The notes beneath the pieces were generated by a model. It ran no database searches, was not told the origin of the DNA, and saw nothing but the letters and a program-made list of their open reading frames with translations. A DNA stretch of 64,000 bases, from the NCBI GenBank assembly GCA_034530615.2, contig JAVRCV020000041.1:64001-128000 (forward strand). Reading direction: 5' to 3'. The first letter of the stretch is position 1, and each line of letters begins with the position of its first letter. Below are positions 1 to 64,000 of the stretch, piece by piece. Origin of the DNA: Aulosira sp. ZfuVER01. Its GTDB lineage: Bacteria; Cyanobacteriota; Cyanobacteriia; Cyanobacteriales; Nostocaceae. The position numbers and the translations under genes are program-made.

Positions 1-114
1 AGGGTTCCAAGGATAACTAGCATCTTCAGGTTCTAGTAAAGCTGCGAGAAAATCTAATTCCACTTGAGATGGTAAAGAAGTGAAAATATCTGAATTGTTG
101 ATTTTGTTAATCAT
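1..114 (-). CDS. 5' part of a hypothetical protein (runs off the window edge)
   Basis: Minus-strand frame from ATG at 114 is open to position 1 (MINKINNSDIFTSLPSQVELDFLAALLEPEDASYPWNP...), with a GGAGG RBS just upstream. Confidence 0.7.
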   Translation of the reverse strand, partial: MINKINNSDIFTSLPSQVELDFLAALLEPEDASYPWNP

Positions 115-263
115 TTGTCGCCTCCCGAGTGTTTATTTAGCGGTATTGACAGCTACAGCGCTGATAATCCCATTTCCGCAAAAAGAACTGAATTTTGTTT
201 AGACTGAGAATAGTTTTGTGAGACTGTTGCTATTAATGGAAACTTTATAAATGCAATAGCTTA

Positions 264-393
264 TATAGAAATCTGAATTTGATTCATGAACTTACTTATA
301 AACACAGGGAACAGGTAAGAAGGAATAGGGAAGAAGGAAACAAGGAAGGTAGAGGAGTAGGTATTTTTTCCAAAAATCAAGCAATAGTCATAT
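264..393. repeat. Degenerate MITE-like element (TATAGGAATCCGATTTGATT-type ends) with purine-rich short-repeat interior
   Basis: tatagaaatctgaatttgatt ... aatcaagcaatagtcatata are imperfect inverted ends; the same end sequence recurs at ~5000-5020 and 39529-39681. Confidence 0.5.
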
Positions 394-460
394 ACTATGG
401 TGCTGTTTGACAGCTACCAATTATTCTTACCTGCTTACTTTGAAAGTGAAATGCTAGAAG

Positions 461-2077
461 TTAGGAGTCTTCAATCATAAACTCCCATGTGTCACTTCTA
501 GAACTACCAAACTTTAACTGCATTCCCGATGTTAAAGGGACTTCCTCACGGAGGATTTGTTGCCATCCATTAGAACCAAAAACCCATGTTGTACCGTAGG
601 TAGATAAATCTTGTAAGTAATAAGTTCTTACCGGAGTTGTACCGCTGAAAGTATTCCGGCATAAGATTTCGGCATGGCGTTTGGAAACGGAAGGTTCTGG
701 GATGACAATATCATTGTCTTTTGTCCGACCAATGCGAGTGACTCCAGAACGCAACAAACAGGTTTTGCCTCCTGGTGCAAGCGATCGCAATGAGGCTGTA
801 GACACCGAGGAAATTATACTCGGAATAGTTGTATCTGGTAGTTCTGTAATACCTTCCTCAAAACTTTTAATCAGTTCGCCATTAAAATCTGGATGCAGGT
901 AGAGAACAGGTAAAGTCCATGCAGGTTGATTGAACTTATATAGTGTTAATAGTTCTTGCCGAGCCTCGGCTACAGCTTCATCAATTGGTTTGCGCGATCG
1001 CAAAGCTTCCGTAAAAGCTTGGATAAAACTGTGACTTTCGGAATCAGCAATCTCATCACGCATTCCTAAAACCGCAGGTACGCCATGACGGATTAACACT
1101 TCTGCCAAACTGCTAGAAGGTATTGCTTGGTGATTGACCGCCGCAGGTTGTGCGCCCCAACAAGCATTGAAAACAGCCAACTTCACACCAGTACGGGTCA
1201 ATACTTGAGCTAATTCTATGCCATTAAGTGCCATCCCCGGTCGTAAAAATAATAAACCTCCATCTGGGTCTGGCAAACCGTGACCAGCGTAGAAAAAGAC
1301 ATTGTAGGCTTTAGTTTCTAATTCTTCAATCAACTCCTGTGGTTTTGGTTGCAGGAGCGTATGTACCATACATGGTGCATATCCCTGAGAATTGCTACCT
1401 AAAGGCCCAGCTTTAGTCAGAGTTTGTGTTAAGATTTCTGCTTCTTTTTCTAATTGCAGATTTTTATTTTCATCTACCCCTAAAACCAAGAGAATGTTGA
1501 GAGCCTGATCTGTTCGTAAAGACGGCAATGATTCAACTTCACTGGTTGTACGGCTAAATAGTAAATCTTGAGACAGCGACATTGCCGATTGACCCGGTTC
1601 ACGCTGCATAATTTCCCAAGGTAGGGCAATCAAATCTGGGTCACGAATTTCTAAGCGAAAGCGCAAACGTGTATGCTGACCCATAGCCATGCCACGACTG
1701 CGTTCTAAACTGCCGAGAATTTGTCCGTCAAATAACCAGCGCCACAGATTAATCCCCAAATATTGCATCAGGCGACTAGTGTAACCTGCCGTCTGACCTG
1801 AGGGGGATGAACCCAAGTTGATCGGTTGCGGAGGTAGCTGTGGTGGGGTTGAGCGAGAGGAAATATCTAAGCGACTGTGACCGGCGAACATTTCCTGCCA
1901 TTCTTGCCAAACTTGAGAGAGTTCAATCGGCCATATACAGTCATGCAAAACATAGCCACTGGGATAAGGAGCCTTAACCACCCAAATGGCAAAGTTATCA
2001 GTGCCAGTGTTGGTCAAACGAGCGATCGCCAGGTTCAGGCATGGCAATGGAGTCATTAAACTAAAGGGTGAAAACAA
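461..2077 (-). CDS. CHAT (caspase-HetF-like) peptidase domain + C-terminal FHA domain protein
   Basis: LPWE motif, FYAGHG (His) and FNACWG (Cys) dyad, W-x-x-PVLY; FHA motifs RIGR, SVSKRHA, DLSTYGT. Confidence 0.9.
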   Translation of the reverse strand: MFSPFSLMTPLPCLNLAIARLTNTGTDNFAIWVVKAPYPSGYVLHDCIWPIELSQVWQEWQEMFAGHSRLDISSRSTPPQLPPQPINLGSSPSGQTAGYTSRLMQYLGINLWRWLFDGQILGSLERSRGMAMGQHTRLRFRLEIRDPDLIALPWEIMQREPGQSAMSLSQDLLFSRTTSEVESLPSLRTDQALNILLVLGVDENKNLQLEKEAEILTQTLTKAGPLGSNSQGYAPCMVHTLLQPKPQELIEELETKAYNVFFYAGHGLPDPDGGLLFLRPGMALNGIELAQVLTRTGVKLAVFNACWGAQPAAVNHQAIPSSSLAEVLIRHGVPAVLGMRDEIADSESHSFIQAFTEALRSRKPIDEAVAEARQELLTLYKFNQPAWTLPVLYLHPDFNGELIKSFEEGITELPDTTIPSIISSVSTASLRSLAPGGKTCLLRSGVTRIGRTKDNDIVIPEPSVSKRHAEILCRNTFSGTTPVRTYYLQDLSTYGTTWVFGSNGWQQILREEVPLTSGMQLKFGSSRSDTWEFMIEDS

Positions 2078-2184
2078 ATTATTTCAAATAACAATTTTTC
2101 AAGGTAAAAGTACTACCTTGCCAGTTTTTTATTTTTGTTCCTACCTGTATTATTTCAGGTTTTTTCAGTTTATGGTGACGTGTA

Positions 2185-4470
2185 CTAAGTTGGATTCCCT
2201 TCAGTTGTTGAAGTTGGTAGAGGTGGTTGATTAACTGGCTCGGATGGAGTATCAACACATGGATTTGCTTGGTCTGGTTGTAAAACAGTGACACCAGAGC
2301 GTTTGAGTTGGGAGAATTCAATGAGTACTGTTTTCTTTTGTGCCTGTAAAGGTGGAGAAGCTTGCTTTTCTGGTGTAGATGTGTCTTGATTAGGGCAGAC
2401 TTGTAGATTCACCAACGAGTCTTTATTAGCAGCTTGAGGATTGGGTTTTTTCTCAATCACTTGAAAAAAAGTACCGCTAGGGAACTTTCCCTTACTATTA
2501 ACTATTTCCCGGTCAGTTTGAATCACCCAACCCGTAGCTAGGTTGTCGAGAGTTCTTTTTGCTGGTAGTTGTTCTGGCGTTGGTTGTAAAGTTGTCGTTG
2601 GACTAGCAGTAATGGGAACTGTATCTATTGGCGATCGCAGTCGCATTACCAAGTATCCAATACCACCAGCTGCGGCTACTATGATTAACGGCACGAGAAA
2701 CTGTAGTGGTAATGGAGTAACTCTGCTAGGCGGCTTATTTTCTGGAATTACTTGCGTTTTCGTATTTGAGTTACTTAAAAGAGTCTGTTGTGTAGTTCTG
2801 TCAGATGTATCAACAGCTTGTGTGGGATAAGTTTCGGGAATGACTGCTGTGAGGCTAGACTCTGGTTCAGTGTATTTGACCTGACAGTGTACTAAGGCGA
2901 TGGTGACATTATCATGGCCATTTTTGGTATTAGCGATTTCTACTAATTTTTCTGCAACACTGGCCACATCTGTTTCTGCTTTGAGAATTGGCAATATTTC
3001 TGTTTCCCAATAATCCTCTACACGGTCAAAATCGCTCAAGCCATCCGATGTCAGTAAGAAAACTGCATCTTCATCAACAATAAATCGCTGGGAGGTGGGA
3101 TGTAGTGAAGTACTAGGACTCATCCCTAAAGCTTGTACCAGAGAACCAGAACCACTCTGTTGTACTGCCTCGCGATAGACAGCATAGCCTAACCTGACTT
3201 CGCGGGAGGCTACATCATCATCAAGGGTAACTTGATAACACCCGTGGCGCGAAATCCAATAGGCACGACTATCACCAACATGGGTAATGTACATTTCATG
3301 GGCAATGGGCAACGCCATCACCAAAGTTGTGCCCATGCGTTGACGCCCTTGGCGATTTTCGCTGTCGTTGCGCTGGCTGATTTTATCATTCACAACTGCT
3401 ACAGCCGATTCTAAGTCAGTCAGTAGCAGTGAAGGGTCTATATGATCGGCGGGAACTTTTGTAAGTTGCTGTACCTGCTGTTGAATTGTTTCAATTGCTA
3501 AATTTGATGCCACATTGCCGCCCTCGTGTCCACCAATGCCATCGCAGACAATAGCTAAGGCTGAAGGTTGCGGCGGTTTACTCACTAAAGTATCACTGGG
3601 AGGATAACAGGCATCTTCATTCCGTTGACGGCTGGGGCCGGTATCAGTTTTAGTAAAAATTTTGATGGTGGACGTTTGCGATCGCCCTAATTGCGCTAGT
3701 CCTTGATCTAAGACTGCTATTAATTGTTCGGCTGAATTAATTTCTGCCTGAATTAAAGAACTGCTGATTTTGTCAATAAATTCTGCTATGGCTGGTTTCG
3801 CGCTTTTAGACAACTGCGCCCAAAATTCACCTAATTGGGGTAAGTTAGGTGCTGTTGCAAAATCAGAACGCAATTCTAACAAGCGTACTAATGGCCCTTC
3901 TACTCTGATTAAATTTGGTTCCAGTAAGCTAACCGCTACACCTTCACTCAACAGTGGTTGCCAGAGATTTGCTAACTGCCATAACCAGTGGATTTGGCGG
4001 AGCGAGCTGGCATGACCCCAAGCTGTAATTAAATCTGGGCAAAGTTGCACTTGTTGGGTTGTACAATCTGTAAGTAGTGGCAGTTTTTCTAAGAGTAAGA
4101 TTTCTTGCTGGAAGCGCTCGTCTATGGGCGGTATGGCTCCATATACCTGCGGTATGTGTAATCGATAAGGTATGAGTCGCAAATAAGGTCTAATTGCTGA
4201 TAAATGATCTAATTCTGGGGATTGGGGTACTAAACCCGGTCTGATATCTAAAACAATAGATTTATCGATTACCAAATAGCGATCGGCTAATATTTCTCCA
4301 GGGGCGGCAACACTTAAGCCTTCTGCTTCAGCCCAAAGATAGCGTTTGGGTAGGGGTGTAGAACACCGCAAGCAAAATTTATGGCTTAGGGGATTGGGAG
4401 ATTGACAAAATTCATTTGGGCAGTAGAGCGTTGCCGCATCATTTTCCATAGTTTTCTCACCGATCAGCAA
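2185..4470 (-). CDS. prpJ: Membrane-anchored PP2C-type Ser/Thr phosphatase with N-terminal Zn ribbon (PrpJ-like); likely start MENDAA near 4449
   Basis: RQRNEDA, VCDGIGGH, HVGDSRAY, SDGL and GHDNVT motifs; two N-terminal Cys pairs; one TM segment; size and position next to ndhM match Anabaena all1731 as recalled. Confidence 0.8.
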   Translation of the reverse strand: MLIGEKTMENDAATLYCPNEFCQSPNPLSHKFCLRCSTPLPKRYLWAEAEGLSVAAPGEILADRYLVIDKSIVLDIRPGLVPQSPELDHLSAIRPYLRLIPYRLHIPQVYGAIPPIDERFQQEILLLEKLPLLTDCTTQQVQLCPDLITAWGHASSLRQIHWLWQLANLWQPLLSEGVAVSLLEPNLIRVEGPLVRLLELRSDFATAPNLPQLGEFWAQLSKSAKPAIAEFIDKISSSLIQAEINSAEQLIAVLDQGLAQLGRSQTSTIKIFTKTDTGPSRQRNEDACYPPSDTLVSKPPQPSALAIVCDGIGGHEGGNVASNLAIETIQQQVQQLTKVPADHIDPSLLLTDLESAVAVVNDKISQRNDSENRQGRQRMGTTLVMALPIAHEMYITHVGDSRAYWISRHGCYQVTLDDDVASREVRLGYAVYREAVQQSGSGSLVQALGMSPSTSLHPTSQRFIVDEDAVFLLTSDGLSDFDRVEDYWETEILPILKAETDVASVAEKLVEIANTKNGHDNVTIALVHCQVKYTEPESSLTAVIPETYPTQAVDTSDRTTQQTLLSNSNTKTQVIPENKPPSRVTPLPLQFLVPLIIVAAAGGIGYLVMRLRSPIDTVPITASPTTTLQPTPEQLPAKRTLDNLATGWVIQTDREIVNSKGKFPSGTFFQVIEKKPNPQAANKDSLVNLQVCPNQDTSTPEKQASPPLQAQKKTVLIEFSQLKRSGVTVLQPDQANPCVDTPSEPVNQPPLPTSTTEGNPT

Positions 4471-5219
4471 TTGGCAATTTCTTCAACAGCATTGGCAGCG
4501 GCAATCTAGACCGCTCATCTTTTTGAACCTGAACATATCCAACTTTGGATCAATGATTTTAGCTGGTGGATAGCAGCAGGTGCTAATACTTATTGAATCT
4601 ACGATCTACTTATCCAAATAATTTACTCCTCAGTCAACCCTACAGCCTCATCATAGCCTCTATTGCTCTCTGACTCTCCATCATCGACACAGCTAACTTT
4701 CACCCTGTCACCAAAGCCTAACCCCAGCATAACTGTACTGTTTGTTTACTTTTGTGGAATTACTCCATCCAAAATAGGCAAGTAATGCTGGTATTCCTAT
4801 AGTTTATAAGTTACTAGCTAGTGATTAACTTTAATTAAGAATTAAGATAACTAAATACATCAACTAATCACTGCTTCAAGTTTGCCCAATATGTAAGCTA
4901 CTTTGATGTGATTTGCGATCTTAGTCCTAGAGTTGGGCAATAGGCAATAGGAAAACTGCTTGGTGGCAATTAAGGTTAAAGCGTATGGATGTTTTGCAAA
5001 AATCAAACTGGATTCCTATTTGTCATGAATCTTTGATTTATTGGATTTAAAGCTCGCAAACCTTCCATTTAGAGGATTTTTTGCCAAATGCACACACTGT
5101 AAGGGACTTGCAAATCAAAAATATCCCATCGCGTTGAGGGCAGAGGGGGAAAAATTCCAGAAATTTGGATAAGTGTGCCTAGCTATACCAAACATATATA
5201 TAGTGGTGTTTCTGAAAAT

Positions 5220-5253
5220 TTCCTAGGGGTAGTTTAGACAATTCCCCTAGGAA
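5220..5253 (-). terminator. Hairpin downstream of ndhM
   Basis: ttcctagggg ... cccctaggaa inverted repeat. Confidence 0.6.
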
Positions 5254-5290
5254 GCTCAGAGATACCAAAATTTACAGGTAGCTCTTAACT

Positions 5291-5650
5291 TTACTGTTGA
5301 GCATCAACTGCTACTTGTGGGACTCCCATACTGTAGTTAGTGACGCGGCTTTGGAGATTGTAGCTAATTTCGCCTTTTTGCAAGAGCGATCGCAAATAAT
5401 GCTCCAAGTCTGAACCAACACGACGTAAGTTGTAGTCTGTTAAATCCGCACCACTAGAAGCTTCTACCAGTTCATCAAACTTGCGATAGATCTTTTGTAG
5501 AGCATCTTCATTCCAGTTGAATTCATTGTCTGGGTCAACATCTAAGGTTAAGACTTGATTACTGGGAACCAGTTCACCATCCCGGTCAAGTTCTGCCGCA
5601 AAAATGCGAATATGCCGGGTTGTAGACTTGAGCAGCATCGGGTTGTCCAT
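5291..5650 (-). CDS. ndhM: NAD(P)H-quinone oxidoreductase (NDH-1) subunit M
   Basis: MLLKSTTRHIRIF...LTLDVDPDNEF...YNLRRVGSDLEH...NYSMG, characteristic of NdhM. Confidence 0.95.
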   Translation of the reverse strand: MDNPMLLKSTTRHIRIFAAELDRDGELVPSNQVLTLDVDPDNEFNWNEDALQKIYRKFDELVEASSGADLTDYNLRRVGSDLEHYLRSLLQKGEISYNLQSRVTNYSMGVPQVAVDAQQ

Positions 5651-6879
5651 AAAAGGGTGTAAGATTTGGGTTGACTACACTGAAATCATTGTAAACGCTA
5701 TGCCCGAGCTTAAATATGCCTGCATTGAAAAGGCATCTCACATATCAAGCAGATATCAGCAAAAAGCTTGTGCGTCAACTAGTAGCTACTCATAACTAAA
5801 GCAAGGGAGGTTTGTTCAACTAAGAACGGCAGATGGAATTTTCTGCGATCGTGGTAAGGTTAGGTTGTTTTCATGCCTGGAGAGACTACAACTTTGCTGT
5901 AGCGGTAAGTTAACCATATCCAAACAATACTGTCAAGCTGTTTGCACTTGTGAGATAGATCGAGCATCAGGGTGGAATATTTTAGTGCAAGCAGACAAAA
6001 GGGATATTGCTAATTTAATCAGTCTCCTGCCACGGTGGTTGATAGCAGCTACTACAACGGGCAAGCAGCGCGGTTGAGTTCATTACTGGAAAGAAAATTG
6101 CTTGGCGCGTGTTCCAAGACGCTACTTTCTGTCCCCAGACTTGTACTCTAAAGGAAAACTCGCAGGGTAGGTTTTCTCAACCCAGGTGACTGGCTGGCAT
6201 TTGCCTAACGTTTGAAGCAGTACGATTGACTCTAAAGATTTTTAGGGAACTACTGCGGCGGCTTTACCGACTTGATTGTGGATAAGGTTCACTACCGCCG
6301 ACTTTGACTTCTTCAATTCCGTCACTTTGTCATGGCTGTAATTAGGGTGTGTCAGTGCCCATAATCCCGATCCAGAACAAAAATAAACCTTTAATGACTT
6401 TGCTGCTTAACGTCTCCTAAATTTTAGGATGAAAAAAATGTACATCTAGTAGATTTACGTAGTTATGCTACAACTACCTTGGGCTTTCATCAAAAAGAGA
6501 AAAATTAGTGATATTGCTTACGTAAAAACACTAAATTTTCAGTAAAATCCCAAACTGTTGTTGACGTTAAGATAAAGTTGATGTAAAAACCTTTAAAAAG
6601 CTCGAACAACTTCTTACAGAAACTTTATTGTATAGAATCTTAAAAACTGAATAATAGTTATGGCTTAACTGCACTACCTCTAGCGCAGGGACATTACAGC
6701 CTACGCAGTGTAAAGTATGAATTGAAAAAACCACAGGAGCGTGAAATGGAATACAAATGTGATGGATAAAGAATAATTCTTAATTCAAACACTTTGGATT
6801 CAAAAAAAAATATAAAGAATTTTGCTGGAGATTTAACCCCTAAACTTCATGACCACCAAGTAAAGGAATCCTCAAATCT

Positions 6880-7161
6880 ATGAACTCCAAAGCCTTACCA
6901 CGCCAAATAAATAATATTGAAGTAGGTGTTTATGAGTGCGAAATACATCTCAAATTCCGCTTAATTGAGGAAAAGAGTCTATTGGGCGATCGCGAGCAAC
7001 TATTGCAGGTGTTATTAGATGCTTTAACCGAAGGGTCTGATGACTTTTTAGAAACGTTGCAAGCATCAGTCAAAGCTCAGGAAATTTCTGAGTTTAAAGC
7101 TTCTCCGCAAATGCGACGCCAGTTAATGCGCTTACGTAACTTTGCTGACAATAGTCAATAA
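6880..7161 (+). CDS. Npun_R1517/Asr1734-family small regulator of heterocyst differentiation
   Basis: 93 aa, EVGVYECEIHLKFRLIEEK...ASPQMRRQLMRLRN; divergent from ndhM. Confidence 0.85.
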   Translation: MNSKALPRQINNIEVGVYECEIHLKFRLIEEKSLLGDREQLLQVLLDALTEGSDDFLETLQASVKAQEISEFKASPQMRRQLMRLRNFADNSQ

Positions 7162-7758
7162 TTATCTGTATTAATTAAGTAGTGACAAGTTGTGAATTGA
7201 GCATAAAATGGTAAATTTGCTATCAGTAGTTTGTCATTTGCTCTTATATTTATTGAGTTGGCTTGTGTAATCTAAAACAAAGGCTTGGAGCCGATTCTCC
7301 TCTCCAAAAAGCCTAAGAAAGCTTTACAGTAGCCCTCACCCTTTCACTACAGAAATACTTGGGTGCCTACTAATGCAGTTATGTCTTCTTCATCAGGGCG
7401 GTTACAGTTTTTCAAAAATTAGATTTTTGGAGAATAGCTTTATCAGGGTGTTACTTCAAGTTGGCGAAGTGCTTGTGAGCGATTGTTTGTTTTATATACT
7501 CTAAACATTTTCAAAATTGCTGAATTTTTAGCTCCTGTCTTGAGCGATCGCAGTTATAAAATGTAGTATTTTGCGAGCTTGAAGTTACATTCCGCCCTTA
7601 AAACTGCCATACATATAGGATAGTTTTGACAAAATCATCAGTTTAAATTCATTTTGCTAAGAGAAGTTATTGGTCAAGGGTCAAGGGTCAAGAGGCAATA
7701 AGCAAGAATCATTAATGATTTCCTCCCCTCACTCCTCTACTCCTGTGCTTCCTTGTCT

Positions 7759-7851
7759 ACGCCACTTGCTACAACGCCCTTAATCCGACGGACAGTTTGC
7801 TCAAGTCGGGAAACCCGCCCATGCAACTGTCCTCCGCAACGCAGTGGCTCC
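7759..7851. repeat. Nested small dispersed repeat (SDR-type)
   Basis: acgccacttgctacaacg...cgcaacgcagtggctcc ends are identical to the unit at 36362-36407, with a second related unit inside (~7788-7835). Confidence 0.75.
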
Positions 7852-7916
7852 TCCTTGTCCCCCTACTCTCTTGCCCCTGTTTCATCTATCCTTGTATACG
7901 CATCATTTCATGGCGG

Positions 7917-8612
7917 CTATTTAGCAAGACCATGTTCTAAGGCAAAACGAACCAACTCTGTACGGCTATTCGTACCAGTTTTGCTAAACAAACGGCTAAC
8001 GTACTTTTCGACATTACGGACACTGGTCTCTAAGCGACGGGCGATTTCTTTATTCATCAACCCTTCAGCTACCAAATTTAGGACACTTTGTTCTCTGGGG
8101 GTTAAGTCAATTTTAAAAGGTGCTGGTGATTGAGAAATGGCGCTTCTTTGAGTTAATAACGCCTTAATTTGGGCAATCTGATTAGCTAGTTCAGCTATAT
8201 CGGGTGTTTCCGTATCTTCACCTGTAGCTTGAGGTTTAGCCATACGCCGAGCAAGTAAGTTTTCGACTATGGCAATTAGCTCATCTGGATCGAAGGGTTT
8301 TGGTAAGTAAGCATCAACACCAGCTTGATAACCTTGGATGCGATCGCCTGTCATCCCCTTGGCAGTTAAAAATACTACAGGAAGTGCCTGGAAACGAGGA
8401 TCTTCTCGTAGTTGTTTCAGGAACTGATAGCCATCCACTTGAGGCATCATGATGTCAGAAATTACTAAGTCAGGTGTATTTTGCTGCATCAAATCCCAGC
8501 CTTCACGGGCGTTACTGGCGACTTGAACGCTGAAACCGCTTTCTTGCAAATAGTCTTTTACGGCTTCCCGCAATCCTGGTTCATCATCTACCAATAACAG
8601 TTGTGCTGACAT
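7917..8612 (-). CDS. NarL/LuxR-family response regulator (Rre1/Ycf29-like)
   Basis: REC domain (LLVDDE, SDIMMP, FLTAK, PKPF) + LuxR HTH (LTPREQSVL...NKEIA); start set at MSAQ because the ORF extension runs through repeats. Confidence 0.9.
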   Translation of the reverse strand: MSAQLLLVDDEPGLREAVKDYLQESGFSVQVASNAREGWDLMQQNTPDLVISDIMMPQVDGYQFLKQLREDPRFQALPVVFLTAKGMTGDRIQGYQAGVDAYLPKPFDPDELIAIVENLLARRMAKPQATGEDTETPDIAELANQIAQIKALLTQRSAISQSPAPFKIDLTPREQSVLNLVAEGLMNKEIARRLETSVRNVEKYVSRLFSKTGTNSRTELVRFALEHGLAK

Positions 8613-8694
8613 TGAAAATTTCCTTGAGTCTACCTTTTTCCAATTTAGCGAAAGTTGGCAGGCATTGGGCAAAAGGAGAGTAAATAAAAGGACA

Positions 8695-8770
8695 ACGGAG
8701 ACAAGGGGGACAAGGAAGGGTGGGGAGTGTGGGGAGTGTGGGAAGAAAGGCGACAAGGAGGAAATAAGTA
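8695..8770. repeat. Purine-rich short tandem repeats (ggagacaag / gtggggagt)
   Basis: Degenerate 9-mer tandem units in the intergenic region. Confidence 0.6.
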
Positions 8771-8843
8771 ATAACCATGCCCAATGACAAATGATTCTTG
8801 ACTCTTGCCTATTAACTCTGGACTTTTGACTAATAAAAAATTT

Positions 8844-9812
8844 TTATAACCAATCAATGACCTGGGCGTTTTCTGGTAGCTTAGCTTCACTTTGACCAAG
8901 ATAACGTGCTTTGGCTGTCAACAAACCGATGGGAGTACTTAAAAAGTCTACAAAGGTAGCTTTACCTGCGATCGCTTTAAAAATATTTTTTGGTATTTCT
9001 TTGACTAACCAACGTACTAGGCGATAGAAATAGTCCTTGGGTGTCAGCCCTGGCATTAACTCTATACCGTACAGTTCGTGCAGGTAGCGATTTGAACGCC
9101 CATAGCGCCGCCATTGACTTTGAAGTTCTTTAAATGTGGTACGGTGGCGATGTTGGACTACCGCATTGGGAGCAAATTCTAATATTCCGATATTTGCCAT
9201 GAGAATTCGCCAACAAATGTCTGCATCGCCCCCAGTGGTGAGATAGGGGCGAAACAAACCAACTTTGTCTAAGGCGAGACGGCGAATGGCTAAATTAGCA
9301 GTTTGACCGTAAGCACAGAAAGGATGGGAAAGAGTATGCTTTTGCGATAGAGTGTCTTGTCGGTCTGCGTGTTGTTCTAAAATAGTTTTACCTGGTAGCG
9401 CTGTAATTTCACCTACAACAATTACTACGTCCAGGTTGATAAAAGGTTGAATTAATGATTCTAGCCACTGTGGTTGCGGACGGCAATCAGCATCAGTAAA
9501 TGCGATGATTTCGCCTGTGGCAGAGCGAATGCCCTTATTCCGGGCTGCATAGGAGCTTTGAATTTGATTTTCACTCACAGGCTGAATCGTGAGGGGGGAA
9601 AGTTCAGCAGCTGTTTTGAGGAAAGTCAGAGTGCGATCGCTACTGTTATTATCTACGAGCAAATACTCTACCCGGTCTTGAGGGTAAGTTTGAGACAACA
9701 AACAGGAAATTAAATCTGGTAAATCCGCCTCACCATTATAAATAGGCACAACCACTGACACCTTAGGCAAAAAGCTTTGGGCAGTGGTTGCATCAACTAG
9801 TGGATCGTTCAT
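8844..9812 (-). CDS. Glycosyltransferase family 2
   Basis: VSVVVPIYN, VDNNSSD, ARNKG, FTDAD (DxD), GDADI, QWRRY. Confidence 0.9.
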   Translation of the reverse strand: MNDPLVDATTAQSFLPKVSVVVPIYNGEADLPDLISCLLSQTYPQDRVEYLLVDNNSSDRTLTFLKTAAELSPLTIQPVSENQIQSSYAARNKGIRSATGEIIAFTDADCRPQPQWLESLIQPFINLDVVIVVGEITALPGKTILEQHADRQDTLSQKHTLSHPFCAYGQTANLAIRRLALDKVGLFRPYLTTGGDADICWRILMANIGILEFAPNAVVQHRHRTTFKELQSQWRRYGRSNRYLHELYGIELMPGLTPKDYFYRLVRWLVKEIPKNIFKAIAGKATFVDFLSTPIGLLTAKARYLGQSEAKLPENAQVIDWL

Positions 9813-9893
9813 AAATTCCAATTTTGGAGATGGGATTACTAAACTAGTATTCCCAATCCAAAATCTCAAAATCAGCTAAAATAGCCAGTTTGC

Positions 9894-11231
9894 CTAAAAT
9901 TTCAAGTCTCTGGCACGAACGCTCATAGCTCCAGCAGATTGATTTACTGGGTTTTGAGCAAAGTTAGTATTAGATAGAGCTGCAATTGCTCGCGCATATT
10001 GCGGATCGTTTGGCGTACCTACTAAATCTGGATTAGATGCTAGCTGACGCTCTTGCGCTTCTGTTAATTCTTGCTTGATATCTGGTGTAATTCCTTTATG
10101 GTTAATATCAGTTCCTTTAGGAGTGTAATAGTGAGCAATGGTAACAGCCAAACCGGAACCATCTGTGAGTTCATGAACTGACTGCACTAAGGCTTTACCA
10201 AAAGTTTGACTACCAACAACTACTGCCCGCTTATTATCTTTGAGCGCTCCTGTTAATATCTCGCTAGCACTAGCTGAATTACCATCTACCAACACTGCTA
10301 GGGGGAGATTAGTCAGGGCAGTGCGGTTAGCTTTAGTATCCTCAGTTCCTCCCTGACGATCTACCGTGCGGACAATGCCACCGTTATCCAGCCACATCCG
10401 GGCAATTTCAATGCTTGCTTGCAATAAACCGCCAGGATTGCCCCGCAAATCCAACACATAAGCGTTAACGTGCTGATTGTTCAAATCGCGGATAGCTCGC
10501 CGCATTTGCTCGGCAGCATGGGAACTAAACTCTCGTAACCGTATATAACCAACACGTCGATTACCTTCTTGCTTGAGGGTATAACGCACTGTTGGCACTT
10601 CAATAGTAGCCCGGGTCAGCTTCAAATCGAAAATACTCTGCCCTGTACGTCCCAAGCGTAAAGTTATAGCAGTACCAGCTTTGCCGCGAATCAACTTGGA
10701 GGCATCGTCCACTTTCATTTGTTTAGTGGGTTTGCCGTCAATTGCCAAAATTTCATCGCCTGCTTTAATGCCTGCTTTAAGTGCTGGGGAATTTTCTATA
10801 GCTTCCACAACAGTCAGCCGCTTAGTTTTGTCGTTTAATTCCATGCGAATGCCAATCCCAGAGACTTCTCCTGAGGTTTGGCTAGTTAGAGCTTCATATT
10901 GCTTGGGGTCCATAAACCGAGTGTATGGATCGCCCAAAGTTTGTAAAGCTTCGCGAATTGCGACATAAGCTTCTTCTTGAGAAGCATAGTTTTTACTTAA
11001 AAGGCTCTGTCTAGTAGCTTGCCAATCTTGTTGATTAAATTTACCATCAACGTATTCACGATTCACCAATTGCCATACTTGGTCTACTAATGCTTTCGGA
11101 CTATCTTGTAGGGCAGCACGAACGCAGCGAGTCCAAGCGGGACCAAATACGGATACGGTGGCTGTCGTGGCGATCGCTCCACCAATCAAGGCTACTTGGA
11201 GCGGTGAGTAACGTTTCGCAGATTGGTTCAT
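9894..11231 (-). CDS. ctpB: Carboxyl-terminal processing protease (S41A, PDZ), CtpB-like
   Basis: GIGI PDZ entry, LDLRGNPGG, SASASE (catalytic Ser), TFGKA (Lys); N-terminal signal. Confidence 0.85.
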   Translation of the reverse strand: MNQSAKRYSPLQVALIGGAIATTATVSVFGPAWTRCVRAALQDSPKALVDQVWQLVNREYVDGKFNQQDWQATRQSLLSKNYASQEEAYVAIREALQTLGDPYTRFMDPKQYEALTSQTSGEVSGIGIRMELNDKTKRLTVVEAIENSPALKAGIKAGDEILAIDGKPTKQMKVDDASKLIRGKAGTAITLRLGRTGQSIFDLKLTRATIEVPTVRYTLKQEGNRRVGYIRLREFSSHAAEQMRRAIRDLNNQHVNAYVLDLRGNPGGLLQASIEIARMWLDNGGIVRTVDRQGGTEDTKANRTALTNLPLAVLVDGNSASASEILTGALKDNKRAVVVGSQTFGKALVQSVHELTDGSGLAVTIAHYYTPKGTDINHKGITPDIKQELTEAQERQLASNPDLVGTPNDPQYARAIAALSNTNFAQNPVNQSAGAMSVRARDLKF

Positions 11232-11724
11232 GTATATCAGCTGGAATAATTGTGTTGTTGACAGTTTAGCAATCAGGATTTCCAAGAATTTTTAAGTTTT
11301 CATACTCAAGATAGGCTCTACTTCTCGATCGTTTCACGCAGAAATGATCCTAAAAATACAGCTTTACTTTTAACAATCATTTCTCTGTTTGCTAGCTTTC
11401 TCCGGAACTATCGTCTAGGAGATTATGACACTTTTATATGTGCCAACTTTACCTCCTGGATTACTTTTATAAGATAGCACTTTGCTAACTTAGTTGCTGG
11501 TATTTTAAACACCGACCAACCAAGCTTTTCGTAACTGTGTAATGAAACGTAATGGTTACATTTAATCAACAAATCCCCATAGAATAAAACTCGGGAAAAT
11601 GTGACGCTTAATACAAAAAATCGCCTGTGGGATGTGCGTCTTCCTTGGTATCTGACCGATCTGTATCACTATAACCTGAGTTTTAGTCTCTTCCCAGGCA
11701 GTAGACGCCTTTTTTGTGCTGGGA

Positions 11725-12465
11725 TTAATGACGATAAGCAACTTGGAGACTGCGGGCTAAAATTACCAAAGATGCGATCGCCATCAACGCACCCCAGAAC
11801 CAATAAGGTAAAAACAGATACCTCTCCATTTGCGCCGTATCCGAAATTCCTAATGGGCCAGCACTATAGCTAAATAAATAATTCAATTGATGGTATGTAC
11901 TTATACAAGCTTGTACGCCGAGAAATTGAATGCTAAACCCTTGCACCCAACGCGGCGCTTTCAAGCTAATACCCAAAATAATTAAACCCAGCAGGGGAAT
12001 TGCGACAATTCCAAATAAGGAACGTACCCAAACTAAGGTGGAAAGCAGTAAAAAGCCCCCTAATATTTTCAAACTCAGGGAAGCTGCTTTAAAACTGCGG
12101 GAAGCCAAAATCAACGCTGCACCTGCAATTGGTGGACCCATTGGCCCTGCGGCTGCAACCAACGCCGGGCCAATTGGCCCTAATGACGAAGCGATGCGAT
12201 AAGTTGCGACACCAGAACCATTGCCAAAAATCTGTAATTTCTGAAATTGTCCCCCCAAAATTAGCGCCATCAAGCCATGACCCATTTCGTGAAACCAGGT
12301 AGCTAGGATAGTAAAAGGGTATAAAATATAATCACCTCCTGGGACTTGCCACAACACTATAGTCGCGATCGCTGCGGCAATCAACCAAGTTAGCCCCATT
12401 CGTTCTACTTCAGGCGGTGCTTCTTGGGGAAGCAAGTTTTCAAAATCTTTTCCTGGTTCCCTCAT
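11725..12465 (-). CDS. M50B-like membrane metallopeptidase
   Basis: HEMGH motif, AAAGP, SD motif and multiple TM helices. Confidence 0.85.
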   Translation of the reverse strand: MREPGKDFENLLPQEAPPEVERMGLTWLIAAAIATIVLWQVPGGDYILYPFTILATWFHEMGHGLMALILGGQFQKLQIFGNGSGVATYRIASSLGPIGPALVAAAGPMGPPIAGAALILASRSFKAASLSLKILGGFLLLSTLVWVRSLFGIVAIPLLGLIILGISLKAPRWVQGFSIQFLGVQACISTYHQLNYLFSYSAGPLGISDTAQMERYLFLPYWFWGALMAIASLVILARSLQVAYRH

Positions 12466-12596
12466 TGGTGACGTTCCTTAAGGTAATTACCTCAATGGCT
12501 TGAGTGTATTTTCTTCCATCCTAATCTACTTACTCAGTTTCCATCTGAGATAAAAACTCTCGTAGTCAGGACTTTATTCCTGACTACAAAATTAGT

Positions 12597-13499
12597 CTAC
12601 GCGATTTGGAAGAGGAATGTTACCATGTCTCCCTTACCCAAACTGATGCGATCGCCTGGTCTGAGGCGGTGTCTGTTCCCAGGTAATAGTGGCAAGTTAT
12701 TGATGTAGGTGCCATTAGAGCTACCAACATCTTCTATATAATGAGCATCTCCCTCAACGCGAATATCTGCATGAATCCGCGAGACAATTTCCGAATTGGG
12801 AAATCCTGAAACATCCACATCTGGGGGAATGCGGTCATTAGGTTTGCCGATATGAATTACAGACAGCGTTTGGGGTAATTCTATATCCGTATCGCTTTGG
12901 ACGTGGAATAGTCGTGCTGTTACCTGTTGTAATTGGGTTCTGGCAGGACTGACAGCAGGTGGTGGAGTTGCAGCTACTGGTTCCGGTTCGGGTGGTGCAA
13001 CTGGTTCTGGCTCCGATACTGCTGCAACTGGTTCCGGTTCTGGTACTGCTGCGACTGGTTCCGGTTCCGGGGATGGAGTAGGAACGCCTTGCCCAGAAAC
13101 AACAGGTTGTGCAGGGCTGATTTCTACTACTTGTGGCGGTGCTATTGGTGTTGTTAGTTCTGGAGGAACGGAAACCGCTGTTGGTGGTAAAGGTGAAGCA
13201 GCAACGGGATTGGGAACTGCCAAGGGGTCTGGTTGTATCAATTCTACCAGTGGGTCAGGAGTAACCAAAGGTGGTACTTCTAAAGGAACGTCAGGTGCGA
13301 CGGTTGCTGCTACTGCTGTTGGAGGTGCTGCGGCACTGGCGCGCAAGTTATAGCCACACTGACCACAGAAAGCGGCATCTGCCTGCACAGTTGCCCCACA
13401 GCTGGGACAGTTGTTAGTCGCTGGTAACGGCGTATAACATGCTTCACACTGGACAGCGCCGTCTGGGTTGGGGTGATTGCAATTAGGGCAGACGATCAT
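12597..13499 (-). CDS. fraH: FraH: double Zn-ribbon, Pro-rich linker, FHA domain filament-integrity protein
   Basis: MIVCPNCNHPNPDGAVQCEAC..., PEPEPVAA repeats, FHA (VSRIHA, GSSNGT); directly downstream of pgl/devB. Confidence 0.85.
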   Translation of the reverse strand: MIVCPNCNHPNPDGAVQCEACYTPLPATNNCPSCGATVQADAAFCGQCGYNLRASAAAPPTAVAATVAPDVPLEVPPLVTPDPLVELIQPDPLAVPNPVAASPLPPTAVSVPPELTTPIAPPQVVEISPAQPVVSGQGVPTPSPEPEPVAAVPEPEPVAAVSEPEPVAPPEPEPVAATPPPAVSPARTQLQQVTARLFHVQSDTDIELPQTLSVIHIGKPNDRIPPDVDVSGFPNSEIVSRIHADIRVEGDAHYIEDVGSSNGTYINNLPLLPGNRHRLRPGDRISLGKGDMVTFLFQIA

Positions 13500-13544
13500 G
13501 GATTTAAGCCTTTGTTCAAGCTCATCATAAAATGGGACTGGCAA

Positions 13545-13715
13545 GCAGAGAGAACTCCGAGCGGCGGCTCCAGCCGTAGACGCGTAGCGGTGAAGCAGCG
13601 CGATCTTGGGGGTTTCCCCCATGAGCGACTGCTGTTAGCGTAGCGGTAGCGACGTTCGCGAAGCGTCTCCCCTTGGGAGAAGGAGCGTCACCCGAAGGGC
13701 TTGCCGCAGGCATCG
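13545..13715. repeat. Composite of small dispersed repeats
   Basis: GC-rich palindromic units (gtagacgcgtagcgg, gttagcgtagcggtagcgacg, cccgaagggc) shared with 16573-16760. Confidence 0.7.
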
Positions 13716-13894
13716 GAAGTTCGGCACAGATGCAACTCTAGCTTTCGATTTTAGCAATTACTCCTGATGAGTTAATACGCATCTCAATGTCATTTGTCAT
13801 TTGTCCAAAGTCCAATTTGTAAATACAAAGAACTAATGACCAATGACAAATGACGACCTTGATGAGTCAATATCCAAATTTAGGGAACTTAAGT

Positions 13895-14611
13895 TTAGAG
13901 TTCCGAACCCGCCGCCGCATCTAGCAGCCACCAAAGTTCCCCTTGGGGTTGAATTAAGCGCGATGGGTAAGTGGATTCATCGGCTACGGGTGCAAATACT
14001 TGAGCTAAAGCTGGGCGTTTATTCGCACCTGCAACTAGAAAAATGACGCTGCGAGCCGAGTTGATGAATGGGTAAGTGAAGGTGATGCGGATGCTGCTAT
14101 CTTTATTACCCACTGTAATTAAGCGATCGCTTACTTTTAACGCTTCTGTGTGAGGAAATAAAGATGCAGTGTGTGCATCATCACCCATTCCTAGTAAAAC
14201 TACATCTAAAGCCGGGAATTCTCCAGATGCAGAATTAAAAAAGTTTTGCAGATGCCGTTCGTACTTAACTGCTGCAACTGCCGGATCGGCTTCCAAAGTC
14301 GGGATAGCGTGAATGTTTCCCTCTGGAATCTCAACGCGATCTAGCCACGCACGACGCACCATCAGTTCATTGCTATCAGGATGATCTGGTGGAACATAAC
14401 GCTCATCCCCCCAGAATACATGAATTTTATCCCAAGGCAGTTTTTGATTAGCGATCGCCTCGTACAACGGCTTAGGTGTACTGCCACCAGCTAAGGCGAT
14501 GGTAAACCGCCCTCGCTCTTTAATAGCAGTATCTATCTTGGGCAGGATCAAGTCTAGCGCCCGCTTAACTAGAGCTGACTGATCCGGTAGAACTTCGACC
14601 GTTTTGTTCAT
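13895..14611 (-). CDS. pgl: 6-phosphogluconolactonase (DevB)
   Basis: ALAGGSTP, FWGDERYVP, LLGMGDDAHTASLFP. Confidence 0.95.
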   Translation of the reverse strand: MNKTVEVLPDQSALVKRALDLILPKIDTAIKERGRFTIALAGGSTPKPLYEAIANQKLPWDKIHVFWGDERYVPPDHPDSNELMVRRAWLDRVEIPEGNIHAIPTLEADPAVAAVKYERHLQNFFNSASGEFPALDVVLLGMGDDAHTASLFPHTEALKVSDRLITVGNKDSSIRITFTYPFINSARSVIFLVAGANKRPALAQVFAPVADESTYPSRLIQPQGELWWLLDAAAGSEL

Positions 14612-14802
14612 GGCTTTATCATCACTGTGCCTGCTTCCAGCAATACAATACCGAACTTATTACAGTCCCCCTTTTTAACTTTTGAAACTTTTAACAACAG
14701 TGGGTATTGAGCATGGGGCATGGGGCATTGGGCACGGGACAAAAGTCATTGCTTACTTCTCCCTTGTCTTCCTTGTCCTCCTCATCCCCCTTGTCCCTTT
14801 CC

Positions 14803-15546
14803 TCAATTCCCTACAAAAATCTCATCCCAGTCGGTAATCGCTTCTCGTTGGGCGATTAATAATTCCTGAATTCCTTTTTCTGCACAATCTAATAACTGAT
14901 TCAACTGGCTACGGCTAAAGCTACCTTCTTCGCCTGTTCCTTGAACTTCGATGATTCCCAGGTGTTGATTCATCACGACGTTGAAATCGACTGTGGCAGC
15001 TACGTCTTCGATATAGTTGAGATCTAAAAATGGCTCTTCTTGCAATAAACCTACGGAGACTGCTGCTATTTGTCCGCACAGGGGCGATCGCTCTAATTTC
15101 CCTTGGCGTAATAATTGAGAAATGGCATTAGCTAACGCCACAAAGGAGCCTGTAATTGCTGTTGTCCTAGTTCCAGCATCTGCTTGCAATACATCAGCGT
15201 CTACAGTCAGGGTGCGTTCTCCCAGCACCTCAAAATCTAATGCTGCTCGTAAGCTGCGTCCAATTAACCGTTGAATTTCTTGCGTCCGTCCTGATAATTT
15301 CATCAATTCCCTTTCGTGCCGTTGTTGCGTGGCACTGGGAAGCATTCGATATTCAGCAGTTAACCAACCCTTGCCGCTTCCTGCTAGAAACTTGGGCACT
15401 CCCTCAGTAACGCTGACAGTACAAAGTACCTGAGTATCGCCGCATTTTGTCAGCACAGAACCAGGAGCAAAGCGGGTAAAGCCACTGTCAAAGCTGATGG
15501 GACGGAGTTGGTAGGGGTACCTGCCGTCTGGACGCTGCCAAACCAT
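14803..15546 (-). CDS. rph: Ribonuclease PH
   Basis: [44 protein letters not shown]. Confidence 0.95.
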
Positions 15547-15679
15547 TGGAGTTGCCTCAGAATTTTTATATGGAATACTGCCTTAAGGTTACATTAGCGT
15601 CACAGTCTCTCTGGAAGCTCGATTGTATAGTCAGCACAAAACCAACGTGATGAAACTCCGTGTGAAATTGCAGATTTTC

Positions 15680-16288
15680 TTAAGAAACTAAAAGTAGATT
15701 GAGAATATGGTGATGAACTACCTGTGGTGATTGGTCGCCATTGATAGTCAAAAGTCGGCGGCGACGGTCGTAATATTCGAGTATGGGGATAGTGCGATCG
15801 TAGAATAACTCTATACGCCGCTGTACAATTTCGGGTTGCTCGTCGGGAAGCGAACGTCCCAAACAGCGATTAACCATAATAGCTTCTGGTACTTGTAAAT
15901 AAATTGCCCAGTCTAACTTTTGACCTAAATATTCTAATAAAAAATCTAATTCTTCTGCTTGGAAAGCAGTACGCGGATAGCCTTCCAATAGCCAACCCGA
16001 TTTTAAATCAAGCTGTGTCAGCTGCATCCGAATCAATTCAATCATCATTTCATCAGGGACTAGTTCCCCTTTTTCTACGTATGGCTGTGCATGGCGTCCC
16101 AAATCACAGATGTGATTGTTGAGATAAAAAGGCAGAGTATCTTTCTCGAAGAGGATCTGCTTGTCGCCAGACATGGCTTCTCGTAAAATTTCACCTGTAG
16201 AAATCTTAGGAATATCAAAGTGTCTACAAAGGTTTTGTGCTTGAGTGCTTTTTCCCGATCCTGAACCGCCCAGAATCACCAATCTCAC
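15680..16288 (-). CDS. Adenylate kinase family protein
   Basis: GGSGSGKSTQA P-loop, STGEILR, GELVPD, EGYPRT; short LID. Confidence 0.85.
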   Translation of the reverse strand: MRLVILGGSGSGKSTQAQNLCRHFDIPKISTGEILREAMSGDKQILFEKDTLPFYLNNHICDLGRHAQPYVEKGELVPDEMMIELIRMQLTQLDLKSGWLLEGYPRTAFQAEELDFLLEYLGQKLDWAIYLQVPEAIMVNRCLGRSLPDEQPEIVQRRIELFYDRTIPILEYYDRRRRLLTINGDQSPQVVHHHILNLLLVS

Positions 16289-16572
16289 AACAATTCACTC
16301 CTCATCCTGTCAAATTTACTACTTACCTACTATGTTGTGCCCAAACCAATGGGAAATCTAACATCTACTGATTTTCAGCCCTTGCACCCAACGTTTTGAT
16401 GAATTTTAACTGCTAGTTATGTGTTTTTATTGTGACAACTACTTGCATTTGCTAGCGATCGATGCCAATATCATTAACTCTTGACTTCCGAGCAAACCTA
16501 GTGCTTGACTAAGAATGCAACTTGCTAAATACAATACATTTGTAAAAGTTAAATTGATTATAGAGATAGATT

Positions 16573-16760
16573 TGCGTAGACGCGCAGTGGTGTTAGCGCA
16601 GCGGTAGCGACGTAGGAGCGTCAGCAGTGCGTTGGGGAGCCACTGTGTTGGACGGGTTTCCCGGCTTGTTCGCTGAAAGCGTTCCCGCAGGGTAGCAAGT
16701 GGCGTCGGGTTCCCCGACTTGAAGCAACTGCTGAACCCGAAGGGCTTGTCGTGCGACATC
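16573..16760. repeat. Multiply nested small dispersed repeats
   Basis: agcagtgcgttgg[ggagccactgtgttgg...caagtggcgt]cgggttccccgacttgaagcaactgct nesting pattern. Confidence 0.75.
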
Positions 16761-16813
16761 GCTATTATCAGCAAAATCATTTCGATAGTTTGTAATATTT
16801 TAAACTTTGTTTT

Positions 16814-17350
16814 ATGGTAGCCCAGCTAGATACCCCAAGTGTAAATTCGAGCCTCAATTTACCATCCCCTGTTGAAGGACTAGTACAAGTTTTCACTAGT
16901 ACACACCGTAACTTTTTTACTAACGTTATGGCCCAAGCACTGAGAATTGCCGGTCAAGGCACACCAGTGTTAGTAGTACAGTTTCTCAAAGGTGGCATTC
17001 GTCAAGGACATGAACGACCCATTCAAATGGGGCAAAATTTAGATTGGATTCGTTGCGATTTACCTCGCTGTATCGATACACCACAGCTAGACGATACGGA
17101 AAATGAAGCTTTACAAGAACTGTGGCAACATACACAAAAGGTAGTATTCGAGGGTAAGTATTCTCTGGTTGTCTTAGATGAGTTAAGTTTAGCGATCAAC
17201 TTTGGTTTGATTCCAGAATCTGAAGTTTTAGCATTTTTAACAAAACGCCCTCCCCATATCGATATCATCCTGACTGGGCCAGAAACGCCCAAATCTCTGT
17301 TGGATGTGGCAGATCAAATTACCGAGATCCGTCGCAGTCATAGTCCATAG
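16814..17350 (+). CDS. CobA/CobO/BtuR-like P-loop NTPase (corrinoid adenosyltransferase family)
   Basis: GLVQVFT, ALRIAGQG, VQFLKGG, VVLDE, IILTG, ADQITEI. Confidence 0.8.
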   Translation: MVAQLDTPSVNSSLNLPSPVEGLVQVFTSTHRNFFTNVMAQALRIAGQGTPVLVVQFLKGGIRQGHERPIQMGQNLDWIRCDLPRCIDTPQLDDTENEALQELWQHTQKVVFEGKYSLVVLDELSLAINFGLIPESEVLAFLTKRPPHIDIILTGPETPKSLLDVADQITEIRRSHSP

Positions 17351-17418
17351 CTCCTATAGTATTAATCTATAAGCAATGAAACCTCTCCACCAAAAACCGA
17401 AAAAGGTAAAGGTGCTGC

Positions 17419-17721
17419 ATGAGCGACTCCCTAGGACAATACAACGGTCAACCACAACCAAGTAGGCTTGAGCAAATAGAAGTGCTGCTACTACAAACTA
17501 CTGCTAGCTTGAATCGCGTATCTCAACAGCAGGAAGTGAACATCCAAGCGATCGCCCAGCTTGGCGACAAAATTGACCGATTAGCCGATAGGCAAGAGCA
17601 TTTTCAGGTGCAAGTAGAGGAAAGCATTAGTGAGTTAATCAAAACCATTGATTACGCTGTTGATCGGACTAAAGAACTGGTTAGGCGTTTCCTGAAACGA
17701 AGCAGTAATGGACACGAGTAG
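17419..17721 (+). CDS. Hypothetical coiled-coil protein
   Basis: 100-aa ORF, Q/E-rich heptad pattern, co-oriented with neighbours. Confidence 0.6.
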   Translation: MSDSLGQYNGQPQPSRLEQIEVLLLQTTASLNRVSQQQEVNIQAIAQLGDKIDRLADRQEHFQVQVEESISELIKTIDYAVDRTKELVRRFLKRSSNGHE

Positions 17722-17863
17722 ACAAGGTTTGAAACGTAAAAAATAAATTTAGGGGCTGCTCAATCATTTTTTCTTTCTTTTACCATTTAACTGTTGCTTT
17801 GTTCGGTGAAGAATGTGCCACTTCACGCTATCCTAGTACTTCGTTTGAATTAGTTGTGAACTT

Positions 17864-18463
17864 GTGATTAAGAATGATATCTGGATTACTCAAATGGCTC
17901 AAAAGGGTATGATTTCGCCTTTTGAGCCAACTTTAATCCGAAAAGTGCAGCAAAACCCAGAAATAGGGACTAAACCAGTAATTAGCTATGGTTTATCTTC
18001 TTATGGCTACGATATCCGCCTTTCATCATCTGAGTTCCGCATTTTTCGCCACATTCCTGGAACTGTCATTGATCCGAAAAACTTTAATCCGCAGAATCTA
18101 GAATCAACGCCTTTACATACAGATGTTAATGGTAGTTATTTTATACTGCCTGCTCACTCCTATGGTTTAGGTGTAGCCTTAGAAAAGCTAGAGGTTCCAA
18201 ACAATATCACTGTGATATGTATAGGGAAATCCACTTATGCCCGTTGTGGCATAATTGCAAATTTAACCCCTGCTGAGGCGGCTTGGCGAGGTCATCTTAC
18301 CTTAGAGTTCTCCAATTCTTCTAGTGCTGACTGTCGCATCTATGCCAATGAAGGAGTAGTACAGTTGCTATTTTTAGAAGGCGAACCCTGCGCTATCAGT
18401 TACGAAGCCCGTCAAGGCAAATACCAGGATCAGGTAGAAATGGTGACGCTAGCAAAAGTCTAA
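17864..18463 (+). CDS. dcd: dCTP deaminase
   Basis: ISYGLSSYGYD, GKSTYARCG, TPAE, LEFSN, KYQ. Confidence 0.95.
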   Translation: MIKNDIWITQMAQKGMISPFEPTLIRKVQQNPEIGTKPVISYGLSSYGYDIRLSSSEFRIFRHIPGTVIDPKNFNPQNLESTPLHTDVNGSYFILPAHSYGLGVALEKLEVPNNITVICIGKSTYARCGIIANLTPAEAAWRGHLTLEFSNSSSADCRIYANEGVVQLLFLEGEPCAISYEARQGKYQDQVEMVTLAKV

Positions 18464-18485
18464 TTTTAGAATTGGAGTACAGCAA

Positions 18486-19208
18486 CTAGGGTGCTAATCT
18501 CGCTTTACCTAAACGAGATTTTTCATACCATTCTGCGATCGCGGGCACCCAGTCTGCAAAATGGGGCCACATCATTTCACACAACTTTTGAATTTCGAGT
18601 TGAGCATCTTTCTTGTTTCTCAAGTCGCAAAAATGTAAGAAAGACCGAAGATTGAAACTCACTACAAAATGCTGGCGATAATCAAAAGGCATTTTTCCTC
18701 TTACGTGTTCCTCAGACATACCAGCCTCAAAATCAGCATTGTATTGCTTGGCTGCTTCAAAACACCACTCTAAATCTGCTGCTCTTTTCTCTGGTGAATA
18801 ATAGTACTTTTTGCCTTGTCTATCAGTGTAGTAACCAACAGGACGCAGATAAAAAACATCTTCGATGTCTTTCTTGCCTTCTACTACATCAATAAATTGA
18901 TTACCTGTGTATCTAAAAGATTGTACATCAAAGGATACGCCTACCCTATGAGTACGCGCCTGCTGCATCACACTGTGGGGAAAGTAGCCACAGTTAAAGA
19001 CAATCTGGGGATGCTCTAAAGGCCCGTAATGTCCCCTTTCACCTGCTAAAAGTCGCTTAACAATAATTTCGCCGCTTTGTGACTCTGACGGCCAAGAGTC
19101 CCGTTCGTCATAAACGAATCCCTCAGTATAGTCTTGGTGCATGGCGGCATAAATCACCTGCTGGGGATTGGGTGTTTTGCTGATAACTTCTACGCGAAAT
19201 CGATCCAT
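18486..19208 (-). CDS. thyX: FAD-dependent thymidylate synthase
   Basis: GHYGPLEH, QARTHR, SFRY, NLRS, AQLEI. Confidence 0.9.
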   Translation of the reverse strand: MDRFRVEVISKTPNPQQVIYAAMHQDYTEGFVYDERDSWPSESQSGEIIVKRLLAGERGHYGPLEHPQIVFNCGYFPHSVMQQARTHRVGVSFDVQSFRYTGNQFIDVVEGKKDIEDVFYLRPVGYYTDRQGKKYYYSPEKRAADLEWCFEAAKQYNADFEAGMSEEHVRGKMPFDYRQHFVVSFNLRSFLHFCDLRNKKDAQLEIQKLCEMMWPHFADWVPAIAEWYEKSRLGKARLAP

Positions 19209-19320
19209 GAGCTAGTTAAAACTTGATTATGGGCTAGGAATCCATGAGAACGATTCATTATCATAGCCCTTTGACTTCATCATCAGCAGACTCATTTAGT
19301 TTACAAAAATTAATAATTGC

Positions 19321-19338
19321 GTTACACTTCGTTACATA
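19321..19338 (+). promoter_or_regulatory. HLR1-type direct repeat (putative RpaB site) upstream of the hli gene
   Basis: gttacact-tc-gttacata fits (G/T)TTACA(W)(W)-N2-(G/T)TTACA(W)(W) with one mismatch. Confidence 0.65.
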
Positions 19339-19361
19339 GTGATTCAAAACGGGAAAATCTT

Positions 19362-19577
19362 ATGCGTACAAATGCTTCTATCATTGACGACCAGGGTTTA
19401 ATGAACAACTTTGCGATCGAGCCAAAGGTGTATGTAGATGAGCAAGGTAATCGCACTGGGTTTACAAACTATGCAGAACTCCTCAACGGTCGTTTAGCAA
19501 TGATTGGTTTTGTGGCTCTCATCGCTTTAGAAGTTTTCACAGGACACGGGATCTTTGGTTTGTTAGCAAATCTGTAA
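19362..19577 (+). CDS. High-light-inducible protein (HliP/CAB-like)
   Basis: [10 protein letters not shown] and [13 protein letters not shown] chlorophyll-binding motif; one TM helix. Confidence 0.92.
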
Positions 19578-19731
19578 AAGCTAATTTAAATTGCTTATTT
19601 TATTTAATTAATTTTTTTAACAAGCGCAGAGACGGTAGATTTCCCGTCTCTAAATTTTTGGAAAATTTAATGGTATTTTGAAAACATCTGATAAAACCAG
19701 AAGTTTTCAGGGTAAATATATCAGGTAAATT

Positions 19732-20313
19732 ATGACTTTAACTGCTTCTACAATGTTGCCTTTAGGCACAATTGCTCCAGATTTTCATCTACCAGAAGTA
19801 GTATCTGGAGAGGTAATTTCTCTGGCTAATTTTGCCGATAAAAAAGCATTGTTAGTCATGTTTGTTTGTCGGCATTGTCCATTTGTCAAGCACGTTCAAA
19901 AGCAATTAGCGCTGCTAGGAGAAGATTATTTCAACAGCGATTTAGGAATAGTTGCTATTAGTGCTAATGATGCAAAAAACTATCCAGATGATGCACCAGA
20001 GTCGTTAAAAGCAATGGCAACAGAACTAGGGTTTAAATTTCCCTTGTGCTACGACGAAACTCAGGAAACTGCTAAGGCTTATACAGCAGCTTGCACTCCT
20101 GATTTTTTTGTATTTGATGGCGAACGCAAACTTGTTTATCGTGGGCAATTAGATGATAGCCGACCCAGTAATAACAAACCTGTAACGGGTGCCGATTTAC
20201 GTGCAGCTATTGAGGCGGTGCTGACAGATAAACCTCTATTAGATGAGCAAAACCCTAGTATTGGATGCAATATCAAGTGGAAAGCTGGTAATGCACCCAG
20301 TTATTTTGGTTGA
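19732..20313 (+). CDS. Thioredoxin-fold / AhpC-TSA family redoxin
   Basis: APDFHLP, CRHCPFV, AACTPDFF, YRGQLDD, SIGCNIKW. Confidence 0.9.
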   Translation: MTLTASTMLPLGTIAPDFHLPEVVSGEVISLANFADKKALLVMFVCRHCPFVKHVQKQLALLGEDYFNSDLGIVAISANDAKNYPDDAPESLKAMATELGFKFPLCYDETQETAKAYTAACTPDFFVFDGERKLVYRGQLDDSRPSNNKPVTGADLRAAIEAVLTDKPLLDEQNPSIGCNIKWKAGNAPSYFG

Positions 20314-20416
20314 TTAAACTCTAACTTGAAAATGGGGCATTTAGTATATAGTTTATCCCCTTGTTGTTGGCTTTTGCCTGTGATTAACTAATAAATCGAC
20401 AGATGCCAGAATAAAA

Positions 20417-20456
20417 ATTCACCCTCGCTATAATTTCTAAACTAGTGAGGGTGAAT
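20417..20456. terminator. Hairpin between convergent genes
   Basis: attcaccctcgcta ... tagtgagggtgaat. Confidence 0.6.
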
Positions 20457-20468
20457 GTAAATTTGCGA

Positions 20469-20981
20469 TTAGTGTTTTATTTCTAAATTGAGGATGTAGC
20501 GTCCCAATTGGACTTTTTCTGCCCACAATTCGTATTCTATTCGCAAATGCTCTGGCAAAGATTGTCCACTGAGCACCATTGCAGTCGTAAAATTACGTAG
20601 GCGTATCGGATCGTTAGGTTGCAATGACTCGTTTGGCAACCAATAACGGCTTACACCATAAACACCCTGTTCCCAGAAGTGGCGATAACTCACCTGAGCG
20701 TTACCTTGCATGGTCATGATTACCCGATAAGGGGAAATCTCCAGCCATAAAATCCTCGGACTGCTGGGTGCATAAGCATTGCTCCTTTTTTGGGGAGGCG
20801 TGTCCTCTGGATTTAGTGAACTTACTATTTCGCAACTTATTAAAGGCGGTGCAGTCAAAAGTAAATGAAATCGATCGGTATCTTTTTGATACAATGTTCC
20901 GGCAGTTTCCACAACAGACCAGACTGGCAGGTCAGTGGAAATAAGTGATAAGCACACGGGCTTGCGGTGATGGGTCAGCAT
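20469..20981 (-). CDS. Hypothetical protein
   Basis: 170-aa ORF with ATG start; no recognisable motif. Confidence 0.7.
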   Translation of the reverse strand: MLTHHRKPVCLSLISTDLPVWSVVETAGTLYQKDTDRFHLLLTAPPLISCEIVSSLNPEDTPPQKRSNAYAPSSPRILWLEISPYRVIMTMQGNAQVSYRHFWEQGVYGVSRYWLPNESLQPNDPIRLRNFTTAMVLSGQSLPEHLRIEYELWAEKVQLGRYILNLEIKH

Positions 20982-21499
20982 GGGAGCGATAAGGGCTAAA
21001 AGCTATTGAACAAAAAGAAATCAACACCAGGGTCTCTAGCAGGTCAGGATCAGAAACTAAACAGTGAAACATGCTTAGATATTAACTGAATCTGCTTATT
21101 TGGTAAGGCAGATAAATAAAAATGAAAATAGTTAGGGTACGAATTTAAAAAGCAAAAACTGTGATTTTTATCCGGAAAGGTAATTTCAAAGTAAATTTAT
21201 TGAATATATTGTAAATAATCTTCAGATTACGGAATTAATATAGCTGGACTATTTGCGCAAACACAAGAAGAACGATTTTTGTAGCTTCTAGAAGTGTAGA
21301 GAGCTAACAACTGAACATCAAATTTATTAAGATTGGTAAGAGAAAGCTGACGCTTTCAATAGGTAAAAATATCTATTTTGGAAGATTTGATTAATTTTTA
21401 TAGAGCAAAAGGCGATAGGATACTAGGGAGGAAGTCAACAGCTGCGGCACACGTAGTCGCTTATGTGCTTCCATTGTATTCAAAAGCCAGTGTATTCTA

Positions 21500-22849
21500 A
21501 TGTCGGCTGCTGTCATAACCGTAGAAACGCAAACAGACCTTTCTCATAATTTAATTATCCAGCGACCTCCCTTTGGGCTATCCTTGCACGGTCGTATTCG
21601 GGTTCCAGGTGATAAATCTATTTCTCACCGTGCTTTGATGTTGGGTGCAATAGCCCAAGGTGAAACTGAAATTCAAGGACTTCTCTTAGGAGAAGACCCG
21701 CGCAGTACTGCTAGTTGTTTTCAAGCAATGGGCGCGGAAATTTCTGAACTCAACACAGATTTAGTCCGAGTTAAAGGTATTGGACTGGGGAATTTACAAG
21801 AGCCAGTTGATGTGTTGAATGCTGGAAATTCTGGTACTACATTGCGTTTGATGTTGGGACTTTTGGCATCGCATCCAGGGCGCTTTTTTACAGTAACAGG
21901 TGATAGTTCCTTGCGATCGCGTCCTATGTCTCGCGTAGTTAAACCTTTGCAACAAATGGGGGCGCAAATTTGGGGACGCAAAGGAAATTCTTTAGCACCC
22001 CTAGCAATTGCTGGACAAGCCCTCAAACCAATTCACTATCATTCCCCTATCGCCTCTGCCCAAGTTAAATCCTGTATCCTCCTGGCTGGGCTGGCAACTG
22101 AGGGTAAAACAACTGTTACAGAACCCGCCCTTTCTCGCGACCATAGTGAAAGAATGTTACGGGCGTTTGGTGCAGAACTCAGCGTTGACTCCGAAACCAA
22201 TAGCGTAACGATTACCGGGCCAGCACAACTTTATGGGCAAAAGGTGATTGTTCCAGGTGATATTAGTTCAGCAGCCTTTTGGTTAGTCGCTGGAGCAATT
22301 GTCCCTGGTTCAGAATTGGTAGTAGAAAATGTGGGCGTTAATCCCACCCGCACCGGCATATTAGAAGCTTTAGCGTTGATGGGAGCAGATATTCAACTGG
22401 AAAATCAGCGAGAAGTCGCGGGTGAACCAGTAGCGGATATTAGAGTGCGTTCCAGTAATTTAAAAAGCTGCACGATCGCAGGTGAGATCATACCCAGAAT
22501 GATTGATGAAATTCCGATTTTGGCAGTAGCAGCAGTATTTGCTCAAGGAACAACAATTATTCGCGATGCAGCAGAGTTAAGAGTTAAGGAAAGCGATCGC
22601 ATTACTGTAATGGCCCAGCAACTCAATAAAATGGGAGCTAAGGTCAGCGAACTACCCGATGGGATGGAAATTACAGGCGGTACTCCCTTAGTTGGTAGCG
22701 ATGTAGATAGCCATACAGATCATCGCATTGCTATGAGTTTAGCGATCGCGGCTTTGGTCGCCTCTGGAATCACTAAGATTCACCGTGCAGAAGCAGCAGC
22801 GATTTCCTACCCCGGATTCTTTAATACCCTGACAGCGATTATTAACTAG
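21500..22849 (+). CDS. aroA: 3-phosphoshikimate 1-carboxyvinyltransferase (EPSP synthase)
   Basis: [42 protein letters not shown]. Confidence 0.97.
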
Positions 22850-22879
22850 TAGTCGGTTCAGTTAATCGAAACTTTGCCT

Positions 22880-22911
22880 AATTCATTCCCAAATACTATG
22901 GGAATGAATTT
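22880..22911 (+). terminator. Intrinsic terminator after aroA
   Basis: aattcattccca ... tgggaatgaatt followed by a T run. Confidence 0.7.
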
Positions 22912-23286
22912 TTATATAGACTAGTGATTAGAACTGCAAACTCTCAACCCTAATTTGTTTTTATAATAAGTTTTATTTAGTTGTTTTTGCGTGACTATAG
23001 ACATTTTCTATAGCATGAATGAAAAAATAAAAAATTGCTTCTAAAGCTATTGGTAGGATTATCAATAACTCTGCTGAAGTATTTAACAAATAGTAATAAT
23101 CATTTACTTAATGTTGTAATAAGTGTGAATTAAATAATTCTGCAATTATTACAACCTATTTACTTGAGATTCCATATTATTTTTTCAACATTTGCCTGTA
23201 TGATATTGGCTAAAATCAATCTGAAATCCAAAGCAAGTTAAACTACTTGCGTAGATTCAAGATTTTGCGTTGGGGAAAATACAATT

Positions 23287-23634
23287 ATGGGCTGGTTACA
23301 AAGACTTTTTGGCATGGAAAAACCAGAAGATGCTCAAGTTAACCCTGAGCCAAGTTTCGTTGCTGAAGACTCTGGTGAAGAATCCATTGCTCCTGAAAGA
23401 CAGGGACTGAATGGAGAATATGACCAAAGTGGTTTAGCAAAAAGAGTTGCCCTTGCTTTTGATGAAGATTCTCAGTTCGATGATATTGATAGCCTTTATG
23501 TGGCTCAGACAGGAGGTACAGTAGTTTTAAAAGGATCGGTACCTTCTCAAGATATTTTAGATCAAATGGTCGAGATTGCTAGGGGAGTTAGTGGTGCTAC
23601 TGATGTTCAAACCGACCAAGTTACAGTTGGCTAG
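23287..23634 (+). CDS. BON domain protein
   Basis: GEYDQSGLAKRV...GTVVLKGSVPS...ARGVSGA. Confidence 0.85.
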   Translation: MGWLQRLFGMEKPEDAQVNPEPSFVAEDSGEESIAPERQGLNGEYDQSGLAKRVALAFDEDSQFDDIDSLYVAQTGGTVVLKGSVPSQDILDQMVEIARGVSGATDVQTDQVTVG

Positions 23635-23800
23635 AACAGTTTTTTAATTAATGGCTGATTAATTTCCATAAGCTAACCAATTGTCAATAGAATTGATTTT
23701 TGGTTTTTCAGAGCAAATTAATTTAGGCAGCACTATTGTTTAAGTGGTGTCTAAATCATTGATCAATATCACCTTGATTTTTCTTAGTAATAGACATTCC

Positions 23801-24187
23801 ATGAACACTCAAAATAAACTACGTCGATTTAGTATTGGGCTGACATTATTAACTATTGTAATGTTAGCTAGCTGTGGTAATAAACCTGAAGAATCGGCTA
23901 CTACTAACACCGAAAAACCAACTGCTGTTTCTCAAGTTAAGCCTACTGCTAACAGTGGAACTACTGCTGCGATTCCAGCAGACGCACAAAAGCTAGGGGT
24001 GAAACCTCAAGGTGAAACGGCTTGTCCTAGCAATGCACCTATCAAGGGTAAAATTACTAAAAAACGAGGCAATATCTACCATATTGCTAAGTCGCCTGAT
24101 TATGCAAAAGTGAAACCAGACATCTGCTTTAAAGATACAGCAACTGCGGAAAAAGCTGGTTTCCGTGCGCCTAAGTCAGGAGGCTAG
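23801..24187 (+). CDS. Small lipoprotein with C-terminal Cys/His-containing (Ada-like/sunset) domain
   Basis: Lipobox LASC; CP..PIKG...IYH...CF...AEKAGFRA. Confidence 0.75.
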   Translation: MNTQNKLRRFSIGLTLLTIVMLASCGNKPEESATTNTEKPTAVSQVKPTANSGTTAAIPADAQKLGVKPQGETACPSNAPIKGKITKKRGNIYHIAKSPDYAKVKPDICFKDTATAEKAGFRAPKSGG

Positions 24188-24269
24188 CTATCTTTTTTCG
24201 ATAATTGATAGTACCAATTTGCGATTTTAGATTTTTGATTTTAGAGGCGTTGTATTGCAACGTCTCTAA

Positions 24270-26876
24270 CTATTTATGCACGGATTTTTGTCTGCGCCAA
24301 ATCTTGAGTCCTTCAAACCACAAAATACTGAACACCCCAGAAACTAAACTAATTACCAAATCTTCAAAATGTAGAAAAGAAAACCTGAATAGATGCCGCA
24401 AAAGCGGAACATAAAGTACTAATCCCAAAAATACTACACCACCGCCAATCACCCACCAGAGTGCTGTATTCGGGGAACGTAACATTTCTGGAATTGTCCG
24501 CGACCAGGAACGATTGGTGAGAATCATGCTGAGGTTAGAAATAATCAGGGTAGTAAAAGCTAGGGCACGGGCGTCTAGTTCGCCATTACCTCGGTAAAAT
24601 GCGATCGCAAATACTGCCACCAACACCACCAATACACTCACCCCTTGCAACAGTGCTAATTTCCAGGTCTGAGGGCTAAATAATGGTTCTCTGGGGTTGC
24701 GCGGTGGACGGGTCATGATATTGCTTTCTTCTGGTTCCGCCTCAAACACCACTGTACAAGCTGGATCGATAATTAGGTGTAAAAAAGCAATATGAACTGG
24801 CAGCAATACCAAAGGCCAATGAAACATCACGGGAATTAGTGACATCCCCGCAATCGGGACGTGAACCGCCAAGGTATAAGCCATGCCTTTTTTGAGGTTG
24901 TCAAATATCCTCCGTCCCAATCTCACAGACTGGACAATTGAGGAGAAGTCATCATCTAGCAATACTAAATCCGCAGATTCACGGGCAACGTCTGTGCCGC
25001 GTTCGCCCATAGCAATCCCAATATCGGCTGATTTCAGGGCTGGGGCATCATTTACTCCATCTCCTGTCATCGCCACAATTTCGCCATTGCGTTTGAGGGC
25101 GTTAACAATCAGCAGTTTTTGCTCTGGTACTACCCGCGCAAAGATATTCACCGTTTGTATCCGCGAACGTAATTGTGCTTCATCCATCTGTTCCAGTTCT
25201 GCACCAGTGATGACTTCAGTAGTTGGTGTCAGTCCGATTTGACTGGCGATGTTTTGGGCAGTTGCCGGATAATCGCCTGTAATCATGACTACGCGAATTC
25301 CAGCAGCGTAACATTCAGCGATCGCCTTTTTGACTGTTGGACGCACAGGGTCGGCTAATCCCACCAATCCTACAAACTCAAATTCAAAATTATGCTGTCC
25401 ATCAGGTAAAGTGTTCTGCTGTAGGGCTGGATCGTGCAGCCTTGTAGCTTTAGCCACACCTAAAACCCGCAAGCCAGCCGCAGCCATTGTACTGATTTGC
25501 TGTTCTAGATCGTGTAATTGCTCAGTATTAAAGTGGCAGAGATCCGCGATCGCTTCTGGTGCGCCTTTAGCGGCGATTGTTAAGTTACCTGTGGAAGATT
25601 GCCAAACACAAGACATTGCCAACAACTGACCACAAAGGGGATACTCGCGCTGTAATTCCCAATCATCATGCAAATGTTCAGTCTTTGCTAAGTAATGCTC
25701 ACCCATTTGTCGCAGGGCTTTCTCCATCGGATCGAAGGGGTCTTTCCGACTCGCCAAAATGCCAAACTCGATTAACTGATGAAAGTCTTCTGGTAATGAT
25801 TCGCGTTCGTGTAGGGTGACATCATAAAAACAGGCTGCTGAATTTTGATACACAAACATTTGTTGAACCGACATCCGGTTAAATGTGAGTGTGCCAGTTT
25901 TATCTACACAGAGGACTGTTGCAGAACCCAATGTCTCAACTACCGGAATGCGCCGAGTTAAAACTCTTTGTAAGGAAAATCGCCATGCACCCAATGCTAA
26001 AAAAATTGCTAATACTACAGGAATCTCATTAGGCAAAATCGCCATCGCCAGTGCCAATCCGGCGAGAAAACCTTGTAACCAATCACCTCTAGTCGCCCCG
26101 TAAATTACTACAACTGCAACGCAGATGGCGATCGCGACAAATGTAAGTTTGCTAACAATGCGCCTAGTCTCTTTTTCCAGAACAGTATCTTCCGGTTGCA
26201 CTGTTTGCAAGGCTTTACCAATCTTGCCCATTTCGGTGTGGATACCCGTTGCTTGTACTTTGGCAATACCTTGACCTTGTACCACCAAGGTTCCAGAGTA
26301 AACAAAAGGTAGATCGTCACCACCAGGACGTTGGGGTATAACATCTTGAGTATTACTCACAGCTACTTTTCTAACTGGTAAAGACTCCCCTGTGAGTAAA
26401 GACTCATCAACTGTGATATTTGTAGACCACAACAAAATAGCATCAGCAGGCACGCGATCACCTTCTGAAAGTACCAGCAAATCCTCCCGTACCACTTCTC
26501 GCCCCGGAATCCGTTGACGTTCCCCATCGCGGATGACTAAAGCACGGGGACTGGAAAGGTCGCGTAATGCTTCTAGAGAGTGTTCGGTTTTTTGTTCTTG
26601 ATATAAGTTAATACCGATGATGAAGAACACAAAACCCAGCAATATCAAGGCTTCTTGAACATCACCGAGGAATAAGTAAATTACACCACAGCCAACCAGC
26701 AACAAAAAGATTGGCTCTTGGACAATTTCCCACGCGATCGCCCAGATAGTGCGATGGACAGTTGAAGGTAGTTCATTATACCCCTCTTGCTTTAGGCGAT
26801 CGGCTACTTCCGATGCAGATAGCCCTGTCAGAGTCTTGAGATCGGGTTGATAAACCATAACTGTAAATTGATACAA
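24270..26876 (-). CDS. Cation-transporting P-type ATPase (type II)
   Basis: LTGES, DKTGTLT, KGAPE, MITGD, TGDGVNDAPAL. Confidence 0.95.
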   Translation of the reverse strand: MYQFTVMVYQPDLKTLTGLSASEVADRLKQEGYNELPSTVHRTIWAIAWEIVQEPIFLLLVGCGVIYLFLGDVQEALILLGFVFFIIGINLYQEQKTEHSLEALRDLSSPRALVIRDGERQRIPGREVVREDLLVLSEGDRVPADAILLWSTNITVDESLLTGESLPVRKVAVSNTQDVIPQRPGGDDLPFVYSGTLVVQGQGIAKVQATGIHTEMGKIGKALQTVQPEDTVLEKETRRIVSKLTFVAIAICVAVVVIYGATRGDWLQGFLAGLALAMAILPNEIPVVLAIFLALGAWRFSLQRVLTRRIPVVETLGSATVLCVDKTGTLTFNRMSVQQMFVYQNSAACFYDVTLHERESLPEDFHQLIEFGILASRKDPFDPMEKALRQMGEHYLAKTEHLHDDWELQREYPLCGQLLAMSCVWQSSTGNLTIAAKGAPEAIADLCHFNTEQLHDLEQQISTMAAAGLRVLGVAKATRLHDPALQQNTLPDGQHNFEFEFVGLVGLADPVRPTVKKAIAECYAAGIRVVMITGDYPATAQNIASQIGLTPTTEVITGAELEQMDEAQLRSRIQTVNIFARVVPEQKLLIVNALKRNGEIVAMTGDGVNDAPALKSADIGIAMGERGTDVARESADLVLLDDDFSSIVQSVRLGRRIFDNLKKGMAYTLAVHVPIAGMSLIPVMFHWPLVLLPVHIAFLHLIIDPACTVVFEAEPEESNIMTRPPRNPREPLFSPQTWKLALLQGVSVLVVLVAVFAIAFYRGNGELDARALAFTTLIISNLSMILTNRSWSRTIPEMLRSPNTALWWVIGGGVVFLGLVLYVPLLRHLFRFSFLHFEDLVISLVSGVFSILWFEGLKIWRRQKSVHK

Positions 26877-27216
26877 ATGAGAATCTCAAAGCCTTCAAGA
26901 CTGAAAAATCAAAATCAAAAGATTAATATCTGCAAGCTTTACCTAATGAATGAGCTAGTTCTGGCTTGAGGTTAAACAAGAAAATTGAGGATCTTGTGAG
27001 GGAAGTCACAGTTGTGGTTGCAATCAATTTCCGAGTTTTCTTAATTTCTGAAATCTCTGAGAAAAGTCGTAGGCTAATTGTTAAATCTAAACGTTAATCT
27101 ATGGGTTATATTAAAAAATATTGGTAAAATACGACACTTACAAGAGCGCTGTCATAGGAACAAAAGTTGCCTCTACAGGCTCTAATGATTTTACCTCTAG
27201 ATATAAAAATTTACTT

Positions 27217-30200
27217 ATGCAACTACGTTTAATTACTTTAACTATCCTGCTGACATTAGCTTCTCCATCCTTAGCCTTGACCACTTCAACACAAGTTATC
27301 GCCCAAGCACCAACACCAACTGCTGAAGAAAAAATTACCGAGGCAATAACCTTAAATAATAACGGTGAAGGACTGGTATACAAAGATTTAGTCGGTTTAG
27401 GTGACTTGCAAGCAGGGTTAGAAATGTTTCAGCAGGCGTTGGCTATTTTCAAAAAATACAACGCTACAGCAGGGGAAGCGAACAGCCTTACCAACATTGG
27501 TTATGTTTATTTGCGTAAAGGAGAATACACCAAAGCGTTAGACTTTTTGCAACAGTCTTTAACTATTCGTAAACAAACACGAGATCGCCAAAATGAATGG
27601 ATACCTCTGTCCTATATAGCAGAAACTTACACAAATTTAGGTCAATATCCCAAGGCGCTAGAAGCTTATCAATCAACCTTAAATATTCTTAAAGAACTGC
27701 AAGCTGCTAACCCGAAAGATTCTAGTTATTCTACTAGTCAAAAAAGTCTGCTTGCTGATACTGGGGCATTGTACTTTAGGATGGGTCAATATCAAAAAGC
27801 ATTGGAGCTTTATCAACAAAGTTTAGCAATTTACAAAGCCAACAGTGATAAAGTTGGTATTGCTGAGACTCTGAATAATATTGGCGTTGTTTATATTAAC
27901 TTAGGAAACTATACTCAAGCACTAGAGTCGTATCAACAAGCTTTAAACCCTATCCAAGACTTCTGCTATAAGGAAAAATCAACTTGCTTTTATGGTACAG
28001 AAGCAGCTATTTTAAATAACCTTGCAGGTGCTTACTTTAGCTTAGGGCAATATCAAAAATCTTTAGAACTTGCCGAGAAATCTTCAACTATTTATAAAAA
28101 GTTTCGTACTGGTGAGTACAAGGGGACAAATAAACAGGATATAAAGTTACTCTACGATGCACTAGGACAAAATCCCCAGGCTTTACAACAAGTTAGCAGT
28201 CGTGCCAATGTTGGTGATGCTTTTGGTAAAGATTCTTTTCAATTTCAAGGTGAAGCACTAAACCTTAACAACATTGGACAAATTTATTTTAGCCAAGGTA
28301 AATATGAACAAGCGCTAAAGCTATATCAACAAGCTTTAGGTATCTACCAAGAAAATAAATATTCCCAAGGTATTGCTGTAACCCTTAATAATATTGGTCG
28401 TGTTTACACCAATACAGGCAAGTATGACCAAGCAATAGAATCAAATCAGCAAGCTTTGACTCATTATAAAGCAGTAGGCGATCGCACTGGTGAAGGTGTA
28501 ACCCTGAGCAATCTTGGACAGATTTACCAAAAACAAAATCAGTTGGAAAAAGCTTTAGGATTATATCAGCAAGCTTTAGCAATACATCGGGAAGTTAGCG
28601 ACAAAGTTAGCGAAGCTGCAACCCTGAAATATTTAGGAGATGTGTTAGCTAGCCAAAATCAACCACAACTTGCGATCGCATTCTACAAACAATCAGTCAA
28701 TCTCACAGAAACCATCCGCCAAAATTTGCGAGTTGTCCCTACCGATATTCAACAATCCTACACCGAAACCGTTGCTGAAAGATATCGCCGTTTAGCTGAT
28801 TTATTACTCAAGCAAAATCGTTCCGCCGAAGCGCAACAAGTTCTAGATTTATTGAAAATACAGGAAGTACAAGATTTTATTGGTAATAGTCGTGGAAGTA
28901 GTCAAAAAGTTGCTAACACTCCCACAAAAGTAGTAAATCCTCAAAGAGGAATAGCTAATAACGATTCTCAACCACAACAAAACTTACCCTTAAAACCACA
29001 AGAACAAGAAATATCGCAAAAATATAGCGCTATTCAAGATAAAGTAATTGTTTTAGGCAAAGAACTTACAAGTCTGCGGAAAATTAATCCTCAAGAACGC
29101 ACATCTGCTCAAGACAAGCGTATTGCAGAACTCGTCAAACTTGAGCAAGATACTACTGCTGAATTTAACAAATTTATCAAAAGTCCTTCTATAGTAGCGC
29201 TGGTTCAGCAATTATCTGCAACTTCAGGGCAAGAGAATCTCAGTTTACGCCAACTAAATTCTCTGCGGGATAATTTACGACAGTTAAATCAAAAAGCAGT
29301 ACTACTTTATCCCTTGGTTTTAGACGATAGATTAGAGTTAGTCATCGTCACAGCAGATGCACCACCTATACATCGCACAGTAGCAGTTACAAAAGCAGAG
29401 TTAAATAAGACAATTCTTGAGTATCGGCAAACAATACAAGTGCCTTATAAAAATATTAAAGATCCAGCCTTCAAGTTATATAGTTGGCTAATTAAGCCTA
29501 TCGAAAATGAGCTAAAACAAGCCGATGCCAAATCTATTATTTATGCCCCAGATGGACAATTAAGATATGTTCCCTTAGCAGGATTATACGATGGAAAAGA
29601 GTGGCTAGTACAAAGGTTTGTGGTGAATAACATTACATCTGCCAGCCTCACCAAATTCGACAACAAACCAGAAAAAGATATTAAAGTTTTAGCAGCGGCT
29701 TTTACAAAAGGCGATTATACAATCAAACTTGCCAATCGGTCAGAAGTTTTTAGTGGGTTGCAGTTTGCTAAACAGGAAGTAGAAACCTTAGCTAAGACAA
29801 TTCCAGGCACTAAGATAGTATTCGATAATCTGTTTAGCCCTTCAGCTACAGTTCCGCAAATGAATGATTACAAAATTGTTCACTTAGCGACTCATGGACT
29901 GCTAGTAAAAGGTAATCCCGAAGATTCCTTTATTTTGTTTGGTGATGGCGAACGTGTAACTCTAAGAGATATAGAGAATTGGTCATTACCAAATGTAGAT
30001 TTAGTAGTTCTGAGTGCTTGCCAAACAGGATTAGGCGATACATTAGGCAATGGTCAAGAAATTCTAGGTTTAGGATACCAGATTCAACTTACCGGAGCTA
30101 AGGCATCTATCGCTTCATTATGGTCTGTATCTGACGGGGGAACACAGGCTTTAATGAATGTATTTTATAAAGTATTGCGATCGGGGAATCTGACAAAAGC

Positions 30201-30381
30201 TGAAGCCTTACAAAAAGCTCAAATTGCCTTAATTTCAGGTAATTATTTGGGATCTGCTAAACCCTCACAAGTAGCAAGCGGACAAAATAAGGGTAATAGT
30301 GTTTTAAGTGCTAGCTCTGAAAATCAATTTAGTCATCCATTTTATTGGGCGCCATTTATTTTGATTGGTAATGGACTGTAA
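27217..30381 (+). CDS. Exported TPR-repeat + CHAT peptidase domain protein
   Basis: Signal-like N-terminus MQLRLITLTILL, many TPRs, HLATHG and LSACQTG dyad, HPFYWAPFILIGN. Confidence 0.9.
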   Translation: MQLRLITLTILLTLASPSLALTTSTQVIAQAPTPTAEEKITEAITLNNNGEGLVYKDLVGLGDLQAGLEMFQQALAIFKKYNATAGEANSLTNIGYVYLRKGEYTKALDFLQQSLTIRKQTRDRQNEWIPLSYIAETYTNLGQYPKALEAYQSTLNILKELQAANPKDSSYSTSQKSLLADTGALYFRMGQYQKALELYQQSLAIYKANSDKVGIAETLNNIGVVYINLGNYTQALESYQQALNPIQDFCYKEKSTCFYGTEAAILNNLAGAYFSLGQYQKSLELAEKSSTIYKKFRTGEYKGTNKQDIKLLYDALGQNPQALQQVSSRANVGDAFGKDSFQFQGEALNLNNIGQIYFSQGKYEQALKLYQQALGIYQENKYSQGIAVTLNNIGRVYTNTGKYDQAIESNQQALTHYKAVGDRTGEGVTLSNLGQIYQKQNQLEKALGLYQQALAIHREVSDKVSEAATLKYLGDVLASQNQPQLAIAFYKQSVNLTETIRQNLRVVPTDIQQSYTETVAERYRRLADLLLKQNRSAEAQQVLDLLKIQEVQDFIGNSRGSSQKVANTPTKVVNPQRGIANNDSQPQQNLPLKPQEQEISQKYSAIQDKVIVLGKELTSLRKINPQERTSAQDKRIAELVKLEQDTTAEFNKFIKSPSIVALVQQLSATSGQENLSLRQLNSLRDNLRQLNQKAVLLYPLVLDDRLELVIVTADAPPIHRTVAVTKAELNKTILEYRQTIQVPYKNIKDPAFKLYSWLIKPIENELKQADAKSIIYAPDGQLRYVPLAGLYDGKEWLVQRFVVNNITSASLTKFDNKPEKDIKVLAAAFTKGDYTIKLANRSEVFSGLQFAKQEVETLAKTIPGTKIVFDNLFSPSATVPQMNDYKIVHLATHGLLVKGNPEDSFILFGDGERVTLRDIENWSLPNVDLVVLSACQTGLGDTLGNGQEILGLGYQIQLTGAKASIASLWSVSDGGTQALMNVFYKVLRSGNLTKAEALQKAQIALISGNYLGSAKPSQVASGQNKGNSVLSASSENQFSHPFYWAPFILIGNGL

Positions 30382-30659
30382 TATCAGTTAACAGTAGGGT
30401 GGGTAATTCCCACCTGCATTAGAGAATCAGATGTATCCTGAAACACAATTGCAGAATAAATTCACAATTCTATGTGCAAACTTGTATACATATTTTACGA
30501 AAACTATCCTTGATAATTATGAACAAACGTATCAAATAGCAGTTAGCAACTACCTTACAAAAGGAGCAGATCAAAATTTTTTCTGGTGTTTTTTAAGCGC
30601 TGCTTTTTTTTGATGCTAGGATCTACGACTATAAATATTCAAACAAAAGTGCTATAGCT

Positions 30660-31001
30660 GTGAAACAAAAGCCAAAACCAAGGATCGCTTTGCTTCGTGA
30701 AAAGGCAGGGCTAACCCAGCTTGAGTTGTCACGTCTTGTTGGCGTGACTGAAAGCACTATCCAGAACTGGGAAAGTGGTAGAACTGGGACGGATCATATT
30801 GAAAGAATCATTAGGTTTTGTAAAGCTCTCAATTGCCAAGTAGAAGACCTAATTGAGTATATGAGTGAGTCACCAGAAAAACCAGAAGCGCAACCAAGTT
30901 CATTAAGTGAAATCCATCATTTATTGGGAACTGAGGAACCTGTCACTGCTACCAGTACTGATGCTGAAGTTGCTTCCACACACCATGCCAAAACTAGCTG
31001 A
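30660..31001 (+). CDS. XRE-family helix-turn-helix regulator
   Basis: LREKAGLTQLELSRLVGVTESTIQNWESG. Confidence 0.9.
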   Translation: MKQKPKPRIALLREKAGLTQLELSRLVGVTESTIQNWESGRTGTDHIERIIRFCKALNCQVEDLIEYMSESPEKPEAQPSSLSEIHHLLGTEEPVTATSTDAEVASTHHAKTS

Positions 31002-31123
31002 AATATATCTTCAGCTAACTTTGCTGTAGCAAGAAACTTCAAGCTGAGTTAGTTATTACATTGGGCAATTTGCTCTACCTCACTCTTTCGCTTTGTCATG
31101 AAGGTGTGAGGTTTCTATAATGT

Positions 31124-31822
31124 TTAGCTAATCATTAGGGCTGACTGCCACAGAGTATCAATGCTGACAAATTGATAGCCTTGTTGTAGCAATTGCGGGA
31201 TTAAAATCTCTATTGTTGCCGCAACATCTTGACCGCCATAAGCACCATCATGTAAAACAATAATTGAACCTTTTTGTACCTGCCTGAGAACACGTTGCAC
31301 TACAGTGGTGACTCCTGGTCTAGCCCAGTCTACAGGCACAACACTCCACATCACTGGACGATAATTCCACTGAAGAAATAGTTTTAAAGTTTGGGGTGTA
31401 AATAAACCGTTGGGTGGTCTAACATCTCTGACTTGTTCGGGCAGGAGATTGCAAGCATGATAAATTGCAGTTTGGGTTTTTTCCAAACTTTCTCGAAGTT
31501 GTACCGGGGACAGCATGGGAAAAGAACGATGGTCGTAACCATGCAATCCAATCCAGTGTCCGCGATCGCATACCGATTTAGCTATCGCTGGTGAATGATT
31601 GACACAAGCACCTAACCAAAAAAAACTAGCTTGAATTTGATAACGGTCTAAAACTGCCAATACCTCCGGAGTGTACTGGGGATGGGGACCATCATCAAAC
31701 GTGAGTGCGATCGCTCTGGAATTGCGATCGCCACTCCAAAGACAGTTAGGGAAACTTGGTTGGAGAAGACGATAGAGAATTGGCAAAAGGGGAGCAAGTT
31801 GCATACACCTGTGTCGAAACAA
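31124..31822 (-). CDS. Polysaccharide deacetylase (NodB/CE4)
   Basis: ALTFDDGP, HGYDH, RPPNG, DW, IVLHD; likely start MQLAP. Confidence 0.9.
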   Translation of the reverse strand: MFRHRCMQLAPLLPILYRLLQPSFPNCLWSGDRNSRAIALTFDDGPHPQYTPEVLAVLDRYQIQASFFWLGACVNHSPAIAKSVCDRGHWIGLHGYDHRSFPMLSPVQLRESLEKTQTAIYHACNLLPEQVRDVRPPNGLFTPQTLKLFLQWNYRPVMWSVVPVDWARPGVTTVVQRVLRQVQKGSIIVLHDGAYGGQDVAATIEILIPQLLQQGYQFVSIDTLWQSALMIS

Positions 31823-32405
31823 CCCTAGTACAGCATGGCAGAGGTCAGCCTACCATCCAAAACAACCCAAAAGTTTGAAATCAAAGTCTTTTTAACTTTG
31901 ACTACTGCACAGCAGCACTAGCTTCATACCATGCATACAGAAATAACATCTGAGATTGCAGGTTGCAAAGTGCGGAGTACTCGCCACTTGGTCAGGAGGT
32001 GTATTAATTTAAAATGAATTTCTCTATCAATTGGGTCACGGTTTTTAAGTTGTAGATGGGCTTGCTAAATAATTTGGACTGTATCAGAATTAAAAGCCCT
32101 CGATCTGAACCGATGATCTCAATAGGTATTGGAAACAAAAGGAACTAGAAGCAGTAAACGTAGCTTTTTAAGAAACGGTGATGCGATCAATACAAGCACT
32201 CAGGTTTTTTCACAATCGGAACATCAGGGTGGGATTTGGCTATGAATACACAACTTACGGATGGAATACTGAGCAAATGCTGATGTATTAAGTGTGTTGA
32301 TTGCGATCGCTCTACTAAAAAGTTTGTGTAAAGGATGTTAAGCAAGACACTTCATAAGTATGTAATTTAACTCCCCTGCGACAATAAAAATTGCGGCTAA
32401 AGTTG

Positions 32406-32642
32406 TTAAACAGCAGGACGAACATTTCCGTAATATTCCATTAACTCTCTGCGCCCACTACCGCGATGCGGTGTAGGTTTTTCGGGTTGATTGGGCTTTG
32501 GCTTAGGCCTGGTCGAGAGTAGCTGTTCTGAAGCCGAGGAGGCCAGCAACAGATGAGATACGCGATTGACCATTGCTTGATAGTCAAAAACTAAGGTAGC
32601 CATTACCAGGCTTGAGGCTAAAAGTGAAATGACAGCACGCAT
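32406..32642 (-). CDS. patX: PatX, RGSGR-containing inhibitor of heterocyst differentiation
   Basis: Hydrophobic N-terminus, Pro-rich linker, PHRGSGRR; downstream of an FAD oxidoreductase and near sepJ/hetR. Confidence 0.92.
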   Translation of the reverse strand: MRAVISLLASSLVMATLVFDYQAMVNRVSHLLLASSASEQLLSTRPKPKPNQPEKPTPHRGSGRRELMEYYGNVRPAV

Positions 32643-32673
32643 AGCAAATGTTTATTTTAGAACTCACATATTC

Positions 32674-32733
32674 ACTGCTACTGAGTTTTTATTAGTGCAT
32701 CCGGACAATTCCCTAAAAAGTATTGTTTTTTAC
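32674..32733 (-). promoter_or_regulatory. patX promoter: NtcA box + DIF1 motif
   Basis: GTA-N8-TAC at 32720-32733; TCCGGA at 32700-32705, followed on the minus strand by N18-GTAGCAGT. Confidence 0.75.
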
Positions 32734-32752
32734 TGAATAAAAATCAACTGTA

Positions 32753-34519
32753 TTAAACATCGATATGTTCTACTAGTAACCAATTACCAGCAGGGTTTAG
32801 GCGACCCCAAACTGTTAGCAATTGCTTATGGTTACAAGCTTGTAGTTGTAAATCGATATGCGATCGCAAGGTCACAAGCTGCCAAATCTTTTGTTGATAA
32901 ACTTTTGGTGAAATTACTGTGAATCTGTAATCTTGCCGATCCTGACGATAGAAAGTGCCTTTAAAGCAAGTTTTACTCCGTATTAATACTTGATTGTCTG
33001 TCTGGTGATAATACGGAGGCGATGATGAAGTAGGGCAATTGCCGTTGCAAGGATAGGCTTCTGGATGATTTAAGTAATATGTCTGCCACTGTGACCACTG
33101 AGTATCATAGGGCAACAAATTAAACAATGGCACGACTGCCGCAGGTGCGCGATTATCCTTAAGTAAAGCTGTTTGCAGTGTTTTTATTGGTAAATCTCTC
33201 GGTTGACAATTTAGTTCAATGCATATAGACGCCGCCATTCCAGCGGCTTGTCCAATACCCATCACCACAGGTTGCAATCTAGTTGCTCCATTGGCAATAT
33301 GAGAAACAGAAATATTCTTTTCACAGACTAAAAAACCATCGGTTGCTACTGGAACTAGACAACTGTAGGGAATGGTGAAGGGAGTTCCAGTCCAGCGTCC
33401 TCCCCAACGAATAGATTTAGGTTGGAGTGGAAAGTTGAAGCCAGGGTAGTGGTGATCGTTAGCATAGTTAGCGATCGCGATTGCATCTGTATGTAATAAT
33501 CCCACCTGACCCCCAGCGACAGGCAAAATATCCTGTTCTGTGACAGTTGAGATTCCCACTAAGCGGCGACTTTCCCGGTAGTAGGGATGTAGTGCAAAAG
33601 CTGTAGGAGAATGGGGAAACACCTGAGTAGCCAAGCCGTAGCGCCGTCCAAGCTGTTTTTGAATAAAATGGGCGAAATTTTGGCTATGCCAGCGAGATTC
33701 CTGAATAAATTCATCTCTCTTGCTCTTTGACTCTAATAGCCGCCCTAAGCCTTCGCCGTAGTCATTACCACAGATAGGCCAATTCATCATCAATAGACCG
33801 CCTGGTAAGCGGCCGTAATTCAAAAATTGCTCTGCGCCATAGCCATCCCAAGCACCTGTAAATAGAGATGGATCGTAGTTAGGGGCTGGAGGGATTTCTG
33901 GAGCTATATCTGCATCAAAATCCTGCATCAGCACCACCCCAGTAGGTGCTTGTACGGGATATTTCTCTGTGAGATGATTGGCGCTTTCTGGCGCGCTAGG
34001 TTCTCCCCATTGCGATCGCCATTCCCAGCCCCAACGATAAGGTATCTCAGCCAAAGCCAATAAATCGCCTAATTCTGTAGCGTCGAGACTAATCTTGGCT
34101 TTGACAATAAAATTACTAAACCGAACACCAGTTACACAACTTCCCTGACGGAAAACCTCTAAGGGAACTTCTCCGTCAATCCAATGCAGATTTGGTAATT
34201 CCTTAACCCAATCTGCAAAAATCTTCGCCCCAATCCGCGGATCGAAACTAAAAAAGCTGACCCAGCTATGATCTAAACCGCCTGGCTGACGCTGCTGTAA
34301 TTCTCGTAAAAACTCACCCCATAAACCCGTGTGAAAAGCTTCTAATTCATTCCCATCGGGAACAGAGACTCCGGCTGAGGTTAACATTCCCCCCAACCAA
34401 GAAAACTCACTCACCAGAATCGTTTTCGCGCCCCGTCGCGCCGCTTGAATCGCCGCCGCCGTACCACCAACTCCTCCACCCACAACTAAAACATCAGTTT
34501 GATATGTCTGATTCAGCAT
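32753..34519 (-). CDS. FAD-dependent oxidoreductase (patX-linked)
   Basis: DVLVVGGGVGG, LGGMLT, DATELGD, YRESRR, GATRLQP. Confidence 0.9.
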   Translation of the reverse strand: MLNQTYQTDVLVVGGGVGGTAAAIQAARRGAKTILVSEFSWLGGMLTSAGVSVPDGNELEAFHTGLWGEFLRELQQRQPGGLDHSWVSFFSFDPRIGAKIFADWVKELPNLHWIDGEVPLEVFRQGSCVTGVRFSNFIVKAKISLDATELGDLLALAEIPYRWGWEWRSQWGEPSAPESANHLTEKYPVQAPTGVVLMQDFDADIAPEIPPAPNYDPSLFTGAWDGYGAEQFLNYGRLPGGLLMMNWPICGNDYGEGLGRLLESKSKRDEFIQESRWHSQNFAHFIQKQLGRRYGLATQVFPHSPTAFALHPYYRESRRLVGISTVTEQDILPVAGGQVGLLHTDAIAIANYANDHHYPGFNFPLQPKSIRWGGRWTGTPFTIPYSCLVPVATDGFLVCEKNISVSHIANGATRLQPVVMGIGQAAGMAASICIELNCQPRDLPIKTLQTALLKDNRAPAAVVPLFNLLPYDTQWSQWQTYYLNHPEAYPCNGNCPTSSSPPYYHQTDNQVLIRSKTCFKGTFYRQDRQDYRFTVISPKVYQQKIWQLVTLRSHIDLQLQACNHKQLLTVWGRLNPAGNWLLVEHIDV

Positions 34520-34550
34520 CTATTAACCCTGACTGGAATTAGGACATATT

Positions 34551-34637
34551 TAGGAATTACCCAAGTGTCATATTTTTTTCGCAGAGGTTTTTAACCCTCA
34601 CAACGAAAGATATATGTGCCAGTTGCGTAAGTCCTGA
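34551..34637. repeat. Degenerate MITE-like element with CAGGACTTACGCA-type ends
   Basis: taggaattacccaagtgtca ... gtgccagttgcgtaagtcctga; the right end recurs at ~40880-40893. Confidence 0.55.
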
Positions 34638-34744
34638 TATTTTTACCAGTTGGGCGGACATTAGACAAGAGAATTTTTGATTTCGGATATTTCGTTTATG
34701 TAGTATGTAATATATGAGAGTAGCGATCGCTCACCAAAAATATC

Positions 34745-35212
34745 ATGTTCCAGCGAAACCGACCTCTAGATTTAGTCATACCTTCAGAGCAAGAAACCTA
34801 GTCGATCAAAGAACTAGAACGCATATTAAAAGTTGCAGGTTCTCAAGCAAAACTCGTAGGAGCTAATGGAGAACAAATCCCAATTCCGGAATCTGTTTAT
34901 CAAGCCTTGTGTAAAGTTGTCCATACAATGGCATTAGGTCAGGCTGTAGCTGTAGTCCCCGAAGAGAGAGAACTGACAACACAACAAGCCGCTAATTTTC
35001 TCAACGTGTCACGCCCCTATTTAATTAAGTTATTAGAACAAGGGGAAATTCCTTACATTCAGGTTGGTTCCCATCGCCGTGTGCTTTTCGATGATTTGAA
35101 GAAGTATAAACAGCAGCGAGATACTGAGCGTCAGCAAGGACTAAAAGAATTAACTCAGTTTTTTGAAGAAGAGGGGTTATACGCTGAAGAGGCTGGTGAA
35201 TTGAATCAGTAA
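34745..35212 (+). pseudogene. Excisionase-like HTH DNA-binding (antitoxin-type) gene with an in-frame TAG
   Basis: ATG 34745 MFQRNRPLDLVIPSEQET*SIKELERIL...IPIPESVYQAL continues in frame into ELTTQQAANFLNVSRPYLIKLLEQGEIP..VGSHRRV; TAG at 34799-34801. Confidence 0.8.
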
Positions 35213-35283
35213 TCTCAAATCTGATAGCTTAACTTTGACCAGTAAATGTTACATCTAATAACGTTGAGAGGTGAAAAATCAAC

Positions 35284-36330
35284 GTGAAAGCACAGGTATT
35301 TAGAGGCGTCAATCAACTTTCCTACGAAGAGATCCCAGTACCAACTCTGGAACCGGATGAAGTGCTGGTACAGGTACGGGTGGTAGGGTTGTGTCAATCA
35401 GATATAAAAAAAATTCGTTATCCCCTTTACGAACCGCCGCGTATTTTTGGACATGAAACGGCGGGAACGATCGCATCTGTGGGTTCTGGGGTCAAAAATT
35501 GGCAAGTGGGACAAAGGGTGGCGGTAATGCACCACATCCCCTGTATGCGTTGTGCCTACTGCCTCAATGAAAATTATTCCATGTGTGATGTCTATAAAAA
35601 CATCTCCACGACTGCGGGATTTAACGCTAGTGGCGGCGGTTTTGCTGAATATGTCAAAGTACCAGGTCATATTGTGCAAAATGGCGGTTTAATTCCCATC
35701 CCTGACGATATAAGTTTTGAAGAAGCGAGTTTTGTAGAACCGACTAACTGCTGCTTAAAGGCAGTGAAAAAAGCGCAAATTGCACCTGGACAAACAGTAT
35801 TGGTAACTGGTGCGGGGCCGATTGGGTTAATGTTCATCATGTTGGTGAAGTATTTCGGAGCCAGAGCGATCGCTACCGATTTACTACCCTCTAGAATTGA
35901 AAAAGCTTTGAATGTTGGCGCAGAAGCCGCTTTTGACGCCCGCGATCCCGATTTAGCAGCCAAAATCCATGCTATTACTGATGGGTTGGGTGTTGATGTT
36001 ACCTTACTAGCTGTCCCTAGCGATAAAGCTTTCTTTCAGGCTTTGGACTGTACTCGTAAAGGTGGCAAAATCCTCTTTTTCGCGGAGTTCCCCGATGAAG
36101 TGTCAATTCCCATTAACCCTAATCTCCTTTACCGCCGGGAAATCGACTTGATGGGCAGTTATAGTTCATCCTATCGCCTGCAAAATCTCTCAGCGGACAT
36201 TGTATTTAATCGCCGCATTAATGTAGAAGCGTTAATTAGCGATCGCTATCCCTTACAAGATTTATCAAAAGCTGTGGATCAAGCGATCGCTCCCACAGCA
36301 GAAACATACAAAATTTTGATTTATCCATAA
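35284..36330 (+). CDS. Zinc-dependent alcohol/polyol dehydrogenase (MDR family)
   Basis: GLCQSD, GHE, CMRCAYC...C, EP, GAGPIG. Confidence 0.92.
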   Translation: MKAQVFRGVNQLSYEEIPVPTLEPDEVLVQVRVVGLCQSDIKKIRYPLYEPPRIFGHETAGTIASVGSGVKNWQVGQRVAVMHHIPCMRCAYCLNENYSMCDVYKNISTTAGFNASGGGFAEYVKVPGHIVQNGGLIPIPDDISFEEASFVEPTNCCLKAVKKAQIAPGQTVLVTGAGPIGLMFIMLVKYFGARAIATDLLPSRIEKALNVGAEAAFDARDPDLAAKIHAITDGLGVDVTLLAVPSDKAFFQALDCTRKGGKILFFAEFPDEVSIPINPNLLYRREIDLMGSYSSSYRLQNLSADIVFNRRINVEALISDRYPLQDLSKAVDQAIAPTAETYKILIYP

Positions 36331-36361
36331 TAACTGGGCATTGGGCATTTCTTCCTTGTCA

Positions 36362-36407
36362 ACGCCACTTGCTACAACGCGGGGAACCCGCGCAACGCAG
36401 TGGCTCC
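36362..36407. repeat. Single un-nested small dispersed repeat unit
   Basis: acgccacttgctacaacgcggggaacccgcgcaacgcagtggctcc, a hairpin-forming unit. Confidence 0.75.
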
Positions 36408-36458
36408 TCCTTGTCCCCCCTGTCCCATTTCTCCCCACCCTCTCCCAGACTACCCAAA

Positions 36459-37724
36459 ATGCCCATCACTCTTGCACTAGTCGCCCTACTTGCTTTCTAC
36501 GTAGCCTTTAACCTTGGTGCTAACGATGTTGCTAATGCAATGGGAACTTCTGTCGGTTCCAAAGCTGTTACTTTGACACAGGCGTTAATCATTGCTGGGA
36601 CGTTAGAGTTTGCAGGTGCGGTATTGTTTGGGCATGAGGTAACGGAAACCCTAGCCACGAAAGTTGCTAATCCTGCTTTATTTGCTGCTACACCCCAAAT
36701 CTTAGTTATGGGGATGGTAACGGTGTTACTAGCCGCTGGAGTTTGGCTGCAAATTGCCACATCACGGGGCTTGCCTGTATCCTCATCTCATGCAGTGGTG
36801 GGTGCGATCGCCGGATTTAGTTGGGTGGCTTTGGGAGTCGGTGCAATTGATTGGTCATCCATTGGCTCAATTACTATTGGCTGGATTTTAACCCCTGTAA
36901 TTAGTGGTGCGATCGCTGCTCTCTTCTACAGTCAAATCAAACGCTGGATTTTAGAGCAGCCTAATCAATTGGTGCAGTTAAATGAGTGGCTTCCTTGGTT
37001 GAGTGCTTTACTTCTGGGGATATTTGGCGTGATTGTCCTCCCATCCCTGACTCAACCTCTGACAAATTTTTTAATTGACCGAGTTGGGATAAATATACCC
37101 AGTTACGATATTCCTTTATTCACAGGTGCAGTAGCAGCAGTTGGACTGACTGTTTATAGCTGGCAACAATTAGATAACAGTAAAATTCAAAATCTTAACT
37201 CCAAAATCCAAAATCCAACTGAGCGCATATTTGGGCGCTTTCAACTGCTGAGTGCTTGCTTTGTCGCCTTTGCTCATGGTTCTAATGATGTGGGGAATGC
37301 GATCGCTCCTTTAGCTGCGATCGTCTACATTAATCGTACTGGTAGCGTACCCATAGATGGCATTACCATACCCTTATGGATTTTAATCCTGGGTGGTGTG
37401 GGTATTGTGGGGGGTTTAGCCATCTGGGGTAAAAAAGTAATTGCCACCATTGGCGAAAATATTATTGCCTTGCAACCGAGTAGTGGATTTTGTGCCGAAC
37501 TCGCAACCGCCACGACTATCTTACTCGCCTCCCGTCTCGGCTTACCTGTATCTACTTCCCACGCTCTTGTTGGTGCTGTGGTTGGCATTGGACTGGTGCA
37601 AAATCTTAAGTCAATTCAATTTCAAACTCTTAAGGGGATCGCGGCTGCATGGCTAATTACGGTTCCTGCCAGTGCCATCCTCAGTGCTGCTATCTTTAGT
37701 ATTGCCAAGATATTTTTGCTGTAA
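36459..37724 (+). CDS. Inorganic phosphate transporter (PiT/PHO4 family)
   Basis: GANDVAN, PVSSSHA, HGSNDVGNA, PVSTSHA; many TM helices. Confidence 0.95.
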   Translation: MPITLALVALLAFYVAFNLGANDVANAMGTSVGSKAVTLTQALIIAGTLEFAGAVLFGHEVTETLATKVANPALFAATPQILVMGMVTVLLAAGVWLQIATSRGLPVSSSHAVVGAIAGFSWVALGVGAIDWSSIGSITIGWILTPVISGAIAALFYSQIKRWILEQPNQLVQLNEWLPWLSALLLGIFGVIVLPSLTQPLTNFLIDRVGINIPSYDIPLFTGAVAAVGLTVYSWQQLDNSKIQNLNSKIQNPTERIFGRFQLLSACFVAFAHGSNDVGNAIAPLAAIVYINRTGSVPIDGITIPLWILILGGVGIVGGLAIWGKKVIATIGENIIALQPSSGFCAELATATTILLASRLGLPVSTSHALVGAVVGIGLVQNLKSIQFQTLKGIAAAWLITVPASAILSAAIFSIAKIFLL

Positions 37725-37838
37725 AAATTACAATTGTAAAGGTTCTTTTATCCTAAAATTACACTAACCATAAACAGATTTATACAATTCAAATTTCTGC
37801 GATCAATTCCTACATAAATGATTTTTTGGCATCTACCA

Positions 37839-37881
37839 TAAATAGATAGGTCTTATTGGCAAAACTAGACCTATCTATTTA
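37839..37881. terminator. Hairpin between convergent genes
   Basis: taaatagataggtct ... agacctatctattta. Confidence 0.7.
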
Positions 37882-38003
37882 TTTTAGAGCATTAATTGCT
37901 GCATTCTTCATCTCATAAGCTTTTTAGCTTATTTTATTGCCCTGTTAAAGATAGAAGCTGATCGATGATTCAGCTTCATTAGAGCAAATTTGAATTAGCT
38001 TAA

Positions 38004-38717
38004 TTAATGTGTATCAGCTATGTGGTTTATCGATGAAGTAAGACTAACATTTGATGAATTTTCTTTTGCAAGTTGTTTTCTTGCTAGTGACAATGCTTGA
38101 TAAGCTGTATTCAATTTTTTTTGGTCCTTAATATTCTTTTCATAACGCTGTAAATAAGCCTCAAGATATCTAATGCGTAAATGCAGATTATCTGTATTCT
38201 GCATGAAAGGAAGATCTGCTTCAGTCATGCAACGGATAACCAGCAAGGGAATAGGGCTGCGCAGTGGACGAAAGTTTGGATTATGTAGACCTGGACTTTC
38301 TGTACGTTTGTGGAATTCTCCTAACATCAGACCTGCATCGACAAAGAAAGGCTTAAGTTTTGCTTGAACAACATCAATTATTTTGGAAGCATCGTCTATA
38401 TTAACATCAGGAAAAACGAATACTATTGCTTTGTTTAGCATAGCTGGCCACTCTTTTGGTTCTAACTCCAAAAAAGTATTTAGGTGAGGTAAAACAATGT
38501 CTGCAATTTGCTGTATATCCAAATCTTTCGCACGAATAACTCTCAGCAAAATGCTATTTAACTTCATGGAAGGAGGAACATAAGGACAAACTGGACCAGG
38601 CCTACCTACATCTGCGTGAGGTTTTGCCACAAAATTTTTCAGCCACTCTGTGATTTCAATAAAATAGGGAAGGTCTTGTTGTAACTGCTCAATCTCATTC
38701 AGTGTGTATAGTTGCAT
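38004..38717 (-). CDS. DUF6875-like protein of unknown function
   Basis: PHADVGRPGPVCPYVP, LKPFFVDAGLMLGEFH, PGLHNPNFRPLRSPIPLLVIR motifs. Confidence 0.75.
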   Translation of the reverse strand: MQLYTLNEIEQLQQDLPYFIEITEWLKNFVAKPHADVGRPGPVCPYVPPSMKLNSILLRVIRAKDLDIQQIADIVLPHLNTFLELEPKEWPAMLNKAIVFVFPDVNIDDASKIIDVVQAKLKPFFVDAGLMLGEFHKRTESPGLHNPNFRPLRSPIPLLVIRCMTEADLPFMQNTDNLHLRIRYLEAYLQRYEKNIKDQKKLNTAYQALSLARKQLAKENSSNVSLTSSINHIADTH

Positions 38718-39528
38718 CGTGTTCAAATTCTTTTTGTATTGTTTTCGTTGACGAAAAATAGCCAGGTGAATTTTCACCAGACAGGCAGAATTTAAACCAC
38801 GTCTATCTTGAAATTATTAGTTTTTTATAATAAAATTACAAGTCTACAATTGAACCTACAAACGAATAATATACTTTTTAAAAAACTACAAATTTCATGA
38901 TGGACAAGGTTTAGGCTTTTTTTTGCTTGCGTTTTTTTAGCTTTTATCACCTCCACTATTTATATAAATAAATGCTTAAATAAATGCTGCAATAATCGTA
39001 ATTTTCAAGATTTATTACAGCAAAAATATATGAGAAATCGATGTCTTGAAAAGACAATCATTCTCCTAATTTCTCTATATTTTTATTAATTAAAAGATTC
39101 TAAAATATCCTCAATTAATGTAACATAAACAATATTAATGATTTTTCATTTTTTGGATAATTAAATATTTTGTATTTAAGAATTTCCTAGATAAATATAC
39201 ACAGTTTTATGTTTATACTGCTTTTTTTAAAGTAAATTTTATGTATTTTTAAAATACCAAGTTCTCTCTTAAAGATTATCTAAATTATTACGTGTAGCAC
39301 TAGTTTTTATATACAAAGTATGTATGGCATTTTCCAATAATGTTCTTATCCACGTTTCAAGGCATGACTCGCTACAATATTTTGAGATCGCAGTGAGTCA
39401 TGGGGCTTTGTTAGATGATCCCAAAGAAAGTGCGATCGCTAAAGGTTATTTTAAGTAGTGTAGCTTTCAGTAAATAGGAATATTTTTCAAGAGAGTGAAC
39501 CTCAAGATTTTGTAACTCGTAAGCAGGG

Positions 39529-39681
39529 ATATAGGATTCATATTTGATTTTTGAAATACACGTAGGGTGTGTTGTCGCGTAGCGCAACGCACCAAGGTCT
39601 AGAATTCGGTGCGTTACACTTCGTGATAACGCACCCTACACATACTTAAATTTTTTCAGTAATCAAATCGGATTCCTATAG
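39529..39681. mobile_element. Inverted-repeat (MITE-like) element carrying an internal GTAG-REP doublet
   Basis: Ends tataggattcatatttgatt / aatcaaatcggattcctata; inside gtagggtgtgtt...aacgcacc and ggtgcgtt...aacgcaccctac. Confidence 0.7.
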
Positions 39682-39888
39682 ATTAATTTTAGTTATGCTT
39701 AAGTAAATTTCAAAACTGTTCACTTTATAGCATATCAATACCTTCAAAAACTTGAGCTATAATGACGACATTTCTTTAAACAAAAAAATTTTATTATAAA
39801 TTAAATTTATACAGCAATTACAAATCATTGATTTTTTAGAACATTACTATTAGATAAGTTGCCATTATCTAAATTAAAGATTTTTGAA

Positions 39889-40085
39889 AAAGGCAGGAGG
39901 CAGAGGGCAGAGGACAGAAGGTTGCAATTAATTGTCAGGGGATTCAAACCCCCACCAATTGCTAACCACCAAATCAGAGATTGTGGTGGGTAACTCAGAC
40001 TATTGCTCCCTTTCAGTCGCGGCACGGAGCTTTATGGATGGGCAAAAGTTCCTTCTGTCTCCTGCCTCCTGCCCGCTGCCTTTTT
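39889..40085. repeat. Element bounded by inverted heptamer arrays
   Basis: aaggcaggaggcagagggcagaggacagaagg ... ccttctgtctcctgcctcctgcccgctgcctt. Confidence 0.65.
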
Positions 40086-40996
40086 TAGTTGATTGGCGAA
40101 GATTAATTCTAATTTTCTCAAAAAGATAAGTCAGGGTTTAAATTCGTTTTAAACTAATATTTATTACTAAATCGATTAGTGCCAAGTGTGTTGTTTATCT
40201 GAACTAGCGATCGCACCATACTTTGCAACTGTATCTAGACAAAGAATTATTATATTAAATATAACCAATCATTTTAAAATAGATAAAAACATTGAATTTC
40301 TGCTAGAAGCATTATCTGGTTTATCTAAGGTTATTTGACGTTGAACTATATAAAGAAGCTGGTAACATCTCACCTTTGCAAAAATATCAAAAGAAAGTTA
40401 CCATACCATTCGCGAAGCTTTACTCTACGGCATCCACAACTGCTAAATGCGAATTTAAGAACGCTAAAGCCAAAATTTTTTTGCACAATGGCTGGTAATT
40501 CACTAGAATATCTTCCAGAGGTTAGCAATATTCTTAGTTTGCGCAAACCAATAATTTAATCCCGATTACAGATATAAACTGTCGCTTAAGTTACATTCAA
40601 CACGAATTAGTAAGTCTCATCTAAATAATTGAGACAACCTTGTGGTAGCAAAGTATTCATTCACAAGTCTTTAACAATTACTATCTGTACAAAAAGAATA
40701 CGTATTTATTTGGGGTAAGATTTTTTCTCTGCAAAAAATCCTGCTAAAAACATAGATGATTGAAATAAGACTGACAGAATGTTTACCTGTGATGCTGAAC
40801 GAAACACACTTTAATAAGTAATAAGCTAAATTATATGCTTTGCCAACTCTGTGTTCAGCATGACAGAATTACGTTGTTATGCGTAAGTCCTGTTAAAATT
40901 TTTGGTTTATCTGACGAACTCTAGGAAATTAGTATGAACGCCAAGCAGTTACACGGGAAGCAGCTTTATCGTCAAGGTGTTAGAGGTTAAAAGCGA

Positions 40997-43177
40997 ATGG
41001 GGCGATTTGAGAAGCAACCAGACAACCCGCGAGTTAGAGGCGATTTATCCAGAGCAGCCGAAAATGCTCTCTGGGCAGTTGTTGAGGACTTAGAAAATCT
41101 TCAGCAGCACGTACTGCGGTCGTTACAGGAAGAAGTAAAGCGGCTTCAGGCGGAAAAAAATCGTTTAAGTGATGATATTCAACGACTGCTTGATGAGAAA
41201 GAACAGTTACAACAGGCGCGCCAAATCACCGAGCAGCAGGTGTTAATCCGTCAGTTAGCAGAAGCTTTGGCAAAGCATATATCTTCGCAACTGCAATCCT
41301 CGTTGACGACTTTAGCTAACCAAGCAATAGAGACTAACTCCTCTGAAAAAGCAACTTTAGGCTCAGAACAGAACAATGAAAAAGTAGAAAAACTGCTTGG
41401 CTCCCTAGATGATACCCTCACCATCACCTTTACCTCACTGCAACAAGAGCTAAAGAACTATCAAAGCAATCTTTCCCAACAGTTGTCTAGGATGCAAAAT
41501 CAACAACAGCAAGGGGAAGCGATCGTAGCGGAGTTAATCAATCGGTTGCAAGATCTGGAAAAAACAATTGTAGAAACTCCACTAAAAGCCGTACAAGTAT
41601 CACCGCCTACTGTGTTGCAGTTATCTGAGCAGCCAAAAGCCAAAGTCTCACCACCCACAGTTTTGCAACTACCGCAAGAGCAACAAAACATTTCTTGGAA
41701 TTCCCCGCAGTCAGAACAGAAAAATAGCCAAGCTACCGAAGCCCTGACATTTACTCAGAGTCAAACTGCTTTACAGCCGGAGAGTTTAGCAGCACCACCA
41801 GAAGCAACTGTCACCGAACCAAGTTTTGTCATTTCTCCAGATTTGTCGGAGAGTGAATCTACACCGGAGCCTACTTTACCTTCCACGGAAGTAATATATC
41901 CACCCTTCAGGAGAAATGACCCTGAGCCAAGTTCTGTGATATCTGGGGATGCGTTCGAGAGTGAATCTACATCGGAGTCTGCTTTTCCATTACCAGAAGC
42001 TACTCCCCCACCAGTCAGGAATAATCCTGATGAGCCAAGTTCTGTCATTTCCCCAGATTTTTCGGAGAGTGAAACTACACCGGAGCCTGTTTCATCCCGC
42101 AAGCAGGGAGTAGCACCACCATCACTAAGTTTACCTAGTTCATCAAGCTTATCGTCTATTCAGATAGGTTTTGTGCTGATTGTGTTGTCAGCGGTAGTGT
42201 CATCGCTTTACAACGTAGCTATTAAGGTGATTTTTCACCAAGGTTCTGAGATTCTGGGATTAGTGGAAGTAGAGCGTTTGCTATTACCAACTTTAGGCAA
42301 TACGCTATTAATTTTAATGCTGCGGTTATTGGTGGTTGTACCGCTAATGTTGCTGTTAGCGCCGATGATGCATCCACGAGTATGGGAAGACTTACAAACA
42401 CTATTTAGCTCAGTACGTGGAAATTCTTCTGCTAGCAATAACAAGACACGAAAGATTTTGCAGTTATCGATCGCTAGCGGATGTTTTTTGTTTTTATCGC
42501 AAGTGCTGATTTACATTGCTATCAGCCAAGTCACTACTGGGATGGCGATCGCACTTTTCTTTATCTATCCAGTAATTAGCGGACTCTTGTCTTGGTTTTT
42601 ATTCCGCGATCGCCCTAGCAGATTCCGCACTGCTGCTATTGGTGGTGTTTTTTGCGGCGAGTTGCTGATATTGGGAGGTGCTACCAGCATTGCTCTTGGT
42701 AATGTTCCCCTCGGAAGTATTACAGCAATTTTGTCAGGAGTAGCTTTTGCTGTCTACGTCGTCCTCACACGCATTTGTGCTAGCAAACTGCATCCGGTTT
42801 CTTTTACTTTGATTAACTTCGCCACCATGTTGCTGTTAAGTTTGATCGGTTTGATGATACCTTTACCCAGCGACTTAGGTTTAGTTATCGACAAACCCTC
42901 TAAGTTATTGGAAATTATTTTAAGTGCTTTTATTTTGGGTGTCCTAACTCTCTTAGGCTACGTGTTCAATAATGTTGGCATTCGCAAACTAGGTGCGCCA
43001 CGTTCGGCAATTATCGGTGCAAGCGTGCCATTCTTAACTGTGATTTTTGCTGGGTTGCTGATTCAAGAAAACTTAGAGCTTGCACAAATTTTGGGAGTGG
43101 TGCTAGTAACTTTCGGTGCAGCAGCTTTTAGCTTTGACAAAGTGCGAAATCAGCTTAATTCTAATCCACCCAATTAA
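40997..43177 (+). CDS. sepJ: SepJ (FraG) septal junction protein: coiled coil, Pro/Ser linker, DMT permease
   Basis: MGRFEKQPDN...coiled coil (QQVLIRQLAEALAKH), P/S/E-rich linker, C-terminal EamA-type TM region. Confidence 0.93.
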   Translation: MGRFEKQPDNPRVRGDLSRAAENALWAVVEDLENLQQHVLRSLQEEVKRLQAEKNRLSDDIQRLLDEKEQLQQARQITEQQVLIRQLAEALAKHISSQLQSSLTTLANQAIETNSSEKATLGSEQNNEKVEKLLGSLDDTLTITFTSLQQELKNYQSNLSQQLSRMQNQQQQGEAIVAELINRLQDLEKTIVETPLKAVQVSPPTVLQLSEQPKAKVSPPTVLQLPQEQQNISWNSPQSEQKNSQATEALTFTQSQTALQPESLAAPPEATVTEPSFVISPDLSESESTPEPTLPSTEVIYPPFRRNDPEPSSVISGDAFESESTSESAFPLPEATPPPVRNNPDEPSSVISPDFSESETTPEPVSSRKQGVAPPSLSLPSSSSLSSIQIGFVLIVLSAVVSSLYNVAIKVIFHQGSEILGLVEVERLLLPTLGNTLLILMLRLLVVVPLMLLLAPMMHPRVWEDLQTLFSSVRGNSSASNNKTRKILQLSIASGCFLFLSQVLIYIAISQVTTGMAIALFFIYPVISGLLSWFLFRDRPSRFRTAAIGGVFCGELLILGGATSIALGNVPLGSITAILSGVAFAVYVVLTRICASKLHPVSFTLINFATMLLLSLIGLMIPLPSDLGLVIDKPSKLLEIILSAFILGVLTLLGYVFNNVGIRKLGAPRSAIIGASVPFLTVIFAGLLIQENLELAQILGVVLVTFGAAAFSFDKVRNQLNSNPPN

Positions 43178-44403
43178 ATTGGTAGTAGCAGCTAACCCAC
43201 CCTACTTTAAGATACTCAACTTCTTGCAGACAGTTGTAGGGTGGCTTGCCGCAGGAAAGCGACTGGCATAGCAGAGAGCAGAGGAAAGAGAATTTTGGTT
43301 TTTTACATAGAATTATTTGTTAATATTATGACACCATTGTGTGAGGATTTGGCTCTACCAATCTTTAGCTCAACTGCGGGGCAGCCATTTATCTCTACAA
43401 AAAATATAATTATACGTTTTATAAGTATAATTATTTACTTTGATATGTTTTCTACGATCTGTGCAGCAAAACTATATATTTATTAATTATTTTTATCTAT
43501 ATTGAAATTTATTACAATCTTTATGCCCTGTATCAGTTATTGATTTTTTTGATTATAAATAGGTTTAAGCCGTTAGTGGTAAAGCCCCTGGCAAATACCT
43601 GGTACTCAATTTATTTAACAAAACATAATTGTATAACTGGTAGCATACTGTTAAAATCAAATGCTGAGTTAAATTCGGTCAGATAAAACCTAATAGTTCT
43701 ATTGGCATAGTTGGCCCTGACATTGAAAAGCAATTTCATAAAATCTTTGTTAAATTATTCTTGGTTAGTGTTGATTCTGCTAGATTTTATCAAGGTTGAA
43801 GTTATTGCCAAAATTGGCAAATTATAATTCCGTCTTGTTAGCCATTGCTCAGTCTTTCAATTTATAAATCAATCAAGCTCATAGCAGTTAAGCTATCAAA
43901 ACCTGCTAAACATGAGATGCGCTTGCCGTCTTCACCTTTTAAGAAAATAATTGCTGCCGAAATTGTTTGTTTCAGCAATTACAGAGAATCTCACGTTAGT
44001 GAAGTACACAATATAGGCCTTTAAGTCAAATAGAAAGCCTGTTTTACTTCTAAATTCTGAATTCTGCTGTAATTATTTCCAACGAAAAAACTTTGGTATT
44101 AAATAATGCCATTAGTTATCCTTATATCCTTAAAATTCAACCAAAATCTAAATTTTGTTGCGTCTTAATTCATCAAGTGCAATTCATTGACTTATTTGGG
44201 TGAGAAAATTATTGATCTATGGGAAGTTTACGAATGCAACCTTGGCATTGTTACAAATCTTAGCCTCCCAAACCGATATTTTCCTTCTTTGATAGATACC
44301 TGAGCTTGTAGGTGCAGAAGACTGGTTGGTAAATCATTGCAGCCCTTAATCTAGTCCTTTTTTACCTCACTATCAAGTGCGCGCTTCTTTAAAGGAGGCT
44401 TTA

Positions 44404-44769
44404 ATGAAACATATTTTAGTTGTAGATGATTCGGCAACAATGCGGCGGATGGTGATGGCATCGCTGCGAGATTTAACAGATGTGAGTTTTACCCAAGCCA
44501 GTAACGGTTTAGAAGCGATTGAATCCTTGGTAATCGCACCAGTGGATTTGATGATTTTGGACTTAAATATGCCGGAAATGCACGGACTGGAAGTATTACA
44601 GTTTGTGCGCGCACATCAAAACTATGACAAAATTCCCATCATTGTTTTAACTACCAGAGGCGATGAAGCAAGCCGTACCGCAGCGCTGAATGCTGGTGCG
44701 TCGCGCTATTTAACAAAACCATTTGAACCTCAGACATTTGTTGTTGAGGCACAGGATTTATTGAATTAA
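44404..44769 (+). CDS. cheY: Single-domain response regulator (CheY-like)
   Basis: ILVVDDS, ILDLNMP, LTT, TKPF; AAGGAGG RBS. Confidence 0.88.
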   Translation: MKHILVVDDSATMRRMVMASLRDLTDVSFTQASNGLEAIESLVIAPVDLMILDLNMPEMHGLEVLQFVRAHQNYDKIPIIVLTTRGDEASRTAALNAGASRYLTKPFEPQTFVVEAQDLLN

Positions 44770-44785
44770 ATATCGAGAAAATTAC

Positions 44786-46948
44786 GTGTCTACTACTGAT
44801 ACAGAAACCAACAATTTATTCGTTGAATTTCTTGACGATTATTTTGCCGAATCAGAAGAACACCTAGCGGTTATACGCCAAAATTTACTGACGCTGGAGG
44901 CGTTTGTAGATCGATCGAGTATTGAGCGATCGCTAGTTGACGAACTTTTCCGCAGTTTTCACACACTTAAAGGTCTGTCAGGCATGGTTGGCCTCAAAGA
45001 GGCAGAGCAACTTGCACACCAAATGGAAAGTTATCTACGGGAACTGCGCGACAACCAAGTAGTTCTCACAGCACAGGGAATGGATGCCCTGATCGGTGGC
45101 ACCAAAATGTTGGATCTGACGATCGCCAACCACCGTACCCATAATCCACTGCCTGATATCGCGCCTGCGATCGCTAAATTAACAGCTGTGTTTACCGATG
45201 ATTCTTCCCCAACAGGGGATGGAAATGAAGAGATAGGGAAACAGGGAAATGGGGTTGTACAAGAGGCAAAGACAACCAGATGCGAAGCCGATCAAATTTC
45301 CCCTGCTGTGCCACTGCTGAAACTTAAACCAGAAGAAAGCGCGCAGATTGCTGCCGCCCTTGCTAGCGGCAAACAGGCTTGGTGCTTTACCTTCATGCCT
45401 AACGCTGCACTCGCCCAACGCGGAATCAACGTCAACAACTTGCGCCAACGCTTACAATCAATTGGTGAACTAATTCACGCCTCGCCACGAATGACTGCAA
45501 CTGGCGGTGTTGTGTTTGATTTTGTCGTCGCTACCCAGACAGATCCAGAGACATTTGCTAGCTGGCATGAAGACGGACTGAGCTTTACGCCCTATTTGGA
45601 AGAAGCAAGAGAGCAGGAAGCAGGTGAGGAACAAGAAAAAATACCAGCAGAACTTCCTCCATCTGTTGTCAGTCTCCCTATTTCCCCATCAGCCTCTTCT
45701 CCCGTTACCCCTGCTACTGCATCGTCAAATTTTGTGCGTGTGGATTTAGCACGTTTGGATGAATTGATGCGGATGGTGGGCGAACTGGTAATTAGCCGCG
45801 CTCGCTTGGAAGATAACCTGAACCGCTTACCCAATACCGTTCCTGCGCTGCAATTACGTACCTTGAGAGAAACTAACTTAATGCTTGAACGCCAGTTGCG
45901 TGAGTTGCGCGAAGGCGTGATGCGAGTGCGTTTAGTACAGATTGGCGAAATTTTCGCACGAATGCAATTTGTCATCCGTGACATAGCACGAGAAAGTCAA
46001 AAGCAGATTGCCCTCGAACTCAGCGGTCAAGATACGGAAATTGATAAATTTGTAGTTGAGCGGATGATGGAACCGCTTTTGCATCTGGTACGTAACGCCG
46101 TCAGTCATGGCTTGGAATCTGAAACTGAGCGGATAGCACGGGGTAAATCACCAGCCGGAACGATCGCCTTGCGCGCTTCCACCGCCGGAGAAATGGTGGT
46201 GATTGAAATTGAAGATGATGGGCGTGGCGTTGACTTAGAAAAAGTAGTTCAGCGTGCGCGATCGCTAGGGTTAATTGGCTCTGAAGTCCAACCCGACGCG
46301 GCTACTGTGCTGGATATCATCTGCTCATCTGGCTTTTCCACCCGCGAAGAAGCTGATTTAACGAGTGGACGCGGCGTGGGTATGGCAGTCGTGAAAAATA
46401 CGGTGCAAGAACTGGGTGGCTTTTTGACGCTCGATACCCAAGTTGGCATCGGTACACGTTTTAGAATTCAACTGCCACTGACTTTGGCGATCGCAGATGC
46501 GCTGATTGTCTCTGTCGGCGGGCAAACTTTTGCCGTACCACAATCTTCGGTGCGTGAGGTTTTGGAAATACAACCCAACGCGATCGCCAAGTTGGAAAAC
46601 AACGAAATTTTTTCCTACCGGGGCAGTGTATTACCACTGGTTCGCCTTGCTGGCTGCTTTGGGTTAGCTGAATCTCAAACAACAGGAAATTACCGTTGTT
46701 GGCACGCGATTGTAGTTGGTAACGGCTTAAATGCCGTAGCTATCTTGGTAGATCGCATTGTTGGGCAGCAAGAAATTGTCGTGCGTCCCCTAACAGATCC
46801 CCTAGTTCAAGTCATGGGCATTGCTGGTGCAACTGAACTCGGTGATGGGCGCGTAGTTTTGATTCTTGATACATCTGCTTTATTACAAGTTGCCAGGTTA
46901 GCAAGTTTGAAAGTTGGCAAGTTGAAGAGTTTAAAAGCGGTTAATTAG
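44786..46948 (+). CDS. cheA: Chemosensory histidine kinase CheA (Hpt, dimerisation, HATPase, CheW; no C-terminal REC)
   Basis: FRSFHTLKG, VRVDLARLDELMRMVGELV, HLVRNAVSHG, DDGRG, GRGVGM, LPLTLAI, GATELGDG. Confidence 0.95.
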   Translation: MSTTDTETNNLFVEFLDDYFAESEEHLAVIRQNLLTLEAFVDRSSIERSLVDELFRSFHTLKGLSGMVGLKEAEQLAHQMESYLRELRDNQVVLTAQGMDALIGGTKMLDLTIANHRTHNPLPDIAPAIAKLTAVFTDDSSPTGDGNEEIGKQGNGVVQEAKTTRCEADQISPAVPLLKLKPEESAQIAAALASGKQAWCFTFMPNAALAQRGINVNNLRQRLQSIGELIHASPRMTATGGVVFDFVVATQTDPETFASWHEDGLSFTPYLEEAREQEAGEEQEKIPAELPPSVVSLPISPSASSPVTPATASSNFVRVDLARLDELMRMVGELVISRARLEDNLNRLPNTVPALQLRTLRETNLMLERQLRELREGVMRVRLVQIGEIFARMQFVIRDIARESQKQIALELSGQDTEIDKFVVERMMEPLLHLVRNAVSHGLESETERIARGKSPAGTIALRASTAGEMVVIEIEDDGRGVDLEKVVQRARSLGLIGSEVQPDAATVLDIICSSGFSTREEADLTSGRGVGMAVVKNTVQELGGFLTLDTQVGIGTRFRIQLPLTLAIADALIVSVGGQTFAVPQSSVREVLEIQPNAIAKLENNEIFSYRGSVLPLVRLAGCFGLAESQTTGNYRCWHAIVVGNGLNAVAILVDRIVGQQEIVVRPLTDPLVQVMGIAGATELGDGRVVLILDTSALLQVARLASLKVGKLKSLKAVN

Positions 46949-46976
46949 ATCGGTATTAAAAATTGTCGCGATCGCA

Positions 46977-47200
46977 AGGCAGAGGGCAGATGGCAGAGGG
47001 CAGAGGGCAGAAGAAAAAGCAGGGGACAAAGGGGACAAGAGAGACAAGGGAGACAAGGGAGACAAGGGAGACAAGGAAGCAGGGGAGGAAAGAATAACTA
47101 TTGCCCAATGCCCAATGCCCAATGCCCAATGCCCAATGCCCAATGCCCAATAACAAATGACTAATGACTAATGACTAATGACTAATGACTAATGACAAAT
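46977..47200. repeat. Compound STRR-type tandem arrays: (gcagagg)n, (ggagacaag)n, (tgcccaa)n, (taatgac)n
   Basis: Four consecutive arrays fill the cheA-cheW spacer. Confidence 0.9.
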
Positions 47201-47213
47201 AAGGAATTTCATC

Positions 47214-47705
47214 ATGTCAGATTCGCAAACAATTTCTGAACCTTTTATTCTTTTTGAGCTTGCAGGCACAATCTACGCCATGCCTACGAAGGTCGTTCAA
47301 CAGATGGAAATGGTTGAACGGATCACGCCAGTACCAAATGCAGCACCTTTTGTTGAAGGTGTAGTATTTTCTCGCGGTAAGGTGATCCCCGCAATCAATC
47401 TGCGCTCACGATTCGGGTTTGAGAAAATTCCCTACGACGCACGCACGCGCTTGATTGTCATTCACACTAGTAACCGCACAGTTGGCTTAATTGCTGATAC
47501 TGCCAGAGAATTTGTTTCGATTCCGAAGAGCGCCATCCAACCACCACCGGAAGGAATTAGCGGATTAAGTGGCAAGTATTTGTCAAGTATTGCGAATTTA
47601 GGCGATGCCTCCAGCGGGCAAAGCCAACGCATGGTGTTGATTCTCAATCCTGACGAAGTGCTGAATATGACCAGCACTATCTCACCTGTAGCAGTAGGAA
47701 ATTAA
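47214..47705 (+). CDS. cheW: CheW adaptor
   Basis: ITPVPNAAPFVEGVVFSRGKVIPAINLRSRFG, VGLIAD. Confidence 0.93.
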   Translation: MSDSQTISEPFILFELAGTIYAMPTKVVQQMEMVERITPVPNAAPFVEGVVFSRGKVIPAINLRSRFGFEKIPYDARTRLIVIHTSNRTVGLIADTAREFVSIPKSAIQPPPEGISGLSGKYLSSIANLGDASSGQSQRMVLILNPDEVLNMTSTISPVAVGN

Positions 47706-47792
47706 TTATTTAAAAATGTATTTCCGTTTTTAGTTTTTAATTTCATTTTTTCATAGTTCATTGATTGAAACTTTGTTAAATAGGAAAATCTC

Positions 47793-49919
47793 ATGGCAAA
47801 AAAATTTCGCAATTCTAATGGTCATACTGCTAACGGTAATCACAATAATTCTCACGATAGAGACACAATAGTTCGCGATTCTCGAGCTTTTGAAATCACT
47901 CGCGTTCGCGACCAAGCAGAACAAGTCAGCCATGCCGCCGATCAAATTTCGCGGACGATGGATCAAATTTCCTTGGGTGCAGACTCACAGTTGCGATCGC
48001 TCGATGAAACTGTCAGTGGCACCAACCAAATGGTGGTATCCCTCAAAGAAACTGCTAATCAAGCCGAATCAATTGCAGGTTCTACCGAAGAACTCATTTC
48101 ATCAATTAATGAAATGGCAGCTTCCATCGAACAAATTACCGCTACTACAGTTGATACCGCCGCAGCCGTTAATCAAACAGCCAGTTCCATCCAAGAAACA
48201 ACCAATTCAATTCGCTCTGTTGCCGATACTGCCCAAGAAATGTCAACTTCGGCTTCCCAAGTCTCTGCCTCAATGACCGAAGTCTCTGCCTCGGTGAAAA
48301 GCGTCAGTCGAGATACAGAAGTACTTGCCACCTCAATCACCGAAACTGCCGCTTCCATCGAAGAAATGTCCCGTTCAATTCAAGGTGTAGCGCAGAATGC
48401 TACCGATTTGACTATATCTGCCGAAACGACTACTAGTTCAATCAACGAAATGGCAGCTTCCATTGAGCAAGTCTCGGCAACCACAGAAAACTTAGCGGGG
48501 ACGGTAGAAGAAGTCTCTACTTCCATCGAAGAAATAGCGCGATCGGTCGAGGGAGTAGCACAAAACGCTGCCCAAATCACCGAAGTGGCAACAGGCGCTG
48601 CTACCAGTGCGATACAACTCGATCGCTCGATCCGTTCAGTCACAAATCTCACCAAACAAGCCGATGAAATCACCAAACGGGTAGCGCGGAATGCTGAAGT
48701 TGGCGGGGTGACGGTAGAAAAATCAATTCAAGGTTTGAATCGCGTGCGTGACTCAATAGTGCAATCCGCTGACGTTATCCGAGATATGGGCAAGCGCACC
48801 CACGAAATCAGCAGCATTGTCGATACGATTAATTTGATTGCCGAACGCACGAATTTACTGTCGTTAAATGCCTCGATTGAAGCCGCACGCGCTGGGGATG
48901 CAGGGCGAGGTTTTGCCGTCGTTGCGGAGGAAATCCGCAACCTTGCCGAACGTGCCGCTCAAGCAACCACAGACATCGGCACGATCATTAAAGGGCTGCA
49001 AGATGTAGTGCAAGAAGCCGTCACTAAGTCGAACGATGGATTGCGGGTTGCTGACGAAAGCAGTCGCCTGGCTGAAAATGGCGTGAACGGTTTAAAGACA
49101 ATCCTCAAAGGAGTGGAAGAAACCACAGAAGTAGTGCGTCAAATTAGCCATGCTGCTGACGAACAAGTACTGGCGGGACAGACTGTGGTGAATGCAATCA
49201 ACACTACGGCAATGCAAGCCAAAGAAGTGGCGATCGCTACTTCTGAACAAGCCAAAACAACCCAAGGCATTGTTAAGTCCACAACACAAATGCGTAAAAT
49301 TGCCCAGCAAGTTTCCCAGGCAATGAACGAACAAGGACGAGCAGCACGGGACATTATCAAAGCAGCGCAAAATACCACTACCTTGGCAATGCAAGTCAGC
49401 AAAGCCACCTCAGAACAAGCTAAGGGCGCGAATCAAGCCGTGCAAGCAGTAGAATCTATGCGGCGTGGTGCAGCAAACACAACCCGCGCCATCGCTGAAC
49501 AATCCACTGCTAGCGACCAAGTTGCCAAAGAAGCTGAACGCCTAGCACGCCTGATTGCCAACGTCACCAAGGCTATGAACGAACAAGCCACCGCTGCCAC
49601 ACAAATTACAACGGCAGTAGACAATTTGCGACGACAATCCGATCAAACTGCCAAAGCAATGAACGAACAAACACGCGCCGTTAAAGATATGACCTTTGGC
49701 GCACAAAACATTTCAAAACAGATTGGCATGATTACCCGCGCCAATCGAGACCATTCCAATGCCTCAGCCGGAATTCTCAACTCTCTGGCAAATATTCGGC
49801 AAATTAGCGATCGCAATTTCCAAGGAGTCAAAGAAACTCAACGCGCTACTGCTAGTTTGCTAGAACGCTCTCAAGCTCTAGGCGAAATCATGGATCGCAT
49901 GAGTAGAAACGGTAATTAA
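47793..49919 (+). CDS. Cytoplasmic methyl-accepting chemoreceptor, no TM or evident sensor domain
   Basis: IAERTNLLSLNASIEAARAGDAGRGFAVVAEEIRNLAER hairpin tip at about residue 369; long heptad arms on both sides. Confidence 0.93.
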   Translation: MAKKFRNSNGHTANGNHNNSHDRDTIVRDSRAFEITRVRDQAEQVSHAADQISRTMDQISLGADSQLRSLDETVSGTNQMVVSLKETANQAESIAGSTEELISSINEMAASIEQITATTVDTAAAVNQTASSIQETTNSIRSVADTAQEMSTSASQVSASMTEVSASVKSVSRDTEVLATSITETAASIEEMSRSIQGVAQNATDLTISAETTTSSINEMAASIEQVSATTENLAGTVEEVSTSIEEIARSVEGVAQNAAQITEVATGAATSAIQLDRSIRSVTNLTKQADEITKRVARNAEVGGVTVEKSIQGLNRVRDSIVQSADVIRDMGKRTHEISSIVDTINLIAERTNLLSLNASIEAARAGDAGRGFAVVAEEIRNLAERAAQATTDIGTIIKGLQDVVQEAVTKSNDGLRVADESSRLAENGVNGLKTILKGVEETTEVVRQISHAADEQVLAGQTVVNAINTTAMQAKEVAIATSEQAKTTQGIVKSTTQMRKIAQQVSQAMNEQGRAARDIIKAAQNTTTLAMQVSKATSEQAKGANQAVQAVESMRRGAANTTRAIAEQSTASDQVAKEAERLARLIANVTKAMNEQATAATQITTAVDNLRRQSDQTAKAMNEQTRAVKDMTFGAQNISKQIGMITRANRDHSNASAGILNSLANIRQISDRNFQGVKETQRATASLLERSQALGEIMDRMSRNGN

Positions 49920-50033
49920 TTGCACAAGGCAGTCCCAATGCCCCTATGAGTGCTGAGTAGTTTACTTCTTGACTCAAAACTCAGTACTCGGAACTCGGAA
50001 CTGTTTTGCCCAATCCCCCATCCCCAATGACAA

Positions 50034-50666
50034 ATGACAACTGACCATACATTAGATATTGCCATTCAACTTGCCAGCCCTGATGAAGAAATACGACTGC
50101 GAGCTGCTCAAACACTAGCTACAGCTGAAGTGAACGACGCTGAACAAATGCTTGTAAGTGCCTTGGGCGATGCTAGCTGGCAAGTGCGAAGGGCGGTAGT
50201 AAATAGTTTGATTCAGCGCCAAGGGACATCTACTGGCACATTGCTATTGCGATCGCTCCGCCAACATCACCACAACCCCAGTATCTTAAATGGTGTGTTA
50301 CAGGTGTTAAACCACTACCATATAGACACTGTTCCAGCGCTGATTGAATGTCTCAAAGATGCCGATGTGGATTTGCGGATCTATGCAGCACAAGCATTGG
50401 GAGGACAGCACGACAACCGCGCCATCCTCGCCCTCATCTGTGCTCTAGAGGATAGCAACATAAATGTGCGCTATCACGCGATTGATGCTTTAGGGCATCT
50501 ACAGGCAGATGAAGCAGTGGCAGCAATGTTAAAGATTGCCAAATCAGGGGATTGCTTTTTAGCGTTTGCGGCTCTTGATACCCTCAAGCGCATCGGAGAT
50601 CGCACAAAGATACCTCTGCTGGAAGATGAAATCTTCCATACCAGCGCTGCTAATACCCTTAGTTAA
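50034..50666 (+). CDS. HEAT/PBS-lyase repeat protein, possibly C-terminally truncated
   Basis: L.SPDEEIRLRAA, LGDASWQVRRA, LKDADVDLRIYAAQALG, LEDSNINVRYHAIDALG. Confidence 0.85.
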   Translation: MTTDHTLDIAIQLASPDEEIRLRAAQTLATAEVNDAEQMLVSALGDASWQVRRAVVNSLIQRQGTSTGTLLLRSLRQHHHNPSILNGVLQVLNHYHIDTVPALIECLKDADVDLRIYAAQALGGQHDNRAILALICALEDSNINVRYHAIDALGHLQADEAVAAMLKIAKSGDCFLAFAALDTLKRIGDRTKIPLLEDEIFHTSAANTLS

Positions 50667-50818
50667 TTGAGAGATCCAAAATAGGAAGTTAAAAAAACAA
50701 CAAACAAATCTTTAGATTTATAGCAGTTGCCGCTTCTCTCTAAATTTATTTATGGGGATTCCCCTTCTGCCTCCTACCTCCTGCCTCCTGCCTTCTTAAT
50801 TTTTAGAGTGAGTTAGTA

Positions 50819-51682
50819 ATGCAACTAATGTCAAAAAACTTTTTAACAAATCCAACTTTATCTGATAGCACGTTCATACTGTTGCGTGACTTAATTCACG
50901 AACGCATCGGTATTCACTATGAAAACTCTATGCGCGATTTGTTCGCAGAAAAGCTTTCACCCAGAGTGAGTGCTTGTAGTTTGGATTCATTTTTAGACTA
51001 CTACTACTTGCTGAAATATGACTCAGCAGGGGCATCAGAGTGGAAGCACTTAATGGATGCTATTTCAGTTCAGGAAACTTTTTTCTGGCGGGAGATGGAT
51101 CAGGTGCGGGCGCTGGTGGATGTGTTGGTACCCCAACATTTTGCTAGAAATCCGTTAGAGCCACTGCGGATTTGGAGTGCTGCTTGCGCTACTGGGGAAG
51201 AACCACTGACGATCGCTATGGCTTTGAATGAAGCAGGCTGGTTTGAGCGGGCACCGATTGAAATTTACGCCAGTGATGCTAGCCCAAAAGCGATCGCTAA
51301 AGCAAAAGAGGGTGTATACCAGCAGCGTTCTTTTCGGAATTTATCACTCACCTTGCAGGCAAAATACTTCCAGGAAGTACAGCACGGCTGGCGAGTGATG
51401 CCAGAACTCCATTCGCGAATTCAGTGGCAGATAGCAAATTTGATGCTACCAGATGAAATTAAGCATTTAGCCACCGCATCGGTGATATTTTGCCGAAATG
51501 TATTTATTTACTTTTCAGAAAAAACGATCGGTCAAACAGTGCGCTTGTTTTTTGAGGCGATGCCAACACCAGGATATTTATGTATTGCCGCCTCAGAGTC
51601 CCTCTTGAAGCTAACAACTGATTTTGAATTGCAAGAGATAGGAGGTGCATTTGTATATGTAAAACCGGAGCGAGCAAAGTAG
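50819..51682 (+). CDS. cheR: Chemotaxis methyltransferase CheR
   Basis: ETFFWRE, RIWSAACATGEEP, ASD, IFCRNVFIYF. Confidence 0.93.
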   Translation: MQLMSKNFLTNPTLSDSTFILLRDLIHERIGIHYENSMRDLFAEKLSPRVSACSLDSFLDYYYLLKYDSAGASEWKHLMDAISVQETFFWREMDQVRALVDVLVPQHFARNPLEPLRIWSAACATGEEPLTIAMALNEAGWFERAPIEIYASDASPKAIAKAKEGVYQQRSFRNLSLTLQAKYFQEVQHGWRVMPELHSRIQWQIANLMLPDEIKHLATASVIFCRNVFIYFSEKTIGQTVRLFFEAMPTPGYLCIAASESLLKLTTDFELQEIGGAFVYVKPERAK

Positions 51683-51709
51683 AGCTCGGAGTAAAAAATC
51701 AAGAAGATC

Positions 51710-52756
51710 ATGGAGAAAGTAGTTCGTGTTTTGGTAGTAGATGATTCTGCCTACATCCGCAAGGTAATCAAGCAGATGTTATCCCGCAACCCGTTGATTG
51801 AAGTTGTGGGCATTGCTCGTGATGGCAAGGAAGCTTTGGAATTGGTAGAGCAACTTCATCCTGATGTGGTGACAACGGACTTAATTATGCCCACTATGAA
51901 CGGGGTGGAGTTCTTACGCGAGCAAATGAAGCGGTGTCCAGTGCCAACGATCGTTGTCAGCATTACCGACGAGAATACTGAAATGGCGCTGGAGGCACTT
52001 GATGCTGGGGCAGTTGATTTTGTGCAGAAGCCAACTGCACTGGCAACAGAAAAAGTCTTAGAAATCAGTGACGAGTTGATCCAAAAAGTACAAGCTGCTA
52101 CCAATGTGCGCTTGCCAAAGCTAGCAACTATACCGACATCTCGTGCAACAGTTTCACCTTTGGTACGTACACGCAACAAATTAAGGGCGGTGGATATTGT
52201 CGTCATTGGAATTTCCACTGGTGGCCCCCAAGCTCTCAATTTTTTGATTCCCCAGTTGCCGCAAAATCTGAGCGTGCCTGTGGCGATTGTCTTGCACATG
52301 CCAGTTGGTTATACGCAAATGTATGCCGACAGGCTAAATGAGATTTCGCCACTCAAAGTAATAGAGGCACAGGAAGGAGATGTAGTAGAAGCAGGTGTGG
52401 TGTTAATTGCTCCTGCCGGACGGCATCTGAGCTTCATCCGTCAAGCTAATGGCACCGTAGTCACCCATCTAGATTTCCGTCCCTTCGATATGTTGCATCG
52501 TCCGGCGGTGGATGTATTGTTTCAATCGACAGCAGAAGTGTTTGGCGATCGCGTCTTGGGTGTAGTGATGACTGGCATGGGGTCAGATGGCAAAAAAGGT
52601 GCAGCTTGGATCAAAGCCCAAGGAGGCTTGATATTTACTGAAGCTGAGTCAACCTGCGTCGTCTATGGTATGCCGCGATCGGTAGACGAAGCAGACTTGA
52701 GTGACAAAAGCGTGCCGCTCAACCAAATGGCAACAGCAATTCTGGAGGTGCTGTGA
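51710..52756 (+). CDS. cheB: REC-methylesterase CheB
   Basis: REC domain + GISTGGP (Ser), HMP (His), RPAVD, MTGMGSDG (Asp), YGMPR. Confidence 0.95.
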   Translation: MEKVVRVLVVDDSAYIRKVIKQMLSRNPLIEVVGIARDGKEALELVEQLHPDVVTTDLIMPTMNGVEFLREQMKRCPVPTIVVSITDENTEMALEALDAGAVDFVQKPTALATEKVLEISDELIQKVQAATNVRLPKLATIPTSRATVSPLVRTRNKLRAVDIVVIGISTGGPQALNFLIPQLPQNLSVPVAIVLHMPVGYTQMYADRLNEISPLKVIEAQEGDVVEAGVVLIAPAGRHLSFIRQANGTVVTHLDFRPFDMLHRPAVDVLFQSTAEVFGDRVLGVVMTGMGSDGKKGAAWIKAQGGLIFTEAESTCVVYGMPRSVDEADLSDKSVPLNQMATAILEVL

Positions 52757-53121
52757 TGGCGAAAATTTTGATAGTGGATGATTCTAGCCTATCCCGCCGC
52801 ATGATGCGGGGAATCTTGCAATCAAGCGGGCATGAAGTGATTGAGGCGACCGATGGCATCGCTGCGATCGAAAATTATTTTCTGGAAAAACCCGATTTGG
52901 TCTTGCTCGATCTAGTGATGACCGGAATGCAGGGAGAAGAAGTACTAGAAAAATTACGCCAAATGGATGAAAATGCCAGGGTAATTGTCGCTAGTGCCGA
53001 TATTCAGACTTTTACACACACAATGGTTGAGAAAGCAGGGGCGGTAGGCTTTATTAACAAACCATTTGTGGCTGCTAATGTACTCAACACCGTGAATGCA
53101 GTGCTACAAGGAGAGTCGTAA
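52753..53121 (+). CDS. Second single-domain response regulator (CheY-like)
   Basis: ILIVDDS, LLDLVM, ASAD, NKPF; overlaps the cheB stop codon. Confidence 0.88.
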   Translation: MMAKILIVDDSSLSRRMMRGILQSSGHEVIEATDGIAAIENYFLEKPDLVLLDLVMTGMQGEEVLEKLRQMDENARVIVASADIQTFTHTMVEKAGAVGFINKPFVAANVLNTVNAVLQGES

Positions 53122-53747
53122 TGGTACTGACAGATGAACAAAAGGATGCATTAACTGAATTAATTAACATTGGCTTCTCACGCACTGCCTCTTCACTCTC
53201 AGAACTAACAGGCTACCGAGTGATGCTGGACGTACCCCAGATTTCCATTCATCCGATTCGAGAATTAGCTCCGAAGCTAGCCACTTTTGTGCAAGGTGAA
53301 GTTGCTACGGTACAGCAGATTTTCAAGGGACCTGTATCAGGCAACGCCTTATTGCTGTTGAACTATGAGGGAGCCGTGACGCTTACAGATTTATTCACAC
53401 CAGAGAACAACCTGCGTACCCATCGCCTGGATGCCGCAGCTAGCGAAGTACTGACCGAAGTTGGAAATATTCTGTTGAACGCTTGTCTGGGAATTTTTGG
53501 TAATCTGCTAGAAATTCAAATTTCTTTCTCAGTACCGCGTTTGCATCTGGAAGCGCTAGATGGACTGCTCAACTCCCTTGTCATTGGTAAGGAAGAATTG
53601 CGTTACGCGATGGTGATTTATACAGCCTTTCACATCCGAGAAAACTCGGTGAGTGGATATTTAGTCATGGTGTTGGGCGTTGCCTCCCTAGAGTGCTTGA
53701 TTCAGGCCGTAGACAGATGGGCAAACGTACCAATTTACAACGGATAA
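53121..53747 (+). CDS. cheC: CheC-family phosphatase
   Basis: DALTELINIG and EVLTEVGNIL (two ExxN motifs); TAATG coupling to the upstream gene. Confidence 0.88.
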   Translation: MVLTDEQKDALTELINIGFSRTASSLSELTGYRVMLDVPQISIHPIRELAPKLATFVQGEVATVQQIFKGPVSGNALLLLNYEGAVTLTDLFTPENNLRTHRLDAAASEVLTEVGNILLNACLGIFGNLLEIQISFSVPRLHLEALDGLLNSLVIGKEELRYAMVIYTAFHIRENSVSGYLVMVLGVASLECLIQAVDRWANVPIYNG

Positions 53748-53750
53748 ATT

Positions 53751-55721
53751 ATGGAGAGCTTGAGTCAGGTCGTACAACAAAACGAAATCATGCTGCACTG
53801 GCTGAATGACCTTGCAGACCAGGGTATCTTGATTACGGATACTGAATTGAAGATTCGGAGTTGGAACCATTGGTTGGAAATCCACACCGGGTTAAGCAGT
53901 ATAGAAATCATTGGGCGCAATTTACTAGAAGTCTATCCAGAACTTACCCAGCGTCGATTAGATCGTTTTTATCATCAAGCATTAAACGGTCAAGTCGTGG
54001 TACTCTCGCAACGCTTACATGGTTATCTACTCCCGATTCCATCAAGGATCGACAACGGCATATCACCGTATATGCTACAAAGTGTACGCATTGCACCTTT
54101 AATAGAAAACGGTTGCTGCATCGGCACAACTACTGTGATTGGTGATGTAACTGAACGGGTAATACAAGAGGCAGAACTACAACACCAAATTGAGGTACTA
54201 AAACGCGCAGAAGAGCAACTACAAGAACAAGCTGCCCTGCTCAACATTGCCACAGACGCGATTATCGTTCAAGATTTAAAAAACCAAATTGTATTCTGGA
54301 ACAAAAGTGCCGAGCAGTTGTATGGTTGGACAGCCGAGGAAGCCCTAGGCAAGCAAGCTAATCAGCTTTTATACCAAACAACTTCACCTCAACTCAAAGA
54401 TGCTCTGCTCAACATTACCCAGAAACAGGAGTGGCAAGGCGAACTGCGTCAAGTGACAAAAGACGGCAGGGAAGTCATCGTTGAAAGCCGTTGGACAATT
54501 GTACCTGACTCGCAAAAAAACCCAAAATCAATACTTGTTGTTAATACCGACATTACCCAGAAAAAACAACTTGAAGCCCAGTTTCTGCGTATCCAACGAA
54601 TGGATAGCATTGGTACCCTTGCTGGTGGTATTGCACACGACCTCAACAATCTGCTAACACCAATTCTGACAGCCGCTCAACTTCTACAAAAGCAAGTTTA
54701 TCCTGATAACAAGCACCAGCATTTGTTATCAATGATCGAAACCAGCGCTAAACGTGGAGCTAATTTAGTCAAGCAAGTGCTATCTTTTGCACGAGGAATT
54801 GAAGGAAAGCATACAGCTATTCTGGTAGGCGATTTAATTTCGGAAATTCGGCAAATTGTCCAAGCAACATTTCCTAAGCCAATTCAAGTTTACATTGGTG
54901 AGATTCCCAAAAATCTTTTGCCTATTTCTGGAGATTTTACGCAACTGAGTCAGGTTTTTATGAACCTGTGTGTAAATGCTCGCGATGCTATGCCCGATGG
55001 CGGTATTCTGACTATCTGTGCAGAAAATATTTTCATTGATGAAAATTATGCTCGGATGAATATTGAAGCTAAAATTGGTTTTCACGTTGCCATTACTATT
55101 TCAGATACAGGATCTGGTATTTCTCCCACAATAATAGATAGAATTTTTGAACCATTTTTTACGAGCAAAGAGTTTGGACAAGGTGCAGGGCTTGGTCTTT
55201 CAACTGCAATTGGGATTGTCAAAAGTCATGGTGGTTTTGTAAATGTACGCAGCGAAGTGGGAAAAGGAACCGAATTTAAGGTGTTCTTACCAGCAGCACC
55301 GGAATTCCAAACGCCGCCACTAGATGACTTAGATCTGGTAAAAGGGCATAGAGAATTGATCTTAGTTGTGGATGACGAAACCTCAATTCTAGAAACTACA
55401 AAAATATCGCTGGAAGCTAATAACTATAGGGTGCTAATAGCCCACGATGGAATTCAAGCGATCGCACTGTATGCCCAGCATCAACATAAAATTAGTATAG
55501 TGTTGATGGATATGATGATGCCCTCAATAGACGGTCTGACAACCATTCGGACGTTGCAAAAAATTAATCCGCAGGTCAAAATTATTGCCTCTAGCGGATT
55601 CGCTTCCAGTTCAATGAAAGCTGAAGTTACTAACCAGGGCATTAAAACATTTTTGTCGAAGCCTTACACTATGCAAGAATTATTGTCAAGCATTAGTGGA
55701 GTTTTGAGTTGTCAAGGCTAA
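53751..55721 (+). CDS. Hybrid sensor kinase PAS-PAS-HisKA-HATPase-REC
   Basis: Two PAS domains, GGIAHDLNN, NLCVNARDA, DTGSG, FEPFFT, GLGL, REC (VVDDE, MDMMMP, SKPY). Confidence 0.93.
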   Translation: MESLSQVVQQNEIMLHWLNDLADQGILITDTELKIRSWNHWLEIHTGLSSIEIIGRNLLEVYPELTQRRLDRFYHQALNGQVVVLSQRLHGYLLPIPSRIDNGISPYMLQSVRIAPLIENGCCIGTTTVIGDVTERVIQEAELQHQIEVLKRAEEQLQEQAALLNIATDAIIVQDLKNQIVFWNKSAEQLYGWTAEEALGKQANQLLYQTTSPQLKDALLNITQKQEWQGELRQVTKDGREVIVESRWTIVPDSQKNPKSILVVNTDITQKKQLEAQFLRIQRMDSIGTLAGGIAHDLNNLLTPILTAAQLLQKQVYPDNKHQHLLSMIETSAKRGANLVKQVLSFARGIEGKHTAILVGDLISEIRQIVQATFPKPIQVYIGEIPKNLLPISGDFTQLSQVFMNLCVNARDAMPDGGILTICAENIFIDENYARMNIEAKIGFHVAITISDTGSGISPTIIDRIFEPFFTSKEFGQGAGLGLSTAIGIVKSHGGFVNVRSEVGKGTEFKVFLPAAPEFQTPPLDDLDLVKGHRELILVVDDETSILETTKISLEANNYRVLIAHDGIQAIALYAQHQHKISIVLMDMMMPSIDGLTTIRTLQKINPQVKIIASSGFASSSMKAEVTNQGIKTFLSKPYTMQELLSSISGVLSCQG

Positions 55722-56287
55722 GATATTGTTTGGTTAAAGACTATAAAATAGCCAGTTTTGCAGTTGGAAGACAAATCTTCTCACTAGTATCAGTAGTAAG
55801 TTTGAGTTCCCAATCTTGAACTCAAAGTTTTCTTGCTGAGTACGGAGATTTATTACCTCTACTAGCTAACGTCTACATAGAGTTCAGTCGTAGCAGATTA
55901 TATTTACGCCATCCGATCTAAAATCCTGTTTATCATCCCTAGGTAAAAAATAGGTATAAGCATATATCTTGCATTAAGTTATTTATGTAACAAATTTTTG
56001 ATATTGGCTGTAAGGCTCTACTTATCGTAGCATCCCACCTATTCATGGCATTGAAAGGATGAAGTTGACAATAATTACAGTATTTTTACTGATAAAGGCT
56101 AAATAAATAGCAGCAAAAGTCATCTTTTGAGCTATGTGCTAGAAATTACGCGGAAATTCATAATTTTGACTAGCAACAACCTTATAGTTGAAGCATAATA
56201 AATAATCTGGAGTGACAATATTGCCTTCAGTCGGGTGTATACTACTTACTTTCCTACGGCTAATAAATTTGTAAACGTGCTATTTAA

Positions 56288-57199
<912 letters not shown>

Positions 57200-57278
57200 A
57201 TAAATTAGATCGAGGTTCAAGGGACAAGAGTCAAGGATGATAGTTATTTCTTCCTTGCCCCTCTCATCCCCCTGTTCC

Positions 57279-57338
57279 CCTTCGGGTTCGCCACTTTGCC
57301 ATCGTGACGGGAACCGCCAAGACGGCAAGTAGACTCAC
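57279..57338. repeat. Small dispersed repeat within pyrimidine-rich repeats downstream of hetR
   Basis: cccttcgggttcgcca...gacgggaaccgccaagac...ctcacc; cccgaaggg motif shared with 13690 and 16736. Confidence 0.6.
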
Positions 57339-57369
57339 CTGCTCCCTGCTCTCTGCTTGAGAGCGTCAA

Positions 57370-57979
57370 TTATGGTTGTGTAGGAATTGGCACTGCTTCA
57401 AAAGTAGGGCGAAATTCAGTTGCGCTTCCGGGAACTTGCGGTAAAGCTGAAGGTGTAAAGGTACTAACTGTGTCACTGCCACTGATACAAGTATCTAGTG
57501 CTTGATTGAGAGCAAACTTAATTTCACTGCGCAAGCCTACCACGCACTGACCAAAGCGGACGGGTAACAAACTCCGACCGCAGTAATTTAAAATTGCTGG
57601 GTTAGGTGGCTCTTTACTGGGAATAAGGCTAATACCAATTACACAGCTAGCTAACTCTTCAGGTCGTCGAGCCTGTCTACAGGTAGTGAGAGCATCTACA
57701 GCGCTGATTTGTGTCCTTCTGCTAATTGAAACTACACAAGAAGACAAATCCCGTGGACGGAGTGCGCCTGCACAAGCTTGTGATGCAGAGTTTGCATTAA
57801 TATTTACACGCAAGAGCTGACCAGCACAGGCACGGTAATCATTGTTGCTGTAGGAGGCGGTGATAGCCATAGTGGGAACTATCGTTGCCAACCATCCGGC
57901 GATCGCTAAAACTGGCACTGTCACCTTAACTGCTTTAGCCGACAACATTTTATAGTTAGAACCACCTTTTTTGCTCATC
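57370..57979 (-). CDS. Exported Cys-repeat hypothetical protein (start uncertain)
   Basis: Signal-like hydrophobic stretch, then three C..RP/LP..L/F..CV repeat units. Confidence 0.7.
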
Positions 57980-58294
57980 GATTTTTGCTCCTTAACATTA
58001 CCGTTCTCCAAACACCCAAGGCTATGCTAACTCAATAAGTGCAACCAATCTTCTCTATCTAGGCAATTTTAGCGACATAGTTGAGGATAACTCAGGTTAT
58101 TTGTCATTTGTCAATTGTTATTTATCTCCCTCATCCCTCTTGTCCCTCCGAAGTTTTGATGCCTGCGGCAACCCCTCTGGTGTACGGAGGAAGCCTCCGC
58201 TCAGACTTTTCTCCTTGTCCCCCTGCCTCTTTGTCGGGGATCAAAACCCCTGTAGGAGGATTTCTCATGTTTTGATATGCTACGATATTTTGAT

Positions 58295-58652
58295 CGAAGA
58301 TAAGTAGACAACGTAAAAAGTATTTCTTGGTTGAAATACTGCGTGAACCAATCTAGCGATTGAGTAGTCTACGAAACTAGGAAACAAAAAACTAATGGCA
58401 TCGAGTACCTAGGGACACTGGGGAATTTATGCTTGGGAGCCAGTGCGTTGGGGAGGCAGTGCGTTGCGCGGGTTCGCCGCGTTGAAGCAACTGCCGTCGG
58501 TTATACCGACTTAAAGCAACTGGCGTGGAGAAGATACCTCTACTCTGGTTGAATCAATTCTGCTGGAGGAGGCATTTTCGTAGAACCAAGAATCCTCCGA
58601 CTTGACAAACAAATCAGCGATCGCGTTATTTGTTCAGTCGGGGGAGTGTCAA
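58295..58652 (+). mobile_element. Decayed, internally deleted IS200/IS605 (tnpB) remnant retaining the right end
   Basis: Fragments translate to KISRQRK, CVNQSSD*VVYE, ST*GHWGIYAW/GEDTSTLV..NQES (TnpB-like); terminal hairpin aagaatcctccgact...agtcgggggagtgTCAA; left boundary uncertain. Confidence 0.75.
58435..58526. repeat. Nested small dispersed repeat inserted in the tnpB remnant
   Basis: ggagccagtgcgttgg[ggaggcagtgcgttgcgcggg...caactgccgt]cggttataccgacttaaagcaactggcgt. Confidence 0.75.
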
Positions 58653-58700
58653 AATGGAATGTCTGGGTAAAGTTGAAACAGGATTAGATTAAGGAAACAC

Positions 58701-59309
58701 ATGTCCCGATATAGAGGGCCTCGCCTCAGAATTGTACGTCGCTTGGGCGACCTACCAGGATTAACTCGTAAAAGCGCTAGACGCGCTTATCCACCTGGTC
58801 AGCATGGTCAGAACCGCAAAAAGCGTTCTGAGTATGCTATCCGTCTAGAAGAAAAGCAAAAGCTGCGCTTAAACTACGGTCTGACCGAGAAGCAACTGCT
58901 ACGCTATGTCCGTAAAGCCAGACGTGTGACTGGTTCTACCGGACAAGTGCTGTTGCAACTTCTAGAAATGCGCCTAGATAATACGGTTTTCCGCTTGGGT
59001 CTAGCTCCGACTATTCCCGCAGCGCGGCAACTAGTGAATCATGGTCATATCACTGTGAACGGACGTGTAGTTAATATTGCTAGCTATCAGTGCCGTCCTG
59101 GTGAAGTCATCGCTGTCAAGGATAAAGAAGCATCGCGGAAGTTGGTAGAAACCAACCTCCAATATCCTGGACTAGCTAACCTCCCCAGTCATCTGGAGTT
59201 TGATAAAGCCAAGCTGGTTGGTAAAGTCAACGGTGTTATTGAAAGAGAATGGGTGGCACTACAAGTTAACGAACTGCTCGTGGTGGAATACTACTCACGG
59301 CAAGCGTAA
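58701..59309 (+). CDS. rpsD: 30S ribosomal protein S4
   Basis: [36 protein letters not shown]. Confidence 0.98.
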
Positions 59310-59311
59310 GA

Positions 59312-59381
59312 GAGTGCTGAGTGTTGAGTACCGAGTACTGAGTTTTGATTACTCAGGACTCAGGACTCATTACTCAGAACT
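59312..59381. terminator. Inverted heptamer arrays between convergent rpsD and moaA
   Basis: (gagtgct/gagtact)x5 facing (actcagg/actcatt)x4, mutually complementary. Confidence 0.6.
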
Positions 59382-59385
59382 AAAT

Positions 59386-60372
59386 TCATCCGCCAATTTG
59401 TGACATAGTACGGGTATATGTACCCGCAGTGCCAGATTCGCGTTGTTTAAAATTAATTTCTGGCTTCATCGTTAGTAAATTTCTTACCTGCTCTTGTAAT
59501 TGTGCGGTGCTGATACCAGCCCTGAGAGCAGTTTTTAAATCAATTTGACCAGTTTCATTTAATAAACAGGGACGCAGCCAACCGTCAGCGCTCAGACGCA
59601 TCCGATTACAGCGATCGCAAAAACACTCGGACATCTGACTGATAAATCCCAGTGTTCCCTTGGCTTGGGGAATTTGAAATACATCGGCAGGCCCAGCACC
59701 ACGAACTTGAGAATCTGTCAATCCCCAGCGATCGCGGATTTGTTGCCGTAATTGTGCGGAAGAAACCCAACCGCGATCGCCAAATAATTGCTCGTTACCA
59801 ATCGGCATAAACTCAATAAACCGGACGTGCCAGTTGCGGTCAAGGGTTAGGGCAGCTAAATCTAGCACTTCATGGTCATTCACCCCCGGAATTACCACTA
59901 CATTCAGCTTCAGTGGGTCGAAGCCGACACGATAGGCTGCTTGAATCCCATCCCATACTTGTTGCCATCGTCCACGACCGCGATTGCCGATAATTTGCTC
60001 AAATGTATCTGCTTCCAAAGAGTCCAGGCTAATATTGATGCGCCGCAACCCAGCATCGTAGAGATTTTGGGCGATGGGGGCCAATAAAAACCCGTTGGTT
60101 GTCATTGACAAATCTTGGGTTTGGGGAAAAGATGCGATCGCCCCGACTAATTTCACCACATGGGGACGCAGTAAAGGTTCCCCACCAGTTAAACGAAATC
60201 GGGTAAAACCTACAGGGATAAATACTTCTTGAATCAGGGTGAGGAGTTCCTCATCTGTGAGAAGTTGTTGCTTGAGAATATAGTCTACTTCTGCACCTTC
60301 CGGCATACAGTATTGACATCGGAAATTGCAGCGGTCGATTAAGCTAATCCTGAGGTAATCTACCTGGTTCAT
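59386..60372 (-). CDS. moaA: GTP 3',8-cyclase MoaA
   Basis: [34 protein letters not shown]-terminal MSQIGG. Confidence 0.96.
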
Positions 60373-60634
60373 TTTTTTGTGTTTATTTCTATTCTATTTT
60401 TGTATCCGGGTAGTAACCGGATAGCAGGCGATCGCCTTTGTAAAAAATGGGTATATCCAAAATGCCCACAAGCAACTAGAATGGGGTATTCTTTTAGCGT
60501 CTTCAGTAATTACTATATGCTTTTAGTATTTCATTGGATTAAATGCATACAGTCAATTCCTCTGAGTTAATCTTTTACATCAATCAAATTTTAAACCCAG
60601 CGAATTTTTAACAATAATGTTGAGGAATTACTAG

Positions 60635-61420
60635 ATGGTAGTAAAAATACAACCTAGAAAAAATATAAAACAATTTTCGATTTCGCGCTGTTTTGCCGTA
60701 ATGCTGCTCTTGGGTCAAGTTTTGCTTCATATACTCCAAGGAAAAACTTATCACCGAAAAATTCTAGAACACATGGTGACTGCTGGGCCTGCTTCTTTGC
60801 CTCCAGTTCTCCTGGTTAGTGGTTTTGCCGGGATGATTTTTACTATTCAAACAGCCAGAGAATTAGTACAATTTGGGGCTGTAAATGCTGTAGGTGGTGC
60901 TTTTGCCTTAGCTTTTTGCAGAGAATTGGCTCCCATATTGTCTGCTAGTATTATTGCTGGTCAAGTAGGTTCAGCGTTTGCAGCAGAGATAGGTGCAATG
61001 CGAGTCACAGACCAGATTGATGCACTGCATATGCTCAGAACAGATCCGATTGATTATTTAGTACTTCCGAGAGTCATTGCTTGCTGCTTGATGACTCCAT
61101 TATTGACAATTTTTGGTTTAGTTACAGGTATCATCGGTGGAATTTTTGCCGCATCACAGTTTTATCAAGTTCCTCCAGAGGCATTTTTAGAGTCAGTCAG
61201 AAGTTTTTTAGAACCATCAGATTTATGGATTGTTTTGCTCAAAGGGTTTATTTTTGGAGCTATAGTTGCTGTCAATGGTTGTAGTTGGGGGCTAACTACT
61301 AGAGGAGGAGCAAAAGAAGTAGGAGAGTCAGCAACAACAGCAGTTGTCACCACCTGGGTAGCAATTTTTATGATGGATTTCTTTTTATCTTTATTACTAT
61401 TTGAAAAGCCTACATTTTAA
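60635..61420 (+). CDS. MlaE-family lipid ABC transporter permease
   Basis: RELAP, GSAFAAEIGAMRVTDQIDAL, YLVLPR, GGAKEVG..TT.AVV. Confidence 0.92.
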   Translation: MVVKIQPRKNIKQFSISRCFAVMLLLGQVLLHILQGKTYHRKILEHMVTAGPASLPPVLLVSGFAGMIFTIQTARELVQFGAVNAVGGAFALAFCRELAPILSASIIAGQVGSAFAAEIGAMRVTDQIDALHMLRTDPIDYLVLPRVIACCLMTPLLTIFGLVTGIIGGIFAASQFYQVPPEAFLESVRSFLEPSDLWIVLLKGFIFGAIVAVNGCSWGLTTRGGAKEVGESATTAVVTTWVAIFMMDFFLSLLLFEKPTF

Positions 61421-61479
61421 AACTATTTTGTTATCTCTCCCAGAGTTTTTACATAAATTGCGTTACCATCGCTTGCTTT

Positions 61480-61668
61480 TCACACCGACTCATTCGTTCG
61501 TGTGGGTATTGGCTTTTCTTGAGACTTGGACGCAAGATAGGCCACCGTACCAATTCCAGCCATTCCCCCGCCTATGGCATACATAATATTCTTATTCAAG
61601 TATTGAGAGCCGAGGTAGCCAAAAGTAATTGCCACAACTATTGTGACAATCATTTGAGGTATTTTCAT
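61480..61668 (-). CDS. Small membrane protein (two TM segments)
   Basis: MKIPQMIVTIVVAITFGYLG...AIGGGMAGIGTVAYLA; AAGGA RBS-like sequence upstream. Confidence 0.6.
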   Translation of the reverse strand: MKIPQMIVTIVVAITFGYLGSQYLNKNIMYAIGGGMAGIGTVAYLASKSQEKPIPTRTNESV

Positions 61669-61890
61669 AAAATGCCGTCCTTTGATTAATGCTCTTGTCG
61701 ATGCAGATAGTGAGAAATTTGTTGTTCTACTATGTACATTCATTCATCTGAGTGGTCACATAGTAAACTTTCACCAGAGCTTACACTACAATCTACAGAG
61801 AGAGAATCATATATTCTTGGGTAGAAAAACAAGAGCGATCGCTTCTCAAACAGACCTCATTAAAGGTAACGCTAGAGCTTTTCTGTACAC

Positions 61891-63453
61891 TCACCCAGCA
61901 GCTACCAAAGGCTTTGGTGTTTCTTGTTTTCGCCGCACAGCTTGCCCTGTCAGCATTTCCACTACATCCATGCCGTTACCAATGACACCAGGTACGCTGG
62001 GATAGCCAGCACTCGCTCCCACAAAGAAGAGATTAGGTAATTCTGTTTTATATCCTAAGCGCTCCAAACCTACCTGCCTGGGTACTAACTTTGCACCGTA
62101 AATATTACCTTGGGGCTGCCCTAGATAAAATTCACTAGTGGTAGGTGTGCCGTAAAGTTTCATCCGTGCATAATTATCTACATCTGGAATCAAATCTCGC
62201 ACACTGGTCATAATTTGCTGATACACTTCCCGCTTTTTCGCTTTATAAGCTTTGGGGTCGTGTTTGTGCAGGTGTTCAAATGGTTCATAAGGACAGACGG
62301 TAGCAATTTCCAGAATATGATGCCCTTGAGGTCTTATCCCTGGTTCCTGAGACTTCATAGTTGGACAAGAAAGGAAAATCCACGGACGGCTAAAGTCTCC
62401 TGCTAATTGTTGTTGATATTCTCTGTTGAGGTCGCCTGTGGGGTAGTACCAGACATTCCAGTTACCGATACCATAGTGTTCTGGGTCAAAGCGACTATCT
62501 AAACCTAGGTAAATATTAAAAGCACTAGTTGAGTATTCGTAAGTAGTTAAGCGTTGACGTTCATTCAAGCTCAAGGCTTCAGAATCATGCATTAACTCAA
62601 CTGTTAATTTGGGGTCGAGGTCACTGATGTAGGCTTTACTCGCACTGTAGGTTTTACTATTAGCAATAACGCTGTGGATAGTATTTTTAGTCACTTGGAT
62701 ATGCTCAACAGGAGTTGAGTACTTGATTACGCCTCCACCGGAAGTAATTGCTTCAGTAATCGTGTTAACAAAGTGTTTGAAGTGATGTTTTGGATAGTAT
62801 GCGCCTTCTGAATAGTCCCAAACTAGAGAGGTATGGGTGATTAATGCAATTTCATTGGGTGGTAGCGCGTAATCACCACTTTGACCCGCCAGGATCGCTT
62901 GCAGCTTGGGCGACAATCCCACATAGTTATATAAATCTTGTAGAGTCCAATTCCGTTTCCAAAATAGATTCCAATATTTTGGTAACTTCAACCAATCAGA
63001 CCATTTGCGATCGAACCAACGCACTTCTCGCACTAGGCTCCGAATTTCTTGACGGAGTTGCTTAATTTCATCGCAGTAGCGGTTGATGGCTAGTTTTTCT
63101 TCGGGAAAGCTAGATAGCAAAGCTGTACGCAAATTTTCCCATCCCAAGGGAATTTGAAAGTCTGCCTCTGATGTAATCACTCGGTCAATGCAGTCTGGAT
63201 TGAGGCTATTAAAGGCGACATTCCGTTCAATATATTTGAGAAATTGGTCTATGGTTTTACCAGGGCCACATTGGGAAATATAATGCACATCAGCACAAAA
63301 GCTGTATTCACCATAATCAAACGTGTGACAGCAGCCACCAGGTAAGTAATGTTTCTCCAAAACTATTACCCGGTATCCTTGCTTAGTTAAACAGGCTGCG
63401 GCCGAAAGTCCACCTAATCCAGCTCCTAAAATCACATAATCAAAGATTTCCAT
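61891..63453 (-). CDS. Phytoene desaturase/CrtI-superfamily FAD oxidoreductase
   Basis: GAGLGG, EKHYLPGG, TPTT, GNIYG, C-terminal NLFFVGA...PGV; GAGGAG RBS. Confidence 0.85.
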   Translation of the reverse strand: MEIFDYVILGAGLGGLSAAACLTKQGYRVIVLEKHYLPGGCCHTFDYGEYSFCADVHYISQCGPGKTIDQFLKYIERNVAFNSLNPDCIDRVITSEADFQIPLGWENLRTALLSSFPEEKLAINRYCDEIKQLRQEIRSLVREVRWFDRKWSDWLKLPKYWNLFWKRNWTLQDLYNYVGLSPKLQAILAGQSGDYALPPNEIALITHTSLVWDYSEGAYYPKHHFKHFVNTITEAITSGGGVIKYSTPVEHIQVTKNTIHSVIANSKTYSASKAYISDLDPKLTVELMHDSEALSLNERQRLTTYEYSTSAFNIYLGLDSRFDPEHYGIGNWNVWYYPTGDLNREYQQQLAGDFSRPWIFLSCPTMKSQEPGIRPQGHHILEIATVCPYEPFEHLHKHDPKAYKAKKREVYQQIMTSVRDLIPDVDNYARMKLYGTPTTSEFYLGQPQGNIYGAKLVPRQVGLERLGYKTELPNLFFVGASAGYPSVPGVIGNGMDVVEMLTGQAVRRKQETPKPLVAAG

Positions 63454-64000
63454 TTCAAACTCCTCTGGTAATCTTGATATCTCTTGATTTCGGCGGTATG
63501 GTTTTTTATTGCCGTTTTTTGAGTGAAAACTTCCTAAAAATCTCAGCAGTTATTCGCCTAGCTTGAATATTTTCAATCTTGAATTAGAGACTAGGTAAAA
63601 CCTAAATGAGCGAGGTCAACATTAGTTATCAAGCAAAATCTCTTCAATCACTCAGATAGCTATATAATGAGCAACCGAGCGTCAATCAATACAAAAGATT
63701 TGTCTTCAAATAATCTCAAACTAATTAAACCAAGCAATTTTGATTCAAACTTAAGCTAGCCGGAGGTAAGATATTTTTTCAAACTCAGGTTTTAAGGCTA
63801 TTTTTGAAAAAATACACTAATCAAGCTATAGCTTGCCTTGTATTCCTTGCAAGGACTATAAATGTTTTGCAGTATGGTATTTATACTAGATGTCTTCAGC
63901 TTATCAAAGACGGCAAGATTTATTTGTTAAGCTTTAAAATTGTTTGTTTTTCTTAACAAAAGTCAGTCAATAAAGATAGAGGGCAGAGGGAAGAAGGCAG

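Follow-up and report, generated by a model that had tools for sequence, protein, structure and literature searches.

An intact chemosensory operon, probably acquired from another cyanobacterium, directly before hetR in Aulosira sp. ZfuVER01 and its proposed CheC-PAS kinase output

The 64,000-nucleotide window analysed here, part of contig JAVRCV020000041.1 of Aulosira sp. ZfuVER01 (Nostocaceae), contains a ten-gene chemosensory operon which is inserted between sepJ and hetR, directly before the latter. This raises the question of what such a pathway may control, and whether its position bears on hetR.

Composition and integrity of the operon

All open reading frames of the operon (44404-55721) are present on the forward strand and the identity of each gene is backed by a Pfam match (Table 1). 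The proximal genes are spaced 16-265 nt apart, whereas cheY2 shares one base with cheB and another with cheC, and the kinase gene follows cheC after 3 nt. CheA comprises Hpt, dimerisation, HATPase and CheW domains, and the active-site residues and motifs listed in Table 1 are all intact. The methyl-accepting receptor (MCP) has neither a membrane segment (maximum Kyte-Doolittle 19-mer of 0.84) nor a sensor domain, and forms a symmetrical hairpin with arms of ~340-370 residues and a 56-residue periodicity, in which the methylation consensus is matched four times. The first-pass annotation had described ten co-oriented genes with intact motifs and overlapping stops and starts in the distal half, a cheA without a receiver domain and a soluble MCP, all of which is borne out by the reading frames, Pfam domains, motif check and hydropathy. 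The position directly before hetR and the cheY2-cheC-kinase module had been overlooked in that annotation. Deviations at conserved columns amount to 3/165 in CheA, 7/201 in the MCP, 3/97 in CheR, 3/65 in CheY2 and 3/53 in CheC; no value lies above the range of the other cluster copies. The operon is intact and, to judge from these columns, under constraint; with deviation this low, decay of the whole cluster is unsupported. The gene on the left flank is presumably sepJ/fraG, and is so named from its architecture and synteny with hetR rather than from a family cut-off.

Table 1. Features of the sepJ-hetR region, in window coordinates
Feature	Coordinates	Strand	Description
sepJ/fraG-like gene (presumed)	40997..43177	+	Coiled coil, Pro/Ser linker, EamA permease; left flank
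Left part of replaced segment	43193..44403		AT-rich; presumed operon promoter region
cheY1	44404..44769	+	One receiver domain (Pfam, motif check); D53
cheA	44786..46948	+	No receiver domain; H59
cheW	47214..47705	+	Pfam
MCP gene	47793..49919	+	Soluble; no sensor domain
HEAT-repeat gene	50034..50666	+	Short, 210 aa; N-terminal part of the 790-1100 aa form
cheR	50819..51682	+	Methyltransferase (Pfam, motif check)
cheB	51710..52756	+	Receiver and methylesterase; NCBIfam NF001965 (score 374, cut-off 293); D57, S169/H196/D293
cheY2	52756..53121	+	D52; opens output trio
cheC	53121..53747	+	Two ExxN motifs, E13xxN16 and E113xxN116
Hybrid kinase gene	53751..55721	+	CheC-associated PAS (~residues 9-149), second PAS, HisKA, HATPase, receiver; H296, D587
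Retained proximal hetR leader	55753..56299	+	547 bp; terminator-like hairpin at 55801-55826; distal conserved block missing
hetR	56300..57199	+	NF009718, 625 bits (cut-off 489); right flank

Relationship to Che7 and distribution among cyanobacteria

The order cheY-cheA-cheW-soluble mcp-(HEAT)-cheR-cheB is shared with the che7 operon of Myxococcus xanthus (MXAN_6965-6959), which encodes CheY7, a receiver-less CheA7, CheW7, a soluble Mcp7, CheR7 and CheB7 (PMC3945109); the place of the HEAT gene there is deduced from the one locus tag missing from the published tables. Both systems also pair a receiver-less CheA of ~700 aa with a cytoplasmic MCP whose long arms flank a central signalling domain, and neither has a flagellar target. 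The suggested agreement with che7 in gene order and architecture is thus matched by the published tables, but membership of the Che7 class is not: cyanobacterial orthologues are placed in class F1 and M. xanthus CheA7 in F13 (PMC10782961 Table S2), a comparison by proxy in which the orthologues are 61-62% identical and were paired with rows of the table through organism and length; the row of CheA7, a 687-aa M. xanthus protein, was found from its length and by elimination. Opitutus and Gemmata rows are also listed under F13, where mis-assignment is possible, and a search of the literature on this class returned nothing relevant. The operon further differs from che7 in its added cheY2-cheC-PAS kinase genes, in a HEAT protein of 210 aa where Cpc7 is full-length, and in its nearest relatives, which are cyanobacterial, the likeness considered here being one of layout. 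The term 'Che7-like' holds for gene order only.

The marks of the Tfp class (Pix/Tax, Hmp, Ptx), namely a CheA-REC hybrid, two Hpt domains, a long dimerisation region, PATAN and no cheR/cheB, are not displayed by the operon, and the Tfp-sized CheAs of this genome match its CheA at only 32-34%. The C-terminal CheA receiver of the ACF class is likewise absent. For the Bacillus-type flagellar class F1, the switch family FliM/N (PF01052) has no match in this 99.99% complete genome, the same profile being positive in four of 14 controls, which upholds in part the earlier claim of a non-motility output. The F1 CheAs include those of Scytonema hofmannii, Crinalium epipsammum, Arthrospira, Phormidium ambiguum and Spirulina subsalsa (PMC10782961 Table S2); the orthologues P0140 of S. 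hofmannii (769 aa, 62%) and P0142 of C. epipsammum (672 aa, 61%) fit their rows in organism and length. The Arthrospira genes NIES39_A07840-A07910, among clusters with cheB, cheC and cheR described in 2010, lack patA (PMC2853384) and probably represent the same cluster. In the cyanobacterial F1-cluster relatives opened, the HEAT protein has 790-1100 aa, mostly with an N-terminal PAS, and none lies beside hetR; no functional study of these clusters was found in a literature search.

The genome encodes nine CheB domains and seven CheA-type proteins, six besides that of the operon, and a second receiver-less cheA-cheW-mcp-cheB-cheR cluster resides on contig C73, as it does in all four relatives opened. 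In Nostoc punctiforme, deletion of a cheAWRB/MCP locus left hormogonia, motility and phototaxis unaffected, according to PMC5913679 (on Campbell et al. 2015). This Nostocales operon, like ours, includes cheR and cheB and lacks a known role in motility, but the five N. punctiforme CheAs (one ACF, four Tfp) all carry a receiver and none has this layout. Operons with cheR and cheB are thus already known in Nostoc and Arthrospira, and together with the C73 cluster they leave the earlier view that Nostocales lack them unsupported.

Among 251 genomes of the order Cyanobacteriales, 38 contain orthologues of the operon, which is therefore not unique; in the family Nostocaceae they are found in two of 389. 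The cluster is common in several non-heterocystous families and rare in heterocyst formers. A phylum-wide sample of all cyanobacterial orders gave 5 of 401 with a stricter MCP cut-off, and the order-level count is the better guide. The proposed gain of the operon in this lineage agrees with its presence in none of 14 congeners. The closest relatives are other cyanobacteria, the CheA nests among cyanobacterial copies (sister P0122, 81% identity) and the HIP1 count of 13 is set against 12.1 expected, and the operon was likely acquired from another cyanobacterium. The same layout is found in clusters of unrelated phyla; the trees, which contain no myxobacterial sequence, give no support for a myxobacterium or a soil heterotroph as direct donor. 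The MCP was found in one of 72,556 plasmid records.

The cheY2-cheC-PAS kinase trio and the short HEAT protein

On its genomic arrangement, cheY2-cheC-kinase is a movable module. The trio stands without cheA, cheB or cheR within ~10 kb upstream in three of the six loci found by CheC alone, and it also flanks a different CheA type on contig C73. The PAS subtype that heads the kinase occurs in 80 of the 251 genomes of the order (about one third), of which 79 also have CheC, while 79 of the 84 CheC-bearing genomes have this PAS; the two profiles were trained on neighbouring genes of one set of 14 loci, and kin are non-independent. PAS matches lie directly behind cheC in 91 of 140 cases (median gap 27 bp), in 91 of 103 once HEAT-sized frames and matches below 103 bits are set aside, and, if the two training genomes are left out as well, in 88 of 100. 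In front of cheC stands a receiver gene in 28 of 30 loci. In this genome the kinases behind the two cheC genes, both used to train the PAS profile, reach 210 and 187 bits, and no other protein exceeds 25 bits. Downstream of the PAS, a kinase ATPase domain is found in 50 and a GGDEF domain in two of 60 proteins sampled.

Linkage is not binding, and co-inheritance in operons would yield the same CheC and PAS counts. This PAS is not directly behind 57 of 148 cheC matches and is missing in two of the six loci found by CheC alone, and no CheC-PAS fusion occurs among the proteins retrieved. The trio is not a universal output, since cheY2, cheC or the kinase is missing in some cluster copies (L009, L015, L037, L044, L045 and L093). 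The PAS is predicted to adopt a plain PAS fold (pLDDT 88), with an uncharacterised Vibrio cholerae domain (3mxq) as its top solved-structure match, and no ligand could be assigned. The subtype, which also heads the long HEAT proteins of relatives, may be a ligand sensor. Neither the receptor, which has no sensor domain, nor the HEAT protein of this strain, which lacks the PAS, accounts for the signal input. A literature search, judged by titles and passages, found no published CheC-PAS link.

We hold with moderate confidence that this intact cytoplasmic operon, a likely cyanobacterial import, signals via CheY2 and CheC to the terminal PAS kinase and not to a motor. On the established biochemistry of chemotaxis, CheA and CheW would form an array with the soluble MCP; CheA would phosphorylate CheY1, CheY2 and CheB, and CheR and CheB would reset the array by methylation. 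Genomic linkage is the ground for the further steps, in which CheY2~P may be bound by CheC, which would end the signal, and the CheC so bound may contact the first PAS of the kinase and alter its activity. The kinase would relay to a receiver encoded elsewhere in the genome. In the CheY~P-CheC-CheD circuit of Bacillus subtilis and Thermotoga, CheC (in B. subtilis) binds CheD. Here too a two-site CheC phosphatase lies beside a CheY and is proposed to double as an adaptor, but the operon has no cheD and the proposed partner is a PAS on a separate kinase.

CheY1~P could instead bind the HEAT protein, which would control a developmental or stress response. The order and domain layout of che7 (PMC3945109) invite this reading, as does Cpc7, which is reported (Darnell et al. 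2014, through PMC11514114 and PMC9040617) to bind CheY7 and regulate development; the 27 helices ascribed to Cpc7 (PMC11514114) would, however, exceed what 210 residues can hold. The HEAT protein of this strain corresponds to the N-terminal quarter of its relatives (652-1147 aa among the best 120 longer ones), and the ~580 missing C-terminal residues have left no remnant in the spacer or elsewhere in the genome. The same short form is found in three sister sequences, two of them on short contigs (1.9 and 1.1 kb), which are 80-86% identical with the frame kept open, arguing that the short protein still does something. Its deviations at conserved columns (5/52; 0-14% in other copies) show no visible decay, and recent pseudogenisation was dropped since the three sisters share the short form. 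A fatty-acid desaturase gene beside one Acidobacteriota copy (L010) is also on the side of this reading, which we take to echo des7. The HEAT gene is, however, absent from three of nine clusters compared (L012, L014 and L017, Verrucomicrobiota), and the CheA classes differ (F1 against F13, by proxy from the published table). Given its reduction to 210 aa and its absence from those clusters, an output through the HEAT protein, as the first-pass annotation had proposed, is unsupported and unlikely; the shortened protein probably serves as an accessory scaffold or binds CheY1.

The position before hetR

The kinase gene ends 578 bp before hetR on the same strand. Relatives carry a promoter-like block ~650-900 bp ahead of hetR (in G024, 485-600 bp), which was found in all 16 tested (14/14 leave-one-out and 2/2 held-out genomes, E 7e-19 and 7e-14); an extended -10 of the form TGnTAnnnT aligns in 13 of 14 copies. 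Of the congeners opened, G011-G013 have other genes in front of hetR, and all three have kept the block. In this strain a profile search found it neither in the two spacers (best -1.1 bits) nor genome-wide at E<=1, and the block replaced by the operon is likely one of hetR's promoters, albeit a putative one. Read-through from the operon into hetR is possible, and operon control might then set part of hetR expression. In a contig from a separate study (X4) the end of the kinase gene is linked to the hetR leader, but this is a single contig of depth 2.6, aligned at 90% likeness with a 196-bp skip. Contigs of the runs X1 and X2 gave no alignment here and those of X3 reached only hetR and a short piece, and the junction is not confirmed by them; 99-100% of sampled words occur in these runs, which may themselves be the source. 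Against such rewiring, which we consider quite unlikely, stand the terminator-like hairpin within the retained leader, the finding that the -695 to -250 fragment is enough for heterocyst-specific hetR expression in PCC 7120 (PMC7377430), and the absence of hetR beside the copy of the other family member (G368) and the other cyanobacterial copies opened. Although sepJ adjoins hetR in 16 of 24 relatives, the two are apart in five of 14 congeners, and the site therefore rearranges often. The place of the operon before hetR most likely came about as a by-product of insertion at a site prone to rearrangement, and was tolerated since the proximal hetR leader survives.

The segment left of cheY1 (43193..44403) has no homology to the sepJ-hetR spacers of relatives. 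Capture of the distal hetR block before cheY1 was rejected: the best profile match there is -1.9 bits, and the single GTA-N8-TAC is what chance would give in 1.2 kb of AT-rich DNA and lacks a -10 box at the usual distance. Near-matches to the DIF1 motif are scattered and unaligned across relatives, Rfam gave no match within 38000-60000, and neither an integrase or transposase reading frame in the segment nor a long repeat in either spacer was found.

The cluster might also be a tolerated passenger, redundant with the resident C73 system and of little effect in the strain, given that 387 of the 389 family genomes searched lack it, the HEAT protein is truncated, six other CheA-type proteins are present and the N. 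punctiforme cheR/cheB locus could be deleted without a laboratory phenotype (PMC5913679). This is very unlikely, with the other nine frames intact and deviation at conserved sites low; the 81% identity of the sister CheA and 80-86% of the short HEAT proteins indicate long residence in the lineage. True taxis, with CheY1 acting on the hormogonium type IV pilus motor and CheR/CheB as temporal adaptation, is extremely unlikely, for the complete adaptation and phosphatase set, the chemotaxis proposed for similar Arthrospira clusters (PMC2853384) and the frequency of the cluster in several non-heterocystous families are set against the lack of a PATAN-type regulator, a receptor without sensory or membrane domain and the same layout across unrelated phyla.

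A combined reading is doubtful, in which hetR, its distal promoter exchanged for the operon, is co-transcribed with a methylation-adapting pathway that ends in a general adaptor not described so far, CheY~P-CheC, gating a dedicated PAS carried across many phyla by kinases, cyclases and HEAT scaffolds. If neither the trio nor the hetR reading holds, the locus is one more copy of a known, uncharacterised operon. The strain is a natural experiment on hetR control, which can show whether the distal promoter is dispensable or has been replaced, because the promoter-like block kept by every relative tested is missing here. Chemosensory outputs in cells without flagella are mostly unknown, and the CheY-CheC-PAS trio offers a concrete and cheaply testable one, which would cover both a widespread class and the second, resident system of the Nostocales.

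The chemosensory operon and its class

The ten genes of the cluster, described in the first-pass annotation as cheY1, cheA, cheW, mcp, HEAT, cheR, cheB, cheY2, cheC and a PAS hybrid kinase, are all present on the forward strand, and their identities are upheld by both Pfam and NCBIfam. The phospho-acceptor and catalytic residues, the roles of which are established, were likewise found intact in CheA, CheB, CheR, both CheY proteins, CheC and the kinase. No membrane segment is predicted in any of the cluster proteins, and no member of the FliM/N family was matched in the genome. The MCP is a bare hairpin without a sensor domain, with arms of ~340-370 residues. Both arms show a 56-residue (8-heptad) periodicity, matches to the methylation consensus occur at -275, -261, -149 and -135 from the tip, with the same positions recurring in relatives, and the protein may represent an unusually long receptor class.

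The cluster had been likened to the Che7 system of Myxococcus xanthus, a resemblance which is borne out by the layout but apparently not by the formal chemosensory class. Table S2 of PMC10782961 assigns to class F1 two REC-less CheA proteins, one of 769 aa from S. hofmannii and one of 672 aa from C. epipsammum, which were paired by organism and length with the window CheA matches P0140 and P0142, respectively. The M. xanthus REC-less CheA proteins of 857 (F1), 862 (F10) and 687 aa (F13) in the same table correspond, by the lengths given in PMC3945109, to DifE, CheA8 and CheA7, respectively. Judged from these proxy rows only, the window CheA would belong with F1 rather than F13, and the likeness to Che7 is one of layout. 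As had been proposed, CheA falls outside the Tfp class of the characterised cyanobacterial systems, and the ACF class is likewise ruled out. A fatty-acid desaturase gene directly before the Pyrinomonadaceae copy of the cluster recalls des7, which accompanies che7 in M. xanthus.

Coordinates of the features discussed (L numbers denote opened loci; C73 is another contig of the same genome, G000)
Feature	Sequence	Position	Strand
PP2C-domain gene, then CHAT-FHA gene	window	461-4470	-
Low-GC (32%) segment between DUF6875 gene and sepJ upstream region	window	38800-40400	
End of homology to the empty site	window	~43192	
Ten-gene chemosensory cluster	window	44404-55721	+
mcp	window	47793-49919	+
Joint in the contig of run X4	window	55731 to 55928	
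Restart of homology to the empty site	window	~55753	
Hairpin in hetR leader	window	55801-55826	
Conserved gene convergent with hetR	window	57370-58011	-
Second che cluster: cheW, HAMP-MCP, cheB, cheR, a REC-less CheA carrying two CheW domains, and the divergent trio	L041 (G000, C73)	52500-63800	
Fatty-acid desaturase gene	L010	632-1588	
Cargo after sepJ in G008	L021	1-3800	
Tandem cheC, or serial cheY-cheC-kinase modules with displaced cheB	L042	15101-16396	
As preceding	L094		

Distribution and origin

Searches with CheR at E<=1e-75 placed the cluster in only two of the 389 genomes of the family (G000 and G368) and in none of the 14 congeners. In an even draw across the order, it was present in 38 of 251 genomes, belonging to 21 of 110 genera. 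The uniqueness in Nostocales for which the locus had been rated highly is weaker than claimed. The accompanying premise that Nostocales lack cheR/cheB operons proved wrong, as this genome alone encodes nine CheB domains and seven CheA-type proteins. A second che cluster, on contig C73, includes a trio of cheY, cheC and a PAS hybrid kinase gene that is transcribed divergently from the rest. A CheA match of the same size and score occurs in all 14 congeners and the cluster itself in all four relatives opened (L046-L049), and this type is apparently genus-wide. The N. punctiforme rows in Table S2 of PMC10782961 include no CheA of the C73 type. Deletion of a cheAWRB/MCP locus of N. punctiforme is reported to have had no effect (PMC5913679), and Arthrospira clusters with cheB, cheC and cheR are described in PMC2853384. 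Passages of PMC5812497, PMC13342950 and PMC2577667 provide background and contain nothing on the window's cluster.

A matching gene order was observed in nine of ten loci among Acidobacteriota, Syntrophobacteraceae, Verrucomicrobiota and Bacteroidetes records. In a tree of 18 concatenated clusters, the cyanobacterial copies form one group with a single unclassified record (86% UFBoot), and the window CheA is placed within the CheA proteins named as cyanobacterial. The HIP1 density of the cluster is native (13 observed versus 12.1 expected), and most of its genes, like hetR, exceed the mean GC3 of the genome by 1-2 SD. Taken together, these features make gain from another cyanobacterium, and not from a myxobacterium, the simplest history. 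Retention from an ancestor is also possible and would entail many losses in the family. Some cyanobacterial copies carry tandem cheC genes, or serial modules together with a displaced cheB.

Candidate outputs of the pathway

The distal trio of cheY2, cheC and the PAS hybrid kinase provides the leading candidate output. The kinase's first PAS domain represents a subtype of its own, with 35-70% identity among the kinases located after cheC in clusters of this type, while the remainder of those proteins varies. Its profile matches only two kinases in this genome, those behind its two cheC genes, and both kinases are included in the profile. Among the 251 genomes of the order, CheC is present in 79 of the 80 with the PAS subtype, and the subtype in 79 of the 84 with CheC. 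The PAS lies directly behind cheC in 91 of 140 matches, or 91 of 103 once PAS-HEAT-sized frames and matches below 103 bits are dropped; conversely, 91 of 148 cheC matches have the PAS directly behind. Thirty-three of the remaining 49 PAS matches are long, low-scoring frames, assigned to PAS-HEAT by size and checked only in opened loci, and 23 of these lie within 8 kb of a cheC. In 28 of 30 loci, cheC is preceded by a receiver gene, and the trio is also free-standing (3/6 loci). The profile retrieved 404 representatives at E<=1e-30, with the domain N-terminal in nearly all matches listed. In 60 proteins of moderate length with a single match, sampled from the best 150, it is followed by a kinase ATPase domain (50/60) or a GGDEF domain (2/60). 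By guilt by association, these linkage counts suggest that CheC loaded with CheY2~P would act on the first PAS, and hence on the kinase. The linkage could instead reflect common descent of an operon, which could yield equal counts. Several cluster copies are without the trio; searches of the retrieved proteins and of openly available papers found, respectively, no CheC-PAS fusion and nothing on a CheC-PAS link.

Output through the HEAT protein, as in Che7, is a less likely alternative, and the case is weaker than had been claimed. Among HEAT relatives longer than 368 aa, the 120 best measure 652-1147 aa and run a median of 575 residues past the stop of the window protein, with a PAS domain at the start of many of the long forms; a search of the spacer and the genome for a remnant of the missing C-terminal part found none. 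A near-length search matched six other proteins, of which three (211-227 aa, 80-86% identity) share an identical four-residue deletion and a nearly equal end, indicating that the short form is old and kept. This shortening, together with the absence of the HEAT gene from all three Verrucomicrobiota clusters opened, lowers the likelihood that HEAT is the output.

The insertion between sepJ and hetR

The cluster is flanked by a sepJ-like gene and hetR, which are adjacent in 16 of 24 family genomes, including nine of the 14 congeners. Homology to the empty site restarts 547 bp before hetR, and the breakpoints imply that ~12.6 kb took the place of a spacer of roughly 0.5-1 kb. The lost DNA includes a ~150-bp block found in each of the 14 relatives aligned (E<=2.7e-4 in leave-one-out tests) and in both held-out genomes. 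The block was not found in either spacer beside the cluster by a search as sensitive as the controls, the weakest of which would fall short of a genome-wide threshold. An aligned TGnTAnnnT in 13 of the 14 relatives makes the block a likely promoter, probably one of those of hetR. The hetR gene of PCC 7120 has four start sites. Two of these, near -696 and -728, are NrrA-controlled. Activation of hetR by NrrA is described in PMC4390870.

A functional link between the cluster and hetR through its position is possible. Against it stand the disruption of the sepJ-hetR site in five of the 14 congeners, the location of the other opened cluster copies away from hetR, the hairpin in the retained leader, and the finding that, in PCC 7120, the region between -695 and -250 is enough to give heterocyst-specific expression (PMC7377430). 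The arms of this hairpin also occur in the relatives G006 and G013, and its role may lie in the processing or stabilisation of RNA instead of termination. The kinase end is joined to the hetR leader on one low-depth contig of sequencing run X4, from a separate study, which hints at a genuine, shared junction. A HIP1 site occurs in the letters between the two sides of this joint, and HIP1 is also present close to the corresponding leader position in two relatives (G011 and G012), so that it may be a marker of rearrangement points. In the genome G008, whose SepJ is closely related, sepJ is followed by other cargo in place of hetR, including a toxin-antitoxin-like pair judged by eye, suggesting that the sepJ site takes up foreign genes repeatedly.

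Elsewhere in the window, the conserved gene convergent with hetR, which has no match in NCBIfam or Pfam, encodes a protein in which Cys-containing motifs recur and which probably bears a signal peptide. The low-GC segment contains no ORF of at least 90 aa. At the beginning of the window, the PP2C and CHAT-FHA genes make up a pair for Ser/Thr signalling.

The cluster is a real and apparently functional chemosensory operon of a widespread, still uncharacterised kind. Its variant features here are a short HEAT protein, a proposed output trio that has its own PAS subtype, and a location immediately ahead of hetR.
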